Below, in pieces: positions 1 through 64,000 of a stretch of DNA of 64,000 nt; positions within the stretch are counted from its first letter, which is position 1, and each line of letters starts with the position of its first letter. A program made the translations under genes and the position numbers. Under the pieces are notes generated by a model. The model saw only the letters and a list, made by a program, of their open reading frames with translations, had not been told where the DNA came from and did not search any database. Where the stretch lies: NCBI GenBank assembly GCA_043228905.1, contig JBHGNT010000015.1, positions 13,578,001 to 13,642,000 of the forward strand. The letters run 5' to 3'. The stretch comes from Azolla caroliniana. Taxonomy: Eukaryota > Plantae > Polypodiophyta.

Positions 1-267
1 TAGAGTTCTATCTTCTCTAATATCTGTGGGTATCTGTGGTTAATCTACTATGTGTCTATAATCCTTAAGAGCGTAGGCGTGAGTAATGGTGTGTGCGCTA
101 GCCCACTGTGTAAGGAGCTCGGTTGTAGCCGTCTCCCTTATACGTTTCTAGGTTACAGGAAGTATCCCACTAAGTATCACGCACAAACGCTACCATTCGT
201 TGTCACACAGTCACTTGGAGGTCTAGGTCGAAGGATTGACCATAGACCATGTTCCTAATCGGTAACA
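1..267. mobile_element. End of an unidentified LTR inserted into Gypsy A gag (runs off the window start)
   Basis: Ends ...GGTAACA at 267. From 268 the sequence is colinear with Gypsy A gag (compare 17663 onward). Confidence 0.5.
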
Positions 268-645
268 CCGAAGCGTGTCATCAAGCCCGTACCGCTCGAG
301 GAGCCGCGCTTTGAATTCCCCAAGTCTGGCATTGAGCCTGCACCCCGAGCACCTCTGCGTGGATGCCCGGTGTCGCTACCCGGGGAAAACCAACCAAACG
401 CCTCGCCTCCGGGATGTTCCTCATCACCATTTCGGCCATGTAGGCCACCAAATAACTCATGGCGTTCTTCCCATCGAACCGACATATTCTGCCGACAATT
501 GCTTCAATGGCCCTGTCAAGGGCGCCCATGCCCTCGCGAGCAATTACTATCTGATTGATTGTTGCCTCCATGGCTTCAGCGAACTCTAATCCCCTCATTT
601 TCGATTTCTCTGCCGCCTTCTTTCATGTCGGGTTCACCAATTTAA
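268..645 (-). pseudogene. Gypsy family A gag 5' fragment and leader (second unit of a tandem)
   Basis: ORF 281-598 (MRGLEFAEAM...GRFDGK-like) is colinear with 17180-17995. Trp-type PBS at 622-639. Confidence 0.85.
622..639 (-). promoter_or_regulatory. Primer-binding site, tRNA-Trp
   Basis: Plus strand TTCATGTCGGGTTCACCA matches the 3' 18 nt of plant cytosolic tRNA-Trp (..TTCACGTCGGGTTCACCA, recalled) with 1 mismatch. Confidence 0.8.
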
Positions 646-882
646 TGTCGTGTTGTTACGCTCATGTGTATGAAATAAGGCAGGACCATGGGGGCCCTGA
701 ACCGAGGAGTGTGAGAAAGAAAGAAAGATATATTAACGTCTTCTAAGGCCAAATTTGGCCCATGAGACAATTGGTTTACAAAAAAAATGAGTGTTTATCC
801 AATCATCAAAATTAAAATAAAAGAAAATAGCTTAAGTTGAGAGAGTTCTAGTAGTGTACAAAACTTTGCACTAAGCCTAATC

Positions 883-2531
883 TCATTTCCACCCAAGTCT
901 CTCAAAAAGAAGTGGGAGGTCAAAAGTTGTTGGTGTGGGTGTGACCCATCGTCCTGGTGTATAGAGTGCCCTAGCCATGGCTTATAGGCGGTGTAGTTCA
1001 TGTTCCCTTATTTTCTTTATTGCTTCAACATCTCGTCGAGTTCCTTTGAAACCCGGCATCCAAGGGCATTTGGTTCTTCTTTGATTTTCTGCTTCATCAA
1101 GGAAAAGCCCGAGTGGTGTAGGTGTGTCGACATTCATTGTCTCCCCCTGTTCCTGAAAAACTTCATTTGTTACATGTTGGTAAACATTAACAACATTATT
1201 ATCAACGTTTTGTAACTTATTCTCTCTGTGTTGTTTCAATTCTAAGATTTATCTACCTAATTTCTTTATATCTAGTGTATCTAATAGTTTAGGGAGGGTG
1301 GGAGAGGAACCAAGTATGTCTTGGTATTTTGCCCTTATCTCGGCATAGGTGGGGCATTTGCATGTAAAATGGTACTCATCCTCTATCTCTATGTGGCATA
1401 ACCTACATATCCTTTCCTCCCTAGGGACTCCATTAGTACGTCCATTCTCAATCTCAAGTTGGTGAGATGATATTCTAAGTTGACCAATGGCAACCCTTAG
1501 TGCATGTGGTAAGAATACATCTAGATATCTTGGCCGCATAATAAAACCTAACTTAGAGAAGTGCATAAAGTGTTCCTTATAGTACGGCATTTTAGATGGG
1601 AGTGGCTCTAGTGGGGTGATCCATTTATACCGAGTATAAATTTGCCATATTTCTTGGCATATTACTTTATTACGGTCCTCATGAGAGATTAAAGTGTTAT
1701 CAGTCGTGTGGTCGTACTTAAGGGGGGGGGAGGTTATTAATGTCTAGACCATTGGCAAGAAGCCAACTCACCATCATGCCATACCATGAGCTAGTATAGC
1801 CGGACTCATATAGTGCTCAAGAAGCCTTAAAAGCTTGATGAGATATTCTATCAAGTGGTTGGTTATGTATCCTTTGGATAAAGACTATAAGTTGAAAAAG
1901 TGCTTCTACTAACATAGGGGGTAGAGTGAACTCAGCCCTAATAATGTCATGTGGGATCGATGATTTGCTTCGGAGTTGGCGTGATAACATCATCACCAAT
2001 GGTCTCTCTAATTGCGTTCACATGAAAGATGGTAGTCTTGGAGCCCAAACTGCTCATGCATACATGAGAGAGGGAATCACTAATGAGTCAAAGAGCCACC
2101 CTTTAAAGTTCGTGGCTCTTGGAAGTATGCTTGGTGGCATTGTATCTCGAGGAGTGAGAGGTATGCATGTCCTCTTGTAAGTCTATCCTTCGCTGCTTGT
2201 GTCATTGAAAATTTACCTGAGCGGGCACTGAAAGTGACTCCGAGATAGACATATGATCCAACCACCTCAACTGGGCTATGGGAGATAGTTAGGTGACACT
2301 TAGAAGGCATTGGAATGGGTGGTTGGTTTGGGATTTGGTAAAGTCTCTTTGTATAAGTGTGCCAAGTTTCAGGATCTTCGATGGGTGTTTGTGGTCTTGG
2401 TTCCCGTAATCTCTTCCATGCAGTGGCACAATCGCTACACATGAGCATATGGTAGAGTTCCCAATATTGGGATGCCTCCCATGCTCGTCTCTTACAATGT
2501 GTCATCTTGCACATTTCTTTACGAGCTTGTA
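883..2531 (-). pseudogene. LINE ORF2 remainder: RT core deleted, thumb, CCHC knuckle and C-terminal extension
   Basis: Jumps near 2290 from the pre-RT linker straight to PVEVVGSYVYLG. CCHC in ORF 1249-1590. Stays in frame through two decayed stops to ...LLFERLGWK* at 883. Confidence 0.75.
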
Positions 2532-3713
2532 CTAAGGTAATACTACCACTGAGTTGCGATATGTAAGTTGTCTATGTAAGCACCTACAATCCTCATCATA
2601 CCATCTATTTTGTGGCATAGATCCTACTTTACCTTGATTGGAGTGTTTCGTGTATGGGAAACTGCTAACTGCTGCAGAGTGAAGGATGTGTGTGAGTTTC
2701 GTACTAAGGCTCTCTAAAGGTAGGGAGGGATCAAGGGAGGAGAGATGGGCTTGAACATGTCGAGCATATATGTCAGAGAGCTCATGTGTGAAATGTATTG
2801 TGATGTCATGGCGTGGTTGACTAGAGTTGGTGACGTTAGGGATATCGCATTTTAGCTTGAAGTATAAGAAACTATGGTCCGCACCAATAGGACATGGGGC
2901 CACTCGGAAGGAGTTAATCATCTGGGTAGCTTCAGGGCGTCCTATTAGATAATCAACTGTGCTTTCCCCTCCTCCATGTGGGAAAGATGTGAGCTTTTCC
3001 AAACTTGGCCACTTGGCTAAACCATTATATATGACCATCTGGTGCCAACTGCTAAGTTCGAGCAAATGATGGCCAAAGCTCGTGACGTCCGCACCTTGAT
3101 CCTTTGATCTACGTGTGGTGCCTATGTCTAAAGGATCGACATTTACTATTTCTAGGTTTCTATTCATTTGAAATATTGTGCATTGTCGGGATTGGGTTCT
3201 CGCATTAAAGTCTCCTACAAGGAATACTTCTCCTTGGGAAGAATATCGGATTATGTCATCCGATAGAGGTTCATATGGGGAAGGCCCATGTGGCACTCCT
3301 TCATCAACTAATCTCACCTCGCCAACCAGATTATAACGAGAGCCTTTCGGGGGGAAGTAACAAATGGCGAAAAATACTGCCTTGTCCTTGCTTGTGGAGA
3401 CTTTCACCCACATAAAACGAGCTTCTACGTCTGTGCTCAGTATTTCTATCCTATTATGTAGCTCCCTCCGAAACAATATTGCGACACCTCTAGATCCCCT
3501 AGTAGTGCATCGACGTGAGGTTTGTCTAAAAGCCGACTCCCAATGAAATCCTTCAACTCGTGGGAGTCCCCTATTTGGGCTTTGGTGTGTTTCTACTAGG
3601 CAAACTATATCTGATTCCTTTAATATCTCCTCTAGGCGGCCGGGGTGTGTCCAGAGTGCGCCGTTACAATTCCATAAGGTAATCGTAAGTGTGTTTTCTA
3701 TCACATGGGCCAC
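2532..3713 (-). pseudogene. LINE ORF2 apurinic/apyrimidinic-like endonuclease domain
   Basis: APE motifs WNCNG, CLVETH, VGDFNART, STVDY, ADH. Confidence 0.9.
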
Positions 3714-3745
3714 ACGACGTCAATTAGTAGTGCGATCATTTATGA

Positions 3746-4506
3746 TCACTCGCCCATCTCGATAAAAGGCGCGATGCCCTTCTTTACGAGTTTGCATAAC
3801 CTTTGGCATGTACAACTCTTGTGATGCTCAATTTGTATCTTGGTGAGGTCTTCATCGAGATAGATAGGGTCCCCACCCAATCCTCGAAGAATTGGTCTCT
3901 TCTTAAAGAAAGTGATTCTAGAGTCTAAGTCTTTAAATTGAAGAACTAAGGCTCTCTTCCTAGTTGTGTCGCGTCCGGCCCTCCAAGCTTTAGGGATAGG
4001 TAGGGTCGTTGTTACCCTAACATTTTCCCAAGTGTTTGTGCATCCTCGTCCGGGGATACACCTTCCTTGAGCCCAATGACACGCACATTTACACATCGGG
4101 TCTGACGCATTTTCTCCTCTTCAAGGGTGGTATTAACAATATTTTCATCTTTTATTTCTTTTTTAATGTTTCTTTTAACCACATCTACCCAACCCGTTTT
4201 TGCTAACTCTATGTTATTTTTAACCTCCTCTTTTATATCCTCTATGGAGGATATTTCACCATCTTCTCGGGATACCTCGATGTCATTAAGTTGTTGTTTG
4301 AGGTTTGTGTTTTCCTCTTTAAGTTTTTCTATTTCGACCTTGAGGGCGTCTTTTTCCTCTCTATCTTTTTTCTTGTGGGTTTCGGTGTCTTTCACCCACT
4401 TTCTCATATCCATCTCTATTTTTGTTAAACAATTAAACATATCTAAAAAGTCCTCCTTACTTATAGCCTCGTCTTGTGTATACTTATGTTCCTTTCGTTT
4501 AGACAT
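3746..4506 (-). pseudogene. LINE ORF1 (coiled coil + RRM-like), frameshifted
   Basis: ORFs 4012-4506 (coiled coil, NVRVIGLKE) and 3746-4096 (RAGRD...LVLQF...IYLDEDLT). Confidence 0.75.
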
Positions 4507-5396
4507 TGTAGTGTCAATAAGAAAAAAAGATAAAATAAATGGGTTCGAGACTTAGCCGAGTTTGTCTGTATGTCGCAGTCACATTGGCATTTTGCACGCG
4601 ACGAGCAAGCTAAAAGAACCCACAGAGGAAGGATGCGCCACCAAGGAAAGAAACACTGCACTCGGCAACGTCAAGAGCAAGAAAGAGAAGAACACGACGA
4701 CGGCGAGGACGACTACAACGGACGATGACGAGTGGCAACAGGTCGTCCAACATTTAGACGACAATTGACAGCAACAGACGGCAACGCGGCAATAGACGGC
4801 AATGCGGAAACAGACGACAACACGATGGGGGGGAGAGCAAGAGAGTGCAGCATGGTAGCAGGCAACGACGGCAGCACGACCGTTGTACCCAAACAAGAGC
4901 AAATGTGTCTATATTATAGAGCTTGCAATGTTACAACCAGCCAGCTGGTGATAGACTCAACACAAACGAACACACGCGCTAAAATACGTGGTGGAGCCTC
5001 TACCGGAAGCACGTGGGCTTACACGAAGCAGAGGCAACCAAACTAACCCAAAATCCTTGCAAAAACAACAACGATGGTGGAGGAGAGAGCTCGGTTCCCA
5101 GTCCGACAGCACTTCGTCCTCCCAAAATGCGCGATCCCAACTCAACTCTTTTCCCCTCCTTTTATAGCACAAGGAGAGAGAGCCGTTTACAGACTATTAA
5201 ATCACTGTTATTCTCTACCCTTTTGGACAGAGATCCTCTTCGATTCCCTACTTAAAGAATTCGTGCTATCTAGGATAATTACAAAACCATGTATGTAAAT
5301 ATATCAAAACATGTGCCCGTGTGTAAAGGTTGGTTCACGCACACCATCCACCGATTCCTCCTAGGGACGGTTTTCTCCACGACATCTGCCCCCACC

Positions 5397-6197
5397 TAAC
5401 CGTGCATCCTCTGGTATGCGCCAGAATAGACTTCTGCCGAAGAAGACCGGCCCGCGATTATCTTTCGCTCTCTGGTTCGCCACCCGCTCCGCATTGGTCA
5501 TCGTCGCCATCCATGCCCTCTAGGTCCGGTTCGACCTCATGCTGCTTCTTGAACACCTTGATCCTCTTGCCGGCCACCGGCAAAACTATTCTCGTTCCGT
5601 CGAGTTCCGTGAGGTGGTAGGTGCCGTTGTCGTTGGTACTTGTCACCGCATAAGGCCCGAACCACCTCCTCGCAAACTTTAGCATTGCCTTGTGCTGGTT
5701 GTTGAGGCTGTTGTCGTAGATCAGAACCCAGTCGCTTTCCTCGATTTTCCTCAGTCGTAGTCGGTGAGTTCAGTCGAATCGCCCCTTGTTCTTTGTCCTT
5801 GTTGCACACAGCTTCACCGTTGCTCGTTCCACGTTCTTCGGTCTTCGCTCGAGCTGTTGGATCCTCGCCACTAACATCTCCTCCCAGCTCATCTCATCTC
5901 TCCAGTCGGCATGATCGGCTTTTGCCTATACATCAGCTCCCCCGGTACGAACCCGGTTACCGAATTGTGCGTAGTTCGGTCTGCCCACAATCCGTAGGGT
6001 AGGAGCCGCAAAGAATTCCCGACTTGGCCTCTATAGGCCCGTACTAATGCTTTTAGGATTGGCCCGTGTCCGCGTTCCACCTTCCCATTTGCCTCCGGAT
6101 TGTACGCAATCGTGAGCAAGAGTATAACCCCTAACCGTTCAAACAACTATTCGGCCTCTTGTGCATCCAATTCTCCATGGTTTGGTACGATCTTTCC
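5397..6197 (-). pseudogene. Gypsy A integrase core end, GPY/F region and acidic tail
   Basis: YNPEANGKVERGH, LWADRTT, RWFGPYAV. Confidence 0.9.
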
Positions 6198-7069
6198 TAC
6201 GCGAACAAGAGAGGACTTGAACCAATAACCCCACCCTATGACTCTCAAATCTTACCATTTACTCTATACTAGTAATATACATAAAATAAAGCATACTTTA
6301 TATTACATAAAGGATTTGCTTCATGATATCAAAATAAAGTTGTATGTTATATTCAATAGTATTTTGAGACTCAAATCCACAACCTCATACACCAAAGTCA
6401 ACACACCTACCATTAGGCTAGGTCCTTTCTCTTTAAGATTATATTTTCATGTTTATTGTTATTGCATATATTGTTTCATACATAAAAGCTCAAATGAGTG
6501 AGATGTTTATCATGCATCACATGCATGTCTTGTACCCTCCAATGCATCATATGCATGGGGGCACCTATTTAAAGGGTGAAAGAGAAGATAAAAAAGGGAG
6601 AGGTATGAGATATCAATCAAATATATTACATAAGAGATACCATAAAATAGGGAAAGAAAGGAAGAAGTTCAACATAAAGGTGGAGCTCTAGCTTGGCGAT
6701 TGGCGATCGTGGTGGTCAACTCTCAAGAAGAGGGAGGCGGTTCAAGCCTTATCTTCATCAAAATATTGAAGTGAAGATTGTAGTGGTCTACTATCAAGAA
6801 AGAGAAGAGCAATTATCTTGTGAGACCAAGTTCGAAGGATCAACGACACTTACAACCACTTTTGTAACTCTTTCACCAAATAATTATAAATCTCTTTTAT
6901 TCCTTCAAATATCATTCAATATCCTATCTTGTCATATCTTGTTGATCTCTATGTACTCTATCTCTACTCTTTTGTCTCTTCCAACCATAATCCCATTGAT
7001 TCCTTCCTCACTTTCACGATATCTTTTGTCTACGCAATGCTACGCTTCTAGGCAAGCTACGCCACGACA
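6198..7069 (+). mobile_element. Gypsy B LTR, 5'-truncated, inverted relative to element B
   Basis: Reverse complement of 9640-~10503 and of the LTR at 15945-16965. Ends GCCACGACA at 7069. Confidence 0.95.
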
Positions 7070-9639
7070 GCGCGCCATGCGGAGACCATCCACTACTCGG
7101 CGTCGGCACGAATCTGGGTCGGGAGTGATGAAGGCCGGAAGACGAAAGACTCCGGGTTCTGGCCGGTGGTGCTAGAAGGCCTCGCTGGCGTGCGGTTGAA
7201 AAGGGAGGAAGCGGACCGGGCGGACAGACGGATCCGGGAGGTTACCGGGTGGAGAGATCCGGTCGAAGAAAAGACCGGCTTTGTGGAAGCCGTGTGCCAA
7301 AACTACAAAGTTCTGGTAGAAGACAAGCGTGCGGGAAAAGCAGGAGGGGCCGGACCCTTGTAACGGTATGAGACCCGATCCGGGCCGAAGCAGAATGACG
7401 TCGGTGTTGCCGGCACACCGAATAAAGGAAAGAAAGCCGGTTACCGGTTGAGCATCGAGATAGAAAGAATGACGGACCTGCGGAAGGTCCTGGAGGAACG
7501 AATCCTTGACAACAAGGTTGAGTTTCGCTGAGGGAAGTGCTTGGGATCGCCAAGAATGAATTCCATGACTCCAACGTGGACTTGGTGAAGCAAAAAAGGC
7601 TTTTGACAGAGCCGGAGCCAGAGAGGCCGGTGGAGGTGCGAACGACGCACCTAGAAGACATGGCCCTGGAAGATGAGTTGGCGGAAAGCCACTATTCAAA
7701 GCCGCACTGGGCAAGAGCCACTCCGAAGATCCCGGTTAGGATCGGGGACGTCCAGGAGCCGGTGATGGCATTAGTAGACCACGGTTGGGAGATCAACCGG
7801 ATGTCGATGGACTTGTACAAGAAGGGCAACTGGCTGATCAACAAGAAGCAAGGGTGGAAAATACGAGCGGTGACGTGCGCCACGGAGGAGCTACATGGGG
7901 CCTGCCCGAATGTGCGGGTGAAAATCGGTGATGTCGAGATCGACCAACACTTCTTTGTGCAGGAGACATCGTGGCATCTGGTGATACTCGGAGAACCGTA
8001 CATTACGACAACACGTATGGAGATGAAAGTGTTGGATAACGGTTCAGCGTATGCACGCGTGAAGAGCCAAGATGGACGACACTCCGTCCAATTCGTGACC
8101 GTGCGACCGAACCATGAGCGCAACCGTGAGACCCTCGGTGGCGAAAGCCAAGGGGATTTTTAGAGAGGTCCATCAAGGTGTGGGGCCATGATAGTCCGGA
8201 CACCCCGGAGGATCCCCACACCTGTACCATAGGTCGGAAGTTCTGGTTCTCCGATAGCGAAGGTTGTACGATAGCCGACATCGTTAGCTTAGGAACATCT
8301 CAAGATATGTGGAGTCCTCGCCCCCAATGAGGAAATTAGTGGCGCCGTGGAGGTGGTCTCTTTCGACGACCCTTAGGGAAATCTGGAAGGTGATCGAAGA
8401 AGGCCTCGGTGAAGATCGGATGATTCCGGTTAACTTGGTGGAAATGTTCGAGGTCATTACTGACTTTGGGGAAAGGGTCAGGTCAGATCGGACGGCTTGC
8501 ATGTATACACGGTACAAGACTGTGGACCGGAAGGTGAGGCTAGTCGCGGCACCCTTGCCGGAGGGCAGCAAGTTACAGATGAAAGGGGTCGCATCGGACC
8601 CAAGTCTACTGGATTCGGCCGGCATAGGACACTGGTTCACCAACATAACGTTACGAGAGCTCAAGGTTGGTGGGGTTGGCTTTGTACGGAAGACGGAGGA
8701 GGAACGGTTTTAGAGAATGCTCGGGAGGCACGGGAAGGCCTTCGCATTCTCGCCGGAAGAGATCCGGTGCGTGGACCCGATGGTCGTTGAGCTGATGGAT
8801 ATTTTTATGGTACCGCATGTGCCGTGGAATCTCAAACCGATTCAAGTACCTAGAGCTCACATCCTGAAGCTGATGGAGTTGTTGAAGCAGAAGGTGGAGA
8901 TGGGCATCCTCGAACAATCGAGTGCCCCATATTCTAATCGGTGGTTTACCGTGCCTAAGAAGAATGGCACGTTGCGCTTCATTCAGGACCTGCAGCCGGT
9001 CAATAAAGTGACCATTCGAAACGCAGGAGTCGGACCGACGATCAGTTTGGAGAGGCCTTCGCCAGGAGGTCGATCTATTCAGTCGGGGATCTATACTCAG
9101 GGTACTACCAGTTCCACCTAGCCGAGGAGAGTAGGGATGTCACGATGATGCGGACACCTCTCGGCTTAGTGCGGATGTGTACCCTGTTGTAGGGAGGGAC
9201 AAACTCAGTGGCGCACATGGTGAATGTGATGAACAAGGTGGTGAGGGACTACATCCCGGACATCACCATGCCATTTCTGGACGATATACTGATAAAGGGG
9301 TGCCCGGTGGAGGATAAGGATGAAATGGTTGGGCCAGACGGATGCCTGACATTCGTGGCGTACCACATTGACGACTGCGAGAAGGTACTGCAAAGACTAC
9401 AGGGTGCGCGATTCACCCTCTCTAGAGAGAAGTCGGCTTCTCGAGCAGTCAGAGATCCTTGTGGTCGGTCATTTGTGCAGGCCTTACGGCCGGAAACCGT
9501 CTCCGGCAAAGATAGAGGCCATCTCTGTGATGAAGGAAGAATGCAAGTCGGTTATGGAGGTGCCGAGGTTCCTGGGGGCATGCGCGTTCTATCACATTTG
9601 GATACCACACTACGCACACGTTGCGGAACTGCTCTACGG
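7070..9639 (+). pseudogene. Inverted internal segment of Gypsy A: gag C-terminus, protease, spacer, RT
   Basis: ARHAETIHYSASA (gag), LVDHGWEIN protease, YKTVDRKVR, SAPYSNRWFTVPKK, MPFLDD. Many stops and frameshifts. Confidence 0.9.
8154..8228 (+). promoter_or_regulatory. Putative -1 ribosomal frameshift signal (G GAT TTT + TAG + stem-loop) between protease and RT, family A
   Basis: Heptamer 8154-8160 is in phase with ORF 7537-8163. AGGTGTGGGG (8176-8185) pairs with CCCCACACCT (8214-8223). The -1 frame is open to ~8330. Confidence 0.65.
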
Positions 9640-10669
9640 TGTCATGGCGTGGCTTGCCTAGAAGCGTAGCATTGCGTAGACAAAAGATATCGTGAAAGTG
9701 ACGAAGGAATCACTGGGATTATGGACGGAAGAGACGAAAGAGTAGAGATAGAGTAAATAGATATCAACAAGATATGACACAATAGGATATTGAATGATAT
9801 TTGAAGGAATAAAAGAGATTTATAATTATTTGATGAAAGAGTTACAAAAGTGGTTGTAAGCGTCGTTGATCCTTCAAACTTGGTCTCACAAGATAATCGC
9901 TCTTCTCTTTCTTGATAGTAGGCCACAACAGTCTTCACTTCAATATTTTGATGAAGATAGGGCTCGAACCGCCTCCCTCTTGTTGAGAGTTGACCACCAC
10001 GATCGCCAAGCTAGAGCTCCACCTTTATGTTGAACTTCTTCCTTTCTTTCCCTATTTTATTGTATCTCTTATGTAATATATTTGATTGATATCTCATACC
10101 TCTCCCCTTTTGATCTTTTCTTTCACCCTTTAAATAGGTGCCCCCATGCATATGATGCATTGGAGGGTACAAGACATGCATGTGATGCATGATAAACATC
10201 TCGCTCATTTGAGCTTTTATGTATGAAACAATATATGCAATAACAATAAACATGAAAATATAATCTTAAAGAGAAAGGACCTAGCCTAATGGTAGGTGTG
10301 TTGACTTTGGTGTATGAGGTTGTGGGATTGAGTCTCAAAATACTATTGAATACAACATACAACTTTATTTTGATATCATGAAGCAAATCCTTTATGTAAT
10401 ATAAAGTATGCTTTATTTTATGTATATTACTAGTATAGAGTAAATGGTAAGATTTGAGAGTCATAGGGTGGGGTTATTGGTTCAAGTCCTCTCTTGTTCG
10501 TGTAATATAATATATTTATCTACATATATTATTTTTCTTTACATATATATAATATTATCATATGTGTTGTTAATATTATCTTTATATATAAAACATTATC
10601 AAATGTTATTTTAGTTATGTATTTATCTTATTGTAGACTTTTAATGTGAAGCTTTCATACTTCACGACA
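9640..10669 (-). repeat. Gypsy B 3' LTR
   Basis: TGTCATGG...TTCACGACA, adjacent to the PPT. Confidence 0.95.
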
Positions 10670-10709
10670 TCGACCCCCTCTAGACCTGCAGATCCTCCAG
10701 CATGTGCCA

Positions 10710-12221
10710 CTATCTTTCATGTTCATGTTGATCTATTGGAGGAGGTTCAAGCTGAAACCTTTTCTTAAATACTTTTATCCTCTTTCTAGCTACCTCGTTT
10801 AGGATTAGTGTCCCATCCAATTCACTAAGCTTATAAGTAAAGTTATCATATACTTTTCTTACTATATAAGGCCCAAACCATCTTTTAGTGAGCTTGCGGA
10901 TGGTCCTATGTTGATTATCTAAACTGCTATCATACACGAGCACCCAATCTCCTTCTTCTATTTTCTTAGGTCGAATTCTTTGAGTTTTATCAAAACAAAT
11001 TTTATTCTTTAGTCGATCCTCCTTCAATCGTTGGGCTGCTATTTCTATATCTTCAGGTCGACGCTCTAATTGTTGAATTCGCAAAGCAAGTAATTCTTCT
11101 CTGCTCACCTCTTCTTTCCATGGAATAGATATCCATGACATAATTGATTCTTCTATCGGCATGATGGGCTTTTGGCCAAGTATCAATTCAACTGGCATGT
11201 ATCCTGTTACCGAACTATGAGTTGTTCGATCCGCCCATAGTGCATAAGGTAGCATGCGTGACCAATCTCTTATTTTACCTTTACAGCTTTTCATGATCGC
11301 CTTAACTATTGGGCTATGTCCTCTTTCAATCTTTCCATTGGCTTCTGGATTATACGCAGTTGTAAGTGATAATTTGACCCCTATTTGGCTGAAGAATTCT
11401 CTAGCTTCATCAGGGTCGAGTTCTCCTCTATCTGCAATTATTTTACCAACACACCCGTAATGACATATTACATCTTCTAACTAAAATTTACATACAGCTC
11501 TAGTTGTTTTTTGTCGTAATGGTCTTCTTTCTACTTGGTTTGTAAGGTCTTCTCTTGCTAGTACTAAATATCACATTTGACCTTCCCCAAGTGGCATTGT
11601 CACTAGATCGACCATCCATTTATAATGCATTGATGATGAATATGTTGGTTTTAGCTCATCTCGATACCAGATAGTTGAATACCTCTGGCAAACCTCACAG
11701 GTTTCCACAAATTTCGTTACATCTTTATACATAGGTGGCCACCAATACTTTTCTTTCAACTTCATAAATGTCGCCCATATGCCTCTATGTCCTGCCCACA
11801 AACTATCATGGAATTCATTAATTAATTTTCTCTTAATGTCATCCTTACAAATGACTCGAAGAGGATTTTCGGTTGGCCTTTTTGGACACCTCCATAAATG
11901 CCCTTCATGTAAAAAAAACTTGAATGCTCGTCTTCGAAATTCATTTAATTGTTTCTTTGACCATGATGGGTTGGCTTCTTGAGTCTTTAGAAAATTTCCT
12001 ATTTCTAACCATTGACCTTCATACTCTATGTCTTTGAACATTATACTTACATTAAACTCATCATGAGGCGTAATAGATTCTTGATGAGCAAATTGATGGC
12101 TTGTAGTTGCCCAGTTCTTATCTTCAGTTTGCATCACCTTTTCATTTATGAACCTTGCCCTTGACAACATATTTGCAACTGGGTTGTCTTTTCCCTTTAT
12201 ATGCAGCAATTCTGGGTTCAT
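10710..12221 (-). pseudogene. Gypsy B integrase (HHCC, core, GPY/F)
   Basis: FHDSLWAGH...CEVCQ, WMVDL, LWADRTT, WFGPY. Stops and frameshifts at 11460-11571. Confidence 0.9.
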
Positions 12222-12262
12222 GGTTCACCGAAGCATTGCAATATCTGGTGTCGTGCAACTTG

Positions 12263-13708
12263 CTACCATTCCGATGAGTGGCAAACTTCCTTCATATTTT
12301 GTATTGCGTTAATTTTGATCGGTGACGGCTTCCTCCCATACCAGCCACACATATTACCAACTATTAGAACTTCGTTCTGCCCAAGGCTTGACTTTCTTCC
12401 TGGTAGTGTCAAATGTACCTGCTCAAGCTTATTTAAAATACTTTCACAATCATTAATGTGATCCATCACAGACTTTCTACAACCATTGCCAACCATAGTC
12501 TTGTCTTTCTCTCTTTCTAGGCATCCCTTAATAGGAATATCATCTAAAAATGGCATAGTTACCTTTGGGATATATTCATGTAGAACTTTGTTCATTGCAT
12601 TCATCATATGAGCAACTGAATTCGTCGCACCTTGAGGTAGAGTGCACATTCGAACCAACCCAATTGGTGTTTTCATTGTTGTGATATTGCGACTATCAAT
12701 TGCTAGTTGAAATTGGTTGTATCCTGAATATAGGTCTCCCATAGAGTAAATCGCTCTTCCAGCAAACGCTTCTGCAAATTCATCAACGATCGGTCTGATT
12801 CTCGCATTTCGGATTGTGACTTTGATGACTAGTTGTAGATCTTGAATGAATCTTAGAGAACCATCTTTCTTTGGAACTGTGAACCATCTATTGGAGTATG
12901 GTGCATTTGAAGGCTCTAAAATCTTCATCTTGACTTTATCCTTCAGCAGCTCCAACAATTGAGGTAATCGAGCCCTCGATACTGCAATAGGTTTAAAATT
13001 CCAAGGAATATGAGGGATAGTAAATATTACCATTGCCGTCACCACCTTTGGATCTACACAACCAATCTCCTCAGCTTTGAATGTGAACGCTTTCCTGGAT
13101 GCCTAAAGATCATTTCTTTGAAAGTTGCGATCTCTGATTGCAGAAGAAATTCACCCCCTCCGATTCTCAAGTTATTTATTGTCTCCGAAGTGAAGTGATG
13201 TCTGATCTTCTCTACTGGTCGAAGCATAGGCTCAGTTGTTGCTGCCTCCATCTTCTCTTCACTACCAATAGGTAATGGTACTGCAGCAGGTTTGACCTTT
13301 TTATCTATTGTTTTGTATTTTGTATTACATAAACTTTCTACTTCTTCATATTTACAATTATACCTATCAATCTCATAATACATATCAATTGAGTTTACAT
13401 GTATCTTTCTAACATTCTCATCATCTTCTTTCAAATACATTTCTAACTCTTCTAAAGTATTTGCAAAAGAAATTTCTTCCATAACACTTTCAATCTGCTC
13501 TTCCATTTCAAGTACTCCATTATCCTTCAATGCCTATTGAAACAGATTAACATTCTTTTTCAAGTTTCTCTTGCATTCATACATCCTAGTCACACATATA
13601 GCACCACTTTCAGAAACATGAAATGACTTATTCATATGTTGTAATGCCCTATATGAGGGTCTTTTAATAATGGGACTATTGCAACCCTCACTTGCAACAG
13701 TCCTAGTA
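12263..13708 (-). pseudogene. Gypsy B pre-RT spacer and reverse transcriptase
   Basis: YKTIDKKVKP, RFIQDLQ, DLYSGY, LPQGATNS, FLDD. Confidence 0.9.
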
Positions 13709-13715
13709 AAAAACC
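13673..13715 (-). promoter_or_regulatory. Putative -1 frameshift signal, family B (G GTT TTT + 12-bp hairpin)
   Basis: Minus strand CAG GTT TTT TAC TA, then GGACTGTTGCAA-GTGAGGG-TTGCAATAGTCC (12 bp, one G-U pair). Confidence 0.6.
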
Positions 13716-15877
13716 TGATTATCAAAATCATCACAGTCTTTTGGTATTCAATAATCACAAATCTCTTGCTTGTTCCTCTCATGATTTGGGCGAACTGTCA
13801 TAAATTGTACAGTTCGTCGTCCATCTTGGGTACGGATTTTCGTATAGGCAGAACCATTGTCGAGGACTTTGGTCTCCATCTGTACCGCTGTAATGTATGG
13901 TTGCCCCAAGATTATTGGATAGGTAGATCCTTCCTGCACAAAGAAATGTTAATCTACCTCTATATCGCCAATAGTAACCTTTACATTTGGGCATGCACCA
14001 AATAAATCTTCCGTGATTGATGTGGCGGCTTTTACTCACCAACCATGTTGAGTATCAATTGGCCATCTACCTTTCCTGTAAAAATCAGCACTCATTATAT
14101 TTATTTCAGAACCATGATCAATAAGTGCCATCACCGAGTCTGGAACATTTCCAATCTTCACATGATGCTCAGTAGTTGCTCTTGCCCAACATTTGCGAGA
14201 GTAGTGGCTTCTTGTCTCTGTTGAACTTATCATTGAGGTTGATGCATGTTGAGAGTCAACAATGATATTGTTCGACTCATTGCTTACCACTTCATATGCC
14301 ACCTTCGGATTTGTTTCTTTAACCTGCTCATTTACTTGCTTCTTTCTTCGCACAATATCAATTATTTCATCATGAAATTCCTTTTTTGCAATACCTAACA
14401 CTTCTCTTAGTGTAAATTCTACTCGATTGTCTAGTATTCTTGTTTCTAAAACTTTCTTTAAATCTGTATCTTTTTCAATATCAGACATTAATTTGAATGA
14501 AGGACCAGATTTACCTTTTTCGACCTTTGCGTCCATCTCTTTTCTTTTGTTGTCTCTTGTCTCATGCTTTTTGGTTGAGCCAATCTCATCATCTGGCCTT
14601 TTCCTTTTTTCTTTCACTATCACCTCATGCTCTTGGTGTTCTGCCATCTGAGCATAGACCGTCATAGCATCTACTGGAACATCCCATCCAATGTTTTTCC
14701 TTACAGAATCTCCTGCAACACGAAGGTCTTCCATCTTCATTTTTTGCTTTTGTGTGGTACTTACAACCTTCTCCCAGAATGATGATCGGGATGGCATGTC
14801 ATCGAGGCGCATTCCTGCCGTTGCCGAGTAGTACATTGCAGAAGCCTTCTTTGCTTCAGCTTCTTCAAATTTAACCTTAACACCTCCATCACCAAAGTTC
14901 TTTGTAAGTGGACTTCTAGTTTCAGTTAAATAAATGTTACCAATTTTCCAATACACCAAGTCTCGATTTTCCATGTCTTTATATTCCGCACAATCACGTA
15001 ATCGATGTTCGAGACTATCACACCACATGCATCGAGGTCGAAATGGTTCCCTTGACCTCAAAGTCTGACCATTCTCAAGCTTTGCCACTTTAATTGTTAG
15101 ATCTTTCATACTTTGAACTAAATCATCAAGCAAACACTCACTCTTAGTTTCGAACATTTCTCGTGGTTGATGAACCATCTCATGTGATGGTTCTCGACCA
15201 AGTCTTTGAACTTCGATGTTTTGCTCAAGCCGATTTGTGATTCCCCCATATGGTATTTGTAGCATTGCACCATTCCTTTGCATTCTTTTCATAAATTTAT
15301 TACAAGAATTTGTTACCTCATTCCAATCTGTAGTTATACCATCCTCAGTATTTGGTACTTCAAGCATGAATTCCAATTCTTTTCTATATCTCTTGTCAAC
15401 TGCCAGCAAAACTAAAGCAACCTTTTGCCAAGACAAAGAATTTCTTTCTTCTGGCTTTAAGTGTCCATACATCCTATCAAACTTCTTTTTTGTGTCAGCC
15501 ACAGATAACCCTTTATCTTCTTTTAAGATCCATTCATGAAATGAACGCATAGTAACTCGAGAGAAATCCTCACGAGCATATTCAGACACAAGTCCTTCTT
15601 TGAATGCATACCAATCCAAACTATGCAATGTTTGTATTTCATGAATTCTATCTCTTAATTCCATTTCCACTAATTTATAAAAGTTTGCTATCATATTGAC
15701 ATCATTCATACCAGACATTTCCATTTCATCATAATATATATTCACATACTTCGAAATATTTGTACCATAAAACATACCAATCTTCTCTTGGACTTCTCGT
15801 AAGGCATGAAATAATCGATCTTGATTAAACTTTTCAATAAACAACCTTACCAGACCCATTGTAATCATACTTGCCAT
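13703..15877 (-). pseudogene. Gypsy B gag-protease ORF
   Basis: 613-aa ORF 14036-15877 with CCHC (CMWCDSLEHRLRDC) and protease LIDHGSEIN. Continues in broken ORFs to ~13703. Confidence 0.9.
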
Positions 15878-15921
15878 GTTGATGTTGATCTTTACTTTAG
15901 ATGTCTCTTCTACTTCCCCGT

Positions 15922-15939
15922 TTCACGTCGGGTTCACCA
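15922..15939 (-). promoter_or_regulatory. Primer-binding site, tRNA-Trp (perfect 18 nt)
   Basis: Plus strand TTCACGTCGGGTTCACCA, 5 nt from the LTR end. Confidence 0.85.
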
Positions 15940-15944
15940 AATTG

Positions 15945-16965
15945 TGTCGTGGCGTGGCTTGCCTAGAAACGTAGCGTTGGGTAGACAAAAGATATCGTGA
16001 AAGTGAGGAAGGAATCACTGGGATTATGGACGAAAGAGACAAAAGAGTAGAGATAGAGTACATAGAGATCAACAAAATATGACAAGATAGGATATTGAAT
16101 GATATTTGAAGGAATAAAAGAGATTTATAATTATTTGATGAAAGAGTTACAAAAGTGGTTGTAAGCGTCAATCGCTCTTCTCTTTCTTGATAGTAGACCA
16201 CCACAATCTTCACTTCAATATTTTGATGAAGATAAGGCTTGAACCGCCTCCCTCTTGTTGAGAGTTGACCACCACGATCGCCAAGCTAGAACTCCACCTT
16301 TATGTTGAACTTCTTCCTTTCTTTCCCTATTTTATGGTATCTCTTATGTAATATATTTGATTGATATCTCATACCTCTCCCTTTTTTATCTTCTCTTTCA
16401 CCCTTTAAATAGGTGCCCCCATGCATATGATGCATTGGAGGGTACAAGACATACATGTGATGCATGATCGCCATTTGGCGTTCATGCATTGCATGTGATG
16501 CATGATAAACATCTCGCTCATTTGAGCTTTTATGTATGAAAAAATATATGCAATAACAATAAACATGAAAATATAATCTTAAAGAGAAAGAAAGTATCTA
16601 GCCTAATGGTAGTTCTGTTGACTTTGGTGTATGACGTTGTGGGTTCGAGTATCAAAATACTATTGAATACAACATACAACTTTATTTTTATATCATAAGC
16701 AAATCCTTTATGTAATATAAAGTATGCTTTATTTTATGTATATTACTAGTATAGAGTAAATGGTAAGATTTAAGAGTCATAGGGTTGGGTTATTGGTTCA
16801 AGTCCTCTCTTGTTCGTGTAATATATATATTTATCTATATATATCTAATATTATCATATGTGTTGTTAATATTATCTTTATATATAAGACATTTTCAAAT
16901 GTTATTCTAGTTACGTATTTATCTTATTGTAGACTTTTAATGTGAAGCTTTCGTACTTCACGACA
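15945..16965 (-). repeat. Gypsy B 5' LTR
   Basis: TGTCGTG...CACGACA, adjacent to the PBS. Confidence 0.95.
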
Positions 16966-18042
16966 GCGCCACCGCTTCTTCCATCAGTCTCTTCATTCCT
17001 CCCCGTCTGATATTCAGCTCTAGGGCTCTCCGAGTCTCGCTAACATGCACCCTCCCATTCCATAGGTACACCACATTAGCCCTTATTGCTTCTGCAAAGT
17101 CCACGCAGTCCTTCCGGACGTGACCGACCGCGTCACACCACAAGCACCGCTGCCCACCCGGAGGCCTTCGGTCGCGAGGCTACTCATTGTTGTCCCTCCT
17201 CGCTTGTGCAATATGGAGGTCTCGTACCATGTGCATCAGTTCTTCCAGAGCCGCTCTACGTGACGGGCCCTTGACCACGCCGGACGAGCCTGTCTCAAGC
17301 CAATCCCGGGTTCCCTCCTTGCGCGCCAGCGGGGGTCCCTCGAGGTTTCTTGCCGCAACCGCTCCTGCCCCCGACGAGCCCTTGTCAACCCACGCACGCC
17401 GTTTGTCGAAACGGCCGCAGACCCCTTTTACCACGGCCCAGTCGGCCGTCAGCCCAATGTGCGTCCTTAGCAGGAGACCCACTTGCTCCCAATCCCGCAC
17501 GTCCACATCTTTGACGAATAAAAGGACACGGCTCATGTCCAGTACGGTCCTATCTAGTGCCGAAAGATGTGTGAAGTGTTCCTCGAACTCCTGGAGGAGC
17601 GCCGACGCATTCCTCCCCTTTCTTGGGGTCTCTACCCAATCTATAAAGTTCCGCTTCGATAACCGAAGCGTGTCATCAAGCCTGTACCGCTCAAGGAGCC
17701 TCGCTTCGAATTCCCCCCAGGTCCGGCATCGAGCCTGCACCTCGAGCACCTCTGCGTGGATGCCCGGTCTCGCTACCCAGGAAAACCCACGTAGATGCCT
17801 CTCCCCCAGGATGTCCCTCATCACCATTTTGGCCCGATAGGGCACCAAATAACTCGTGGTGTCCTTCCCATCGAACCGGCCTATTGTGCCGACAATTGCT
17901 TCAATGGCCCTGTCGAGGGCACCCGTGCACTCGCGAGCACTTACTATCCAATCGATTCCTGTTGCCATGGCTTCGACGACCTCTAATCCCCTCATTTTCG
18001 ATTCCTCTGCCGCCTTGTTTCACGTTGGGTTCACCAATTTAA
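16966..18042 (-). pseudogene. Gypsy A gag N-terminal part and Trp PBS (18019-18036)
   Basis: ORF 17180-17995 plus the CCHC region (WCDAVGHVRKDC, 16958-17143). Confidence 0.9.
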
Positions 18043-18674
18043 TGTCGTGTTGTTACGCTCACGCGTATGAAATAAGGCGAGACCGCAGGGGCCCTGAACC
18101 GAGGAGCGTGAGAGAGATGAGGGAGAGAGATTCACAGGAACACAAAGAGATAGAAACAAAAGAGTCAATTCCAATAACAGTATAGATTACAGAGCTTGCA
18201 ATGTTACAACCGGCCAGCCGGTGACAGACTCAACACAGACGAACACACGCGCTAAAATACGTGGTGGAGCCTCTAACGAAAGCACGCGGGCTTACACGTA
18301 GTAGAGGCAACCAACCTAACCCAAAATCCTGGCAGAAACAACAACGACGGTGGAGGAGAGAGCTCAGTTCCCAATCCAACAACACTTCTTCCTCCCAAAA
18401 CGTGCAATCCCTAGTCAGCTCTTTTCCCCTGCTTTTATAGCACAAGGAGAGAGAGCCATTTACAGACTGTTAAATCACTGTTATTCTCTGCCCTTTTGAA
18501 CAGAAATCCTCTTCGATTCCCTACTTAAAGAATTCGTGCTACCTAGGATAATTACATCGCCAACCTGTACTTAACCATGTATGTAAATATATATCAAAAC
18601 ATGTGCCCATGTGTAAGGGTTGGTTCACGCACACCATCCACCGATTCCTCCTAGGGACGGTTTTCTTCACGACA
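18043..18674 (-). repeat. Gypsy A 5' LTR (632 bp)
   Basis: TGTCGTG...CACGACA. Aligns with 646-714 plus 4911-5384. Confidence 0.9.
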
Positions 18675-19695
18675 GTGGTGGACCAAGGTATATTGCAGTG
18701 AATTGCCCCCATAGGCCAAGAAGACAGGTAAACCAAATAGTTGCTAGTTCTAATTGTACTAAACCCGAGTCTATTTCAGTAGGAATATATGATAGTCCTA
18801 ATAGTTTTAATAGCCCAAATCTATCGAACAAATTTGATGTCCTTAGTCAGTTAGAAGAAGAGTTAAACGACTAAGTCCAACCAAAATAGGAGCCGTTTGG
18901 TTGGACAACCCTAGAACTATGTAGCCCATTAGTGGTTCCATTCCTTGTAAGCAAGTTAGCATTGTGTTCTTAGCCCAAGTAACAGTTACTACTAAAAGTA
19001 CCTCTCCAATACATGTCTCAGCACTCTTAAATTTGGGAGCTAATTCTTGCTTCATGGATAGGAATTTTGCCCAAGCTCATCAGATATCCCTAAGAAAACT
19101 CCTGTGTCCAGCCTTTGTAGTAGTCATTAATGGTCATCCCATTCCTTCCGGAAATATCATGGAAGAGTCAAAGCCCGTTTATATTGTCCTAGATAATTTA
19201 GCGTGTGTAGTATTATTTAATATAATTAGTATCCCAAAACATCCCATTGTTTTGGGATTACCATGGTTCGAATTACATAACCTAGACATAGATTGGAGAA
19301 CAAGAGAAATCCGATATCGAAAAACCCGAGGATCTACTCATAAGATTGCAACCATTTTGCTACATCAGTTGCATGAGGAAGGACGCAAGGAAGAAATGTT
19401 TCTCTCCGCAGTATCAGTAAAACCCTCCAACACCACTAAAGAGGAGTCCACAGTTCAACTTCCAAAGAAGTATCGTCATTATGTTGATGTGTTCGATAAA
19501 GTACAAGCCAATACCCTTCCTCACCATCAACCATATGATTGCCCCATCGATTTACAACCGGGAAAAGAGCCACCATGGGGACAGATGTACAATTTTTCAC
19601 CAACCGAGCTAGAAGTCCTTCGAGCCTATATATAGGAGAATTTGGCACATGGTTTCATTCGATATTCCAAATCTCTAACCGGCACACCCATTTTC
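18675..19695 (+). pseudogene. Tcn1-like chromovirus: gag end, protease, RT N-terminus
   Basis: End of zinc knuckle (IAVNCP), ALLNLGANSCF (decayed DSG), PYDCPIDLQPG...ELEVLRAYI. Confidence 0.85.
18862..18913 (+). promoter_or_regulatory. Putative gag-pol -1 frameshift signal (G TTA AAC + 11-bp hairpin)
   Basis: Heptamer 18862-18868, gag stop 18872-18874. GTCCAACCAAA (18875-18885) pairs with TTTGGTTGGAC (18896-18906). Protease ORF 18964 is in the -1 frame. Confidence 0.75.
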
Positions 19696-22600
19696 AACAG
19701 TAGTTGAAATCAGAAAATTCGACAACAAAAACTTTGCCTTGTGGAAGGACATGATGCAGGATGTGCTGATCATTCAAAGACAGGTCGAAGCCATTCAGCA
19801 CAGCGAAAAACCTGCTTCAATGACAGCCGAGGAGTGGAGATCAACGAACAAAATCGCACGCTCCATCATCTGAATGAATCTGGTCGAAAACGTATATTTC
19901 AGCATGGTGAAAGAGACGACAACGTTCTCATTGTGGGAGAAGCTATAGGCCGTTTATGAAAAGAAGTCCTCATCTTCAAAACTGATTTTGATCAAACAAT
20001 TGTTCAACATGAAGATGTGAGAAACCGATCTGGCAACCTCCCACATCAACACCTTCAGCCGGGTGGTGTCTGAGCTCTCGTCACAAGGGATCAACTTCGA
20101 AGAAGAAGTGAAAGCCCTTGCCCTCCTATTCTGCATGACATACACCAATAGCCGACCGATCCTAAACTTGGACGAAATAATCGGCCTAGTCCTCACAGAG
20201 GACATCAGGCGAAAATCGATGGGACGAACCATCGATGAATCGGCAGAAGCCCATCACTCGACCAAGTCGTTCGACTGACAGCGAGTCGTTCGACCAAGTC
20301 GACACTACAGCTGATCGAAAACAAGCGGAGACCAACAATGGTTGAAGTTGAAAACGGGCCAATCAAGCAAGTACTACACACACTACAGGAAAGTTGGCCA
20401 CAATGTTTCCAACTACTGGTCATTAAAAAGAAAAGAGAGTGGTTGGCCATTCGAGCGGAATCGGGGACGTTTTGACTCGGACCACTCTCCAGTTGGCAAC
20501 CAGATCAACATTGCCGACACCCGATCCGAAGAAATCCTCTCCTTAGAGGACTCAATGATAAGAGAAGTCCTCTATAGTGCACAAGTTGCAAACATGTGAC
20601 TACTAGACTTTGGCGCCACATTTCAAGTCACCCCCAACATTAAATGGTTCTCGAACTATTCAGTCCGACTGGGGAAAGGGCAGGACTGCAAGATAGTCGG
20701 AACCGGGGAGGTTCCCATTAGATTGCCAAATGGCAACACAATAACCCTGCACTGAGTTCAGCACGTATCTAATCTAAAGAGGAGTCTGGTCTCCATCGGC
20801 ATGTTAGCCAAAGACGGGTATCGAACGACTCTACACAAGTCAACATGGGTGATCAGCCGAGGAAACCTCAAAATCGGTAGTGGGCACAAGTATAATAATC
20901 TATACCCATTGATGGCTATCAACCCTGAAGCAGCCGTGAACATAGCCGAGAAAACCGACCCAAACTTATGGCATGGCCGACTTGGCCACATGTCTCAGGC
21001 CGGACTTGATCGGTTGATGTCGGTCGGTTACATTCTGAAACTCTAGGCAAAGACGAACTTCTGTGAGCATTGTCAATATGTGAAACAGGCCCGAAGTCCT
21101 CACTCTCTCCACTACGAGACGGTACGACAACCCCTAGAGCTCATGCACACAAACATATTTGGGCCCATGCCAGAGCGATCACTAGGAGGATCCCGGTATC
21201 AAGTCCATCACACAGACATATTTGGGCATACTCCATCAAGTCCAAAGATTAAGCGCTCGAGGTCTTCACTCGATGGATATCTGAACTGGAGAACCAGTCG
21301 GGATACAGAGTGAAGACACTCTGATCCGACAATGGAGGTGAGTACACCTCCAAAGCCTTCAAACAGTACCTGTTTGGAAAATGGATCCGACACCAAAAGA
21401 CCATTCCCTACACACCCATGCAAAATGGAGTGGTAGAACGGATCAACAGGACAATCCAGGAGAGGGTGACGGCAATGGTCTAGCAACCGAACTGAAGCTG
21501 GAATTCTAGGCCGAGGCATTGCAGATGGCAATGTACTTGATAAATCTGGCGTCGTCAAGAGCAATCAGGCTCGAAGTGCCACATGCACTATGGTTAGGCA
21601 AACAACCGACCTACAATAGGTTCCGTATATTCAGATGCGAACCCTACACGTTCATCCCCAAGTACCAAAGGACGAAGTTGGCACCCCATGCCACAAAGTG
21701 CATATTTCTCGGTTATGGAACCGATGGGGAGTTCGGCTACCGACTATGAGACCTAGAGAACCAGAAATTGATCCGGAGCAGCGACGTAGTCTTCAATGAA
21801 GACTCTATCTTCACTCAGTGGAACCAATAGAAAATTGTTGGTAAGAAGGTATCCTTTGAAGATTACATCACTGTCGTAGAAGGACCGACCTACCGGGCCG
21901 ATTCGGAGACTCGACAAACAGTTGAAGTCCAATAAGCTACCAACTTCCCTGCCGACACCGAATCGACAACAAGTGCTATTGTCGAACTCAAAGACAAAGT
22001 CATCAAAGACACAGCTGAATTGACCTGATACAAATGGTTCAACTAATAACGATCGACCAACATAGCTGATCGAAGGATCCGAACAAAACATCTCGGCACA
22101 TAGGAGATCTGGACAAGCTCGAAGGAAAATAGAGTTCTACCAACCGGGCCTCGACTACGTCAACTACACGGATGCAGGCAAACCAACCAGCTATGAAGAA
22201 GCTATGGCCGCACTGGATGCCGAAACATAGCTACAAGCCATGAAATCCGAAATGGACTTGATTCATCAGAATCAGACATGGGAGTTGGTCGAACTACTAG
22301 CTGGAAGGACGCAACTACCTTGCAAATGGGTTTTCCGATACAAGTATGTATCCGACTCAGTGAAACCCAAGTACAAAGCTTAGCTTCTCGCGAAAGGATT
22401 CAAACAGGAATACAGGGTCGACTACGATGAGATATTCTCACCAGTAGTTAAGATGACCACCCTCCGACTCCTAGTAGGAGTCGTGGTGACAAAAGATCTA
22501 GAGCTCGAGCAGATGGATGTAATGACGGCATTCCTACACGGAGATCGGGAAAAGGACATATACATGTCGCACCGGCAGGCTTCACGGCGACGGGGGATGA

Positions 22601-24075
22601 CAGTCACCTCGTATGTCGACTAAAAAAAAAGTCTATATGGCCTAAAACAAGCGCCAAGAATGTGGTATCAGAAGTTTGACACCTACATATGGCAACTTGG
22701 ATACAATAGATCAAACTCTGACCCATGCATGTATGTTCGACAATTGGCCGACGAGTCAAGGATCTATCTGATCCTATTCGTCGACGATATGTTGATTGCA
22801 GGAAGCAATCGAGTAGAGATCAGTAAGCTGAAGCAGAACCTTCACACAAAGTTCGTGATGAAGGAACTCGGACAAGCTCGACACATACTGGGCATGAGGA
22901 TAGAGCGAAATCGGACGACCAAAACTCTCTGACTCTCCCAGTCAGAATACATCCGCAAGGTGCTGAAGCGCTTCAACATGGAGAATGTGAAGCCAACACC
23001 GACACCGCTTCCGACGTCGATTGGAATATCAGACAGAGACTCTCCTTCGACGGACAAGGAAAGAGAACTTAATGGAAAAATACCCTATGCATCGGTAGTA
23101 AGAAGTATCATGTACGCAATGGTGGCGACCTGACCCGACCTAGCCTATTCCGTAGGGGTGGTCAGCCGGTACATGTCAAACCTAGGAAAGAAGCATTGGG
23201 AGGCCGTCAAGCACATCCTTAGGTATCTAAAAGGAACCCTAGATGCACAACTGACTTTCGGACTGACAACCTCAGCCAAAGTCGAAGGCTACACCGATTC
23301 CGACTATGCTGGAAATGCAGATAGTTGGAAATCGACATCAGGCTACATCTTCACCTATGGTGGCGGGGCGATATCATGGAGGTCGAAACTTCAAGAGTGC
23401 ACGGCTCTGTCTACCACAGAAGTTGAGTACATAGCAGCATCGGAAGCAGCGAAGGAAGTGATTTGGCTGCATTGACTGACTGCCGACTTTGGAACTGCAA
23501 ACTGAAACGACCAACCAACGCCGACCATCTATTACGACTCAGAGAGGGCAATACACCTCATCAACAATCCCTTCTATCATGTGAAGACGAAGCACATTGA
23601 GGTGTATTATCATCATATCCGGGAGCTCATAAACGAAAAGAAACTCGAAGTCCGAAAGATCCACACCGAGGTGAACATCGCTGATTGCCTGACGAAGCCA
23701 CTCCCAGATCTACGGTTCGGAGCACTAAGGACGAAAATGGGGCTACGACAAGTGATTGAGTAGAAGAAAGCCGAACAAGGAGCAGAAGGTAAGATTTGAT
23801 GGGAACAATAACAACACATCCTATACATCTACCGACTCGGTTGCATGCTAACCGACTTGTAACATATAAACTTAGATCAATTTTGTAATCTAGGCTTACG
23901 GGGGAGATAACCCCAAATACTTGTACATGCAAGAAAGACTAGTCCTTTTACGGGGGAGTTTGTTGGCATAAAAGGTCGACTCCTTCCAAGTTGTATCTGT
24001 CCGACTGTGAACTCGTCAATAAGTTAGGGCTTAGTATATAAGTGAATACCTAATATTGTATAGAATAGAGACGAG

Positions 24076-27000
24076 TGTAAAAAGTAGCGTGCAGAAGCAA
24101 GTATAAAGACCGAACAGAAGGAAGAAAACTCAGGTTTAATGGAGAGCTTGAGCTTACGCAGTCTACGCGGGAGAGACAGAGGGAGTGAGAGAGAAAAAAC
24201 AAGAACTATATTCAACACTCTATACATATGTGTGTTCAATGAACATTTTTATACAAGTCCTAGAAGGACTGACAATACTTTAATGCTCATTAAGAGCTCC
24301 TATACTAACTCCCAAATATATTCCTCACGGAATATCTTTCCTAACGGCCTCCCGGTTTACGCACTCGGCCTAACCGATCGGTCCCAACCGATCTGGTCCT
24401 CGGCTTCTTCAGCCGATCCGGCCGATGTTGAGCTTGTCTCTCAACACTCCCCCTCAAGCTCAACTTGAGGCTCTTTGGGCTCACAGTTCCGGTTCCTCCT
24501 GGCTTCACGCCTCGCTCGTGCTCCTCGACCTGTTCGACTCCGCACGCTTCGACCCTTTCGGTCGGCTTGTCTGCTCATGTGGCCCTTGTCAGCTCTTCTG
24601 CTGTTGCGGTGTTGACGCTTCTCCTGCTGCCTTTTCTTCCGCTTGGGCCTCGGTTGATTCAGTGTATCTGAATCAAACATCCGAACCGACTCGACTACAC
24701 CCGATCGGTTTTCTCTCTCGTCCGAGTTGGCTGTCTCCAACTTGTCTTCGGTCTTCTCGCCCTCGATGGCATCATCTTCCCCATGCGTGGTTGGCTTCGG
24801 CTCTCTCCTTCGGCTGCTCCCCTTCTGTCCGCTTCCGGACTTTTCCGCGGGTCCGCCCTCGGCTTCTTCAGCTGATCCGAAGTCGAACTCGACAACCGAG
24901 TCAACCGAGTCAACCGACTTGGTGTCGCGGTCTCCGCTCCTTTCCTGCTGCTTTGCATGGTCGTTCGTAACTGTTCTCCCCCTCAAGTTTGGCACGTCGA
25001 GGTGACGCAATCCGAGCGCACATGAGAATTACCGCAACTTGTCCAAACCAAGAGGCTTGGTGAAGATGTCGGCAGTCTGCCGATCTATCGGAACGTACTG
25101 AAGTTCGACTTCACCGGAAAGGACACGCTCACGGACGAAATGGTAGTGCACCTCAATGTGCTTGGTCCATGCGTGGAAAACGGGGTTTTTCGCGAGCTGG
25201 ATGTTGCTGAGGTTGTCGCAGTAGATTGTCGTCGGATCTGACACTTCCTCTTGCAAGTCCTTAAGTAGCCGCTTCAACCATATGGCTTCGCATCTCACGA
25301 CAGCCACTCCTCGGTACTCAGCTTCGGTGCTCGACAGTGCAACTGTCGGCTGCTTCTTATTGCTCCATGCGATCGTGGCACTCCTGAGGGAGAACGCGTA
25401 TCCGGACGTGGATCGGCGATCGGCGGCATTGCCAGCCCAATCAGCAACGGTGTAGCCGACTAACTGCGTGGCTGCACCGGTCCGATATAGCAGTCCCCGG
25501 TCCTTAGTGCCGTTGACATACCGAAGTATGCGTTGCGCACACTGAAGGTGCTCCTCGGTAGGTCGCACCATGAACTGACTGATCACTCCGACCGGATAAC
25601 TGAGGTCGGGTCGGGTGATGGGCAAGTATATGAGGCTTCCGACAATTTGTCGGAACCTCGTCGGGTCGCATACCTTTCCCATATCGGGACGAAGCTTGAC
25701 GGTTCTGTCCAGAGGAGTCGAGACGGACTTACAGTCGGCCATCCCGAATTTGAAGAGCATACTCAACACGTAATGACTTTGGCTGATCAATATGCCTTTC
25801 GGGGGTTTGGATCACTTCGATCCCGAGGAAGTAATGAAGGTTCCCCAGATCCTTCATGTTGAACGATGCTGCAACTTGGAGCTTCACGCGGTCGATTTCA
25901 CCTAGGTCGGCGCTGGTGATGACCAAGTCATCAACATATAGTAAAATACTAACCGGTCCGAGTCAACCTTTCCGGATGAACAGGGAACAGTCCGATTTTG
26001 ACGTGACGAAGCCCATCCGATGCAGTTGTTGCGTGATCTTCGCGTTCCAGGCACGCGGGGCTTGCTTCAGTCCGTAAAGGGACTTCTTCAGTCGGCATAC
26101 TGCCGAGGAGTTCGTGCTGGAGTGAAATCCGGGGGGTTGTACCATGTACACCTGTTCCTCAAGGTCACCTTGCAAGAACGCATTCTTTACATCCATCTGA
26201 TGTAAGTGCCACCCATTCACCGCAGCTACTGCGAGCAAAACACGGACGGTCGTCATCTTCGCGACCGGCGCAAACGTCTCATCGTAGTCGATGCCGTGTT
26301 TCTGCGCGTAGCCCTTTGCCACTAGCCGAGCCTTGTACCGGTTGACTGAGCCATCAGTGTTGTACTTGACCTTGTACACCCACCTACACCCGATCGGTTT
26401 TACCCCTCTTGGTGCGTCAACCAGGTCCCAGGTCTCGTTCTCCGCCAATGCGTGCATCTCTTCCTCCATCACGGCACGCCAATTCGCGTCTTTAGCCGCT
26501 TCTGCGTAGCTCTCCAGCTCACGCACTTCCGCTACACGGGTCATGTACGCATAATGATGCGCCATGTACTCGTTGTATCCGAACCGCAAAACAGGATTCT
26601 TCTGGCGGGTAGATCGGCGTAATCTCACATTAGCCGATGTCGAGGCCTTCTCGGTCGACGCGCACTTCACCTTTAAAGACCCGTCACCGGTTCCCTCGGA
26701 GTCGGACTCGCGTCGGTCGGACTCGTTCCTATCCGTGCCGGGATCCGACACCTTCTTCTTCCCTTTCTCTTTGTGCGTAAGCCGTCTCCTCAGCTTCCTG
26801 CGCGGGGAATGCACGGCCGAGTCTCTACTACTCGCCGGCTCTTCATCGGATTGGTCGTACCGACTCAGTTGTCCAATCAGTCCACTTAAACGGAGTGAAA
26901 TCGGACTCTCTTCACGGGTCTCGATTTCGGGCTCATCCGGAGGCATCTCGGCCTCGCTGACCTCAACGAGTTGGGGTTCGGAGTCGGGGGCTGGTACCAG

Positions 27001-29713
27001 TATGCGGACTCGTCAAACACAATGTTGCGTCTAACACGCGCTTGTTTGGTGCGAGGGTTATAGCACTTATAACCCTTCTGCTTGTCCAAGTAGCCGACCA
27101 AGATGCATTTCTCGGCCTTGTCCAGCTTCCTCCTTTTCTCCTTCGATACATGCACATACGCAATGCTACCGAACACCCTCAAGTGTTGCAAGTTCGGTTT
27201 TGTTCCGAAATATAGCTCGTGCGCCGACACTTTGTCTCCGATCCGGTTCTGGATGTATACCGCGGTCCTTACCGCCTCCGCCCAGTAGAACTTGGGCAAG
27301 CTCTTCTCCTCCAGCATTGCCCGTGCCGCTTCCACAACTGACCGATTCTTTCTCTCGGCCACGCCGTTCTGCTCCGGCGTGTATCTACAACTGAATTCGC
27401 GCTGAATTCCCATTTGTTGTAGATAACCGTTGAATTGACCGGAAAAGTACTCTTTCCCGCCATCCGACCGCAGGCACTTGATCTTTCGTCCTGTTTCCGT
27501 TTCCACGAACCCTTTGAGGTCCCGGAAACAGTCGAAGACTTCGCTCTTCCTCTCAATGAGGTAGATCCACGTGTGCCGCGTGTGGTCGTCGATGAAGGAG
27601 ACGAAATATCGGCTCCTGCCAAGACTAACGTTTTGTGCCGGCCCCCATACATCGGAGTGTATAAGGTCAAGCTTGTTCCGGCTCCGGTTTCGCTCGTTTG
27701 GGAAAGGAAGTCGGTGTTGCTTCCCGAGTTGGCAGGCTTCACAAATTTGTGCCTTTCGGCCACTAAATTTGGGCAATCCAAAAACTACCTGTTTCGATTG
27801 CAGATCTTGAAGCCGCTGGTAGTTGACGTGGCCTATCCGCTTGTGCCACAAGTCGATGTCCGACTCGGATTTTTGTCCCTTCGCGAACATTGTGGTGCCG
27901 CCGTCAGTGGAGTCGAGGATGAACATCCTCCCGTCTCTGCGCCCTTGCGCAATCACACAACCTTCTTCCTCAGTGAAGAACCCGAGGTGTGTAAACCGAA
28001 CCTCCATCCCTTGGTCGACGATCTGTCTGACCGAGACCAAGTTCTTCGTGATTGTCGGAGCGTGCAGCACGTTCATGAGTTTCCCTTTCTGCCCAACATG
28101 GCTAAGGGGAACTTCTTCGACATTCGCGATCGGATGCGGAGTGTCGTCTCTAGTTGCGACTACTCCAGGTTGTATCGGTTTTTCAAGGTACGAGAACCAC
28201 TCCTTATGGCTCGTCATGTGGTTTGATGCTCCGGAGTGTACGTACCACACTTCGTCCGATCTCGGGGTGGTCTGTTTCATTGAGTTTGCTTCGTGTCTCG
28301 TCACAAAGGCAGACCCTTCTCCGGCTCTCCCGAAGTCTTCGGCGTAGTGCGATCGCTGCCGATTTCCCTTGTCGGTATGTTCGGAGCCGTTTCCGGAACC
28401 GGTTCTCTCCGAATCGGCGAGCTTCTTCTAGTACTCACTTTCCCTGTGGCCTTTCTTGCCACAGTACCAGCACTCCGCGATGACCTTCCCTTGCCGGTTC
28501 TCATCGCTTCGACTCCCCCTATTTCCGGAGGGTCCGGAGTTGTTGTCGGCATCACTTCGATGCCTTCTTCCTTGATCTCCTCGGCCGTCTCCATTGCGCG
28601 CCGACTCGCCTCGTCCTCCACGTCCATGGGGCCTATATCCCTCCGTGTACAACATTCTGCTGTCGGTGTGCGTGCTTGTAGACGCACCCGCGTGGTTCTC
28701 CTCTACCAGGAGCACTGACTGTAAGTCGAAAAAGGACGGCGTATTCTCCCGGGTACACACAGCCATTCGGAACGCTCCGAACTTCGACGCCAAACCTCCG
28801 CGACAGATCTGGACCATCTCGCTCTCCTCGATGTTCACCTCTATGGAGGTGAGGGAGTCGCAGATATTCTTGATCTTCGAGGTATAGTCCGCCACCGAGA
28901 AGTCGCGTTGTCGTAGGTTGCTCAACTCCTGTCGGAGCTGAAGTTTCCTGGCTGTGGTGCTCGCGGCGAAAATCTTCTTCAGATTTTCTCACGCACCCTT
29001 CGGCGTCTTTGCATCCCGAACATAGCTCAATAGTTGTTCGCCCACACAGGACGCGAAGCAGTATAATACCCTGCTCGTCGATTGCTCCCACGACGGGAAG
29101 TCTCTGTGTGTCAATTCGGGTGCCACATCATTAGCTCCTTCGACATAACTCTAGTAGCCGTGCCCGAGCAGGTACTGGTGCATCTTGTAGGACCAAGACG
29201 TGTAGTTGGTTCTGTCGAGCTTCTCTGTTGGAAGCGAGCTCGCCATGCCTCTATCCATCGTTCTTCTTGTTCTTCTTCGTCAAGCTGTGTCGGCTGCAGA
29301 GAGGTTCTCAACCCTTGCACTCTGATACCATGTAAAAAGTAGTGTGCGGAAACAAGTATAAAGACCGAACAGAAGGAAGAAAACTCAGGTTTAATGGAGA
29401 GCTTGAGCTTACGCAGTATACGCGGGAGAGATAGAGGGAGTGAGAGAGAAAAAACAAGAACTATATTCAACACTCTATACATATGTGTGTTCAATGAACA
29501 TTTTTATACAAGTCCTAGAAGGACTGACAGAAGTACTGACAGTACTTCAATGCTCATTAAGAGCTCCTATACTAACTCCCAAATATATTCCTCACGGAAT
29601 ATCTTTCCTAACGGCCTCCCGGTTTACGCACTCGGCCTAACCGATCGGTCCCAACCGATCCGGTCCTCGGCTTCTTCAGCCGATCCGGCTGATGTTGAGC
29701 TTGTCTCTCAACA
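24076..29713 (-). mobile_element. Ty1/Copia element C, full length, with TSD ACGAG
   Basis: LTRs 24076-24446 and 29331-29713. ACGAG at 24071-24075 and 29714-29718. Met PBS TGGTATCAGAG abuts the LTR. PPT at 24447-24457. Confidence 0.97.
24441..29246 (-). pseudogene. Copia C gag-pol (frameshifted) with ~180-aa charged C-terminal extension
   Basis: [42 protein letters not shown], RNase H. ORF 24441-25010 is in frame with the RNase H ORF. Confidence 0.9.
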
Positions 29714-29904
29714 ACGAGTAACAGAGAGACAAAGCGTATGTGTATTGTATCTTAGAGAGAGTGAGAAAGAAGCAATAAAGCTTTCCATTAGAGCTTGCGT
29801 TGTGTAAGTCCACGCCTATTCTACTTTCTGTCTGCATTGTTTGTTGTTCCGAACTGATCACAGATCCATACACGTTTCCGCAAATCGCACTCGTTGCCCC
29901 CACA

Positions 29905-31105
29905 GGATGCAGCAAAGGTCAAAATGGTGGTATAGTGGCAGACTCCGCATTTATTGTGAGATGTGCAATGCTTTTTGGGTTTTCCAATTTCTACTACAAG
30001 TTCATACAAGATTACTCAAAGCTTGTTTTGCCTCTCACATAGCTTACCAGGAAGGGACAATGGTTCGTTTGGTCTGAAGAAGAAAACATGACTTTTGAGA
30101 GTCTTAAGAAGGCATTTACAAATTGAACTCCTATTCTATCTCATGTTGATCCGGAAAAATCATTCATCATTGAAGCAAACGCGTCGGATTTCGCCTTGGG
30201 TAGCATTTTGTCACAACAAGGCGATGATGAAAAGCTACATCCTGTGGCTTTCCACTCATGCAAGTTTGATGACGCCGAAATCAACTATGAAATTCATGAT
30301 AAGGAGTTATTAGCAATAGTGGACTCTTTTACACAATGGAAGTATTTTCTAAAGGGATCTTCTCATCAAGTCACCGTAATCGGTGATCACAAAAACCTGG
30401 CCTACTTTCAGAATGCTCATGTGTTAAATCGACGTCAAGCTCGGTGGGCCCAATTCCTCACTCGTTTCGACTTCAAAATTACATATCGTCCAAGAAAGCA
30501 ACAAGGGAAGGCAGATGCATTATCATGGCACTCGTATCTAGCACCGCATCCTAGCGAGCCAACTTTCGATAACCAAAAGCAAGTAATCTTGGGACCGGCA
30601 CGACTACAAGCAACGCACGTCTTCGGTATGCCCTTGGATTCCCACATTATCGGGTATGGCTACTACAATGACACATCAAGACTACTCGCCCATGCGAGAA
30701 GTTGGATTATCGGCGATTAGGTCCTTTCCGTATTATCGGAAAAATTAATGATGTCGCTTTTTGTCTCAATCTACGTCCACAACTTCCGATACATCCGGTT
30801 TTTCATAGTTCTCTCTTCGAAACCTATCAAGATAGCACCAACCCAGGTTGTATTAAACAACCTCCACCCCCGATCGAACTTGAAGATGGACCTGAGTACG
30901 AGGTTGCCGCCATCCTTGATTCCAAGATTGTTCGATTTAGTCGATTGGCTAGGATATAGTCCCAACGAGCATACTTACGAACCAATAGAGAATGTGACCA
31001 ATGCTCGTGCTCTTCTTGAAGACTTCCATTGTCAATATCCAGAGAAACTGGGCCCTCTATCCAAAATGACTTGTGACACTCGTCGTTTTAAAGGAGGGGG
31101 GATAG
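29905..31105 (+). pseudogene. Tcn1-like chromovirus: RT end, RNase H, GPY/F and chromodomain (integrase core deleted)
   Basis: NYEIHDKELLAIV, DHKNL, LGPFRII..HPVFH, EYEVAAILDSK..VDWLGY...TYEPIEN. PPT AAGGAGGGGGGATAG. Confidence 0.9.
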
Positions 31106-31398
31106 TGTCATGATATGGCAAAACTCGAACCCATGACCTTATGTTACATGGGTTGAGCTCTTAACCATTAGACTGTATGTTGTAATACAACGGATATTAT
31201 TTTCATTTAAGTTTTACTAGACAAAATTGAAGTATATTCCAGATTTCTCTGGAAAATTCTAGAAACTTCAGGAGTACTCCTTAGAACATTATAAAAGGAG
31301 GCACAAGGAATTATTTCGAACCAAATCGGTTCAATTCCAGTCTTAAGCCTCCTAGCCATCCTTGTATATTGTTTTCCCATAATATATCGTTGTCATCA

Positions 31399-31440
<42 letters not shown>

Positions 31441-31510
31441 TCTCGAGTGTTCTATACCCTCTTTTCCTCTTAGTACTAATTTCCTCTCTGTCTCAGTACT
31501 ATTCCTGACA
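31106..31510 (+). repeat. Chromovirus 3' LTR (405 bp)
   Basis: TGTCA...TGACA termini after the PPT, TATAAAA at ~31290, (CT)n at ~31404-31438. Confidence 0.85.
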
Positions 31511-32781
31511 GTGGAACATCACCTTTCAATGGCACTGAGGGAGACCTGTTGATCAAATAAATGGTTGTATACATTGCCTCAGCCCAACACAATTTCGGCA
31601 ATTTAGCATGAGAGAGCATGCTCCTTACTCTTTCCATGATTGTTCGATTCATCCTCTCTGCAAGCTCATTCAACTCAGGGGTCTTTAGCATTGTGTTCGA
31701 TTTGAATACCTTGGGCCTTGTAGTACTTGGACAACCCTCTATATTTGCCACCATTGTCAGTTTAGACAACGTTCAACTTCCAACCCGACTCTCTTGCAGC
31801 CCTTGCCTGGAACTCCTTTAAAAACGACAGTACTTGGTCCTTCGACTTTAGTACGAAAGCCCACAACTTCCAACTGTAGTCATCAATGAACGTCACGAAG
31901 TATTGTGCACCGCGATGTGATGGAGCATCTACATATCACACATCCATGTGTACCAGTTCCAGTGGCACTTCTCTTCTTCTCAGTCGTCTTGAGTGGAATG
32001 CAACTCTGTTCTACTTTCAAACTAAGCAGTCGACACACTTCTCCAAGTGCACTCCTTTCACTTATGGGAGAAGTTCCTGATCAGCCATGATATGCATTCC
32101 CTTTTCACTCATGTGGCCTAGTCTCTCATGCCATAACTCTCCACTCGAGTTGGCTGCCACATTTGCTTCTGACTTGCACAGTCGGGCATGCATCATATAC
32201 AATGTGCCCTCTTTCTGTGCTCAGGCCACAATGAGGTTTCCTTGGCAGAACTTCCACTAGTCGTTTCGAAAGGTACCACTATAGCCTTCATCATCCAACC
32301 TTCCAGTCAATATCATATTCAATCTGATATCGTGGACATGTCGAACTTCCCTCAGAGTCAGTCGACAACCTCTCGACGTCATCAGGCTTACACTTCCTAT
32401 GCTGAATATCATGCATTCTCCATTATCTCCCATCTTTACATAGCCATGATCCCCATATGTGTAAATCAAGACACCCTCTCGATGGAGTTATATATGGAAA
32501 GATACACCCGAGTCGATTACCCAGGTACACTCTTCACTTGTAAGATTTGTGCTTGTCGGCTCGTAGCTACGGCTGATGTGCCCTTTTCGTCAAGAATCTT
32601 CCTTGATTCGACATTATTACCAACACCTTTGTTCTTCTTGAGGTGTCGGCAGTCCTTCTAGAAGTGTCCAGGCTTTTCATAATAAAAGCATGCCAGTTTG
32701 CCTCTAGACTTGGACCTGGCACTTCTTTGTGGACTCGTTTGCCATTACCTTCCTCTATAGGTATGTTGAGTCAGATTTGAT

Positions 32782-33227
32782 TGTTGAGAGATCAAGCTCA
32801 ACTTAGTTTAGTTAGTTAGTCAACACATGTAACTTAGTAGTTACCTAGATAGAATCTAGTTAGTGTGTTGACCATAAAGCCTTAAATAGGATTTTGTACT
32901 CGAGTGGGATACATTGTAGATCCACCACTCCATGCTCATTTAATATAAGACTAACACGTTGTACCTATATTCTCCTAGCACATGTGCACCCTTGCACATG
33001 AAACCTATATATACCTCATTGAAGGTATTTTTGTATTTGATGATAGTTGATGATATTTATCTTTTAATATACTTTATCATCCCCCATCTTGTTTTTGTGT
33101 TCATAAGTGTACTTCTCTCTCTCTTCCTCTCACGCACATATCACTTAATCTTCCGCTACGTAATTGCTTAACTAAATCACATAATTAAGTGATAATTATT
33201 CCTTAATTAATTACCTAATCCTTAACA
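32782..33227. mobile_element. Probable solo LTR
   Basis: TGTT...AACA termini, TATATA, interrupts E1 gag. TSD is not clean. Confidence 0.7.
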
Positions 33228-33256
33228 AACTCCGACTGGGACAGGACACTCTCATC

Positions 33257-33625
33257 TGTCACATCTAGACTTGAACCTTTGACCTATAACACACTCAATA
33301 CTTAGTATTAGATAAACCTTTTGGAAACCCTTAAGTTACATGTAAATTGTATATGGTTTAATATTGTATAGTTTAGCATATAGTTCAAAATATTCTAGTC
33401 TTTAGTATATTCTAGAAATATTCTATGGTATATTCTAGACGGATATATTCTAGAGATATTTCTTACATATATTCTAGAGATATTCAATCTCCGAACTTGT
33501 ATAAATATGTGTGTTCACCTAGATTACAATCAACGTGAACAACACCAGTTACAGAGTCTTTCAATTAATCAACTCATCCTTTTGATTATCTTCTACTCTC
33601 TTGTGCATGTTTTCTATCCATGAGA
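33257..33625 (+). mobile_element. Solo LTR related to the chromovirus LTR
   Basis: TGTCA...TGAGA (mutated TGACA). Flanks TCATC/TTGTC fit a CpG-decayed TCGTC TSD. Start resembles the LTR at 31106. Confidence 0.7.
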
Positions 33626-34475
33626 TTGTCCTTCCTTCTTGTCTCCTTGTTCAAGATACTTGTCTTTACCGCTTGTAGAGACAAGTTCTCTTCTTGACAC
33701 GAGGTGCTAAGAGTCACCACTAGGTTCTCCCAGCTATCCGACAGGGTACACAGTAGTAGTACTGTCTACATTGCATCCTCCAGGGGAAACTTGGTTGTCG
33801 CAAGTTGGTTCACATACCCATGAATGTGTTACGTGCTCCATTATACTTTCTCAGTCCCTGTATTTCAGCCTCACAATCTTTGTCATCAAACATGTTTTGT
33901 TGAGGGTGTTCTTCCTCTCATATACAGCTAACAACTTTTGCCACATCGTAGGCATTTGTGTCGTTCGCCACATGTTAAAGGACGCTTACATCAACGCACT
34001 ATCTGATGGTGGCCACCGCCTTGCTATTCAGAAGTTTCCATTCATACTCTAACACCCCCGTGGTTATTTCTGCTCTATCGATAGGCTCGTATGGTCTTTG
34101 ACTATGAGAAGGTCTTCCATCTTTAAGTTTATCTTCCATTCCACATAGTTGTGTGAACTATCATCCCTGGGAAGCCACTCACACCTCCATCCATGCTTGC
34201 ACCTCAAGCTCTGATACTAGTTTGTTGAGATGGAATCGTAAATCCCTCTTTGGAAGATACACAAAAATACATCGCTCGGAACAGAGAACAACAAATAGAC
34301 AAAATATACAATGCACATTGTTTTACGTGGATACCCTAAACAGATCTTCCACTATACACAGAGAATACAAAGAACGGTTACAACTCTTCTCTGATACTCA
34401 GAGGATAACCCCTTAGGGTTCTTGGCAGTCTTGCTAAACTTTGTCGCCTCTCTCTCTCTCTCTCTCTCTCTACAA

Positions 34476-35288
34476 GTTAAGAAACCAACGCCCTACACCC
34501 TCCTCCTCCTTGAGACGGGATCACTTCCCATTGAGATCATGGCCATGGAAAGGGTTGTTGAATACATGCTTAAGGTTCAAAAAAGTCAGGGACTTCCTAG
34601 AATTGCATGGGAAGCAAGCAAAAAGATCCAAAAGACACATAAAAGCAAAACTTTGTGTTCCAGTTGGATGCAAGATATAGAAAAATGGTTTGGTAGATGG
34701 GATGTGAGACACTTGCTTCATGATGCATCACTAGATTCCTCTATAAATGAGGCCTTTTTGCAATGCCAATGTATCAGGACATGGAACAAATGTGGAGGCT
34801 CACACTTCACACATTATACTACACATGTTGCACCTAACTACAAAACCATATTCTTTGTGGAAAAGGGAAACCATACACATCGATACATTTAGAGCCCATA
34901 CCGTTATCTGCCATTCGAACCATTGCTTCAATGTGACTTAGCTCACATGCATTGCGATGTAAGACAGGGCATTGGGGAACAAGTGATGAGAGTGGTTGGC
35001 TATGCACACTTTTCCGTAAACAATTTCTCGAGTCTGAGTATCACACTTTGATACAATGCTCTGCCTTTCATCATATTTGACCATGTTTTCCACTTCTCTT
35101 TGACCGAGCCCAATCCTTGCATGAATTCCTCTGACAACCACAATGTGCACTCTCGATTGCAACATTCATTGGTAAAGTTCTTGAACATTGAGAATCACTA
35201 CTCACTTTCACACGTATCACGTGCAATGTAATATTTTTGGTCTCATAGGTCATATTTGACCTCCAAAGACAATAATATAATCTATCTA
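34476..35288 (+). mobile_element. 5'-truncated LINE (second RTE-X-like family) with short (TCTA)n tail
   Basis: LLLETGSLPIE..., decayed CCHC region (SSHALRC...LC...ESEYHTLIQC). 3' end GTCTCATAGG...AAGACAATAATATAATCTATCTA resembles the 3' end of the other LINE. Confidence 0.7.
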
Positions 35289-38200
35289 GGTAAACGACCT
35301 GCCTAGAGCTTTCTTCAAGCTTCTGATCTTCTTTGTGTCTTGACCGACTATCAACATGTCATCAACATATAACAAGAGAATCGAGAATTCTCCTTCTTCG
35401 TACCTTTTGACGAACACACAGTGATCGGCTTGTGTTTTCTGGAACCGGTGTTCCATCATGAAGGACTCGAACTTCTTGTACCATTGGTGTGGAGCTTGTT
35501 TCAGACCATACAAGCTTTTCTTCAGTCGACACACCAGGTTCTCTTTCCCTTTCTCCTCAAAGCCTTCGGGTTGCTGCATGTAGATTTCTTCTTCTACCTC
35601 CCCGTGCAGGAATGTGGTTTTGACATCCAACTGTTCGATCTCATACTGGTCGCTATACTCAGAACAGTTCGAATGGATGTCATCTTCACGACTAGTGCGA
35701 ATAATTCGTCGAAGTCGACGCCCTTTTTCTGTTGAAAACCCTTCATCACTATGCGGGCTTTATACTTGGGCTCACTATCGGCTTCTCCAGTCTTCACCTG
35801 GTAGACCCACTTATTCCTGAGTGCTCTCTTAACTTTCGGTAGCTCTACCAGGTCGTAGGTGTAATTATCGTGCAGGGATTCCATCTCATCTTGCATTGCG
35901 CTCAGCCATTTCTCTCTATGCTCGTCAGCAATGGCTTCTTCATAGCACTCTGGTTCAACTTCATCAATCAAGAGGATGTATTGACTAGCATATGTTGTCA
36001 GTGCTTTCCTTTCTCTAAGTGGGTATCTCCTTCCACTCATTGTTGGCTCTCTTTTGGATGTCTCTGCTAACTCTTGTCTCCGCTCGGGTTCCTGCACATC
36101 AATCGGCATCTCCAAGTTGGACGACTCCAACTCATACTCTTCAATTGACCTTAGCAGCTCTGCCGACTCTGACTCATAGTCGGTCGGTCTCTGTGAGTCA
36201 ACCGACTCGGATTCAGCTTTGCCGACTGGCCGTCTCCGAACAACCGACGTTGTCGATTCACTTGACCTTAGATCGACGATAGTCGGACTTGTCTAGGGAG
36301 TCGTATCCGACTTCTGTTGCTTCTATTCTTCAATCATCTTATCTTTAAGAAAGACTATGTCCCGACTTCTCACTACCTTCCTGTCGACTAGGTTCCATAG
36401 CCTATAGCCGAACTCATCTTCCGAGTATCCCATGAATATGCATGCTTTTGACTTACTGTCGAGCTTTGACCTTTGATCCTTCGGCACATGCATATACCCC
36501 AAACATCCGAACACCCTCGGGTGTTGGTATGAGACATCCTTCCCTGTCACACTGTCTGTGGGTCATCACCCTTTAATGGTACTGAGGGAGACCTGTTGAT
36601 CAGATAAATAGTTGTGTACATCGCCTCACCCCAATAGGATTTTGGTAGTTTTGCATGAGAGAGCATGCTCCTTACCCTCTCCATGATTGTTCGATTCATC
36701 CTCTCTACAATCCCGTTCCACTCTGGGGTCTTTGGCACTGTGTATTCGATCCGAATACCTTGGCACTTGCAGTATTCCTCGAATTGCCCTCTATACTCGC
36801 CATCGTTGTTGGTTTGAACAACCTTCAACTTCTGACCCGACTCTCGTTTAGTTCTAGCCTGGAACTCCTTGAAAGCCAACAGTACTTGATCCTTCGACTT
36901 TAGTACAAAGGCCCATGTCTTCTGACTATAGTCGTCGATGAACGTCACAAAGTATTGTCCACCTCGATGCGATGGAGCATCTACATAACACACATCCGTG
37001 TGTACTAGTTCTAGTGTAGCTTCTCTTCTTCTTGGTGGTCTTGAGTGGAATGATGATCTGTTCTGCTTTCCGACTAAGCAGTCGACGCACTTCTCCAGGT
37101 GCACTCCCTTGACTTCTGGTAGAAGCTTTTGGTCGGCTAGCAGGTGCATTCCTTTCTCACTCATGTGGCCTAGCGTCTTATGCCATATCTCTCCTGTCGA
37201 GTCGGCTGCCACATTTACTTCCGATTTGCACAGTCGGGCATGCATCATATATAATGTGCCTTCTTTCTGTACTCGGGCCACTATAAGATTTCCTCGGCAG
37301 AACTTGCACGTGCCATTTCGAAAACTACCATTATAGCCTTCGTCATCTAACCTTCCAGTCGATATCAGATTCAATCTGATATCAGGGACGTGTCGAACAT
37401 CCTTCAAAGTCAGTCAACACCCTATCGACGTCGTCAAGCAGACACTTCAGACTCCGGTTATCTTGCACTCTCCAATATCACCCATTTTCACATAACCGTG
37501 ATCTCTATCTATGTAAGTCGAAAAATAATCTCTCGACGGAGTTACGTGAAACGATGCCTCAAAATCGATCACCCAAGTGCATTCTTCACTTGCAAGATTT
37601 GCACTTGTCTATTCACAAATGAACAACAGTTCTTCATTGCTCGTAGCAATGGCAGAAGTGTTCTTCTCATCAGGAATCTTCCTGGGTTCGACATTGTTTC
37701 CGACACCCTTGTCTTTTCTCATGTGTCGGCAGTCCTTCTAGAAGTCTCCAGGTTTACCACAATAAAAGCACACTAGCTTACCTGTGGACTTCGATCTAGC
37801 TTGGGACTTTTCTCTCCTTGGTGGACTTCTTTGCCGATTCCTTCCTCTGTCCGAATGTTGTGTTACATTCGACTCCGACTGGGACAACATTCGACTCCCT
37901 TGTCCTTCCTCCTCCTTGCCTCCTTGCCTCCTTGCCTCCTCATTTAGGATGCTTGTCTTTACAGTTTGTAAAGACAAGTTCTCTTCTTGACAAGAGATGC
38001 TAAGAGTAACCACCAGGTTCTCCCAGCTATCCGGCAGTGTGCACATCAGCAGAATGGCCTGCATCGCATCATCTAGGGGAAACTTGGTTGCAGCAAGTTA
38101 ATTCACATACCCCATGAATGTGTTGATGTGTTCGACGATGCTCTCGTCATCCCTCTATTTCAGCCATACGATCTTTCTCATCAGTGAGGTTTTATTGAGC

Positions 38201-38756
38201 GCGTTCTTCCTCTCATATAGACCTAACAACTTCTGCCACATCTCGTGTGCATTTGTGTCATTTGCCACATGTTGCAAGACACTTACATTGACGCATTGTC
38301 AAATGGTGGCCATCGCCTTTCTATTAAGAAATTTCCAATCCGACTCCAATAACCCTAGGTATATCTGCTCTATCGACTGGCTCGTACAGGTCTTTGACTA
38401 TGAGAAGGTCCTCCATCTTTATCTTCCATTTTGCATTGTTCTATGAGTTTAGAACTATCATGCTTGGGAAGCCACTCACACCTCCTTCCATGCTTGCACC
38501 TCAAGCTCTGATACCAGATTGTTGAGAATCGATTCGTAAAACCACAAGATCAAACGATGCTGAAAATACACAACACAGGCACACGACGACACAGTACACA
38601 GAGATTTACGTGGAAACCCTAAAAAATGGGAGAAAACCACGGGAGAGTAGAAACTTCACTATATAGTGGATGTACAAGGCAGAGTGAATCAAACAGTCGG
38701 TTCCTTCGACTCTTCGACTATTGGCTACTTCCAAACTGTCGGTTCCTCCCACTACA
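35289..38756 (-). mobile_element. Ty1/Copia E2, 3'-truncated
   Basis: gag, protease, integrase (VHTD...), RT YVDD. Met PBS 38505-38516, LTR 38520-38756. Confidence 0.9.
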
Positions 38757-39128
38757 GGGACATATCCCCAACAAAATTGTGGTTGATCATGGGGAGCTAG
38801 ACGCGCAGGAAGCGGAGGAGTTGTTCGACCGGCTAGGGGTCAAGCTCTCCCTCACCACGGCATACAATTTGTAAGTGAATGGGAAGGTCGAGAGAGGGCA
38901 CGGGCCGATTGTGAAAGCACTAGTGCGATCATGCAACATACGGGCTGAGAACTGGTCGAGGTTTCTTCCTTACCCAAGGTTTCTTCCTTACCCTTTGTGG
39001 GTTGACCGAACCACGCACAGTTTGGTGACCGGGTACATGCCGACCAAACTCATGTCTAGGCAGAAGCCGATCATGCTAGTGAAGCAAACAATCTCTTCAT
39101 GGATGGGGTCGACTAGACGGAGGAAATG
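38757..39128 (+). pseudogene. Gypsy A-like integrase fragment (continues at 48064)
   Basis: DHGELDAQEA...NGKVERGHGPIVKAL, WVDRTT. Confidence 0.85.
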
Positions 39129-39177
39129 TGTTAGGAAACAGATCCCTCTGGATGGGATAGGAGTACCCGGCAATGGA

Positions 39178-39340
39178 AGACCCGGTGAGAACTGGATGAC
39201 GAGTGCCCGACAAGAGCCGGATGGTGAAGACCCGGTGAGAACCGGATGACGAGTGCCCGGCAAGAGCCGGATGGTGAAGGCCCGGTGAGAACCGGATGAC
39301 GAGTGCCCGGCAAGAGCCGGATGATGCAGGCCCGGTGAGG
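39178..39340. repeat. 50-bp tandem repeat (~3.2 copies) in the U3 of F
   Basis: CCCGGTGAG recurs at 39181, 39231, 39281, 39331. Confidence 0.95.
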
Positions 39341-42091
39341 AGGGCTCACCGGATGAAGGGACATATTCGTAAATATGTTTCTGAGAGTCCATTGGGGCTA
39401 TATTTGTAGATAGCCGAAAAGTCATATTAGTATAAATATGACTTAGGGCAAATTTAGTGAGTAGTTGTCATTCTTGTTGGTGCAAGATTTGAGTGCAACC
39501 GTGTACAGAGAGAGAGAGTGAGAGACGAAGAGGACATTGTCTCTGTTGTAACCGCCACCTGTGGCGAAGACAGTGAACAAGAGGTCGTTGCCTCTATGTT
39601 CATCTATTGTATATTGTAACATAGTGATAGTTTGCAGTCTGTGGACTACCGTGGTTTTTCCCGTGTTTTTGTTTTCCACGTAAACATCCTGTGTACTCTT
39701 CTCTTTATTGTGTCGTGCGTACATTACCCGTTTTTCTGTGTTTGATCCTAGACTCGGTTGTGGCCGAGCGTTGTTTTTCGGGAGCGTGTAGTCCTTTCAA
39801 AGTGGTATGAGAGCGAAACGACACAGAAAATGGATGATTTGTTGGGAGGCATGTTCAAGCTCACCGGCTCCAACTATTCAGTGTGGAAGTCGAAGATGAG
39901 GGACATGATCATGGTTAAAGATCTTTGGTTGCCGGTTCAGTTCAGGGACAAGAGACCGGACAAAATCGATGCCACGATATGGGAGGTGATGCACAAGAAG
40001 ACAACGACGTTCATATGGTGCTTCATCGACATGAGTCTATACAACAACTTCAATGAAGAGAGCAAGGCTCATGAGGTCTAGGAGAAGATCGGCATTATGT
40101 TTCAGAACAAAAATGTTGTTAATCAGGTTTCGGTATTTCGGAAGCTAGTAAGACTCTGGTACCAAGATGGCTCCAGCAAGGCGGAGCACATGAATGCCTT
40201 CCAGGGGCTGATCCACCATGCAACATCATTGGAAGTACCTCTCGCTAATGAGGTACTAGCACTACTCCTGCTCGGTTCCCTCCCAAATAGCTAGGAGACG
40301 TTGGTTGTCACTTTGGGCAACGCCGGGCCGGAAGGGAAACGGTTATCCCTAGCAAGAGTGAAGTCAAGCTTGCTAGATGAGGAGGCGTGTCGGAAAGATA
40401 AGGATATGAGCTCTGACTCCAAAGCGCTCCTTACCGAATCGGAACGCAAAAGACAAAGGAACTGTAGTCCCCAGAACCGGGAAAAGTCGGGGACACGGTC
40501 AAAGTCAAGGGGAAGGCCTACTTGCTCATATTGCGGCAAGCCGGGACACTTCCAGAAGAACTGTCGGCACTTCTGAAAAGACAAGAAAACCGACGGTACC
40601 GATTCGAAGCGGACACCGGACCGGAACAGTAAAGACCGGAGGGGAATGGACTAGAAGAGAGCAATGGCAATCGCAGCATGTGAAGAAGAGTTGATGCTCA
40701 TCACCGAGGAGAGTGAGCTAAACCTTGCCGACAACGAGATGACCTGGGTGGTCAACTCCGGAGCGTCGTTCCACCTTACCCCGAACCGGAAATGCTTCTC
40801 ATCCTACTCGGTCGGTGATCACAGTTGTGTCCGTATGGGGAATGAAGGTACCTGCCGAATTGTCGGCATGGGAGACGTGTGGTTGACAACCCCAACCGGA
40901 TGCAAGCTGCTGCTGAAGGATGTCCGACACGTTCTGGAGGTTCGATTGAACCTAATATCAGCCGGTCGGCTAGATGATGAAGGCTTCATGGGTAGCATCC
41001 GGAACGGTGTCATGAACTTCAGCAAAGGGCGCCTGATTGTGGCTCGGGCCCGGAAGGTCAACACGATGTACCTGATGAATGCCCGGTTATACTCGGAAGA
41101 AATGAACGTGGCATCCGACACTGCCGGTGAGTTGTGGCACAAGAGGTTGTGTCACATGAGCGAGAAGGGGATGAAGAGGCTTACAGACGACAACCTCATT
41201 CCAGTGAAGAACGTGCACTTGGAGAAGTGTACTGATTTTCTGGCTGGTAAACAAAACCGAACCTCCTTCCGATCGAGGCCACTGATGAGACGTAATGCAC
41301 TACTGGAGTTGGTGCATACTGATGTGTGTCAAGTGGACACGAAGTCACATGCAGGATCGCAGTACTTCGTGACGTTCATAGATGACCACAGCCGGAAGCT
41401 GTGGGCCACACCGTTGAAGACGAAGGATCAGGTGCTATCCGTCTTCAAAGAGCTCCACACGAGAGTGGAAAGAGAAACCGGCCGGAAGCTGAAGGTGGTT
41501 CGAGCAGATAACGAAGGTGAATACCGGGGGCAATTCGAGGAGTACTGTCGCTCGAAGGGAATCCGGCTCGAATTTACCATGCCGAAGACGCCGGAACTAA
41601 ACGGGCTGGCTGAGAGATTGAACCTGTTGAAAAAAACAGTGCTCGGCCACAACCGAGGAATAGGATCAACTCACAGAAAACAGGAAATACAAAAAATGCA
41701 CGAGGACAATAGAGAGAAAAGGTACACTGGATATTTTACGTGGAAAACCCTAAATGGGAAAAACCACGGGAGTCCTCAAACTCCAACTATCACTATGAAC
41801 AGGGATGTACACTGGTGAAGCTGCAAGGCAACAACCTTGAGCTCACTGTCTTCGCCACAGGCGGCGGTAATACACAGAGGCAACGACCTCTTCGTCTCTC
41901 TCTCTCTCTCTCTCTCTCTGGGCTGCTCTCACTTCGCATAAAAATGAGCAACAACCTAAAACTGATTGCCCTAAGTCATATTTATACACATATGACTTTC
42001 GGGCTATTTACAAATATAGCCTCAAGGGCTCTTGGCAAAACATATTCACAAATATGTCCCCGCATCCGGATCTCTCTCCGGGTACATTCGT

Positions 42092-42235
42092 CATCCGGCT
42101 CCGTAACCGGGGTCTTTAGCATCCGGCTCCGTAACCGGGGTCTTCAGCATCCGGCTCCGTAACCGGGGTCTTCAGCATCCGGCTCCGTAACCGGGGTCTT
42201 CAGCATCCGGCTCCGTAACCGGGTACTCTTCATCC
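42092..42235. repeat. 28-bp tandem repeat, 5 copies (3 copies at 46893-46980 in the other LTR)
   Basis: Unit CATCCGGCTCCGTAACCGGGGTCTTCAG. Confidence 0.95.
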
Positions 42236-42322
42236 TACGGTTCCGTAACAGCCTCCGGGCTTGCCGTCATTCATCTCCGGACATCCCATCCGGAGGGACC
42301 GAAATCCCAACAAACTCCCCCT

Positions 42323-45300
42323 TCACTTCGGCATGGGATGTCTCTCCAATCCGATCCTCTTCCGGCATGCTTCCAGCTTGTCGGGTGTGAGCACCTTGGT
42401 CAGCATATCCGACCCGTTCTCGTTCGTGTGGACCTTCGTCAGCACGAACTCCTTGTCCTCTATCCTTTCCCGGATCCAGTGGTATCTACGCTGGATGTGC
42501 TTCGTCCGGGAGTGATAGGCCGCGTTCTTCGCAAGGTGGATGGCACTCTGACTGTCGCAGTAGAGTCGGTACTCCTCCTGCCGGATACCGAGCTCTCTAA
42601 TGAAGTCCTTCATCCATATTATTTCCTTGCCGGCTTCAACAGCCGCCATGTACTCCGCCTCCGTGGTTGACAACGCAACCGTCTTCTGCAGCCTCGACTG
42701 CCACGAAACAGCTCCCCCTGCATACGTCATCACATACCCTGATGTGGACCGGCTGGTATCTGCATCAGCCGACATATCCGAATCGGTAAAGCCGTCGAGT
42801 TCGGGCTTTCGAGAGCCAAATCGGAGGCACACGTTTGCCGTGCCCTTCAGGTATCGGAGTATCCACTTGACCGCGTTCCAGTGCTCTTTGCCGGGATTTC
42901 TCATGTACCGGCTCACCACTCCGACTGCGTATCCAATGTCCGGTCTTGTACACACCATTGCGTACATCAAGCTTCCAACGGCAGAGGCATATGGCACTTT
43001 CATCATGTCCTCCTTCTCAGCCTTTGTCTTGGGGCTTTGCTTGCTGGACAGCTTGCAGTTTGCCGGGAGGGTCGATCCGACCGGTCTTGCTTCCGACATG
43101 TTGAACCGTTTAAGCACCTTTGTCACGTACTTCTCTTGTGACAGCCACAACTGCTTCTTGCTCCGGTCCCGGATGATGTGCATCCCTAGTATTTGTCTCG
43201 CCGGACCCAAGTCCTTCATTGAGAAGGTTCGGTGAAGAGCCTTCTTCAGCATCCGTATCTTGACCTGGTCCCGTCCGACGATCAACATGTCGTCCACGTA
43301 CAGGAGGAGTATTAGAAAGTCTCCTCCTTCGAACTTCTTCACAAACACGCAGTGGTCGGACTGCGTTTTGAGGTACCCTTCGTCGATCATGAAGGAGTCG
43401 AACTTCCGGTACCATTGCCGGGGAGCCTGCTTCAGTCCGTAAAGGCTCTTCTTCAACCGGCATACCAGGTGCTCCTTCCCTTTCTTCTCGAATCCTTCCG
43501 GTTGCTGCATGTAGATCTCTTCTTCGAGGTCACCGTGAAGGAATGCCGTCTTCACGTCCATCTGTTCTACCTCGAGGTCCATGCTTGCCGCTATGCTCAG
43601 CACCGTCCGGATGGAGGTCATCTTCACTACCGGGGCAAATATCTCGTCGAAGTCGACGCCCTTCTTCTGCTGAAACCCCTTCACCACGATCCTGGCTTTG
43701 TATCTCGGGGGGTTTCCGGCATCTCCCGGTTTCAGCTTGAACACCCACTTGTTTCGTAGTGCCCGCTTTCCTTTCGGCAACTCCACAAGTTCATATGTGT
43801 GGTTCTCATGCAGGGAATCCATCTCGTCCTGCATGGCACTCAACCACCTGCGGCTCTGGGTGTCATGCTTTGCTTCTTCAAAGCTCTCCGGCTCCCCCTC
43901 GTCGGTTAGCAGCACGTGCTCTGGTTCCGGAAATCTCCGGGGGGCCCTTCTCTCTCTTAGAGGATATCTCCGTTCCGGAGCTTCGGTAACCGGTTCTTCC
44001 GATTCTTCTTCATCCGAATCCATTTCGGGATCGGGGCCGGTTCCGGTATCATTTTCATCTTCTTCGGCCGGTTCTGTTTCTTCACCGTCTTCGGCCGGAT
44101 CCTCGAGTGCTAACCGGTCCCTTGCCGGTCGGGACTGCTCCTCGTAGAGTTTATCCTCACCGGTCGACTTGGAGCTCTTCATCTTCTTCTCCGACTCCCA
44201 GTTGGCGAGTGTCTTGTCCTCCATGAAGATGATATCTCGACTCCTGAATATCTTCTTGTCGACCGGGTCCCATACTCGGTAGCCGAACTCGTCGTCGCCG
44301 TAACCGAGGAATATGCATGGCCGGGTCTTTGGATCTAACTTTCCTCTCCGGTCCTTTGCCACATGCACGTATGCGAGACACCCGAACACCTTCAGATGCC
44401 GGTAGGACACTTCCTTACCGGTCCACACTTTCTGCGGCGTGTCTCCGTCCAAAGGTACTGAGGGTGATCTATTTATCACATACGTCGCCGTCGACATTGC
44501 CTCAGCCCAAAATCCCTTGGGTAATTTCGCATGCGCCAGCATACTCCGGACCCTCTCCATTATGGTCCGGTTCATTCTCTCGGCCAGCCCGTTCAGTTCC
44601 GGCGTCTTCGGCACAGTAAACTCGAGCCGGATTCCCTTCGAGCGACAGTACTCCTGGAACTGCCCCCGGTATTCTCCTCCGTTATCCGCTCGTATCGCTT
44701 TCAGCTTCTTGCCGGATTCCCTTTCCACCCTCGCGTGGAGTTCTTTGAAGACGGACAGTACTTGGTCCTTTGTCTTCAACGGTGCCGTCCACAGCTTCCG
44801 GCTGTGATCATCAATGAATGTTACGAAGTACTGGGCTCCGCCATGTGACTTCGTTTCTACCTGACACACATCAGTATGCACCAACTCCAATGGTGCGCTA
44901 CGTCTCGTCGGTGGCCTTGAGTGGAAGGAGGTTCGGTTTTGCTTACCGGCCAGACAGTCGGTGCACTTCTCCAGGTGCACATGCTTCACTGGAATAAGGT
45001 TGTCTTCTGCAAGCCTCTTCATCCCCTTCTCACTCATGTGGCACAGTCTCTTGTGCCACAGCTCACCGGCAGTGTCGGCTGCCACATTCAGCTCTTCCGG
45101 ACATAACCGGGCATTCATCAGGTACAGTGTGTTGTCTTTCCGGGCCCGAGCCACTATCAGGCTCCCCTTGCTGAACTTCATTACGCCGTTCCGGATGCTA
45201 CCTGTGTAGCCTTCATCGTCTAGCCTCTCGGCCGAAATCAGGTTCAATCGAACCTCCGGAACGTGTCTGACATCCTTCAGCAGCATTTTGCATCCGGTCG

Positions 45301-46396
45301 AGGTTGTCACCCACACGTCTCCTATGCCGGCAATCCGGCACGTACCTTCATTTCCCATCCGAACACAGCCATGCTCACCGGCTGTGTAGGATGAGAAGTA
45401 TCTTCTCTCCGGGGTCAGGTGGAACGATGCTCCGGAATCGACCACCCAGGTCGTCTCATCGCCGGCAACGTTTAGTTCACCTTCTTCGGTGATGAGCATG
45501 ATTTCTTCCTCACTTGCCGCGAGTGCCGTCGTTCCTTTCCGGTCCTGCCCTCGCCGATCAGGACCTCTCCGGTCCGTGGCTCCCCGGTATGCACCGTTTC
45601 TCTCCGGTGACTTCTTCGAATCGGTGTCGTCGGCTCCGTTGTCCTTTCGGTAATGCCGACAATTCTTCCGGAAGTGCCCCGGCTTCCCACAGTGGAAGCA
45701 TGTGGGCCTTCCTCTTGACTGCGACCGGGTCCCCGACTTCTCCCGTCTTTGCGGACTCCGGTTCCGTTGTCTTCCCCGATCCGATTCGGTAAGCAGCGCC
45801 TTCGAGTCGGAGACCGGTTCTTTATCTCTCCGACGCGCTTCTTCGTTCAAAATACTTGTCTTTACCGTTTGTAGGGACAAGTTGTCTTCCGTGCAGGAGG
45901 TGCTGAGAGTCACCACCAAGTTCTCCCAGCTTTCCGGTAATGTACACATCAGAATGATGGCTTGCATTGCATCCTCCAACGGGAACTTAATCGCCGCAAG
46001 CTGGTTCACGAATCCCATGAACGTGCTCACGTGTTCCACCATATTCTCGCCGTCCCGGTACTTGAGGTTCACTATTTTCCTCATCAGGGAGGTCCGGTTC
46101 AACGCATTCTTCCTCTCGTAGAGGCCCGACAGCTTCTTCCACATCTCATATGCGTTGGTGTCGTTCGCCACATGTTGTAGGACGCTTACATCGACATATT
46201 GCCGAATCGTCGCTACGGCTTTCCGGTTCAGGAGCTTCCACTCCGACTCTATTACTCCCTTGGGTATCTCGGCATTGTCGATCGGTTCGTACAGGTCTCG
46301 GACGATGAGAAGGTCTTCCATCTTTATCTTCCAGTCGGCGTAGTTCTGTGAGTTCAACACCATCATGCCCGGAGGCCCACTAACGCCGCCTTCCAT
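42323..46396 (-). CDS. Copia Gag-Pol polyprotein (1357 aa from the ATG at 46396)
   Basis: CFHCGKPGHFRKNC, VVDSGAS, HKRLCH..CTDC, D-D-E integrase, YVDD, RNase H (TDSD, EAE, CDS). No stops. Confidence 0.97.
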   Translation of the reverse strand: MEGGVSGPPGMMVLNSQNYADWKIKMEDLLIVRDLYEPIDNAEIPKGVIESEWKLLNRKAVATIRQYVDVSVLQHVANDTNAYEMWKKLSGLYERKNALNRTSLMRKIVNLKYRDGENMVEHVSTFMGFVNQLAAIKFPLEDAMQAIILMCTLPESWENLVVTLSTSCTEDNLSLQTVKTSILNEEARRRDKEPVSDSKALLTESDRGRQRNRSPQRREKSGTRSQSRGRPTCFHCGKPGHFRKNCRHYRKDNGADDTDSKKSPERNGAYRGATDRRGPDRRGQDRKGTTALAASEEEIMLITEEGELNVAGDETTWVVDSGASFHLTPERRYFSSYTAGEHGCVRMGNEGTCRIAGIGDVWVTTSTGCKMLLKDVRHVPEVRLNLISAERLDDEGYTGSIRNGVMKFSKGSLIVARARKDNTLYLMNARLCPEELNVAADTAGELWHKRLCHMSEKGMKRLAEDNLIPVKHVHLEKCTDCLAGKQNRTSFHSRPPTRRSAPLELVHTDVCQVETKSHGGAQYFVTFIDDHSRKLWTAPLKTKDQVLSVFKELHARVERESGKKLKAIRADNGGEYRGQFQEYCRSKGIRLEFTVPKTPELNGLAERMNRTIMERVRSMLAHAKLPKGFWAEAMSTATYVINRSPSVPLDGDTPQKVWTGKEVSYRHLKVFGCLAYVHVAKDRRGKLDPKTRPCIFLGYGDDEFGYRVWDPVDKKIFRSRDIIFMEDKTLANWESEKKMKSSKSTGEDKLYEEQSRPARDRLALEDPAEDGEETEPAEEDENDTGTGPDPEMDSDEEESEEPVTEAPERRYPLRERRAPRRFPEPEHVLLTDEGEPESFEEAKHDTQSRRWLSAMQDEMDSLHENHTYELVELPKGKRALRNKWVFKLKPGDAGNPPRYKARIVVKGFQQKKGVDFDEIFAPVVKMTSIRTVLSIAASMDLEVEQMDVKTAFLHGDLEEEIYMQQPEGFEKKGKEHLVCRLKKSLYGLKQAPRQWYRKFDSFMIDEGYLKTQSDHCVFVKKFEGGDFLILLLYVDDMLIVGRDQVKIRMLKKALHRTFSMKDLGPARQILGMHIIRDRSKKQLWLSQEKYVTKVLKRFNMSEARPVGSTLPANCKLSSKQSPKTKAEKEDMMKVPYASAVGSLMYAMVCTRPDIGYAVGVVSRYMRNPGKEHWNAVKWILRYLKGTANVCLRFGSRKPELDGFTDSDMSADADTSRSTSGYVMTYAGGAVSWQSRLQKTVALSTTEAEYMAAVEAGKEIIWMKDFIRELGIRQEEYRLYCDSQSAIHLAKNAAYHSRTKHIQRRYHWIRERIEDKEFVLTKVHTNENGSDMLTKVLTPDKLEACRKRIGLERHPMPK

Positions 46397-48011
46397 TTTC
46401 TGTGTTACCGTCGCTCTAATACCAGTTTGTTGAAAAAAACAGTGCTCGGCCACAACCGAGGAATAGGATCAACTCACAGAAAACAGGAAATACAAAAAAT
46501 GCACGAGGACAATAGAGAGAAAAGGTACACTGGATATTTTACGTGGAAAACCCTAAATGGGAAAAACCACGGGAGTCCTCAAACTCCAACTATCACTATG
46601 AACAGGGATGTACACTGGTGAAGCTGCAAGGCAACAACCTTGAGCTCACTGTCTTCGCCACAGGCGGCGGTAATACACAGAGGCAACGACCTCTTCGTCT
46701 CTCTCTCTCTCTCTCTCTCTGGGCTGCTCTCACTTCGCATAAAAATGAGCAACAACCTAAAACTGATTGCCCTAAGTCATATTTATACACATATGACTTT
46801 CGGGCTATTTACAAATATAGCCTCAAGGGCTCTTGGCAAAACATATTCACAAATATGTCCCCGCATCCGGATCTCTCTCCGGGTACATTCGTCATCCGGC
46901 TCCGTAACCGGGGTCTTCAGCATCCGGCTCCGTAACCGGGGTCTTCAGCATCCGGCTCCGTAACCGGGTACTCTTCATCCTACGGTTCCGTAACAGCCTC
47001 CGGGCTTGCCGTCATTCATCTCCGGACATCCCATCCGGAGGGACCGAAATCCCAACAGAACCGGACCATAATGGAGAGGGTCCGGAGTATGTTGGCGCAT
47101 GCAAAACTACCCAAGAAGTTTTGGGTTGAGGCACTGTCAACAACGACGTATGTGATAAACAGATCACCCTCAGTACCCTTGGACGGAGACACGCCACAGA
47201 GAGTCTGAACCGGTAAGGAAGTGTCCTACCGGCATCTGAAGGTATTCGAGAGTCTCGCGTACGTGCATGTTGGAAAGGACTGGAGAGGAAAGTTGGATCC
47301 GAAGACCTGGCCATGCATATTCCTTGGTTACGGTGACGATGAGTTCGGCTACCGAGTGTAGGACCCGGTTGACAAGAAGGTATCCCGGAGTCAAGATATT
47401 ATCTTCATGGAGGACAAAACGCTCGCCGACTGGGAGTAGGAGAAGAAGATAATGAACTCCGAGTCGACCGGTAAGGATTGATTCTACGATGAGCGGACCC
47501 AACCGGCAAGAGACTCGTTAGCACTCGATGAACCGGCCGGTGACGGTAAGGAGACAAGACAGGCCGAAGAAGAAGGAATAGGTGAAATGGAACTGGCCAA
47601 GACCGATGAGGGAGAGCCGGAAAGCTTTGAAGAAGCGAAGGAAGACACCCACAGCCGCAAATGGTTAAGTGCCATGCAGGATGAGATGGATTCCAAGCAT
47701 GAGAACCATACGTACGAATTGGTGGAGTTGCCGAAAGGAAAGCGGGCACTCCGAAACAAGTGGGTGTACAAGTTGAAACCGGGAGATGCCGACAACCCCC
47801 CAAGATACAAAGTCAGGATCGTGGTGAAGGGGTTCCAGCAGAAGAAGGGCGTTGCCTCTGTGTTCATCTATTATATATTGTAGCATAGTGATAGTTTGCA
47901 GTTTGTGGACTGCTGTGGTTTTTCCCGTATTTGGGTTTTCCACGTAAACATCCTATGTACTCTTCTCTTTACTGTGTCGTGCGTACATTACCCGTTTTTC
48001 TGTGTTTGATC

Positions 48012-48226
48012 CTAGACTCGGTTGTGGCCGAGCGTTGTTTTTCGGGAGCTTATAGTCCTTTCAAAATGAGCTTGTAGGAGCTGTTGGCAGCACAGATCCA
48101 ACAACTTGAGCGTACACTAGACTCGGTTGTGGCCGAGCGTTGTTTTTCGGGAGCTTATAGTCCTTTCAAAATGAGCTTGTAGGAGCTGTTGGCAACACAG
48201 ATCCAACAACTTGAGCGTACACTAGA
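48012..48226. repeat. 105-bp tandem duplication spanning the F LTR end, TSD and flank
   Basis: CTAGA at 48012, 48117, 48222. The two copies differ at one base by eye. Confidence 0.95.
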
Positions 48227-48530
48227 AGACATCAAGCCAGCGACGGCGAGAGTGGAGGAGGCGCGGAGGAAGAACAAGGGCCGGTTCTACCGAACACACC
48301 GGCTTCGGCCGAAGAAGATCGAGGAAGGCGATTGGGTGCTGGTCTACAACAACAGCCTCAACAACCACCACCGGTCGACCCGAAAATGTTTGAGATGGTG
48401 GTTTGGACCTTTCGTGGTGACGAGCACGAATGACAATGCAACGTACCACTAGGTGGAACTCGATGGAACAAGGATCACGGTACCAGTTGTAGGGAAACGG
48501 ATCAAAGCCTTCAAGAAATGGCATGAAGCA
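48064..48530 (+). pseudogene. Gypsy A-like integrase C-terminal fragment
   Basis: RLRPKKIEEGDWVLVY...WFGPF. Confidence 0.85.
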
Positions 48531-51500
48531 TGTTATACATGTACCCCTGATACATGCTAAGTGTGAAGAGGGCAAAACTGGTCTTCCACTTAGTAGTGTG
48601 GGGAGAGAGAGAGAGTTAGTGAGTGTGAGCGAGTGAGTGAGTGAGTGAGTGTTTGCCTCCTCTCTATGGCTTTTTTCCCCCTTTTTCTCTGTTGTAGAGA
48701 TTCACCCCCTTTCCATTTCTGTTGTAACCTCCACCCTGTTGTATTGAGAGTTGCCTATTGAACCCCTTTGTTGCTCACCCCCCTATTCCTCCCATGCATA
48801 CTACAACTAAGAAGGAGCACCACTCCTTCTTCATCCTTTACTATCCTTTTATTACGATCAAGAGCAGAACAAACCAATTGTCTCTTGATTTTCTATTCTA
48901 TCGACTGACAACAGTGGTATAAGAGCTTGAGAGACAGCGAGGGGAAGCTTTGGAGTCGGAAGCAACAAGCGTTCGAGACTCGTAGCGGCTTAGGAGATTC
49001 GTGTGGTGAGCATTGGAGTATCAGGGTCGGTTGAAGCATCTGCCTACTGTTGGGCATCTCCAGCATCTTTGACATTGAAGAAAGGAGTTTGCTATTCACA
49101 AGTATTTCCCTTTGTTAAACTCTCTGCTTATCCGTCATATGCAAAACCTTTTTTGGGCGGAAATAAGTTGTGGTGGGAGAGACCCCTACCACATTTGCAA
49201 GAGAGATTTGGGGTTAGTGTGAATGCATAACAAAGTAGATGCCTACAGTTTGTGATTCAAGTAAGAACTATTCATTTTTGGGAAAAGATCAGATTGAGAT
49301 CCGGAAATTTGATGGATCTAATTTTGCTTTGTGGAAGAATTAGATGCGTGATGTATTGGTTCAAAGAAATCAAACGAGGCCCCTAGGCGGCAAAGCGAAG
49401 AAGCCGAATGACATGGATGATGATGATTGGGAGGAACTTGATGCCTTGACCATGTCCACTATAAGATTGCACTTGGCAGATAGTGTCTACTTCATAGTTT
49501 TAGACAGCAAAAACTCCGAAGAACTTTGGAAAAAGCTATGCAACACCTATGAGAAGGAAACTGCAGCTAACAAGGTGTATTTGATGAGGAAGCTATATGA
49601 CCTTCGTATGAAGGATACAGATAGTGTTGCATCTCATTTAAATCTGTTTGATACATTATGGTCGCAGTTGCAAGCTCAGAAAATGACCATGGATGATGAG
49701 CTGAAAGCCGTATTTTTCCTATCCACATTGCCTAGCTCATGGGATACATTTTGCATCGCTATTATCGCTAGTGTACCAAACGGGAAATTGGTGTATAATG
49801 ACATAAGTGGAGCCCTATTGGGTGAAGAAATGCGTAGGAAATCTATGGTTTCCTCACAAGTTGGAGAGGCATATAATGTTCGAGATTCTGGTCATGGCAA
49901 GAACCAGCAACGTGGTAGAAGCCATACCAGAAATAGCCATGGAAATCATGACAAGTGTAGAAATCATGACAACGTTGTTAGACTCTGCTGCTTCATTTCA
50001 TGTGACTCCACATATAGAGTGGTTCACACAATACGAAGTTAAACCACTTGGTATAGTACGACTTGGAGATTCACATCAGTGTGATGTGATTGGCATTGGA
50101 GATGTCATGGTACAATTTTCTGATGGATCTCAGTTTACAGTACAAAATATATGCCATGTGCCTAAGCTAACTCGTAGCTTAATGTCTGTTGGACAGCTTG
50201 ATAACATTGGTTTTAAAGTGATTTTTGTTGCCTAGAGGGAACAAATTTGGTTCACTTTATCCTTTAGTTGTCTATAAAAAAAAACATCTTTTGACAGTCA
50301 CAGAACAGCCTATGACTTGTATTTGGCATGGCCATTTAGGTCACATGTCTCGTACTGGAATGGAAACATTATCATGTTTTGGCTATTTACCTATGTTATC
50401 ATTTTCAAATTTTTCAGTTTGTGAGCATTGTCAATATGGTAAACAAACTAGAAGTGTGCATCAAAATATTAATTCTGATTCGTCTACTCAACCCTTGGAT
50501 CTAGTTCATACAGATGTATGTGGCCCTATGCCTACCAGATTATTGGGTGGAGCTTTGTACTTTGTTACATTTATTGATGATGCCACAAGAAAGGTTTGGG
50601 TTTATCCCATAAAACAAAAGGGCAATGTATACTCTACTTTCAAAAAATGGCTTGCCTCGGTTGAGACTAAAAAGGGTATAAAGCTTAAGGCTTTATGTTC
50701 TAATAATGGAGGTGAGTATACCTCTCATGAGTTCAGAGATTTTTGTGAGTCTAGAGGCATATGTTAAAGAAAAACTTGGGCCAGAATTTTGACATGAAGG
50801 ATTTGGGAGATGCAAAACATATTCTTGGTATGCGTATTACTCATGATAGGAGTAAGTGATGCATTTACTTCTCTCAGGTTGAGTACATATTGAAAGTGCT
50901 CAAGAGATTTAATATGGAGAATGCAAAGTTGTTGAGCACTCCATTGCCTACAGATGTAAAACTGAGCACATGTGATTGCCCCACATCTTATGAGGACAAG
51001 GAATTCATGTCCAAGGTTCCCTATCAATCCGCAGTTGGGAGCCTTATGTACACCATGGTGGCTACTATACCAGAACCGTAAGTCGATTCATGGTATCCGT
51101 AAGTCGATTCATGTCAAATCCTGGTAAGAAACACTGGGATGAATTCAAGTTGATACTAAGATATCTCGGTGGCACTAAGGATAAGTGCCTTTGTTTAGGC
51201 AAAGGAGATGCATCTATCATTGGATACACAGATTCAGATTATGTCGGATGCACTGACAGTAGGAAATCTACTTCAGGGTACATCTTTCAGATTATGGGAG
51301 GTGTTATTGCTTGGAGATCTCATCTTCAAGATTGTGTCGCATTGTCAACAACAGAGGCTAAGTATGTTGCATCCAGTGAGGCATGTAAGGAAGCAATTTG
51401 GCTTTCTCGATTAGCTAGTGACATGGGTATACCACAACATGTACCCAAACTATTTTGTGATAGTTAGAGTGTCATTGCTTTGGCTAAGAATCCAGTATAT

Positions 51501-51789
51501 CATGCAAAGACCAAACATATTGGAGTGCTTTGACTAAGGCCTTACCACAAGATGCGTTGGAGCATTGTTGTTACTTGATGGGAATTACTTAATGCCTTAT
51601 GTTACACACTTGTCATGTACATTGTGTAACATGCCCATCATGTGGGAGATATAGGTCTAGGTCTTGTACAGGTCAACCTTTCATTATTTGTACTCCTAGT
51701 TTAGGCCTTTTAGTGGGAGATTGTTATACATCTACCCCCGATACATGCTAAGTGTGAAAAGGCCAAAATTGGTCTTCCACTTAGTAGTG

Positions 51790-51828
<39 letters not shown>

Positions 51829-52107
51829 AGTGAGTGTGAGCGAGTGAGTGAGTGTTTGCTTCCTCTCTGTGGCTTTTTCCCCCCCTTTTCTCTGTTGCAG
51901 AGATTCACCCCCTTTCCATCTCTATTGTAACCTCCACCCTGTTGTATTGAGAGTTGCCTATTGAACCCCTTTGTTGCTCACCCCCCTATTCCTCCATATT
52001 ACAACTAAGAAGGAGCACCACTCCTTCATCCTTTACTGTCCTTGTATTACGATCAAGAGCAGAACATACCAATTGTCTCTTTATTTTCTGCTCTATTGAC
52101 TGACAAC
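48531..52107 (+). mobile_element. Ty1/Copia H, internally deleted, no TSD
   Basis: LTRs 48531-~48913 and 51722-~52107. PBS TGGTATAAGAGC 48915-48926, PPT AGTGGGAGA ~51712. Jump from integrase to late RT at ~50765. Confidence 0.9.
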
Positions 52108-53482
52108 TCTTCGTGGATGGGATCGACTGGACGGAGGAAATGAGCTTATAGGAGCTATTGGCAGCGCGGATCCGACAACTTGAGCGAAGACCAGAAGAAA
52201 TCAGGCAAGTGACGACGAGAGTGGAGGAGGCGCGGAGGAAGAACAAGGGTCGGTTCAATCAAACACACCGGCTTCGGCCGAAGAAGATCGAGGAAGGCGA
52301 CTGGGTGTTGGTCTACAACAACAGCCTCAAAACTAGCACTAGTCGACCCGAAAATTTCTGAGATGGTGGTTTGGACCTTACATGGTGACGAGCGTGAACG
52401 ACAATGCAACGTACCACCAGGCGGAGCTCGACAGAAGAATGATCACGATACCAGTTGTAGGGAAACGGATCAAGGCCTTCAAGAAACGGCATGAAGCGGA
52501 ATCAGATCCGAAGATCGAAGACAAAAGCGCCGACGAGGGCGAGGAGTCAAATGAGAACCGGACCGGTGGAGGACAAGGAAAGGACGAGTAAAGGTCGAGC
52601 CGGAATCTCCACTGATGCACTACTTGGCACATGCCGGAGGATGTGCGGTTTGGTGGAAGTGGATGTGGTGAAGAATTCCATCCATATGAAGAAAGAGGTG
52701 TGGATAGGTGTGTGAACGAGAGTGTGAAAGTAGGCACAGAACACATGGATTGGAGTACAAGAAATGTAAATATGTGTTAAATATTTAAAGTGCTAGGTAG
52801 AGTAGTTAATGGGTACTTTATGACCCACATGTATAGAGAATAAGAATAAGTTTACATGGAGAGAAGTGAGGGCAATCTCTGACTGAAAGGGTTGTCATTT
52901 ACTTGCGATGCAACGGCCTCCCCTTTTTGCTATAAAGGGGGAGGTTTGAGACTATTTTGGGGATCCAATGATTGGAGAACGAAGTGATGACGGTTTGAGT
53001 GACGAGCTCTGTTGTTCCCTTTGTTTCTGTTCTGTGTGGTTTACGGAAGAAGGTGGAGGCCTCTACTCGTGTAGGAAGCCCGTGTGCTCCCGACCAGAAG
53101 TCTATCATTATGCGTGTGTGTGAGTAGAGCACGCGGCTTTGTTGTTGGTCATGTCCGGTTGTAATCTTTCCTGCTTTTCTCTGTTGATCATTATTTTGTT
53201 GATTTTATCCTTGTGTTCAAGTGTTCCCTCATTGTCTCTGTTCGTCTCGGGTTCGTTGTGCATGAGCCCCTGTGCTCATCCGTTGAGATCCGGTCGTTGA
53301 TCCAGAGTGGTATACGTCTCTGAGCCTGTGTACTCACCGTCCTACATCCGGGAATCAATCCGGATTGGCTACGCGTTCAGGACCCGATATGGCTAGGTTA
53401 TCCAGAAACCGAATCGAACAACCTTCCTCTCTCACCGGATCCTTGGTCTGAGGCACCGGTGGTCCCGCCCCGTTTCACCACA
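52108..53482 (+). mobile_element. Gypsy A-like 3' end: integrase C-terminus, PPT and 819-bp LTR (52664-53482)
   Basis: KKIEEGDWVLVY, acidic tail, GGTGGAAGTGGA PPT. LTR termini TGTGGTGAA...TTCACCACA. Confidence 0.88.
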
Positions 53483-54835
53483 CACGCGATTAGAGATGGC
53501 TCTTCGACTCATTAGTGACCCCTTCCCTCATGTATGCATCAGTAGTTTGAGCTCTAAGTCTACCATCTTTCATGTGGACGCAATTAGAGAGACCATTGTT
53601 GGCGATGTTATCACGTCAACTCCGAAGCAAATCGATAATACCACATGACATTATTAGTCTAGTAGAGTTCACTTTGCCCCCGATGTTAGTAGAAGCACTT
53701 TTCCAACTTTTAGTTTTTATTCGTAGGATACATAATCAAACATAGTATTTGATATCTCGTCAAGCTCTTGGTATAGCATTGTAGTGAGTTGGCTGCTTGC
53801 AAACGACCAAGACATTAATAACTTACCTCCCCTTAAGTACAACCACGGAACTCATAAAACTTTAATCTCTCATGAGGACCGTAATAAAGTAATACGCCAA
53901 GAAATATGGCTAATTTACACTCGATATAAATGGACCCACGAGACCCACTCCCATCTAAAATGTTGTACTATAAGGAACACTTCATGCACTTCTCTAAGTT
54001 AGGTTTTATTACACCACCAAAATACCTAGATACATTCTTATCAAATGCACTAAGAGTTCCATTGAACAACATACAATATCATCTCACCAACTTGAGATTG
54101 AGAATGGTCGTACCAATAGAGTCCCTAGAGAGGAAAGGATATGTAGATTATGTCACACAAAGATAGAGGATGAGTATCACTTTACATGAAAGTGTCCAAC
54201 TTACGCTGAGATAAGGAAGAAATACCAAGACATACTAGGACCCTCTCCCACCCTTTCCAAACTATTTGATACCTTGGATATAAAGAGACTAGGTAGGTAT
54301 AACCATAATTATTCTAATATTCACCAACATGTAACTAATGAAACTTTTCAGGAACAAGGGGAGACGATGAATGTGGACACACCTATACCACTCAGCCTCT
54401 CCTTTGTTGAAGCAGAAAAGCAAAGAACAACCAAACACCCTCGGATGTCAGGCTTCAAAGCAATTGGTCATGGAGTAGAAACAATTAAGAAGATAAGGGA
54501 ACATGAGCTACGCCGCCTAGAAGCTATGGTTGGGGTACCTTTTACATTGGGACCACGGGCCACATCCACATCGAAACCCTTTGACCTCTCGCTCCTTTTC
54601 GAGAGACTTGGATGGAAATGAAACTAGGCCTAGTATAAAGTCATTTCCTTTATAGAATATGTTACACCATAACATGTTTTTGTATAATACTAGAACTCTT
54701 TAGCTCATGTTCTATTTTATTTTATTTTATTTTTACTTTCGATGAATGGGTAAATGCTCCATTTTTGTTGTAAACCAATTGTCTCATGAGCCAAGTTTGT
54801 TCTTAGAAGACGTTAATATATCTTTCTTTCTTTCT
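53483..54835 (+). mobile_element. 3' part of a LINE of the same family as 715-4910, (CTTT)n tail
   Basis: Colinear with the reverse complement of ~715-2115. Ends GACGTTAATATATCTTTCTTTCTTTCT. Confidence 0.88.
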
Positions 54836-57800
54836 ATGTATACCTAATGGTGCATTGTTGTCCGGCTTAGCCAACTGTGTCTGGTGTGTACAAGCTTCCA
54901 TAGATAAACTTTTACACTAATGTCAAGGTAATTGTCATTCTACAAGTTTATAGGACGTGAAGCCTATGTTGTACAATTAACAACTTAGTATCAAAAAGTC
55001 TTCTAACTCATATTGCCAAGAAGCTCCACCTTTTCATGTTGATGATCTTGTATAGCCTTATTTTTGCCATCTTGACTCTTCTTGCGTTTCAACTTAGACA
55101 ACCACCAACAATTTGCACAAATGGAGGCTTCCTTGTTTCTTTCTTTGAAGTCATATACAACTATTACTACTTAGATAAAGTACTCCTAACGCTTCTCTAG
55201 TTGAGATTGATATTCAAGATGAATTTGAGGTTCAAGAGATGGTTTAGGATCTAGGTTCCTTCACCAATAATTATATTACTTTTTCAAATGGGAAAGATAT
55301 TGTACAACTGATCACATATGGGAACCTACCAAGGATTTGACTTATGCAATAGGTAAGATTATTGACTAATTTTATCAACATTATCGTTGGGGTGTGAGGT
55401 GAATAATTTAATGATAGCATGAGTACTATATACATATGGCTCTCATCCACCTTGCATAATTATACCACTTGCAATGATCCGGAGAGGAGTATGTGTATCT
55501 AGGAGAATGTTCTAGAATCATGCCATGTCCAACAAGCCCAAAATATTAATGAACTCTTCAGTTTAGTAACAATTGTGGATCCCCTTTGTTGTACTTTCCC
55601 TATTATGTGGCACTCTTTGTTTTCGATTAACATAGTAAAATACAAGGAATTTAAGTTTGTGTAAAAGTATGTCCAATTTTATTCTAATTTATTACTATGT
55701 GTATTATGAATTCTCTTCTTTTATGAATATTTTGTCAAATGAAAATATTCAAATTTCCCCCCAAACAAAAAGTTGGGCAAATTTTAGACTTAATTTTGAC
55801 CTATTTAAGATTTTTTTAATATTTCAAAATTATCATACCAAGGAGAAAGAGGTGTTGGAGTTGCTTGTGCAAGAAAATATCATTACTAACATGCCACAAC
55901 TTGATTTGAGCATGCTCAAAACTGTGGAACTAAGATCTTTTCAAAGATGGATCGTATGATAAGGTTTTAATAATATCTTAGTAAAAGTTGTCATCTCTCA
56001 ATGCAAATGTGTATAGTAACATGACATAAATTCTTCTCTACCCATTTTATAGTTGAGCAATTTCTCGCATAATTTCTAATCTACCCATTTTTTAGTTGAG
56101 CAATTCCCTAATGGTGTCTTGTTTATTGCCTACCCTCCAGACTCTCTCTCTCTCTCTAACTAACTAAAATGCCTCAAAAAGAGTCAAATTTCGTGTAACG
56201 TTAGGTTATAATGTGGAAAAGACAAGAAGGCATTAGAAGAGAATCCACCAGACAAACTCATCAATTTACTTTTGTTGTTCAACTTGAACCTTTGCAGTTG
56301 GCCGTCGAAACTCAATGTTGGGAAAAAGCATTGATAACTGGAGCATGAATAGTTTCAGAAACTTTTATGTGCATTTACAATACGAGATCGAAGGAGCTAA
56401 AGGCGGGTGAAAATTATTGTTATGTTAAAGTGTGATGTAATTGTTGCTATGTTGGATCACTTGCACACGAGGAGACCAAGGACGTAGAGTGGATGTAAGG
56501 AAAAACGATGATGAGCCTTCATGAGTTGGTAAAAGCTAAAATACCTAAAGGTATGAACAGAAGAAAATGACTACGAGGTAACTAAAAAGGCATGTCATTA
56601 TGAAGTACATGACCTACTACTATTTGGAAATGAAGGTAGATCACCTTGAAATGAGTGATGATAATAATAATAAGTCATGAATGAGATGGATGTTCCAACT
56701 TTCGTTACTTACTGCAACGAAGATGACACTTAAGAAAAACAAAGTGAAGTGAAAACATCACTCTCCCTAACGGATGTGATAGCTATCATTGATAGTTAAT
56801 TATGCCCCCACTCTCCAAAAGAAAACCAACCTTCATGATTGCTTCTAGGCTCCATTACTTCTTTGTTCACCTTATCACTTTCGATGAATTTAGATGACCC
56901 AACCAACCAACTAACTCATAATAGGTGATCATTGGTCATTACTTCTCTCTCTCTCTCTCTCTCTCTAAAGAAAAAAAAGAAAAAAAGAAAAAAAGAAAAA
57001 GGAGAGAGTATGGGTTCAAATCAATCTTAAAGGCATCATTTTCATTCTCAGTCTTAGCATTTAGAGAGAAAAGTATGACATACAAATGTTTCTGAAAACT
57101 AAATTTAAAATCCTTTCTAATGATTTAATATTATAGTTGGGAGTAATTACTACCATGCTTATGCGCCATATACGTTTGTTTACCAAATATCCTATGGTCG
57201 ATTTAATCAAATAAATTAAAAACTCTTGTATGGACTTTGCTCGACATTCTTCAATCTCTCTATTCCATTGTCTCAAAAATCTAAATTCAAATGATAAACA
57301 ATTTCTCTATCTAAATCGACTAGTATCAATGTACAAATAAGAATCTGCATTTACCTTACAACAATTGTCCAATAAATCCCAATGTTTTAGTTAGTCAAAC
57401 AATACCTTATATGTTGGGGAAGGTTAAATTCTCAACCATAAGCGTAATCCCATTGAAAAAATCCGGAAAAAAAATACCTAGTGTACAATCTTTTTGTTTC
57501 TCTATCTCTGAAGAGCCTTCTTCTCTTTGCACACACATGTAACTTACAAAACATAATGGTACATAAGTATCGTGTAAATTTAGATTTTCTATGGTGGAAG
57601 AGAGAAGAGAAACAAATCAGTCACTTTCTATGATGATTCATTGATTAGGGAGTAGGGAAATGGTTTGTTTATTAAAAGTCATGATTCTCTAGTATTAGCA
57701 ATAAATTTAACATCATCTGACTTTGTCGATTAAATTGGCTACGCATGTGGAAAAATACAAACAAATTTGGCTTCTTTGTTCTTCTCATCTATGGTCTCCT

Positions 57801-58557
57801 TTGGATAGGCGACACTAGAGTCTTTAGAGATGTTCATACGCTTTTTCTTCTCCCACTATAAGAAGATACCATTTTATATTATACATCAAGTCATGGGTCG
57901 ATAACTATTCCTAGATGTCGCCCAGTCTCACAGTTACATCCTTGTTTGTTGTCATGATGGAGTTGGAGAAACCTTTAACATACTTCGAGTCATGACATCG
58001 TTCTCATGAATATTGCGTCCTTATACTCTTGAAATTCTAACATTTGTCGCTTGTTCTGTAATTGAAACTTCAAACATGACTATACTTTTTGACATATAAT
58101 TTTAAACTATTATTATTTTGCACAATCCTAATTGTGCAAAATATGTGTATAGATGGATGTAGAGCGGCCTAAAACATCTATATTAAACTAGATAAGTAAA
58201 CATTAAAAAGCTACATTGCATTATTTTCATAAAGTAAACATAGAGTACTAAAGTGTCTCCGTCCTTTTACGTTCTTAAGAGGTGTTATCCTACTAATCCA
58301 AGGAAGTACACATGCATAGGTTTTTATTGCTTTACCAGATTTTAGAACATGATTCACATGGGGTTCTACAAAAAGAATGAGAAGAACCATGCATTTTTAA
58401 TTCTCTAAACAAGAAATTTGCCTTTTCTCTCTAGATAGTATAATGACATTCTTATTCTAATATATGCTTATAAGTAGTTCAACTAATGGGTGAATATTTT
58501 GTCTTATTCTGTACAAATGGAATGTTGACCTTATTACTTACGATAACCTTGGTCTAG

Positions 58558-58700
58558 AGATAGATAGATTTTACTATTGTGATGGCTAGAGGTCAAACAT
58601 TGGCCATGGGATCAAAGTGAAAACATCTTAACATTGTATATTGGGAGGTGGCTAAATGTGTCAAATATGACCTATGAGACCAAAACCACAACAATTTCGT
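58558..58700 (-). mobile_element. Short LINE-tail/SINE-like remnant
   Basis: GTCAAATATGACCTATGAGACCAAAA at ~58659 is the reverse complement of ~35235-35260. (TAGA)n at ~58560. Confidence 0.5.
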
Positions 58701-59436
58701 ATAGGATACGATACATGGAGCAAACAACTCCTTTATACTCAAAGCAAACGGATATACCGGAGGAAGACGAGCATTCCATCAATAATAGGAAAAGTATAAT
58801 CACTTATATGATGATAGGATCCTCGTGTCGCATGTGCTAATTCATACCATAAATACAATTAGCATTGTATTAATTTGTACAAGTAGACGAAGGAGTTCGT
58901 TCATTTGAAACTTTGGAATGAAATCGCAACAAGTAGACCGGCATGACGAAAGAAACAAGAAGAAGAAGAAGAAGAAAGAATGGAATCAATTAATTAAATG
59001 GCGTGTATCCGGTAGCATACATTTTTTGCATCATAAAGGGCGGCGAACACAAGTTTTAAAACCGCCCAAATTTAAACACAACTAAGTTAGTTGGCTAGCA
59101 AGAGACGGACTAATTGTTTTACAATGCCGGTAAGGGTAGGCGAATCCTCGCGGACTCGAGATGGCTCAAGATCGCTGGATCCAAAGAAGGAGAGACACAA
59201 GGTGTCATCCCCACACTGGAAGCAAACCAATATAACTTAGCTAGCTAGCGAACCGACTAGCTACTCACACTAGAATGGCATGCCAGGGGCCTCGAGATCG
59301 GTCGGGACCATGCCACAACTTCTTACTCCTCAAAGTTTAGCTGGTTACATGACTAACTGACTACTCGAGAGGATGTGGCGTTGCGGCGGAAAAGCTTGGA
59401 ATCCCCCGAAACGCATAAAAACTAGCTACCAAAGGA

Positions 59437-60600
59437 CTACTTTACAATGTCGTGGCCGAGCCTGAGCTCGAGGTCTACTAATTTACTAGGCGGATTGGCA
59501 CCCGGACACTCGAATTTGTAGTTCATGTCCATCCCTAATCCGTGGTCTAATTTGAAGGGCTTCTTGGTGAGTCTCGGGCTATGGCTTCTTAAGATTTGGA
59601 GATCAATGGAGTCATGGGTAGTCTTAGTAGTAGCAGTAGTAGAAGTAGTAGAAGTAATAGTAGTAGTAGTAGGAGGAGTGATGATCAAAGGGTGATTGAA
59701 TGATGTTCTGCTTGGCCGTGGGTGATTGTGGTTAGAAATCTTGGCAGGGAGATCGCGGATATGCTCGGTCGAATCCGAGGCCCTCGATGGCATTAGGTAT
59801 TTGGTGGGCAATGGTTTAGCGGAGAAGAAGAAATCCGGGGAGAAAATGGTTGTTCCCTTGGACGGGTGTGGAGTCGGAGGGGTGGTCGTGGTAGTGGTCA
59901 TTACGGACAAAGCATCGGGTGGCGGTGAGATGATAGAAGAATTGGGCGGGGGTGGCGAGGAGGATTGGCGGAGGCGAGCTCGGTCACGGCGGTGCACATT
60001 CATGTGTCCGCCGAGGGCTTGGGCAGATCGGAACTCGCGCCGGCAGAAGGTACAATGGTAGGAGCGCGGCGGCCACACGCCCGTGGCTAGGCCGGCCGCC
60101 GCATCCTCATCATTATCATCATTGGCCAGCATCCGCGCCCGCCCCATGTCCGCGCCCACGCTCCCCCATGTCTGGGACACGCCCAAATTTTGAATGGCAT
60201 TCGACAAAGTGTTAGAATTGTGGGAATGATGTCCCGGAACCGCCGCCGCGCCTTGGTGATTCTGTTGTCGCTTGTTGTGATCATAACTGTAAACTTGAGG
60301 GTTTCTATTCATAGAGAAGAGATTGGTGATCGAGTTGTTGCGGATCGGTGGCATCGTCGTAATTGTGGTTAACGAGGAAGCGGTCGGTTGTTGTTGTTGC
60401 TTTCGGCCACGCCCGGCCATTGTCATCGCCAGTAGTTGGTGGTGCTGCCCACATAAGGGCACATTCACACCAGCAGCCCCATTGTCATCATCATCATCAT
60501 CATCGCCACCATCATCATTATGAAAAGGGCTACTAGTTGTGGTGGTAGTGGTCATGCCATGAACTGCCATGTAGTTATAATAAGGCTTGTTGGCCGCCAT
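59437..60600 (-). CDS. SUPERMAN/ZFP10-11-like single C2H2 zinc-finger transcriptional repressor (QALGGH, C-terminal EAR motif), intronless, 387 aa
   Basis: [37 protein letters not shown] and terminal DLELRLG. Low-complexity D/Q/T/P tracts. Confidence 0.95.
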
Positions 60601-61069
60601 ACGAAGTGGTCAGGGGTGTGGTGCGGATGGCTCGGCACCGGATCGGCCTCTCAATTGCGCTTCATCTATCTATTTCTGCTATCATTTTAGGGGGCAATGA
60701 CACATTCCCGAGCCGAGCTTCAAGTTATTTCGCTTCCTAGTCTCCGGTGGCCCTTACTCCTCCACATAGCTCGTCGTCCTTCGCACTCCTATAAATTTAA
60801 ATCCGGGCCGAGAACCTAAGCACCTTAGCTAGCTTCTGCTTCAATAATAAACCGGTCAATCGATCGATCTCATCGAAATGGCTCACCCTCCCCCCTCCCC
60901 CCCCCCACACACACAAACACAAACACAAAACACATGCACAAGCACAAATTACAAGCACCTTAGCTAGCTTCTTCGAAATATATGAACTCGATGGGTCAAG
61001 AGAATTTAGGGTACACCCGAAAGCGTTGCTTCTAGCTTGTCGATCGATAGATCCACTGATCCATCAATA

Positions 61070-61125
61070 GATCGATCGATCTCTTTCTCTCTCTCTCTCT
61101 CACACACACACTCACACACACGCAA
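61070..61125. repeat. GATC repeats and (CT)n(CA)n microsatellite upstream of the zinc-finger gene (GA-rich on the coding strand; likely promoter/5' UTR)
   Basis: Repeats seen directly. The regulatory role is inferred from position. Confidence 0.5.
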
Positions 61126-63532
61126 ACACATGAAATGGGACTTCTATGATTGAACCATTTTGGTCTTAAAAGATGAATGAGTGAATTTGATGGGTTGGGT
61201 CCATTGCTAACATATTCAAGTCACTTTGATGATGAGGAAAGAGGGAATTATCCACCCTAGTCAATGACCCACTTATCTTCTTTATATCTACTCACTCTCA
61301 CTGGCCAACTATTAAATATCATAGCATTGTTTTTCCCTTCCTTACTTCTTCCTTTTTGGTTCCTCTTTTCACATCTTAATCAGTTACATAAAAACAAAAG
61401 CAAATATACACTTTCACACACACACACACACATACACATTGTGTCTCCCTCTCTTCTATTACGTTGAGAGCTAGTGAGCAATTATGTCATGTTTGTTGAG
61501 CTGGTAGGCATCGCCCATCATATTACATCTGATCTCATCAAGAACTATTCTAATTCATGTTTGTTATGGTTAGCATCGTATTACATTTCTCTCACTTGTC
61601 GGGGGTTCTTCTCATGCTTGGTCTCTCTTGTTCTCGCTCTCTCGTTCCGGGATTCTTTTCAAATTCTCCATCATCGCCTCGAGTTCTTACGCAATCTCAC
61701 ATTGTCTTCAAGACTCTCATTTATCTCATGGAGTTTTGATTCTCGCCCTTCTTTTCTTGATTTGTTTCATAACATCAGTCCAATTCATTTACCTCTATCA
61801 TGTCTTGCCTGACATGTATGTAGTCAACATCTTCATCGAGTAGTTGGATCCTCACTTACATTGTTAAAAATCTTATAATCTAGAGAGAGTACATAGTTCA
61901 ATCTTATCATAATATCTCACATTGGCTTCCCCTAGAAGGATTTCTTTTAATGTGAAGATTATTTTGTTCCATAATGCATACATTTACCTTAATGGCATTC
62001 CATTAGTTCTTTTTTGCATTTTGGGACGATGAGAAACAAGTAATAAGAAGTTTTAACCACATGGTCCCACATCTATAATACATTTTGTCTTTTTTAACAT
62101 CTAGAACACATTCTCTTTTAATAGATGCATACAACATTTAATAAAATGAGCCATATGGCTGCGACTAATTTGTGAGATCATCATGAGCTCTTGATTTGCT
62201 CATCACTAGTGAGAAATGGACCAATTTGTACTCCTATCATTGTTAAGTGTAGCATAGACTCTAATGTTGGAGAGGGAATATGAGATTTTGTTCAACCACT
62301 TGATGGTACACCTCTTTGAATGTTTGAGGCGCATACCACCTCTCATCTTGAGATTTTAAGCATGAAATCTAGTTTGATTAAATTCCACATTTTGGGATTT
62401 TAATGCATAATTATCTTGAATTTCATTTGGCATTTTCAAGGTCTTGACACTATATTTCAATAAATCTCACCAAATTTAGAAACCTATATCCTCTTACCTT
62501 GGTTAAAATATGCTTGGAATAAAGTAGCTTGTGGTGAATTTTCCCTTAATTACTTTGGGTAGAGTGATGTAAATTTTGTATATTGATTCCACAAGATTTG
62601 ATAACAAGGAAATAGTTTTTTGTTTTCTAGTATCTAACAAGGTTACAACTTACAAGTATGTTGTGGAAACTATTATGACCTTTGATGTCGAAAGGAAGAA
62701 CACACACATCAAATTAATTGGGCTAAATCCTCGAGAGGGATTATCCGAACTTTCGGGATTCACTCAAAAGTGACACACTCAAAGATAATTGTGACTTTTA
62801 ATCGTTCCCAAAACCGCTTTACTTAACCTTGGAGTTTGGAAGAAGTGTAGATATACCATCTAACTTTATAGAGTTTTGATTGCTCAATAGCTTCCCCCAA
62901 AAATGTATTCAAGCATAACTTTGGAATCTCTTTATCCTAGAATTGGATTTTTTTCAATAGCATTGAACATATATGAAATGTTAGATAATAATGAAGTTTG
63001 GGTTCCACTAATGATTCTTTCACCCATGCTCATTTTTCTATTTTTCCAGCGCTCAATTGTCTTCCTAAATGAGGAAATTTGATCTCAAGCCATGGTTCCT
63101 CGAAGACATTGTCACCTACATGTCAGGAAGTTATGGATGGCAATATAGAGGTGGATCCAAAGTAATATGACTTGGCTTCTTGCCAATAAAATCTTTGAGA
63201 CTACTCAATCTTTATTATGTATCAACAACCAATGTGAAGAATAGTGTTGATTCAAAAAAGGAAGAAAATAAAAGGGAAAATAGGATTTGTATTCACAAGT
63301 TACAATATTACAAGAGTTCGTTAAATATTGTTATTGAATCAGAGTGGTTTACACTTTTATATAAAATGGTATATCATTTTTATATAAAATAAGATATCAT
63401 ACTACTTGAGATTGGAAGTTATTAGGAGGGTTAGATGTTTGAATCCCTAAAAGGTTATGTTATTTATGCATGTGCTCATGACAATATCCTTCCCATCCTT
63501 TTGAGAATGAATTCCACGAGTTGCAAAAGCAA

Positions 63533-64000
63533 TGTTGAGCGGACAATCTCAACCGGATCCGGATCGGTTGAATAAGCCAAAGCTGAATCAGAGTCCCAAA
63601 CGAAGAACCGGATCGGTGTCCGGAACCAAGAGCCAGATCGAAGAGTCGGATCGGATTGGAACCGTTAGGCCGTTAGAGGCCTACGAATCTAGCCTAGTAC
63701 ATAGGCATATTTTTGGGAGTTAGTGTTAGTCGCTCGTATGAGCATTCAAGTACTTGTCAGTACTTTTGTCAATCCTTTAAGGACTTGTATAAAAAGTGTT
63801 CTGTAAGACATTTGTATGCACAGAGTGTCATTATTTGAATGGAGTTTTACTGTTCTCCTCTAACTCTGTCTCTCCCGTGTAAGGTTTCCATTAAACCTGT
63901 GTCTATATTCTTTAGCTATACGGATGAGCCGGTTTTGTCTTAGCTTCCGCAATCGTATTATTTTACATCGTATTAGAACGCGAGGGTTGAGAACCCCTCT
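63533..64000 (+). mobile_element. 5' LTR (63533-63967), decayed Met PBS and leader of a Copia related to C
   Basis: TGTTGAG...TTTTTACA, then TCGTATTAGAACGCGAGGGTTGAGAACC versus C's TGGTATCAGAGTGCAAGGGTTGAGAACC. Confidence 0.88.

Follow-up and report, generated by a model that had tools for sequence, protein, structure and literature searches.

Avian retroviruses encode their protease in the gag frame, and in the alpharetroviruses a −1 shift at the protease end leads from gag-pro into pol. A first-pass annotation, made from the sequence alone, had likened the locus described here to that layout; the analogy could not be confirmed from text, as a review passage places the avian retroviral protease in pol (Atkins et al., 2016; PMC5009743). 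Among plant LTR elements, the REXdb classification enters the ORF organisation of the Phygy group as ND (Neumann et al., 2019; PMC6317226, MOESM5), and for no group in its table is the predominant organisation one of GAG-PROT overlapping an RT-RH-INT that lies in a different frame (PMC6317226). An intron at the PR/RT position is recorded there for Ogre, and another passage of Atkins et al. (2016; PMC5009743) reports, from a 2003 survey (Gao et al.), only +1 cases for plants. Dictyostelium Skipper was considered as a precedent for a break between protease and RT and set aside, since it is described with two ORFs and the protease joined to RT (PMC5006619). The largely open-access literature that we searched does not describe frameshifting between PR and RT for Phygy-type elements, nor is the signal described in passages of Vendrell-Mir 2020 (PMC7466625), the Retand paper (PMC11963269) and a 2025 review (PMC12786077).

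Here we analyse a 64,000-nt stretch of DNA (the window, by which we mean the whole stretch) that holds members of two element families, A and B. From comparisons among genomic copies, metagenome loci and protein homologues we propose, with a probability of roughly 0.87, that family A and its relatives use programmed −1 slippage at G_GAU_UUU between protease and RT, with a predicted pseudoknot 6 nt downstream.

The window locus

Family A belongs to Ty3/gypsy, and the window holds one internal fragment of it (Table 1), cut at either end by a family B LTR that had inserted at an NCGN site. This copy is dead: several stop codons and frame breaks interrupt its gag and RT. Its protease peptide gave no Pfam match and no relevant PDB match and was identified through homologues, with 52% identity to the part of protein P0095 that passes Pfam Asp_protease_2.

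Table 1. Features of the two element families in the window, numbered from its first base.
Feature	Position	Strand	Basis
Family A fragment: gag end, protease, linker, RT and RNase H start	7073–9636	+	
Aspartic protease core, in the same frame as gag	7729–7998	+	homology to P0095
Open −1 frame, the start of the linker leading to RT in other copies	8130–8327	+	
Slippery heptamer G_GAU_UUU, final two codons (Asp-Phe) of Gag-protease	8154–8160	+	
6-nt spacer, including the Gag-protease stop TAG (8161–8163)	8161–8166	+	
Predicted pseudoknot stem 1, 5' arm; two pairs broken in the window copy	8167–8174	+	
Predicted pseudoknot stem 2, 5' arm; core of the stem of the first-pass annotation	8180–8185	+	
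Predicted pseudoknot stem 1, 3' arm	8190–8197	+	pairing and covariation
Predicted pseudoknot stem 2, 3' arm	8214–8219	+	pairing counts
RT and RNase H start, broken	8504–9636	+	
Family B element including both LTRs; the window copy is interrupted by stops and frame breaks	9639–16968	−	
Family B predicted pseudoknot: stem 1 13703–13693/13683–13673; stem 2 about 13691–13685/13660–13654	13654–13703	−	
Family B 5-nt spacer (13708–13704) and Gag-protease stop (13705–13703)	13703–13708	−	
Family B candidate shift site AG_GUU_UUU at the end of Gag-protease; RT in +1/−2	13709–13716	−	
Family B primer binding site, tRNA-Trp	15922–15939	−	

The first-pass annotation had placed GGATTTT in X_XXY_YYZ phase with the protease frame, directly before a TAG, and this is exactly what the sequence reads. 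A slippery-type heptamer ends 2 of the 396 stop-to-stop frames of at least 60 aa in the window, this site included. The −1 frame, described as open and similar to the post-protease frame of family B, is indeed open here and aligns with that frame, but it does not reach RT in the window copy, which lacks 17 nt near 8289 and 2 nt near 8368 that other copies have. Given these deletions, it is the other copies that show the two-frame layout of protease and RT.

Reading frames of copies and relatives

We compared 58 other copies of family A, a non-random sample from the best-scoring 60 loci among thousands of first-look candidates. RT lies in the −1 frame relative to protease in 43 of the 54 scorable copies, in +1 in six and in frame 0 in five, with four unscorable; this agrees with the consistent 0/−1 relation that the first-pass annotation expected of a copy set, and protease and RT did not come out in a single frame. 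The 11 copies outside the −1 class look like products of decay, as judged by odd spacings that resemble private indels; in one of the copies (L017) protease and RT are fused in frame through a 2-nt loss at the shift site. The heptamer is retained in 52 of the 58, and 49 of these 52 have a stop immediately 3' of it. Among 150 protease matches in the window genome, none lies in an open frame of over 894 aa.

The same arrangement extends beyond family A. A third family in this genome has RT in −1 in 11 of 12 copies. Eighty related metagenome loci comprise 40 with RT in −1, seven in +1/−2 and three in frame 0, with 27 lacking a scorable RT and three running off the contig end; thus 40 of 50 scorable loci are −1 (35 being open from upstream of the stop to the RT start), and two of the ten others are of a −2 type. 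Across families the Gag-protease stop may be TAG, TGA or TAA. Gag and protease share one frame across 14 long stretches, and one −1 copy retains two uninterrupted overlapping frames of 797 and 1172 codons, the second encoding RT, RNase H and integrase, so that the division proposed earlier, with Gag-PR in one frame and RT-RH-INT in a second, overlapping −1 frame, is borne out for family A copies.

Protein homologues point in the same direction, with some exceptions. A C-terminal DF is found in 19 of 34 Gag-PR homologues, and the protease motif is absent from 80 of 81 RT homologues (Riccia gene models excluded). Protease and RT do occur in one predicted protein in the distant homologue P0142 and in 23 of 39 Riccia gene models, all of them seen as proteins only. 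Five Physcomitrium gene models diverge just after ...KDFG, which would fit either a frame break or a real splice donor.

The window copy, with its many stops and indels, could on its own be read as a decayed element in which heptamer and stem arose by chance, and part of the 10-bp stem considered below is private to it. Against this, most copies show the same break together with its heptamer and stop, and families near synonymous-site saturation still agree in the heptamer, the stop and the length of the spacer. Decay of a single copy is refuted by the per-copy frame counts in genome and metagenome loci, and we give it practically no weight. By these comparisons the frame break is a property of the lineage and not only of the window copy.

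RNA structure downstream of the heptamer

The first-pass annotation had proposed a stem-loop with a 10-bp perfect stem as the stimulator. Positions 8176–8185 are an exact complement of 8214–8223, with an inner TCCGG/CCGGA hairpin, and this is the minimum-energy fold of the window copy (z −2.3). For the pairing counts we used 27 close copies, excluding L002 and L017 because of indels. A 6-bp core of the stem (8180–8185/8214–8219) is conserved, with 153 of 162 cells paired, but the full 10 bp are partly specific to the window copy (217 of 270 cells): pair 8177–8222 is kept in nine of the 27 copies and pair 8179–8220 in five, and we rejected the 10-bp stem-loop as stimulator on these counts. The inner hairpin (116 of 135 cells) overlaps a different helix, stem 1 (8167–8174/8190–8197), in which 210 of 216 cells are paired. 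Six other natural copies fold the stem 1 helix; the window copy folds as the 10-bp stem-loop because two of its stem 1 pairs are broken. Since the 6-bp core pairs the loop of stem 1 with downstream sequence, the two helices together would make an H-type pseudoknot. The conserved element is thus a predicted local pseudoknot spanning about 55 nt and beginning 6 nt 3' of the heptamer, and this, in place of the stem-loop first named, is the predicted stimulator.

Covariation, which the first-pass annotation had named with heptamer conservation as a mark of a real signal, is found in stem 1 of this pseudoknot. In 19 sequences (18 non-redundant families plus the window copy), 78.9% of stem 1 cells are paired as against 74.7 ± 1.2 in shuffled sets, and two-sided changes occur in seven of 12 pairs; the covariation score was matched by none of 500 shuffles, a count that is not to be read as a probability as the sequences compared are kin. 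Controls with slid partners paired in 28–40% of cells. For stem 2, the longest Watson–Crick run within a family's own sequence averages 5.44 bp in 18 families, compared with 4.59 bp when arms are matched across families (35 of 20000 permutations, again among kin) and 3.81 bp in shuffled sequence; in four of the 18 families stem 2 is short, at 3–4 bp. Stem 1 has eight clean pairs in the window's subfamily as against 11–12 in several other families, and a review passage gives 11 pairs as the requirement for stem 1 of the IBV pseudoknot (PMC5009743).

Synonymous differences among 12 families are fewer in the signal (149 of 465, or 0.32) than at the protease end (1248 of 2142, 0.58) or in RT (3967 of 6753, 0.59), although amino-acid constraint on the RT frame can be the source of part of this conservation. 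The length of loop 3 varies among families.

Proposed −1 frameshift

Three components of a classical −1 signal are present in these families: a heptamer in phase (with G_GA in the place of XXX), a predicted structure within 5–9 nt of it, and an overlapping −1 frame that contains the downstream gene. We propose that most ribosomes would terminate right behind the heptamer and release Gag-PR, while a minority would pause at the pseudoknot, and perhaps also at the adjacent stop codon, and slip by one base on tRNA-Asp and tRNA-Phe. The product would be Gag-PR-RT-RH-INT, with the junction ...D-F-L-x-R. Such slippage would fix the ratio of Gag to RT, and a break placed after the protease implies that each Gag would receive one protease. 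The extended product had been put forward in the first-pass annotation; it now gains support from the conserved heptamer, stop and spacer and from the covarying structure downstream, from which we infer the frameshifting itself. In the sister clade described next, AG_GUU_UUU and a spacer one base shorter would let the same pseudoknot drive a −2 shift.

A sister clade with RT in the +1/−2 frame

The post-protease frame of family B had been likened to the −1 frame of family A. The two do align, but family B is not a −1 element: its RT lies in +1/−2 in 27 of 29 scorable copies, with the heptamer in 29 of 30, and in a second, partly overlapping set in 14 of 20, where four of the six exceptions carry indels 190–380 nt downstream of the site. 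In most copies the −1 frame runs at once into a stop. A stem of 11–12 bp begins 5 nt 3' of the site, where the −1 families have a 6-nt spacer, and stem 1 of the predicted pseudoknot spans 31 nt, as it does in theirs. This layout recurs in a second family, L139, whose −1 frame stops after seven codons. In an unrooted tree, without a true outgroup and with several forks open, family B, L139 and protein P0036 (seen as protein only) form one clade among the −1 families (support 98/100).

Several observations speak to the history of this offset. Between family B and L139 pol has diverged by dN 0.085 and dS 1.05 over 418 codons (dN/dS about 0.08), and all five differences in stem 1 preserve pairing, which is modest evidence on its own. 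Family B copies contain uninterrupted RT-RH-INT frames of 1164–1181 codons, one of them as a pair of 739 and 1181 codons in the +1/−2 relation, and in some copies the LTR pairs are 99.9–100% alike over their aligned part. The divergence from L139 together with the near-identical LTRs indicates an offset that is old, selected and recently mobile. A frame-broken, non-autonomous lineage mobilised by the enzymes of −1 families would find many such families with the same primer site in this genome; it would, on the other hand, have to share its offset with L139 at these dS and dN values, keep frames of that length alongside near-identical LTRs and, more modestly, preserve pairing at five stem 1 differences. 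We consider such a dead passenger highly improbable and rejected it on the dN and dS between family B and L139.

The family B site brings a −2 shift to mind. RG_GUU_UUU, in the form AG_GUU_UUU, is the −2/−1 site of PRRSV, according to the passages available of two papers (PMC7618472, PMC6675879), and the best spacer for −2 shifting is 1–2 nt shorter than that for −1, again on partial text (PMC7618472, PMC3458567). On the strength of site, spacer and structure we incline, by a small measure, to the view that the clade uses a −2 shift driven by the same predicted pseudoknot. The corresponding history, a switch from −1 to −2 within the clade in which the pseudoknot was kept, G_GAU_UUU became AG_GUU_UUU and one spacer base was lost, seems to us slightly better than an even proposition.

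A +1 shift would yield the same frame as a −2 shift, and DNA does not distinguish the two. In that case a tRNA would slip forward on GUU_UUU_G/U in family B, with the pseudoknot and the nearby stop, one codon past the shift site, as stimulators. A 3' pseudoknot stimulates antizyme +1 shifting. The antizyme pseudoknot is mentioned in the review (PMC5009743, in part). The family B site nevertheless matches the PRRSV −2 site letter for letter, and the change of spacer from 6 to 5 nt is in the direction that −2 shifting prefers; a +1 shift would put tRNA-Phe on UUG in most copies, whereas −2 keeps UUU; and the clade is nested among −1 elements, at least in the unrooted tree with its open forks. 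We therefore regard the +1 shift as unlikely.

Splicing and independent translation of RT

As in Ogre, an intron could take out the junction, so that RT is joined to Gag-PR or to a part of gag, with the U-run and an AG serving as acceptor. The Ogre break sits at the matching position (PMC6317226, in part), the junction in the window reads TTTTTAG, family B and L139 both carry CTAG/G behind the U-run, and the five Physcomitrium gene models switch exon just past ...KDFG. The −1 families do not keep such an acceptor: two of them (L117 and L126) have no AG within 10 nt after the heptamer, and in the others its position varies. Nor does an intron sit well with a stop that alternates between TAG, TGA and TAA, with an RT frame that overlaps the protease frame and is open through the junction, or with a linker that is coding under selection (dN below dS); a fixed heptamer, spacer and pseudoknot would go unexplained. 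For comparison, an average of about 274 bp lies between the two ORFs of Ogre (same source, in part). The check for an intron suggested by the first-pass annotation, made here on DNA signals, thus came out in two ways, with no acceptor AG conserved in the −1 families but with CTAG/G conserved in family B. Reads of one run, X1, which are probably from DNA, contain no joint over the junction and bear on neither splicing nor expression. Accordingly we hold an intron to be very improbable across the families; splicing in family B alone is still improbable, if less remote.

RT-RH-INT might instead be translated by itself, through re-initiation, internal entry or a shorter RNA, with the structure serving that purpose or packaging. 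An ATG in the RT frame lies shortly 5' of the site in both family B and L139, and the linker of 120–130 residues could hold a packaging signal. The position of the ATG differs between the two families, however, and such a codon arises easily from the Asp or Asn-Asp codons of the acidic tail, while initiation makes no use of a heptamer kept in phase next to the stop. Independent translation of RT is in our estimate hardly credible for the families as a whole, and for family B, where the ATG occurs, a distinctly slim prospect. For the −1 families, programmed slippage remains the reading that we prefer.

Relationship to Phygy

The first-pass annotation had assigned a Trp primer to family A, whose primer site lies outside the window fragment; in longer genomic stretches a tRNA-Trp site is present in seven of eight from family A and in six of six from family B, and all four matching genomic genes that were checked are tRNA-Trp. 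Of seven family A elements that retain both LTRs, six are flanked by identical 4-bp NCGN sequences, and the flanks of the seventh differ by one mismatch. When the two frames of L095 and L103 were scanned against Pfam, the domain order was GAG-PR-RT-RH-INT (the protease by homology) with no chromodomain, and no Pfam match in these frames suggested an extra RNase H. The Trp primer, the 4-bp NCGN duplication, a compact internal region and the lack of a chromodomain are all shared with Phygy.

Size and phylogeny give a less clear picture. Family A measures 6.9–7.4 kb, below the 7.7–10.0 kb of Phygy, a range that comes from one species; family B is about 7.9 kb (estimated from LTR positions), with 7.3 kb for the window copy. 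The closest named relatives are Physcomitrium and Riccia proteins, and in a tree without a reference set or outgroup the Physcomitrium protein groups with the Riccia proteins, beside these families and not within them. A scan of viral contigs with the Physcomitrium protein found no relative. The elements are best called Phygy-like, given the match in primer and duplication and the less clear picture from size and tree.

Implications and comparison with known systems

If the −1 reading is correct, it would fill the ND cell for the ORF layout of Phygy-type elements in the standard plant LTR classification, and plant LTR elements would gain a classical −1 signal with a pseudoknot. Annotation pipelines will either flag such elements as broken or supply spurious introns at the junction. 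Few −2 shifts occur in nature, and the one studied best depends on proteins; family B, if it shifts as we suggest, would be a natural, essential, RNA-structure-driven −2 shift beside −1 relatives in one genome, and evolution's own test of the mRNA-tension model. With near-identical pseudoknots, spacers of 6 and 5 nt and two sites, the choice between −1 and −2 becomes testable with natural pairs.

The chain is broken at the same place in Ogre and Retand (Tat), in Ogre by an intron or a separated ORF and in Retand mostly by a single in-frame stop. These have an extra RNase H and mostly Arg or Lys primers, whereas the families described here have overlapping frames, a slippery site and a predicted pseudoknot; the Ogre-type feature of a non-coding intron between the ORFs does not appear in their DNA signals, as the frames overlap and the −1 families conserve no acceptor. 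In MMTV and HTLV a −1 shift at the protease end likewise opens RT, but two shifts are required there, while here gag and protease share one frame (PMC5009743, in the passage on these viruses).

As to the site itself, the first-pass annotation had given GGAUUUU as functional in dianthoviruses and umbraviruses, and according to the same review the identical G_GAU_UUU, closely followed by a stop, functions in pea enation mosaic virus (PMC5009743). The stimulators of umbraviruses and dianthoviruses need long-range pairing, in contrast to the local pseudoknot predicted here, and the 11–12 stem 1 pairs of several of our families are those of an IBV-type pseudoknot (both on passages of PMC5009743).

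Family B has its nearest counterpart in arterivirus nsp2, with which it has AG_GUU_UUU in common and, in most copies, an immediate stop in the −1 frame (PMC7618472, PMC6675879). In PRRSV, as described in those parts, no RNA structure is involved; nsp1-beta and poly(C)-binding proteins act on a C-rich motif 10 nt away (PMC7618472, PMC6675879). In family B, by contrast, a pseudoknot is predicted 5 nt from the site, and RT would be reached through the shift. It may thus work like the arterivirus −2 shift and yet stand outside that protein-driven class.

Other elements and a probable host gene in the window

The window also contains elements outside families A and B, together with a frame that is probably a host gene. 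The Trp-primed element at 18036, in which the only frame is gag-like, is possibly non-autonomous.

Further features of the window, with the protease motif of its family A copy
Feature	Position	Strand	Remarks
Trp-primed element	639	-	LTR unlike those of families A and B
Trp-primed element	18036	-	LTR likewise unlike those of families A and B
Gag-like frame of the element at 18036	17917-16967	-	
Copia element	42323-46468	-	single uninterrupted frame, 1381 codons; LTRs near-identical
390-codon frame	59437-60609	-	C2H2 zinc finger slightly below Pfam cut-off
Protease catalytic motif, family A	7774-7785	+	D-H-G-W

Variants of the shift site and pseudoknot

At two metagenome loci (L126, L168) the 5' arm of stem 2 is duplicated, the second copy lying directly after stem 1; the extra arm might pair with the 3' arm of stem 2 in a rival hairpin, a possible switch. 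L152, which represents a -1 family, has the heptamer G_GAU_UUC (2836-2842) with no adjoining stop, the stop lying 9 codons further downstream. Three Riccia Gag-protease models (P0030, P0031, P0034) end in ...RRRRVFPDSLL, and the VF in these predicted proteins could correspond to a GUU_UUU site.

Element ends and the tRNA-Trp primer

Across the long genomic stretches compared (L091-L103), a G-rich tract adjoins the 3' LTR upstream in both families A and B, and the CCA end is absent just before it, so both families seem distinct from a lineage that lacks the PPT. The tRNA-Trp 3' motif has 63 matches in the genome (G000), including tandem arrays on contigs C8 (17.80-17.82 Mb, spacing about 1.2 kb) and C16 (4.99-5.11 Mb). 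The four dispersed matches examined are tRNA-Trp genes. The tRNA whose 3' motif forms these arrays is the same one that primes these abundant elements.

Protease catalytic motif

The catalytic motif of aspartic proteases is usually D-T/S-G. Among the Gag-protease homologues compared (P0001-P0034) it reads D-H-G-S in 30 of 34, while some Riccia relatives retain D-T-G-S.

What the first reader, a model, noticed from the sequence alone, without database searches (positions are those of the whole stretch)
45830..46412. Intact Copia G looks like a capsid-swap recombinant of two families present in this window
Seen: G's LTR, leader (..ACACAGAAAATGGA) and everything from SDSKALLTES onward match family F, including HKRLCH and the 1-aa-shorter LIPVK. 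However, G's Gag from the ATG to EEARR (MEGGVSG...WKIKMEDLLIV...MCTLP.SWENLVVTLS...NLSLQTVKTSILNEEARR) matches family E and is very different from F's (MDDLLGG...WKSKMRDM...). Breakpoints fall at the start codon (shared ATGGA) and at the end of the capsid domain. Inference: template switching between co-packaged RNAs made a modular chimera, and it is the only intact young element here.
Basis: partly seen in the sequence, partly recalled or inferred. Interest (0 to 1): 0.72.

Follow-up and report, generated by a model that had tools for sequence, protein, structure and literature searches.

The report
Plant retrotransposon with a borrowed capsid
A young, very abundant family of plant jumping genes carries the particle-shell (capsid) part of one retrotransposon lineage on the body of another, likely through a template switch during copying; such swaps are known from yeast, but here the direction is resolved and the same capsid sits on two different bodies.

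Summary
Confirmed and extended. G (41625-47057, minus) is an intact Copia element with substitution-free LTRs, nested in an F copy. Its capsid (codons 1-~186) is 81% identical to family E and 39% to F; its integrase and RT are 91-92% to F and 68-73% to E. Direction is resolved: in pol and nucleocapsid trees G nests inside three lineages carrying F-type capsids, while its capsid arises from the E radiation. G is the recipient. The swap is old: older chimeras date from F's era. G is their recent burst: 937 exact junction matches, median LTR divergence 0.25% versus 3.7% for F. The same captured capsid also sits on a deeper backbone (L387), whose junction is bridged in two other runs, so it moved at least twice. 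Template switching is inferred; any benefit is untested. Gag swaps are published for yeast Ty1 and fission-yeast elements; I found no capsid-exact plant Copia case in 8 searches.

The parts
46428..47057 (-). G 5' LTR (630 nt, TG...CA), F-lineage type
   Evidence: 0 substitutions against the 3' LTR in 630 columns; 79-85% nt to F's LTR
46413..46424 (-). Primer-binding site TGGTATTAGAGC, one base off the family's TGGTATCAGAGC (tRNA-Met type: label recalled)
46397..46412 (-). Short leader ending ACACAGAAA, shared with F and H1 and unlike E's; 5' crossover inferred at the start codon (ATGGAAG shared by H1 and E)
45830..46396 (-). Captured capsid domain, Gag codons 1-189, E-lineage origin
   Evidence: PF14223 at aa 28-193; aa 15-187 match aa 12-181 of the Copia VLP protein, PDB 8s41, E 1e-19; trees
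45836..45850 (-). 3' crossover zone at N-E-E-A, where the parental lineages are nearly identical
45452..45829 (-). Nucleocapsid region with zinc knuckle, F-lineage type
   Evidence: PF00098; 75% aa to F, 47% to E; sister to F 100/98
42323..45451 (-). Protease, integrase, RT and RNase H in the same ORF, F-lineage type
   Evidence: 87-92% aa to F; pol tree
42315..42323 (-). Polypurine tract AAGGGGGAG
41625..42312 (-). G 3' LTR (688 nt)
41620..41624 (+). Target-site duplication GAACC, left copy (right copy at 47058-47062)
39190..41624 (+). Host F copy, 5' part (LTR, F-type capsid 39830-40395, to mid-integrase); decayed, 4 stops in the Gag-Pol frame
47058..48068 (+). Host F copy, 3' part (rest of integrase, start of RT, internal deletion, LTR piece)
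35289..38780 (-). Decayed E2 copy (capsid 37940-38491), relative of the capsid donor
33628..34228 (-). Decayed E1 capsid, separated by an insertion from its pol fragment at about 31500-32800

Best explanation
G is a chimeric Copia family: an E-lineage capsid domain sits on LTRs, leader, nucleocapsid and pol of the F lineage, likely joined by template switching during reverse transcription of two co-packaged RNAs. Shown: the mosaic, its two boundaries, that G's lineage is the recipient, that all captured capsids form one clade arising from an E1-like donor, that older chimeras (G0) precede young G, and that this capsid clade occurs on both an F-type and an H2-type backbone. Inferred: minus-strand synthesis on the backbone RNA jumped to the donor RNA at the shared N-E-E-A codons. 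One jump would already give backbone LTRs plus donor capsid, because both lineages share the primer-binding site used for plus-strand transfer. The F-type leader implies a second crossover at the start codon. Exact domain boundaries likely reflect both local homology and selection for a whole capsid fold with its own nucleocapsid. The chimeric lineage exchanged pol with F early on, then likely became isolated and burst recently.
For: Domain identities. Pol tree (P0010,((P0001,E),(H2,(H1,(F,G))))) with 100/98-100/100 on the nodes enclosing G; nucleocapsid tree the same. The capsid tree keeps (H2,(H1,F)) but puts G with E and P0001 at 100/100. AU tests reject G with F/H in capsid (p 0.0002), G with E in pol (p 0.0008) and F+H1+H2 without G in pol (p 0.0098). 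Nucleotide capsid tree: 18 chimeric capsids form one clade, 100/100, inside the E/E1 radiation. G0 capsid versus undecayed E1-like L385 has pS 0.41, against 0.78 in protease. The switch is sharp at codon ~185 in G, G0 and L387. Each junction takes its own backbone's codons right after E-E. Domains are freely shuffled among 19 G copies (rho -0.20 to 0.59), none with an F-type 300-nt window. Such shuffling is what reverse-transcription recombination gives according to PMC6894440 (passages and section 9 read).
Against: No direct test separates template switching from DNA-level recombination. Co-packaging of RNAs from lineages with about 40% capsid identity should be rare (PMC6894440, passages). 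With few rows the protein tree could not resolve G, E and P0001 (p 0.42), and E monophyly is not rejected in the nucleotide tree (p 0.064), so the donor may be a close sister of sampled E. Young G versus E is saturated at synonymous sites (pS 0.80), which alone would not point to E. The H2-backbone chimera rests on one metagenome contig plus three short bridging contigs and had 0 exact matches in this genome. Its order relative to the F-backbone chimera is unresolved (p 0.38).
Confidence: 0.72

Rival explanations
1. Same chimera, made at the DNA level: gene conversion or ectopic recombination between integrated (or cDNA and integrated) E and F/H copies replaced the capsid between two short homologies, and the product then transposed.
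For: E, F and G copies lie side by side and nested. A two-crossover replacement fits a conversion tract. The S. osmophilus paper names both routes (10.1101/2022.12.06.519325, passages).
Against: Flanking homology is only about 7-14 nt with 60% identity or less inside. The 5' boundary falls beside the primer-binding site, as reverse transcription predicts. G copies are shuffled throughout.
Confidence: 0.17
2. F alone (or each F-type lineage) gained a foreign capsid, and the G/E capsid similarity is ancestral.
For: The F/H capsid sits on a long stem away from E (0.61), and outgroup P0010 has a more E-like capsid (56% to G, 43% to F). An older change at the base of H2/H1/F is therefore possible (AU p 0.10-0.15, not significant).
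Against: It needs three parallel gains in an order congruent with pol. G-E capsid identity (81%) exceeds G-E integrase and RT identity (68%, 73%). Chimeric capsids nest within E.
Confidence: 0.05
3. The donor came from another host by horizontal transfer or introgression, as for yeast Ty1, and was not a resident E subfamily.
For: The captured capsids have a 0.079 stem away from sampled E. No element with a G-type capsid start and a non-F backbone turned up (23 of 23 hits were G). The H2-backbone chimera was seen only outside this genome.
Against: E1-like copies close to the base of the captured clade are resident here, and their ages overlap the older backbones.
Confidence: 0.15
4. Assembly artefact or one-off dead chimera.
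For: Repeats are hard to assemble.
Against: 937 exact junction matches against 0 for the reversed control. 30 of 30 position-ordered loci have a G-type capsid. Copies have their own target-site duplications and intact ORFs.
Confidence: 0.01

Closest known systems
S. cerevisiae canonical Ty1 versus Ty1' (PMC7055915; abstract and section 10 read)
   Same: A Copia-superfamily element gained gag from another lineage by recombination onto a resident backbone, polarised by discordant gag and pol trees.
   Different: The donor was horizontally transferred from S. paradoxus, the whole gag plus parts of pol moved, and a Gag-derived restriction factor is proven there. Here only the capsid domain moved, between lineages 39% identical in capsid, in a plant, with no restriction factor shown.
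Fission-yeast Tf1/Tf2 and Tosmo1-3 (10.1101/2022.12.06.519325; passages read)
   Same: Near-identical pol with Gag only 32-55% identical; the divergent block starts just after the primer-binding site; Gag-directed defence is proposed as the driver.
   Different: Gypsy-type elements lacking a zinc knuckle; direction was not resolved in the passages read. Here a ladder of ancestors, intermediates and burst ages is available.
Recombinant centromeric retrotransposons of grasses (PMC4079200; abstract and section list only)
   Same: Recombination between subfamilies produced prolific plant elements.
   Different: Gypsy chromoviruses; I did not read whether any breakpoint pair isolates the capsid.
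Tnt1/Batata-like (Tork) Ty1/copia elements (PMC6317226; passages and section 10 read)
   Same: Single ORF GAG-PROT-INT-RT-RH, 5-bp target-site duplication, TGGTATCAGAGC primer site; nearest named hits are TNT 1-94-like proteins and an Ipomoea batatas element at 57% in aa 290-730.
   Different: That survey left GAG out of its phylogenies and removed chimeric-looking elements, so capsid swaps would be invisible to it.

Membership tests
Ty1/copia LTR retrotransposon | [quoted passage not shown] | tested here: met
   PF14223, PF00098, PF22936, PF13976, PF00665, PF07727 in that order; RNase H placed by motif only
Ty1/copia LTR retrotransposon | TG...CA LTRs, primer site, polypurine tract, 5-bp target-site duplication | tested here: met
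Tork lineage (REXdb) | Clusters with Tork references in RT/RH/INT trees to the exclusion of other lineages | tested here: inconclusive
   Nearest named hits are Tnt1-like, but my trees held no references of other lineages
Tork lineage (REXdb) | Primer site complementary to the 3' end of a full tRNA-Met | not tested
   Motif TGGTATCAGAGC seen; its assignment to tRNA-Met is recalled, no host tRNA was compared
Gag-swap recombinant (Ty1/Ty1', Tf1/Tf2 type) | Discordant gag and pol trees with sharp breakpoints | tested here: met
Gag-swap recombinant (Ty1/Ty1', Tf1/Tf2 type) | Recipient and donor lineages identifiable | tested here: met
   Recipient; donor E1-like (exact subfamily open)
Ty1-like copy-number-control escape | A Gag-derived restriction factor specific for one capsid type | not testable with these tools
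   No functional data; pN is far below pS on all capsid comparisons within the E-type clade
Horizontally transferred donor | Donor capsid closer to another host's element than host divergence allows | tested here: inconclusive
   hosts of the metagenome loci and coded runs are unknown

The most novel reading that the evidence does not exclude
The capsid is an exchangeable cassette that sets which retrotransposon RNAs and proteins can share a particle. Capturing it, repeatedly and at the same two boundaries, splits a new lineage from its parent family and frees it from capsid-specific interference by the more than 1,000 decayed F copies or by a host factor. That would be a plant counterpart of Ty1 copy-number control driving the succession from F to G.
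Probability: 0.2. Interest if true: 0.75.

Novelty: new member of a known kind. Interest (0 to 1): 0.5.

Why it matters
Plant LTR classification and dating rest on RT/INT/RH and leave Gag out (PMC6317226, passages), so a domain-exact capsid replacement between distant lineages goes unseen. PMC6894440 (section 9) says only a handful of such distant recombinations are documented. This genome preserves donor-like, ancestral, intermediate and bursting forms in hundreds of copies. That makes it a ready test of whether capsid identity isolates retrotransposon lineages and whether Gag-directed restriction operates in plants.

Tried and rejected
(1) A full-length search with the F capsid found no relative of 803-2290 aa (weak evidence). 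(2) I first read library fragments as outgroups from other organisms; P0227 is 99% identical to this genome, so they are not independent. (3) I first concluded from saturated pS that the donor was far from E; older chimeras showed this is change accumulated along G's own line. (4) Reciprocal recombinant (E leader + F-type start): 1 hit, an ordinary E copy. (5) Donor search by start-codon context: 23 of 23 hits were G. (6) A second, older capsid swap at the base of H2/H1/F was not significant. (7) No sign of positive selection in whole-domain pN/pS; no site-level test was run. (8) No RNA holder listed; nothing is concluded on expression. (9) The F columns are invalid (coordinate error) and were not used. 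(10) The careful tree did not finish and was replaced. (11) G0 dating is thin: 4 of 8 copies aligned (4.6, 5.5, 6.2, 15.9%), 4 did not. (12) The H2-type junction pattern had 0 matches in this genome, and no listed piece bridged it in runs X1 or X6 (32 of 1541 pieces shown). (13) No structure or complex prediction was run. (14) Literature searches. No supplements were read, and the subscription papers cited in PMC6894440 (e.g. Vicient 2005, Du 2010) were not seen and may hold plant precedents.

Full report
OBSERVATION. G occupies 41625-47057 on the minus strand. It has one 1357-aa ORF, LTRs of 630 and 688 nt with no substitution in 630 columns, and a GAACC duplication inside the integrase of an F copy. 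It is the only long intact frame in the window. Pfam gives the Copia domain order. Codons 15-187 match the solved Copia capsid 8s41 over its residues 12-181 of 187, so the segment in question is the capsid domain. Along G, similarity goes F, then E, then F.

FAMILIES. Searches of the host genome (523 Mb; a plant, by my reading of its elements and of a zinc-finger gene) gave three multi-copy families with constant capsid/backbone combinations. With 8 G, 5 F and 10 E proteins the identities were: capsid G-E 81%, G-F 39%; nucleocapsid 47%, 75%; integrase 68%, 91%; RT 73%, 92%. Exact leader-start patterns count 937 G-type, 1133 F-type and 284 E-type, with reversed controls 0. These are lower bounds, and the G pattern also catches older chimeras. 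Of the first 30 G-pattern loci by position, 30 have a G-type capsid (one truncated) and 29 a G-type nucleocapsid.

AGES. Of the first 20 loci of each pattern on contig C1, 17 G and 14 F could be dated: median LTR divergence 0.25% (0-0.93) versus 3.74% (1.16-12.15), p 2.5e-6. A full or near-full ORF remained in 8 of 20 G and 1 of 20 F. E copies with a recognisable LTR pair were 85-93% identical, indels included.

DIRECTION. Three families cannot polarise the event, so I looked for relatives of the F capsid and found two older resident lineages, H1 and H2, with F-type capsids. Trees used 4 G, 3 F, 3 of 10 H1, 5 of 10 H2, 6 of 20 E and 11 outside proteins; the other H copies were truncated or nested, and the E rows were among the most complete. 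Pol gives (P0010,((P0001,E),(H2,(H1,(F,G))))) with starred support on the nodes around G, and the nucleocapsid agrees. The capsid tree keeps H2,(H1,F) but moves G next to E and P0001. AU tests reject G with F/H in capsid (p 0.0002) and reject G outside F+H1+H2 in pol (p 0.0098). G's lineage is therefore the recipient. Whether the F/H capsid itself came from an earlier swap is open (p 0.10-0.15).

DONOR AND HISTORY. Young G is saturated against E at synonymous capsid sites (pS 0.80) while G-F pol is at about 0.33. A metagenome scan (54 loci, 15 examined) supplied the missing links. L385 is a little-decayed E1-like copy whose capsid is 89% identical to G's. L386 has an F-type leader, an E-type capsid and an F-like nucleocapsid. 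L387 has an E-type capsid on H2-type sequence. Searching the genome with L387 returned 30 loci of older chimeras, G0, with integrase mostly closer to F than to young G. In a nucleotide capsid tree all 18 chimeric capsids form one clade (100/100) inside the E/E1 radiation, with young G at the tip of a ladder. E monophyly is not rejected (p 0.064), so the donor was E1-like or a close sister. In the backbone tree G0 and G are sister to F, one chimera (L439) groups with F itself, and L387 groups with H2 (90/85); capsid type changes at least 4 times on that tree. G0 LTRs differ by 4.6-6.2% in three copies and 15.9% in one, and 4 of 8 were undatable. The swap thus dates to F's era or before and did not by itself trigger the G burst.

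SECOND BACKBONE. L387's LTR and downstream part match H2 best, and its switch falls at the same codon. Its junction had no exact match in this genome. Contigs with 3-5 differences bridge it in runs X8 and X4, which carry organism labels other than the best holder's. The captured capsid therefore moved between backbones at least once more; the order is unresolved (p 0.38).

BREAKPOINTS AND MECHANISM. At the 3' end E and F share ATGAGGAGGC, and the codons after E-E-A follow each backbone. At the 5' end H1 and E share ATGGAAG, while G0 and G keep the F/H1 leader. Inference, from the reverse-transcription scheme in PMC6894440 (passages) and my own knowledge: one switch at the capsid end suffices to put a donor capsid between backbone LTRs, because plus-strand transfer uses the shared primer site; the F-type leader needs a second crossover at the start codon. 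Among 19 G copies, domain distances correlate weakly (rho -0.20 to 0.59) and no 300-nt window is closer to F than to another G. This fits frequent switching within G and isolation from F, though F was mostly inactive by then. DNA-level conversion is not excluded. Whole-domain pN/pS shows purifying selection only, so an arms-race benefit is untested.

KNOWN CASES. Yeast canonical Ty1 gained gag by transfer and recombination (PMC7055915, abstract and section 10). Tf1/Tf2 and Tosmo1-3 differ in a block from the primer site through Gag (10.1101/2022.12.06.519325, passages). Grass centromeric elements include prolific recombinants (PMC4079200, abstract and outline). Intra-family recombination during bursts is reported in PMC5668417 (search listing only). 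Eight searches listed no capsid-exact swap in a plant Copia; the library lacks most subscription papers and I read no supplements. Earlier notes of this scan did not bear on it.

VERDICT. A real, well-polarised capsid replacement (about 0.95 for the swap, 0.9 for G as recipient, 0.72 for the whole account with template switching). It is a new member of a known kind, notable for domain-exact boundaries, recurrence on two backbones and a preserved series of intermediates. Interest 0.5.

Noticed in passing
window 46413-46424 and 46384: This G copy has a one-base change in its primer-binding site and reads V at Gag position 5 where other G copies read G, despite substitution-free LTRs.
   Followed up: partly
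window 42062-42249 and 46863-46994; 39194-39340: G and F LTRs hold tandem 28-nt repeats whose copy number varies between the two LTRs of one element (58-nt length difference in G) and among copies.
   Followed up: no
G family, L321-L340 and L200: Within G the capsid is the most diverse domain (mean 7.3%, max 14.3% nt) and RT the least (mean 2.5%); at least five capsid subtypes are shuffled against pol.
   Followed up: partly
G versus F, 300-nt windows in integrase and at the start of RT: Two windows differ by only 5-9% against 12-15% in most others, possibly later pol exchange between F and G or stronger constraint.
   Followed up: no
F/H1/H2 capsid: The F-type capsid is on a long stem and as far from E as seed-plant-type outgroups are, although its pol is sister to E; an older swap is possible but was not significant.
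   Followed up: partly
L439 (G000:C13:18362165-18365922): Chimeric capsid on a backbone that groups with F rather than with other chimeras (97/93).
   Followed up: no
window 59437-60609 (+): Intronless 390-aa frame with a single C2H2 zinc finger ([14 protein letters not shown]) and a C-terminal DLELRL motif, SUPERMAN-like (label recalled); apparently the only host gene among the long frames.
   Followed up: no
window 6198-7072 versus 9637-10504 and 15944-16820: Long inverted and direct repeats at 94-99% among gypsy-type LTR pieces, suggesting nested or inverted young insertions.
   Followed up: no
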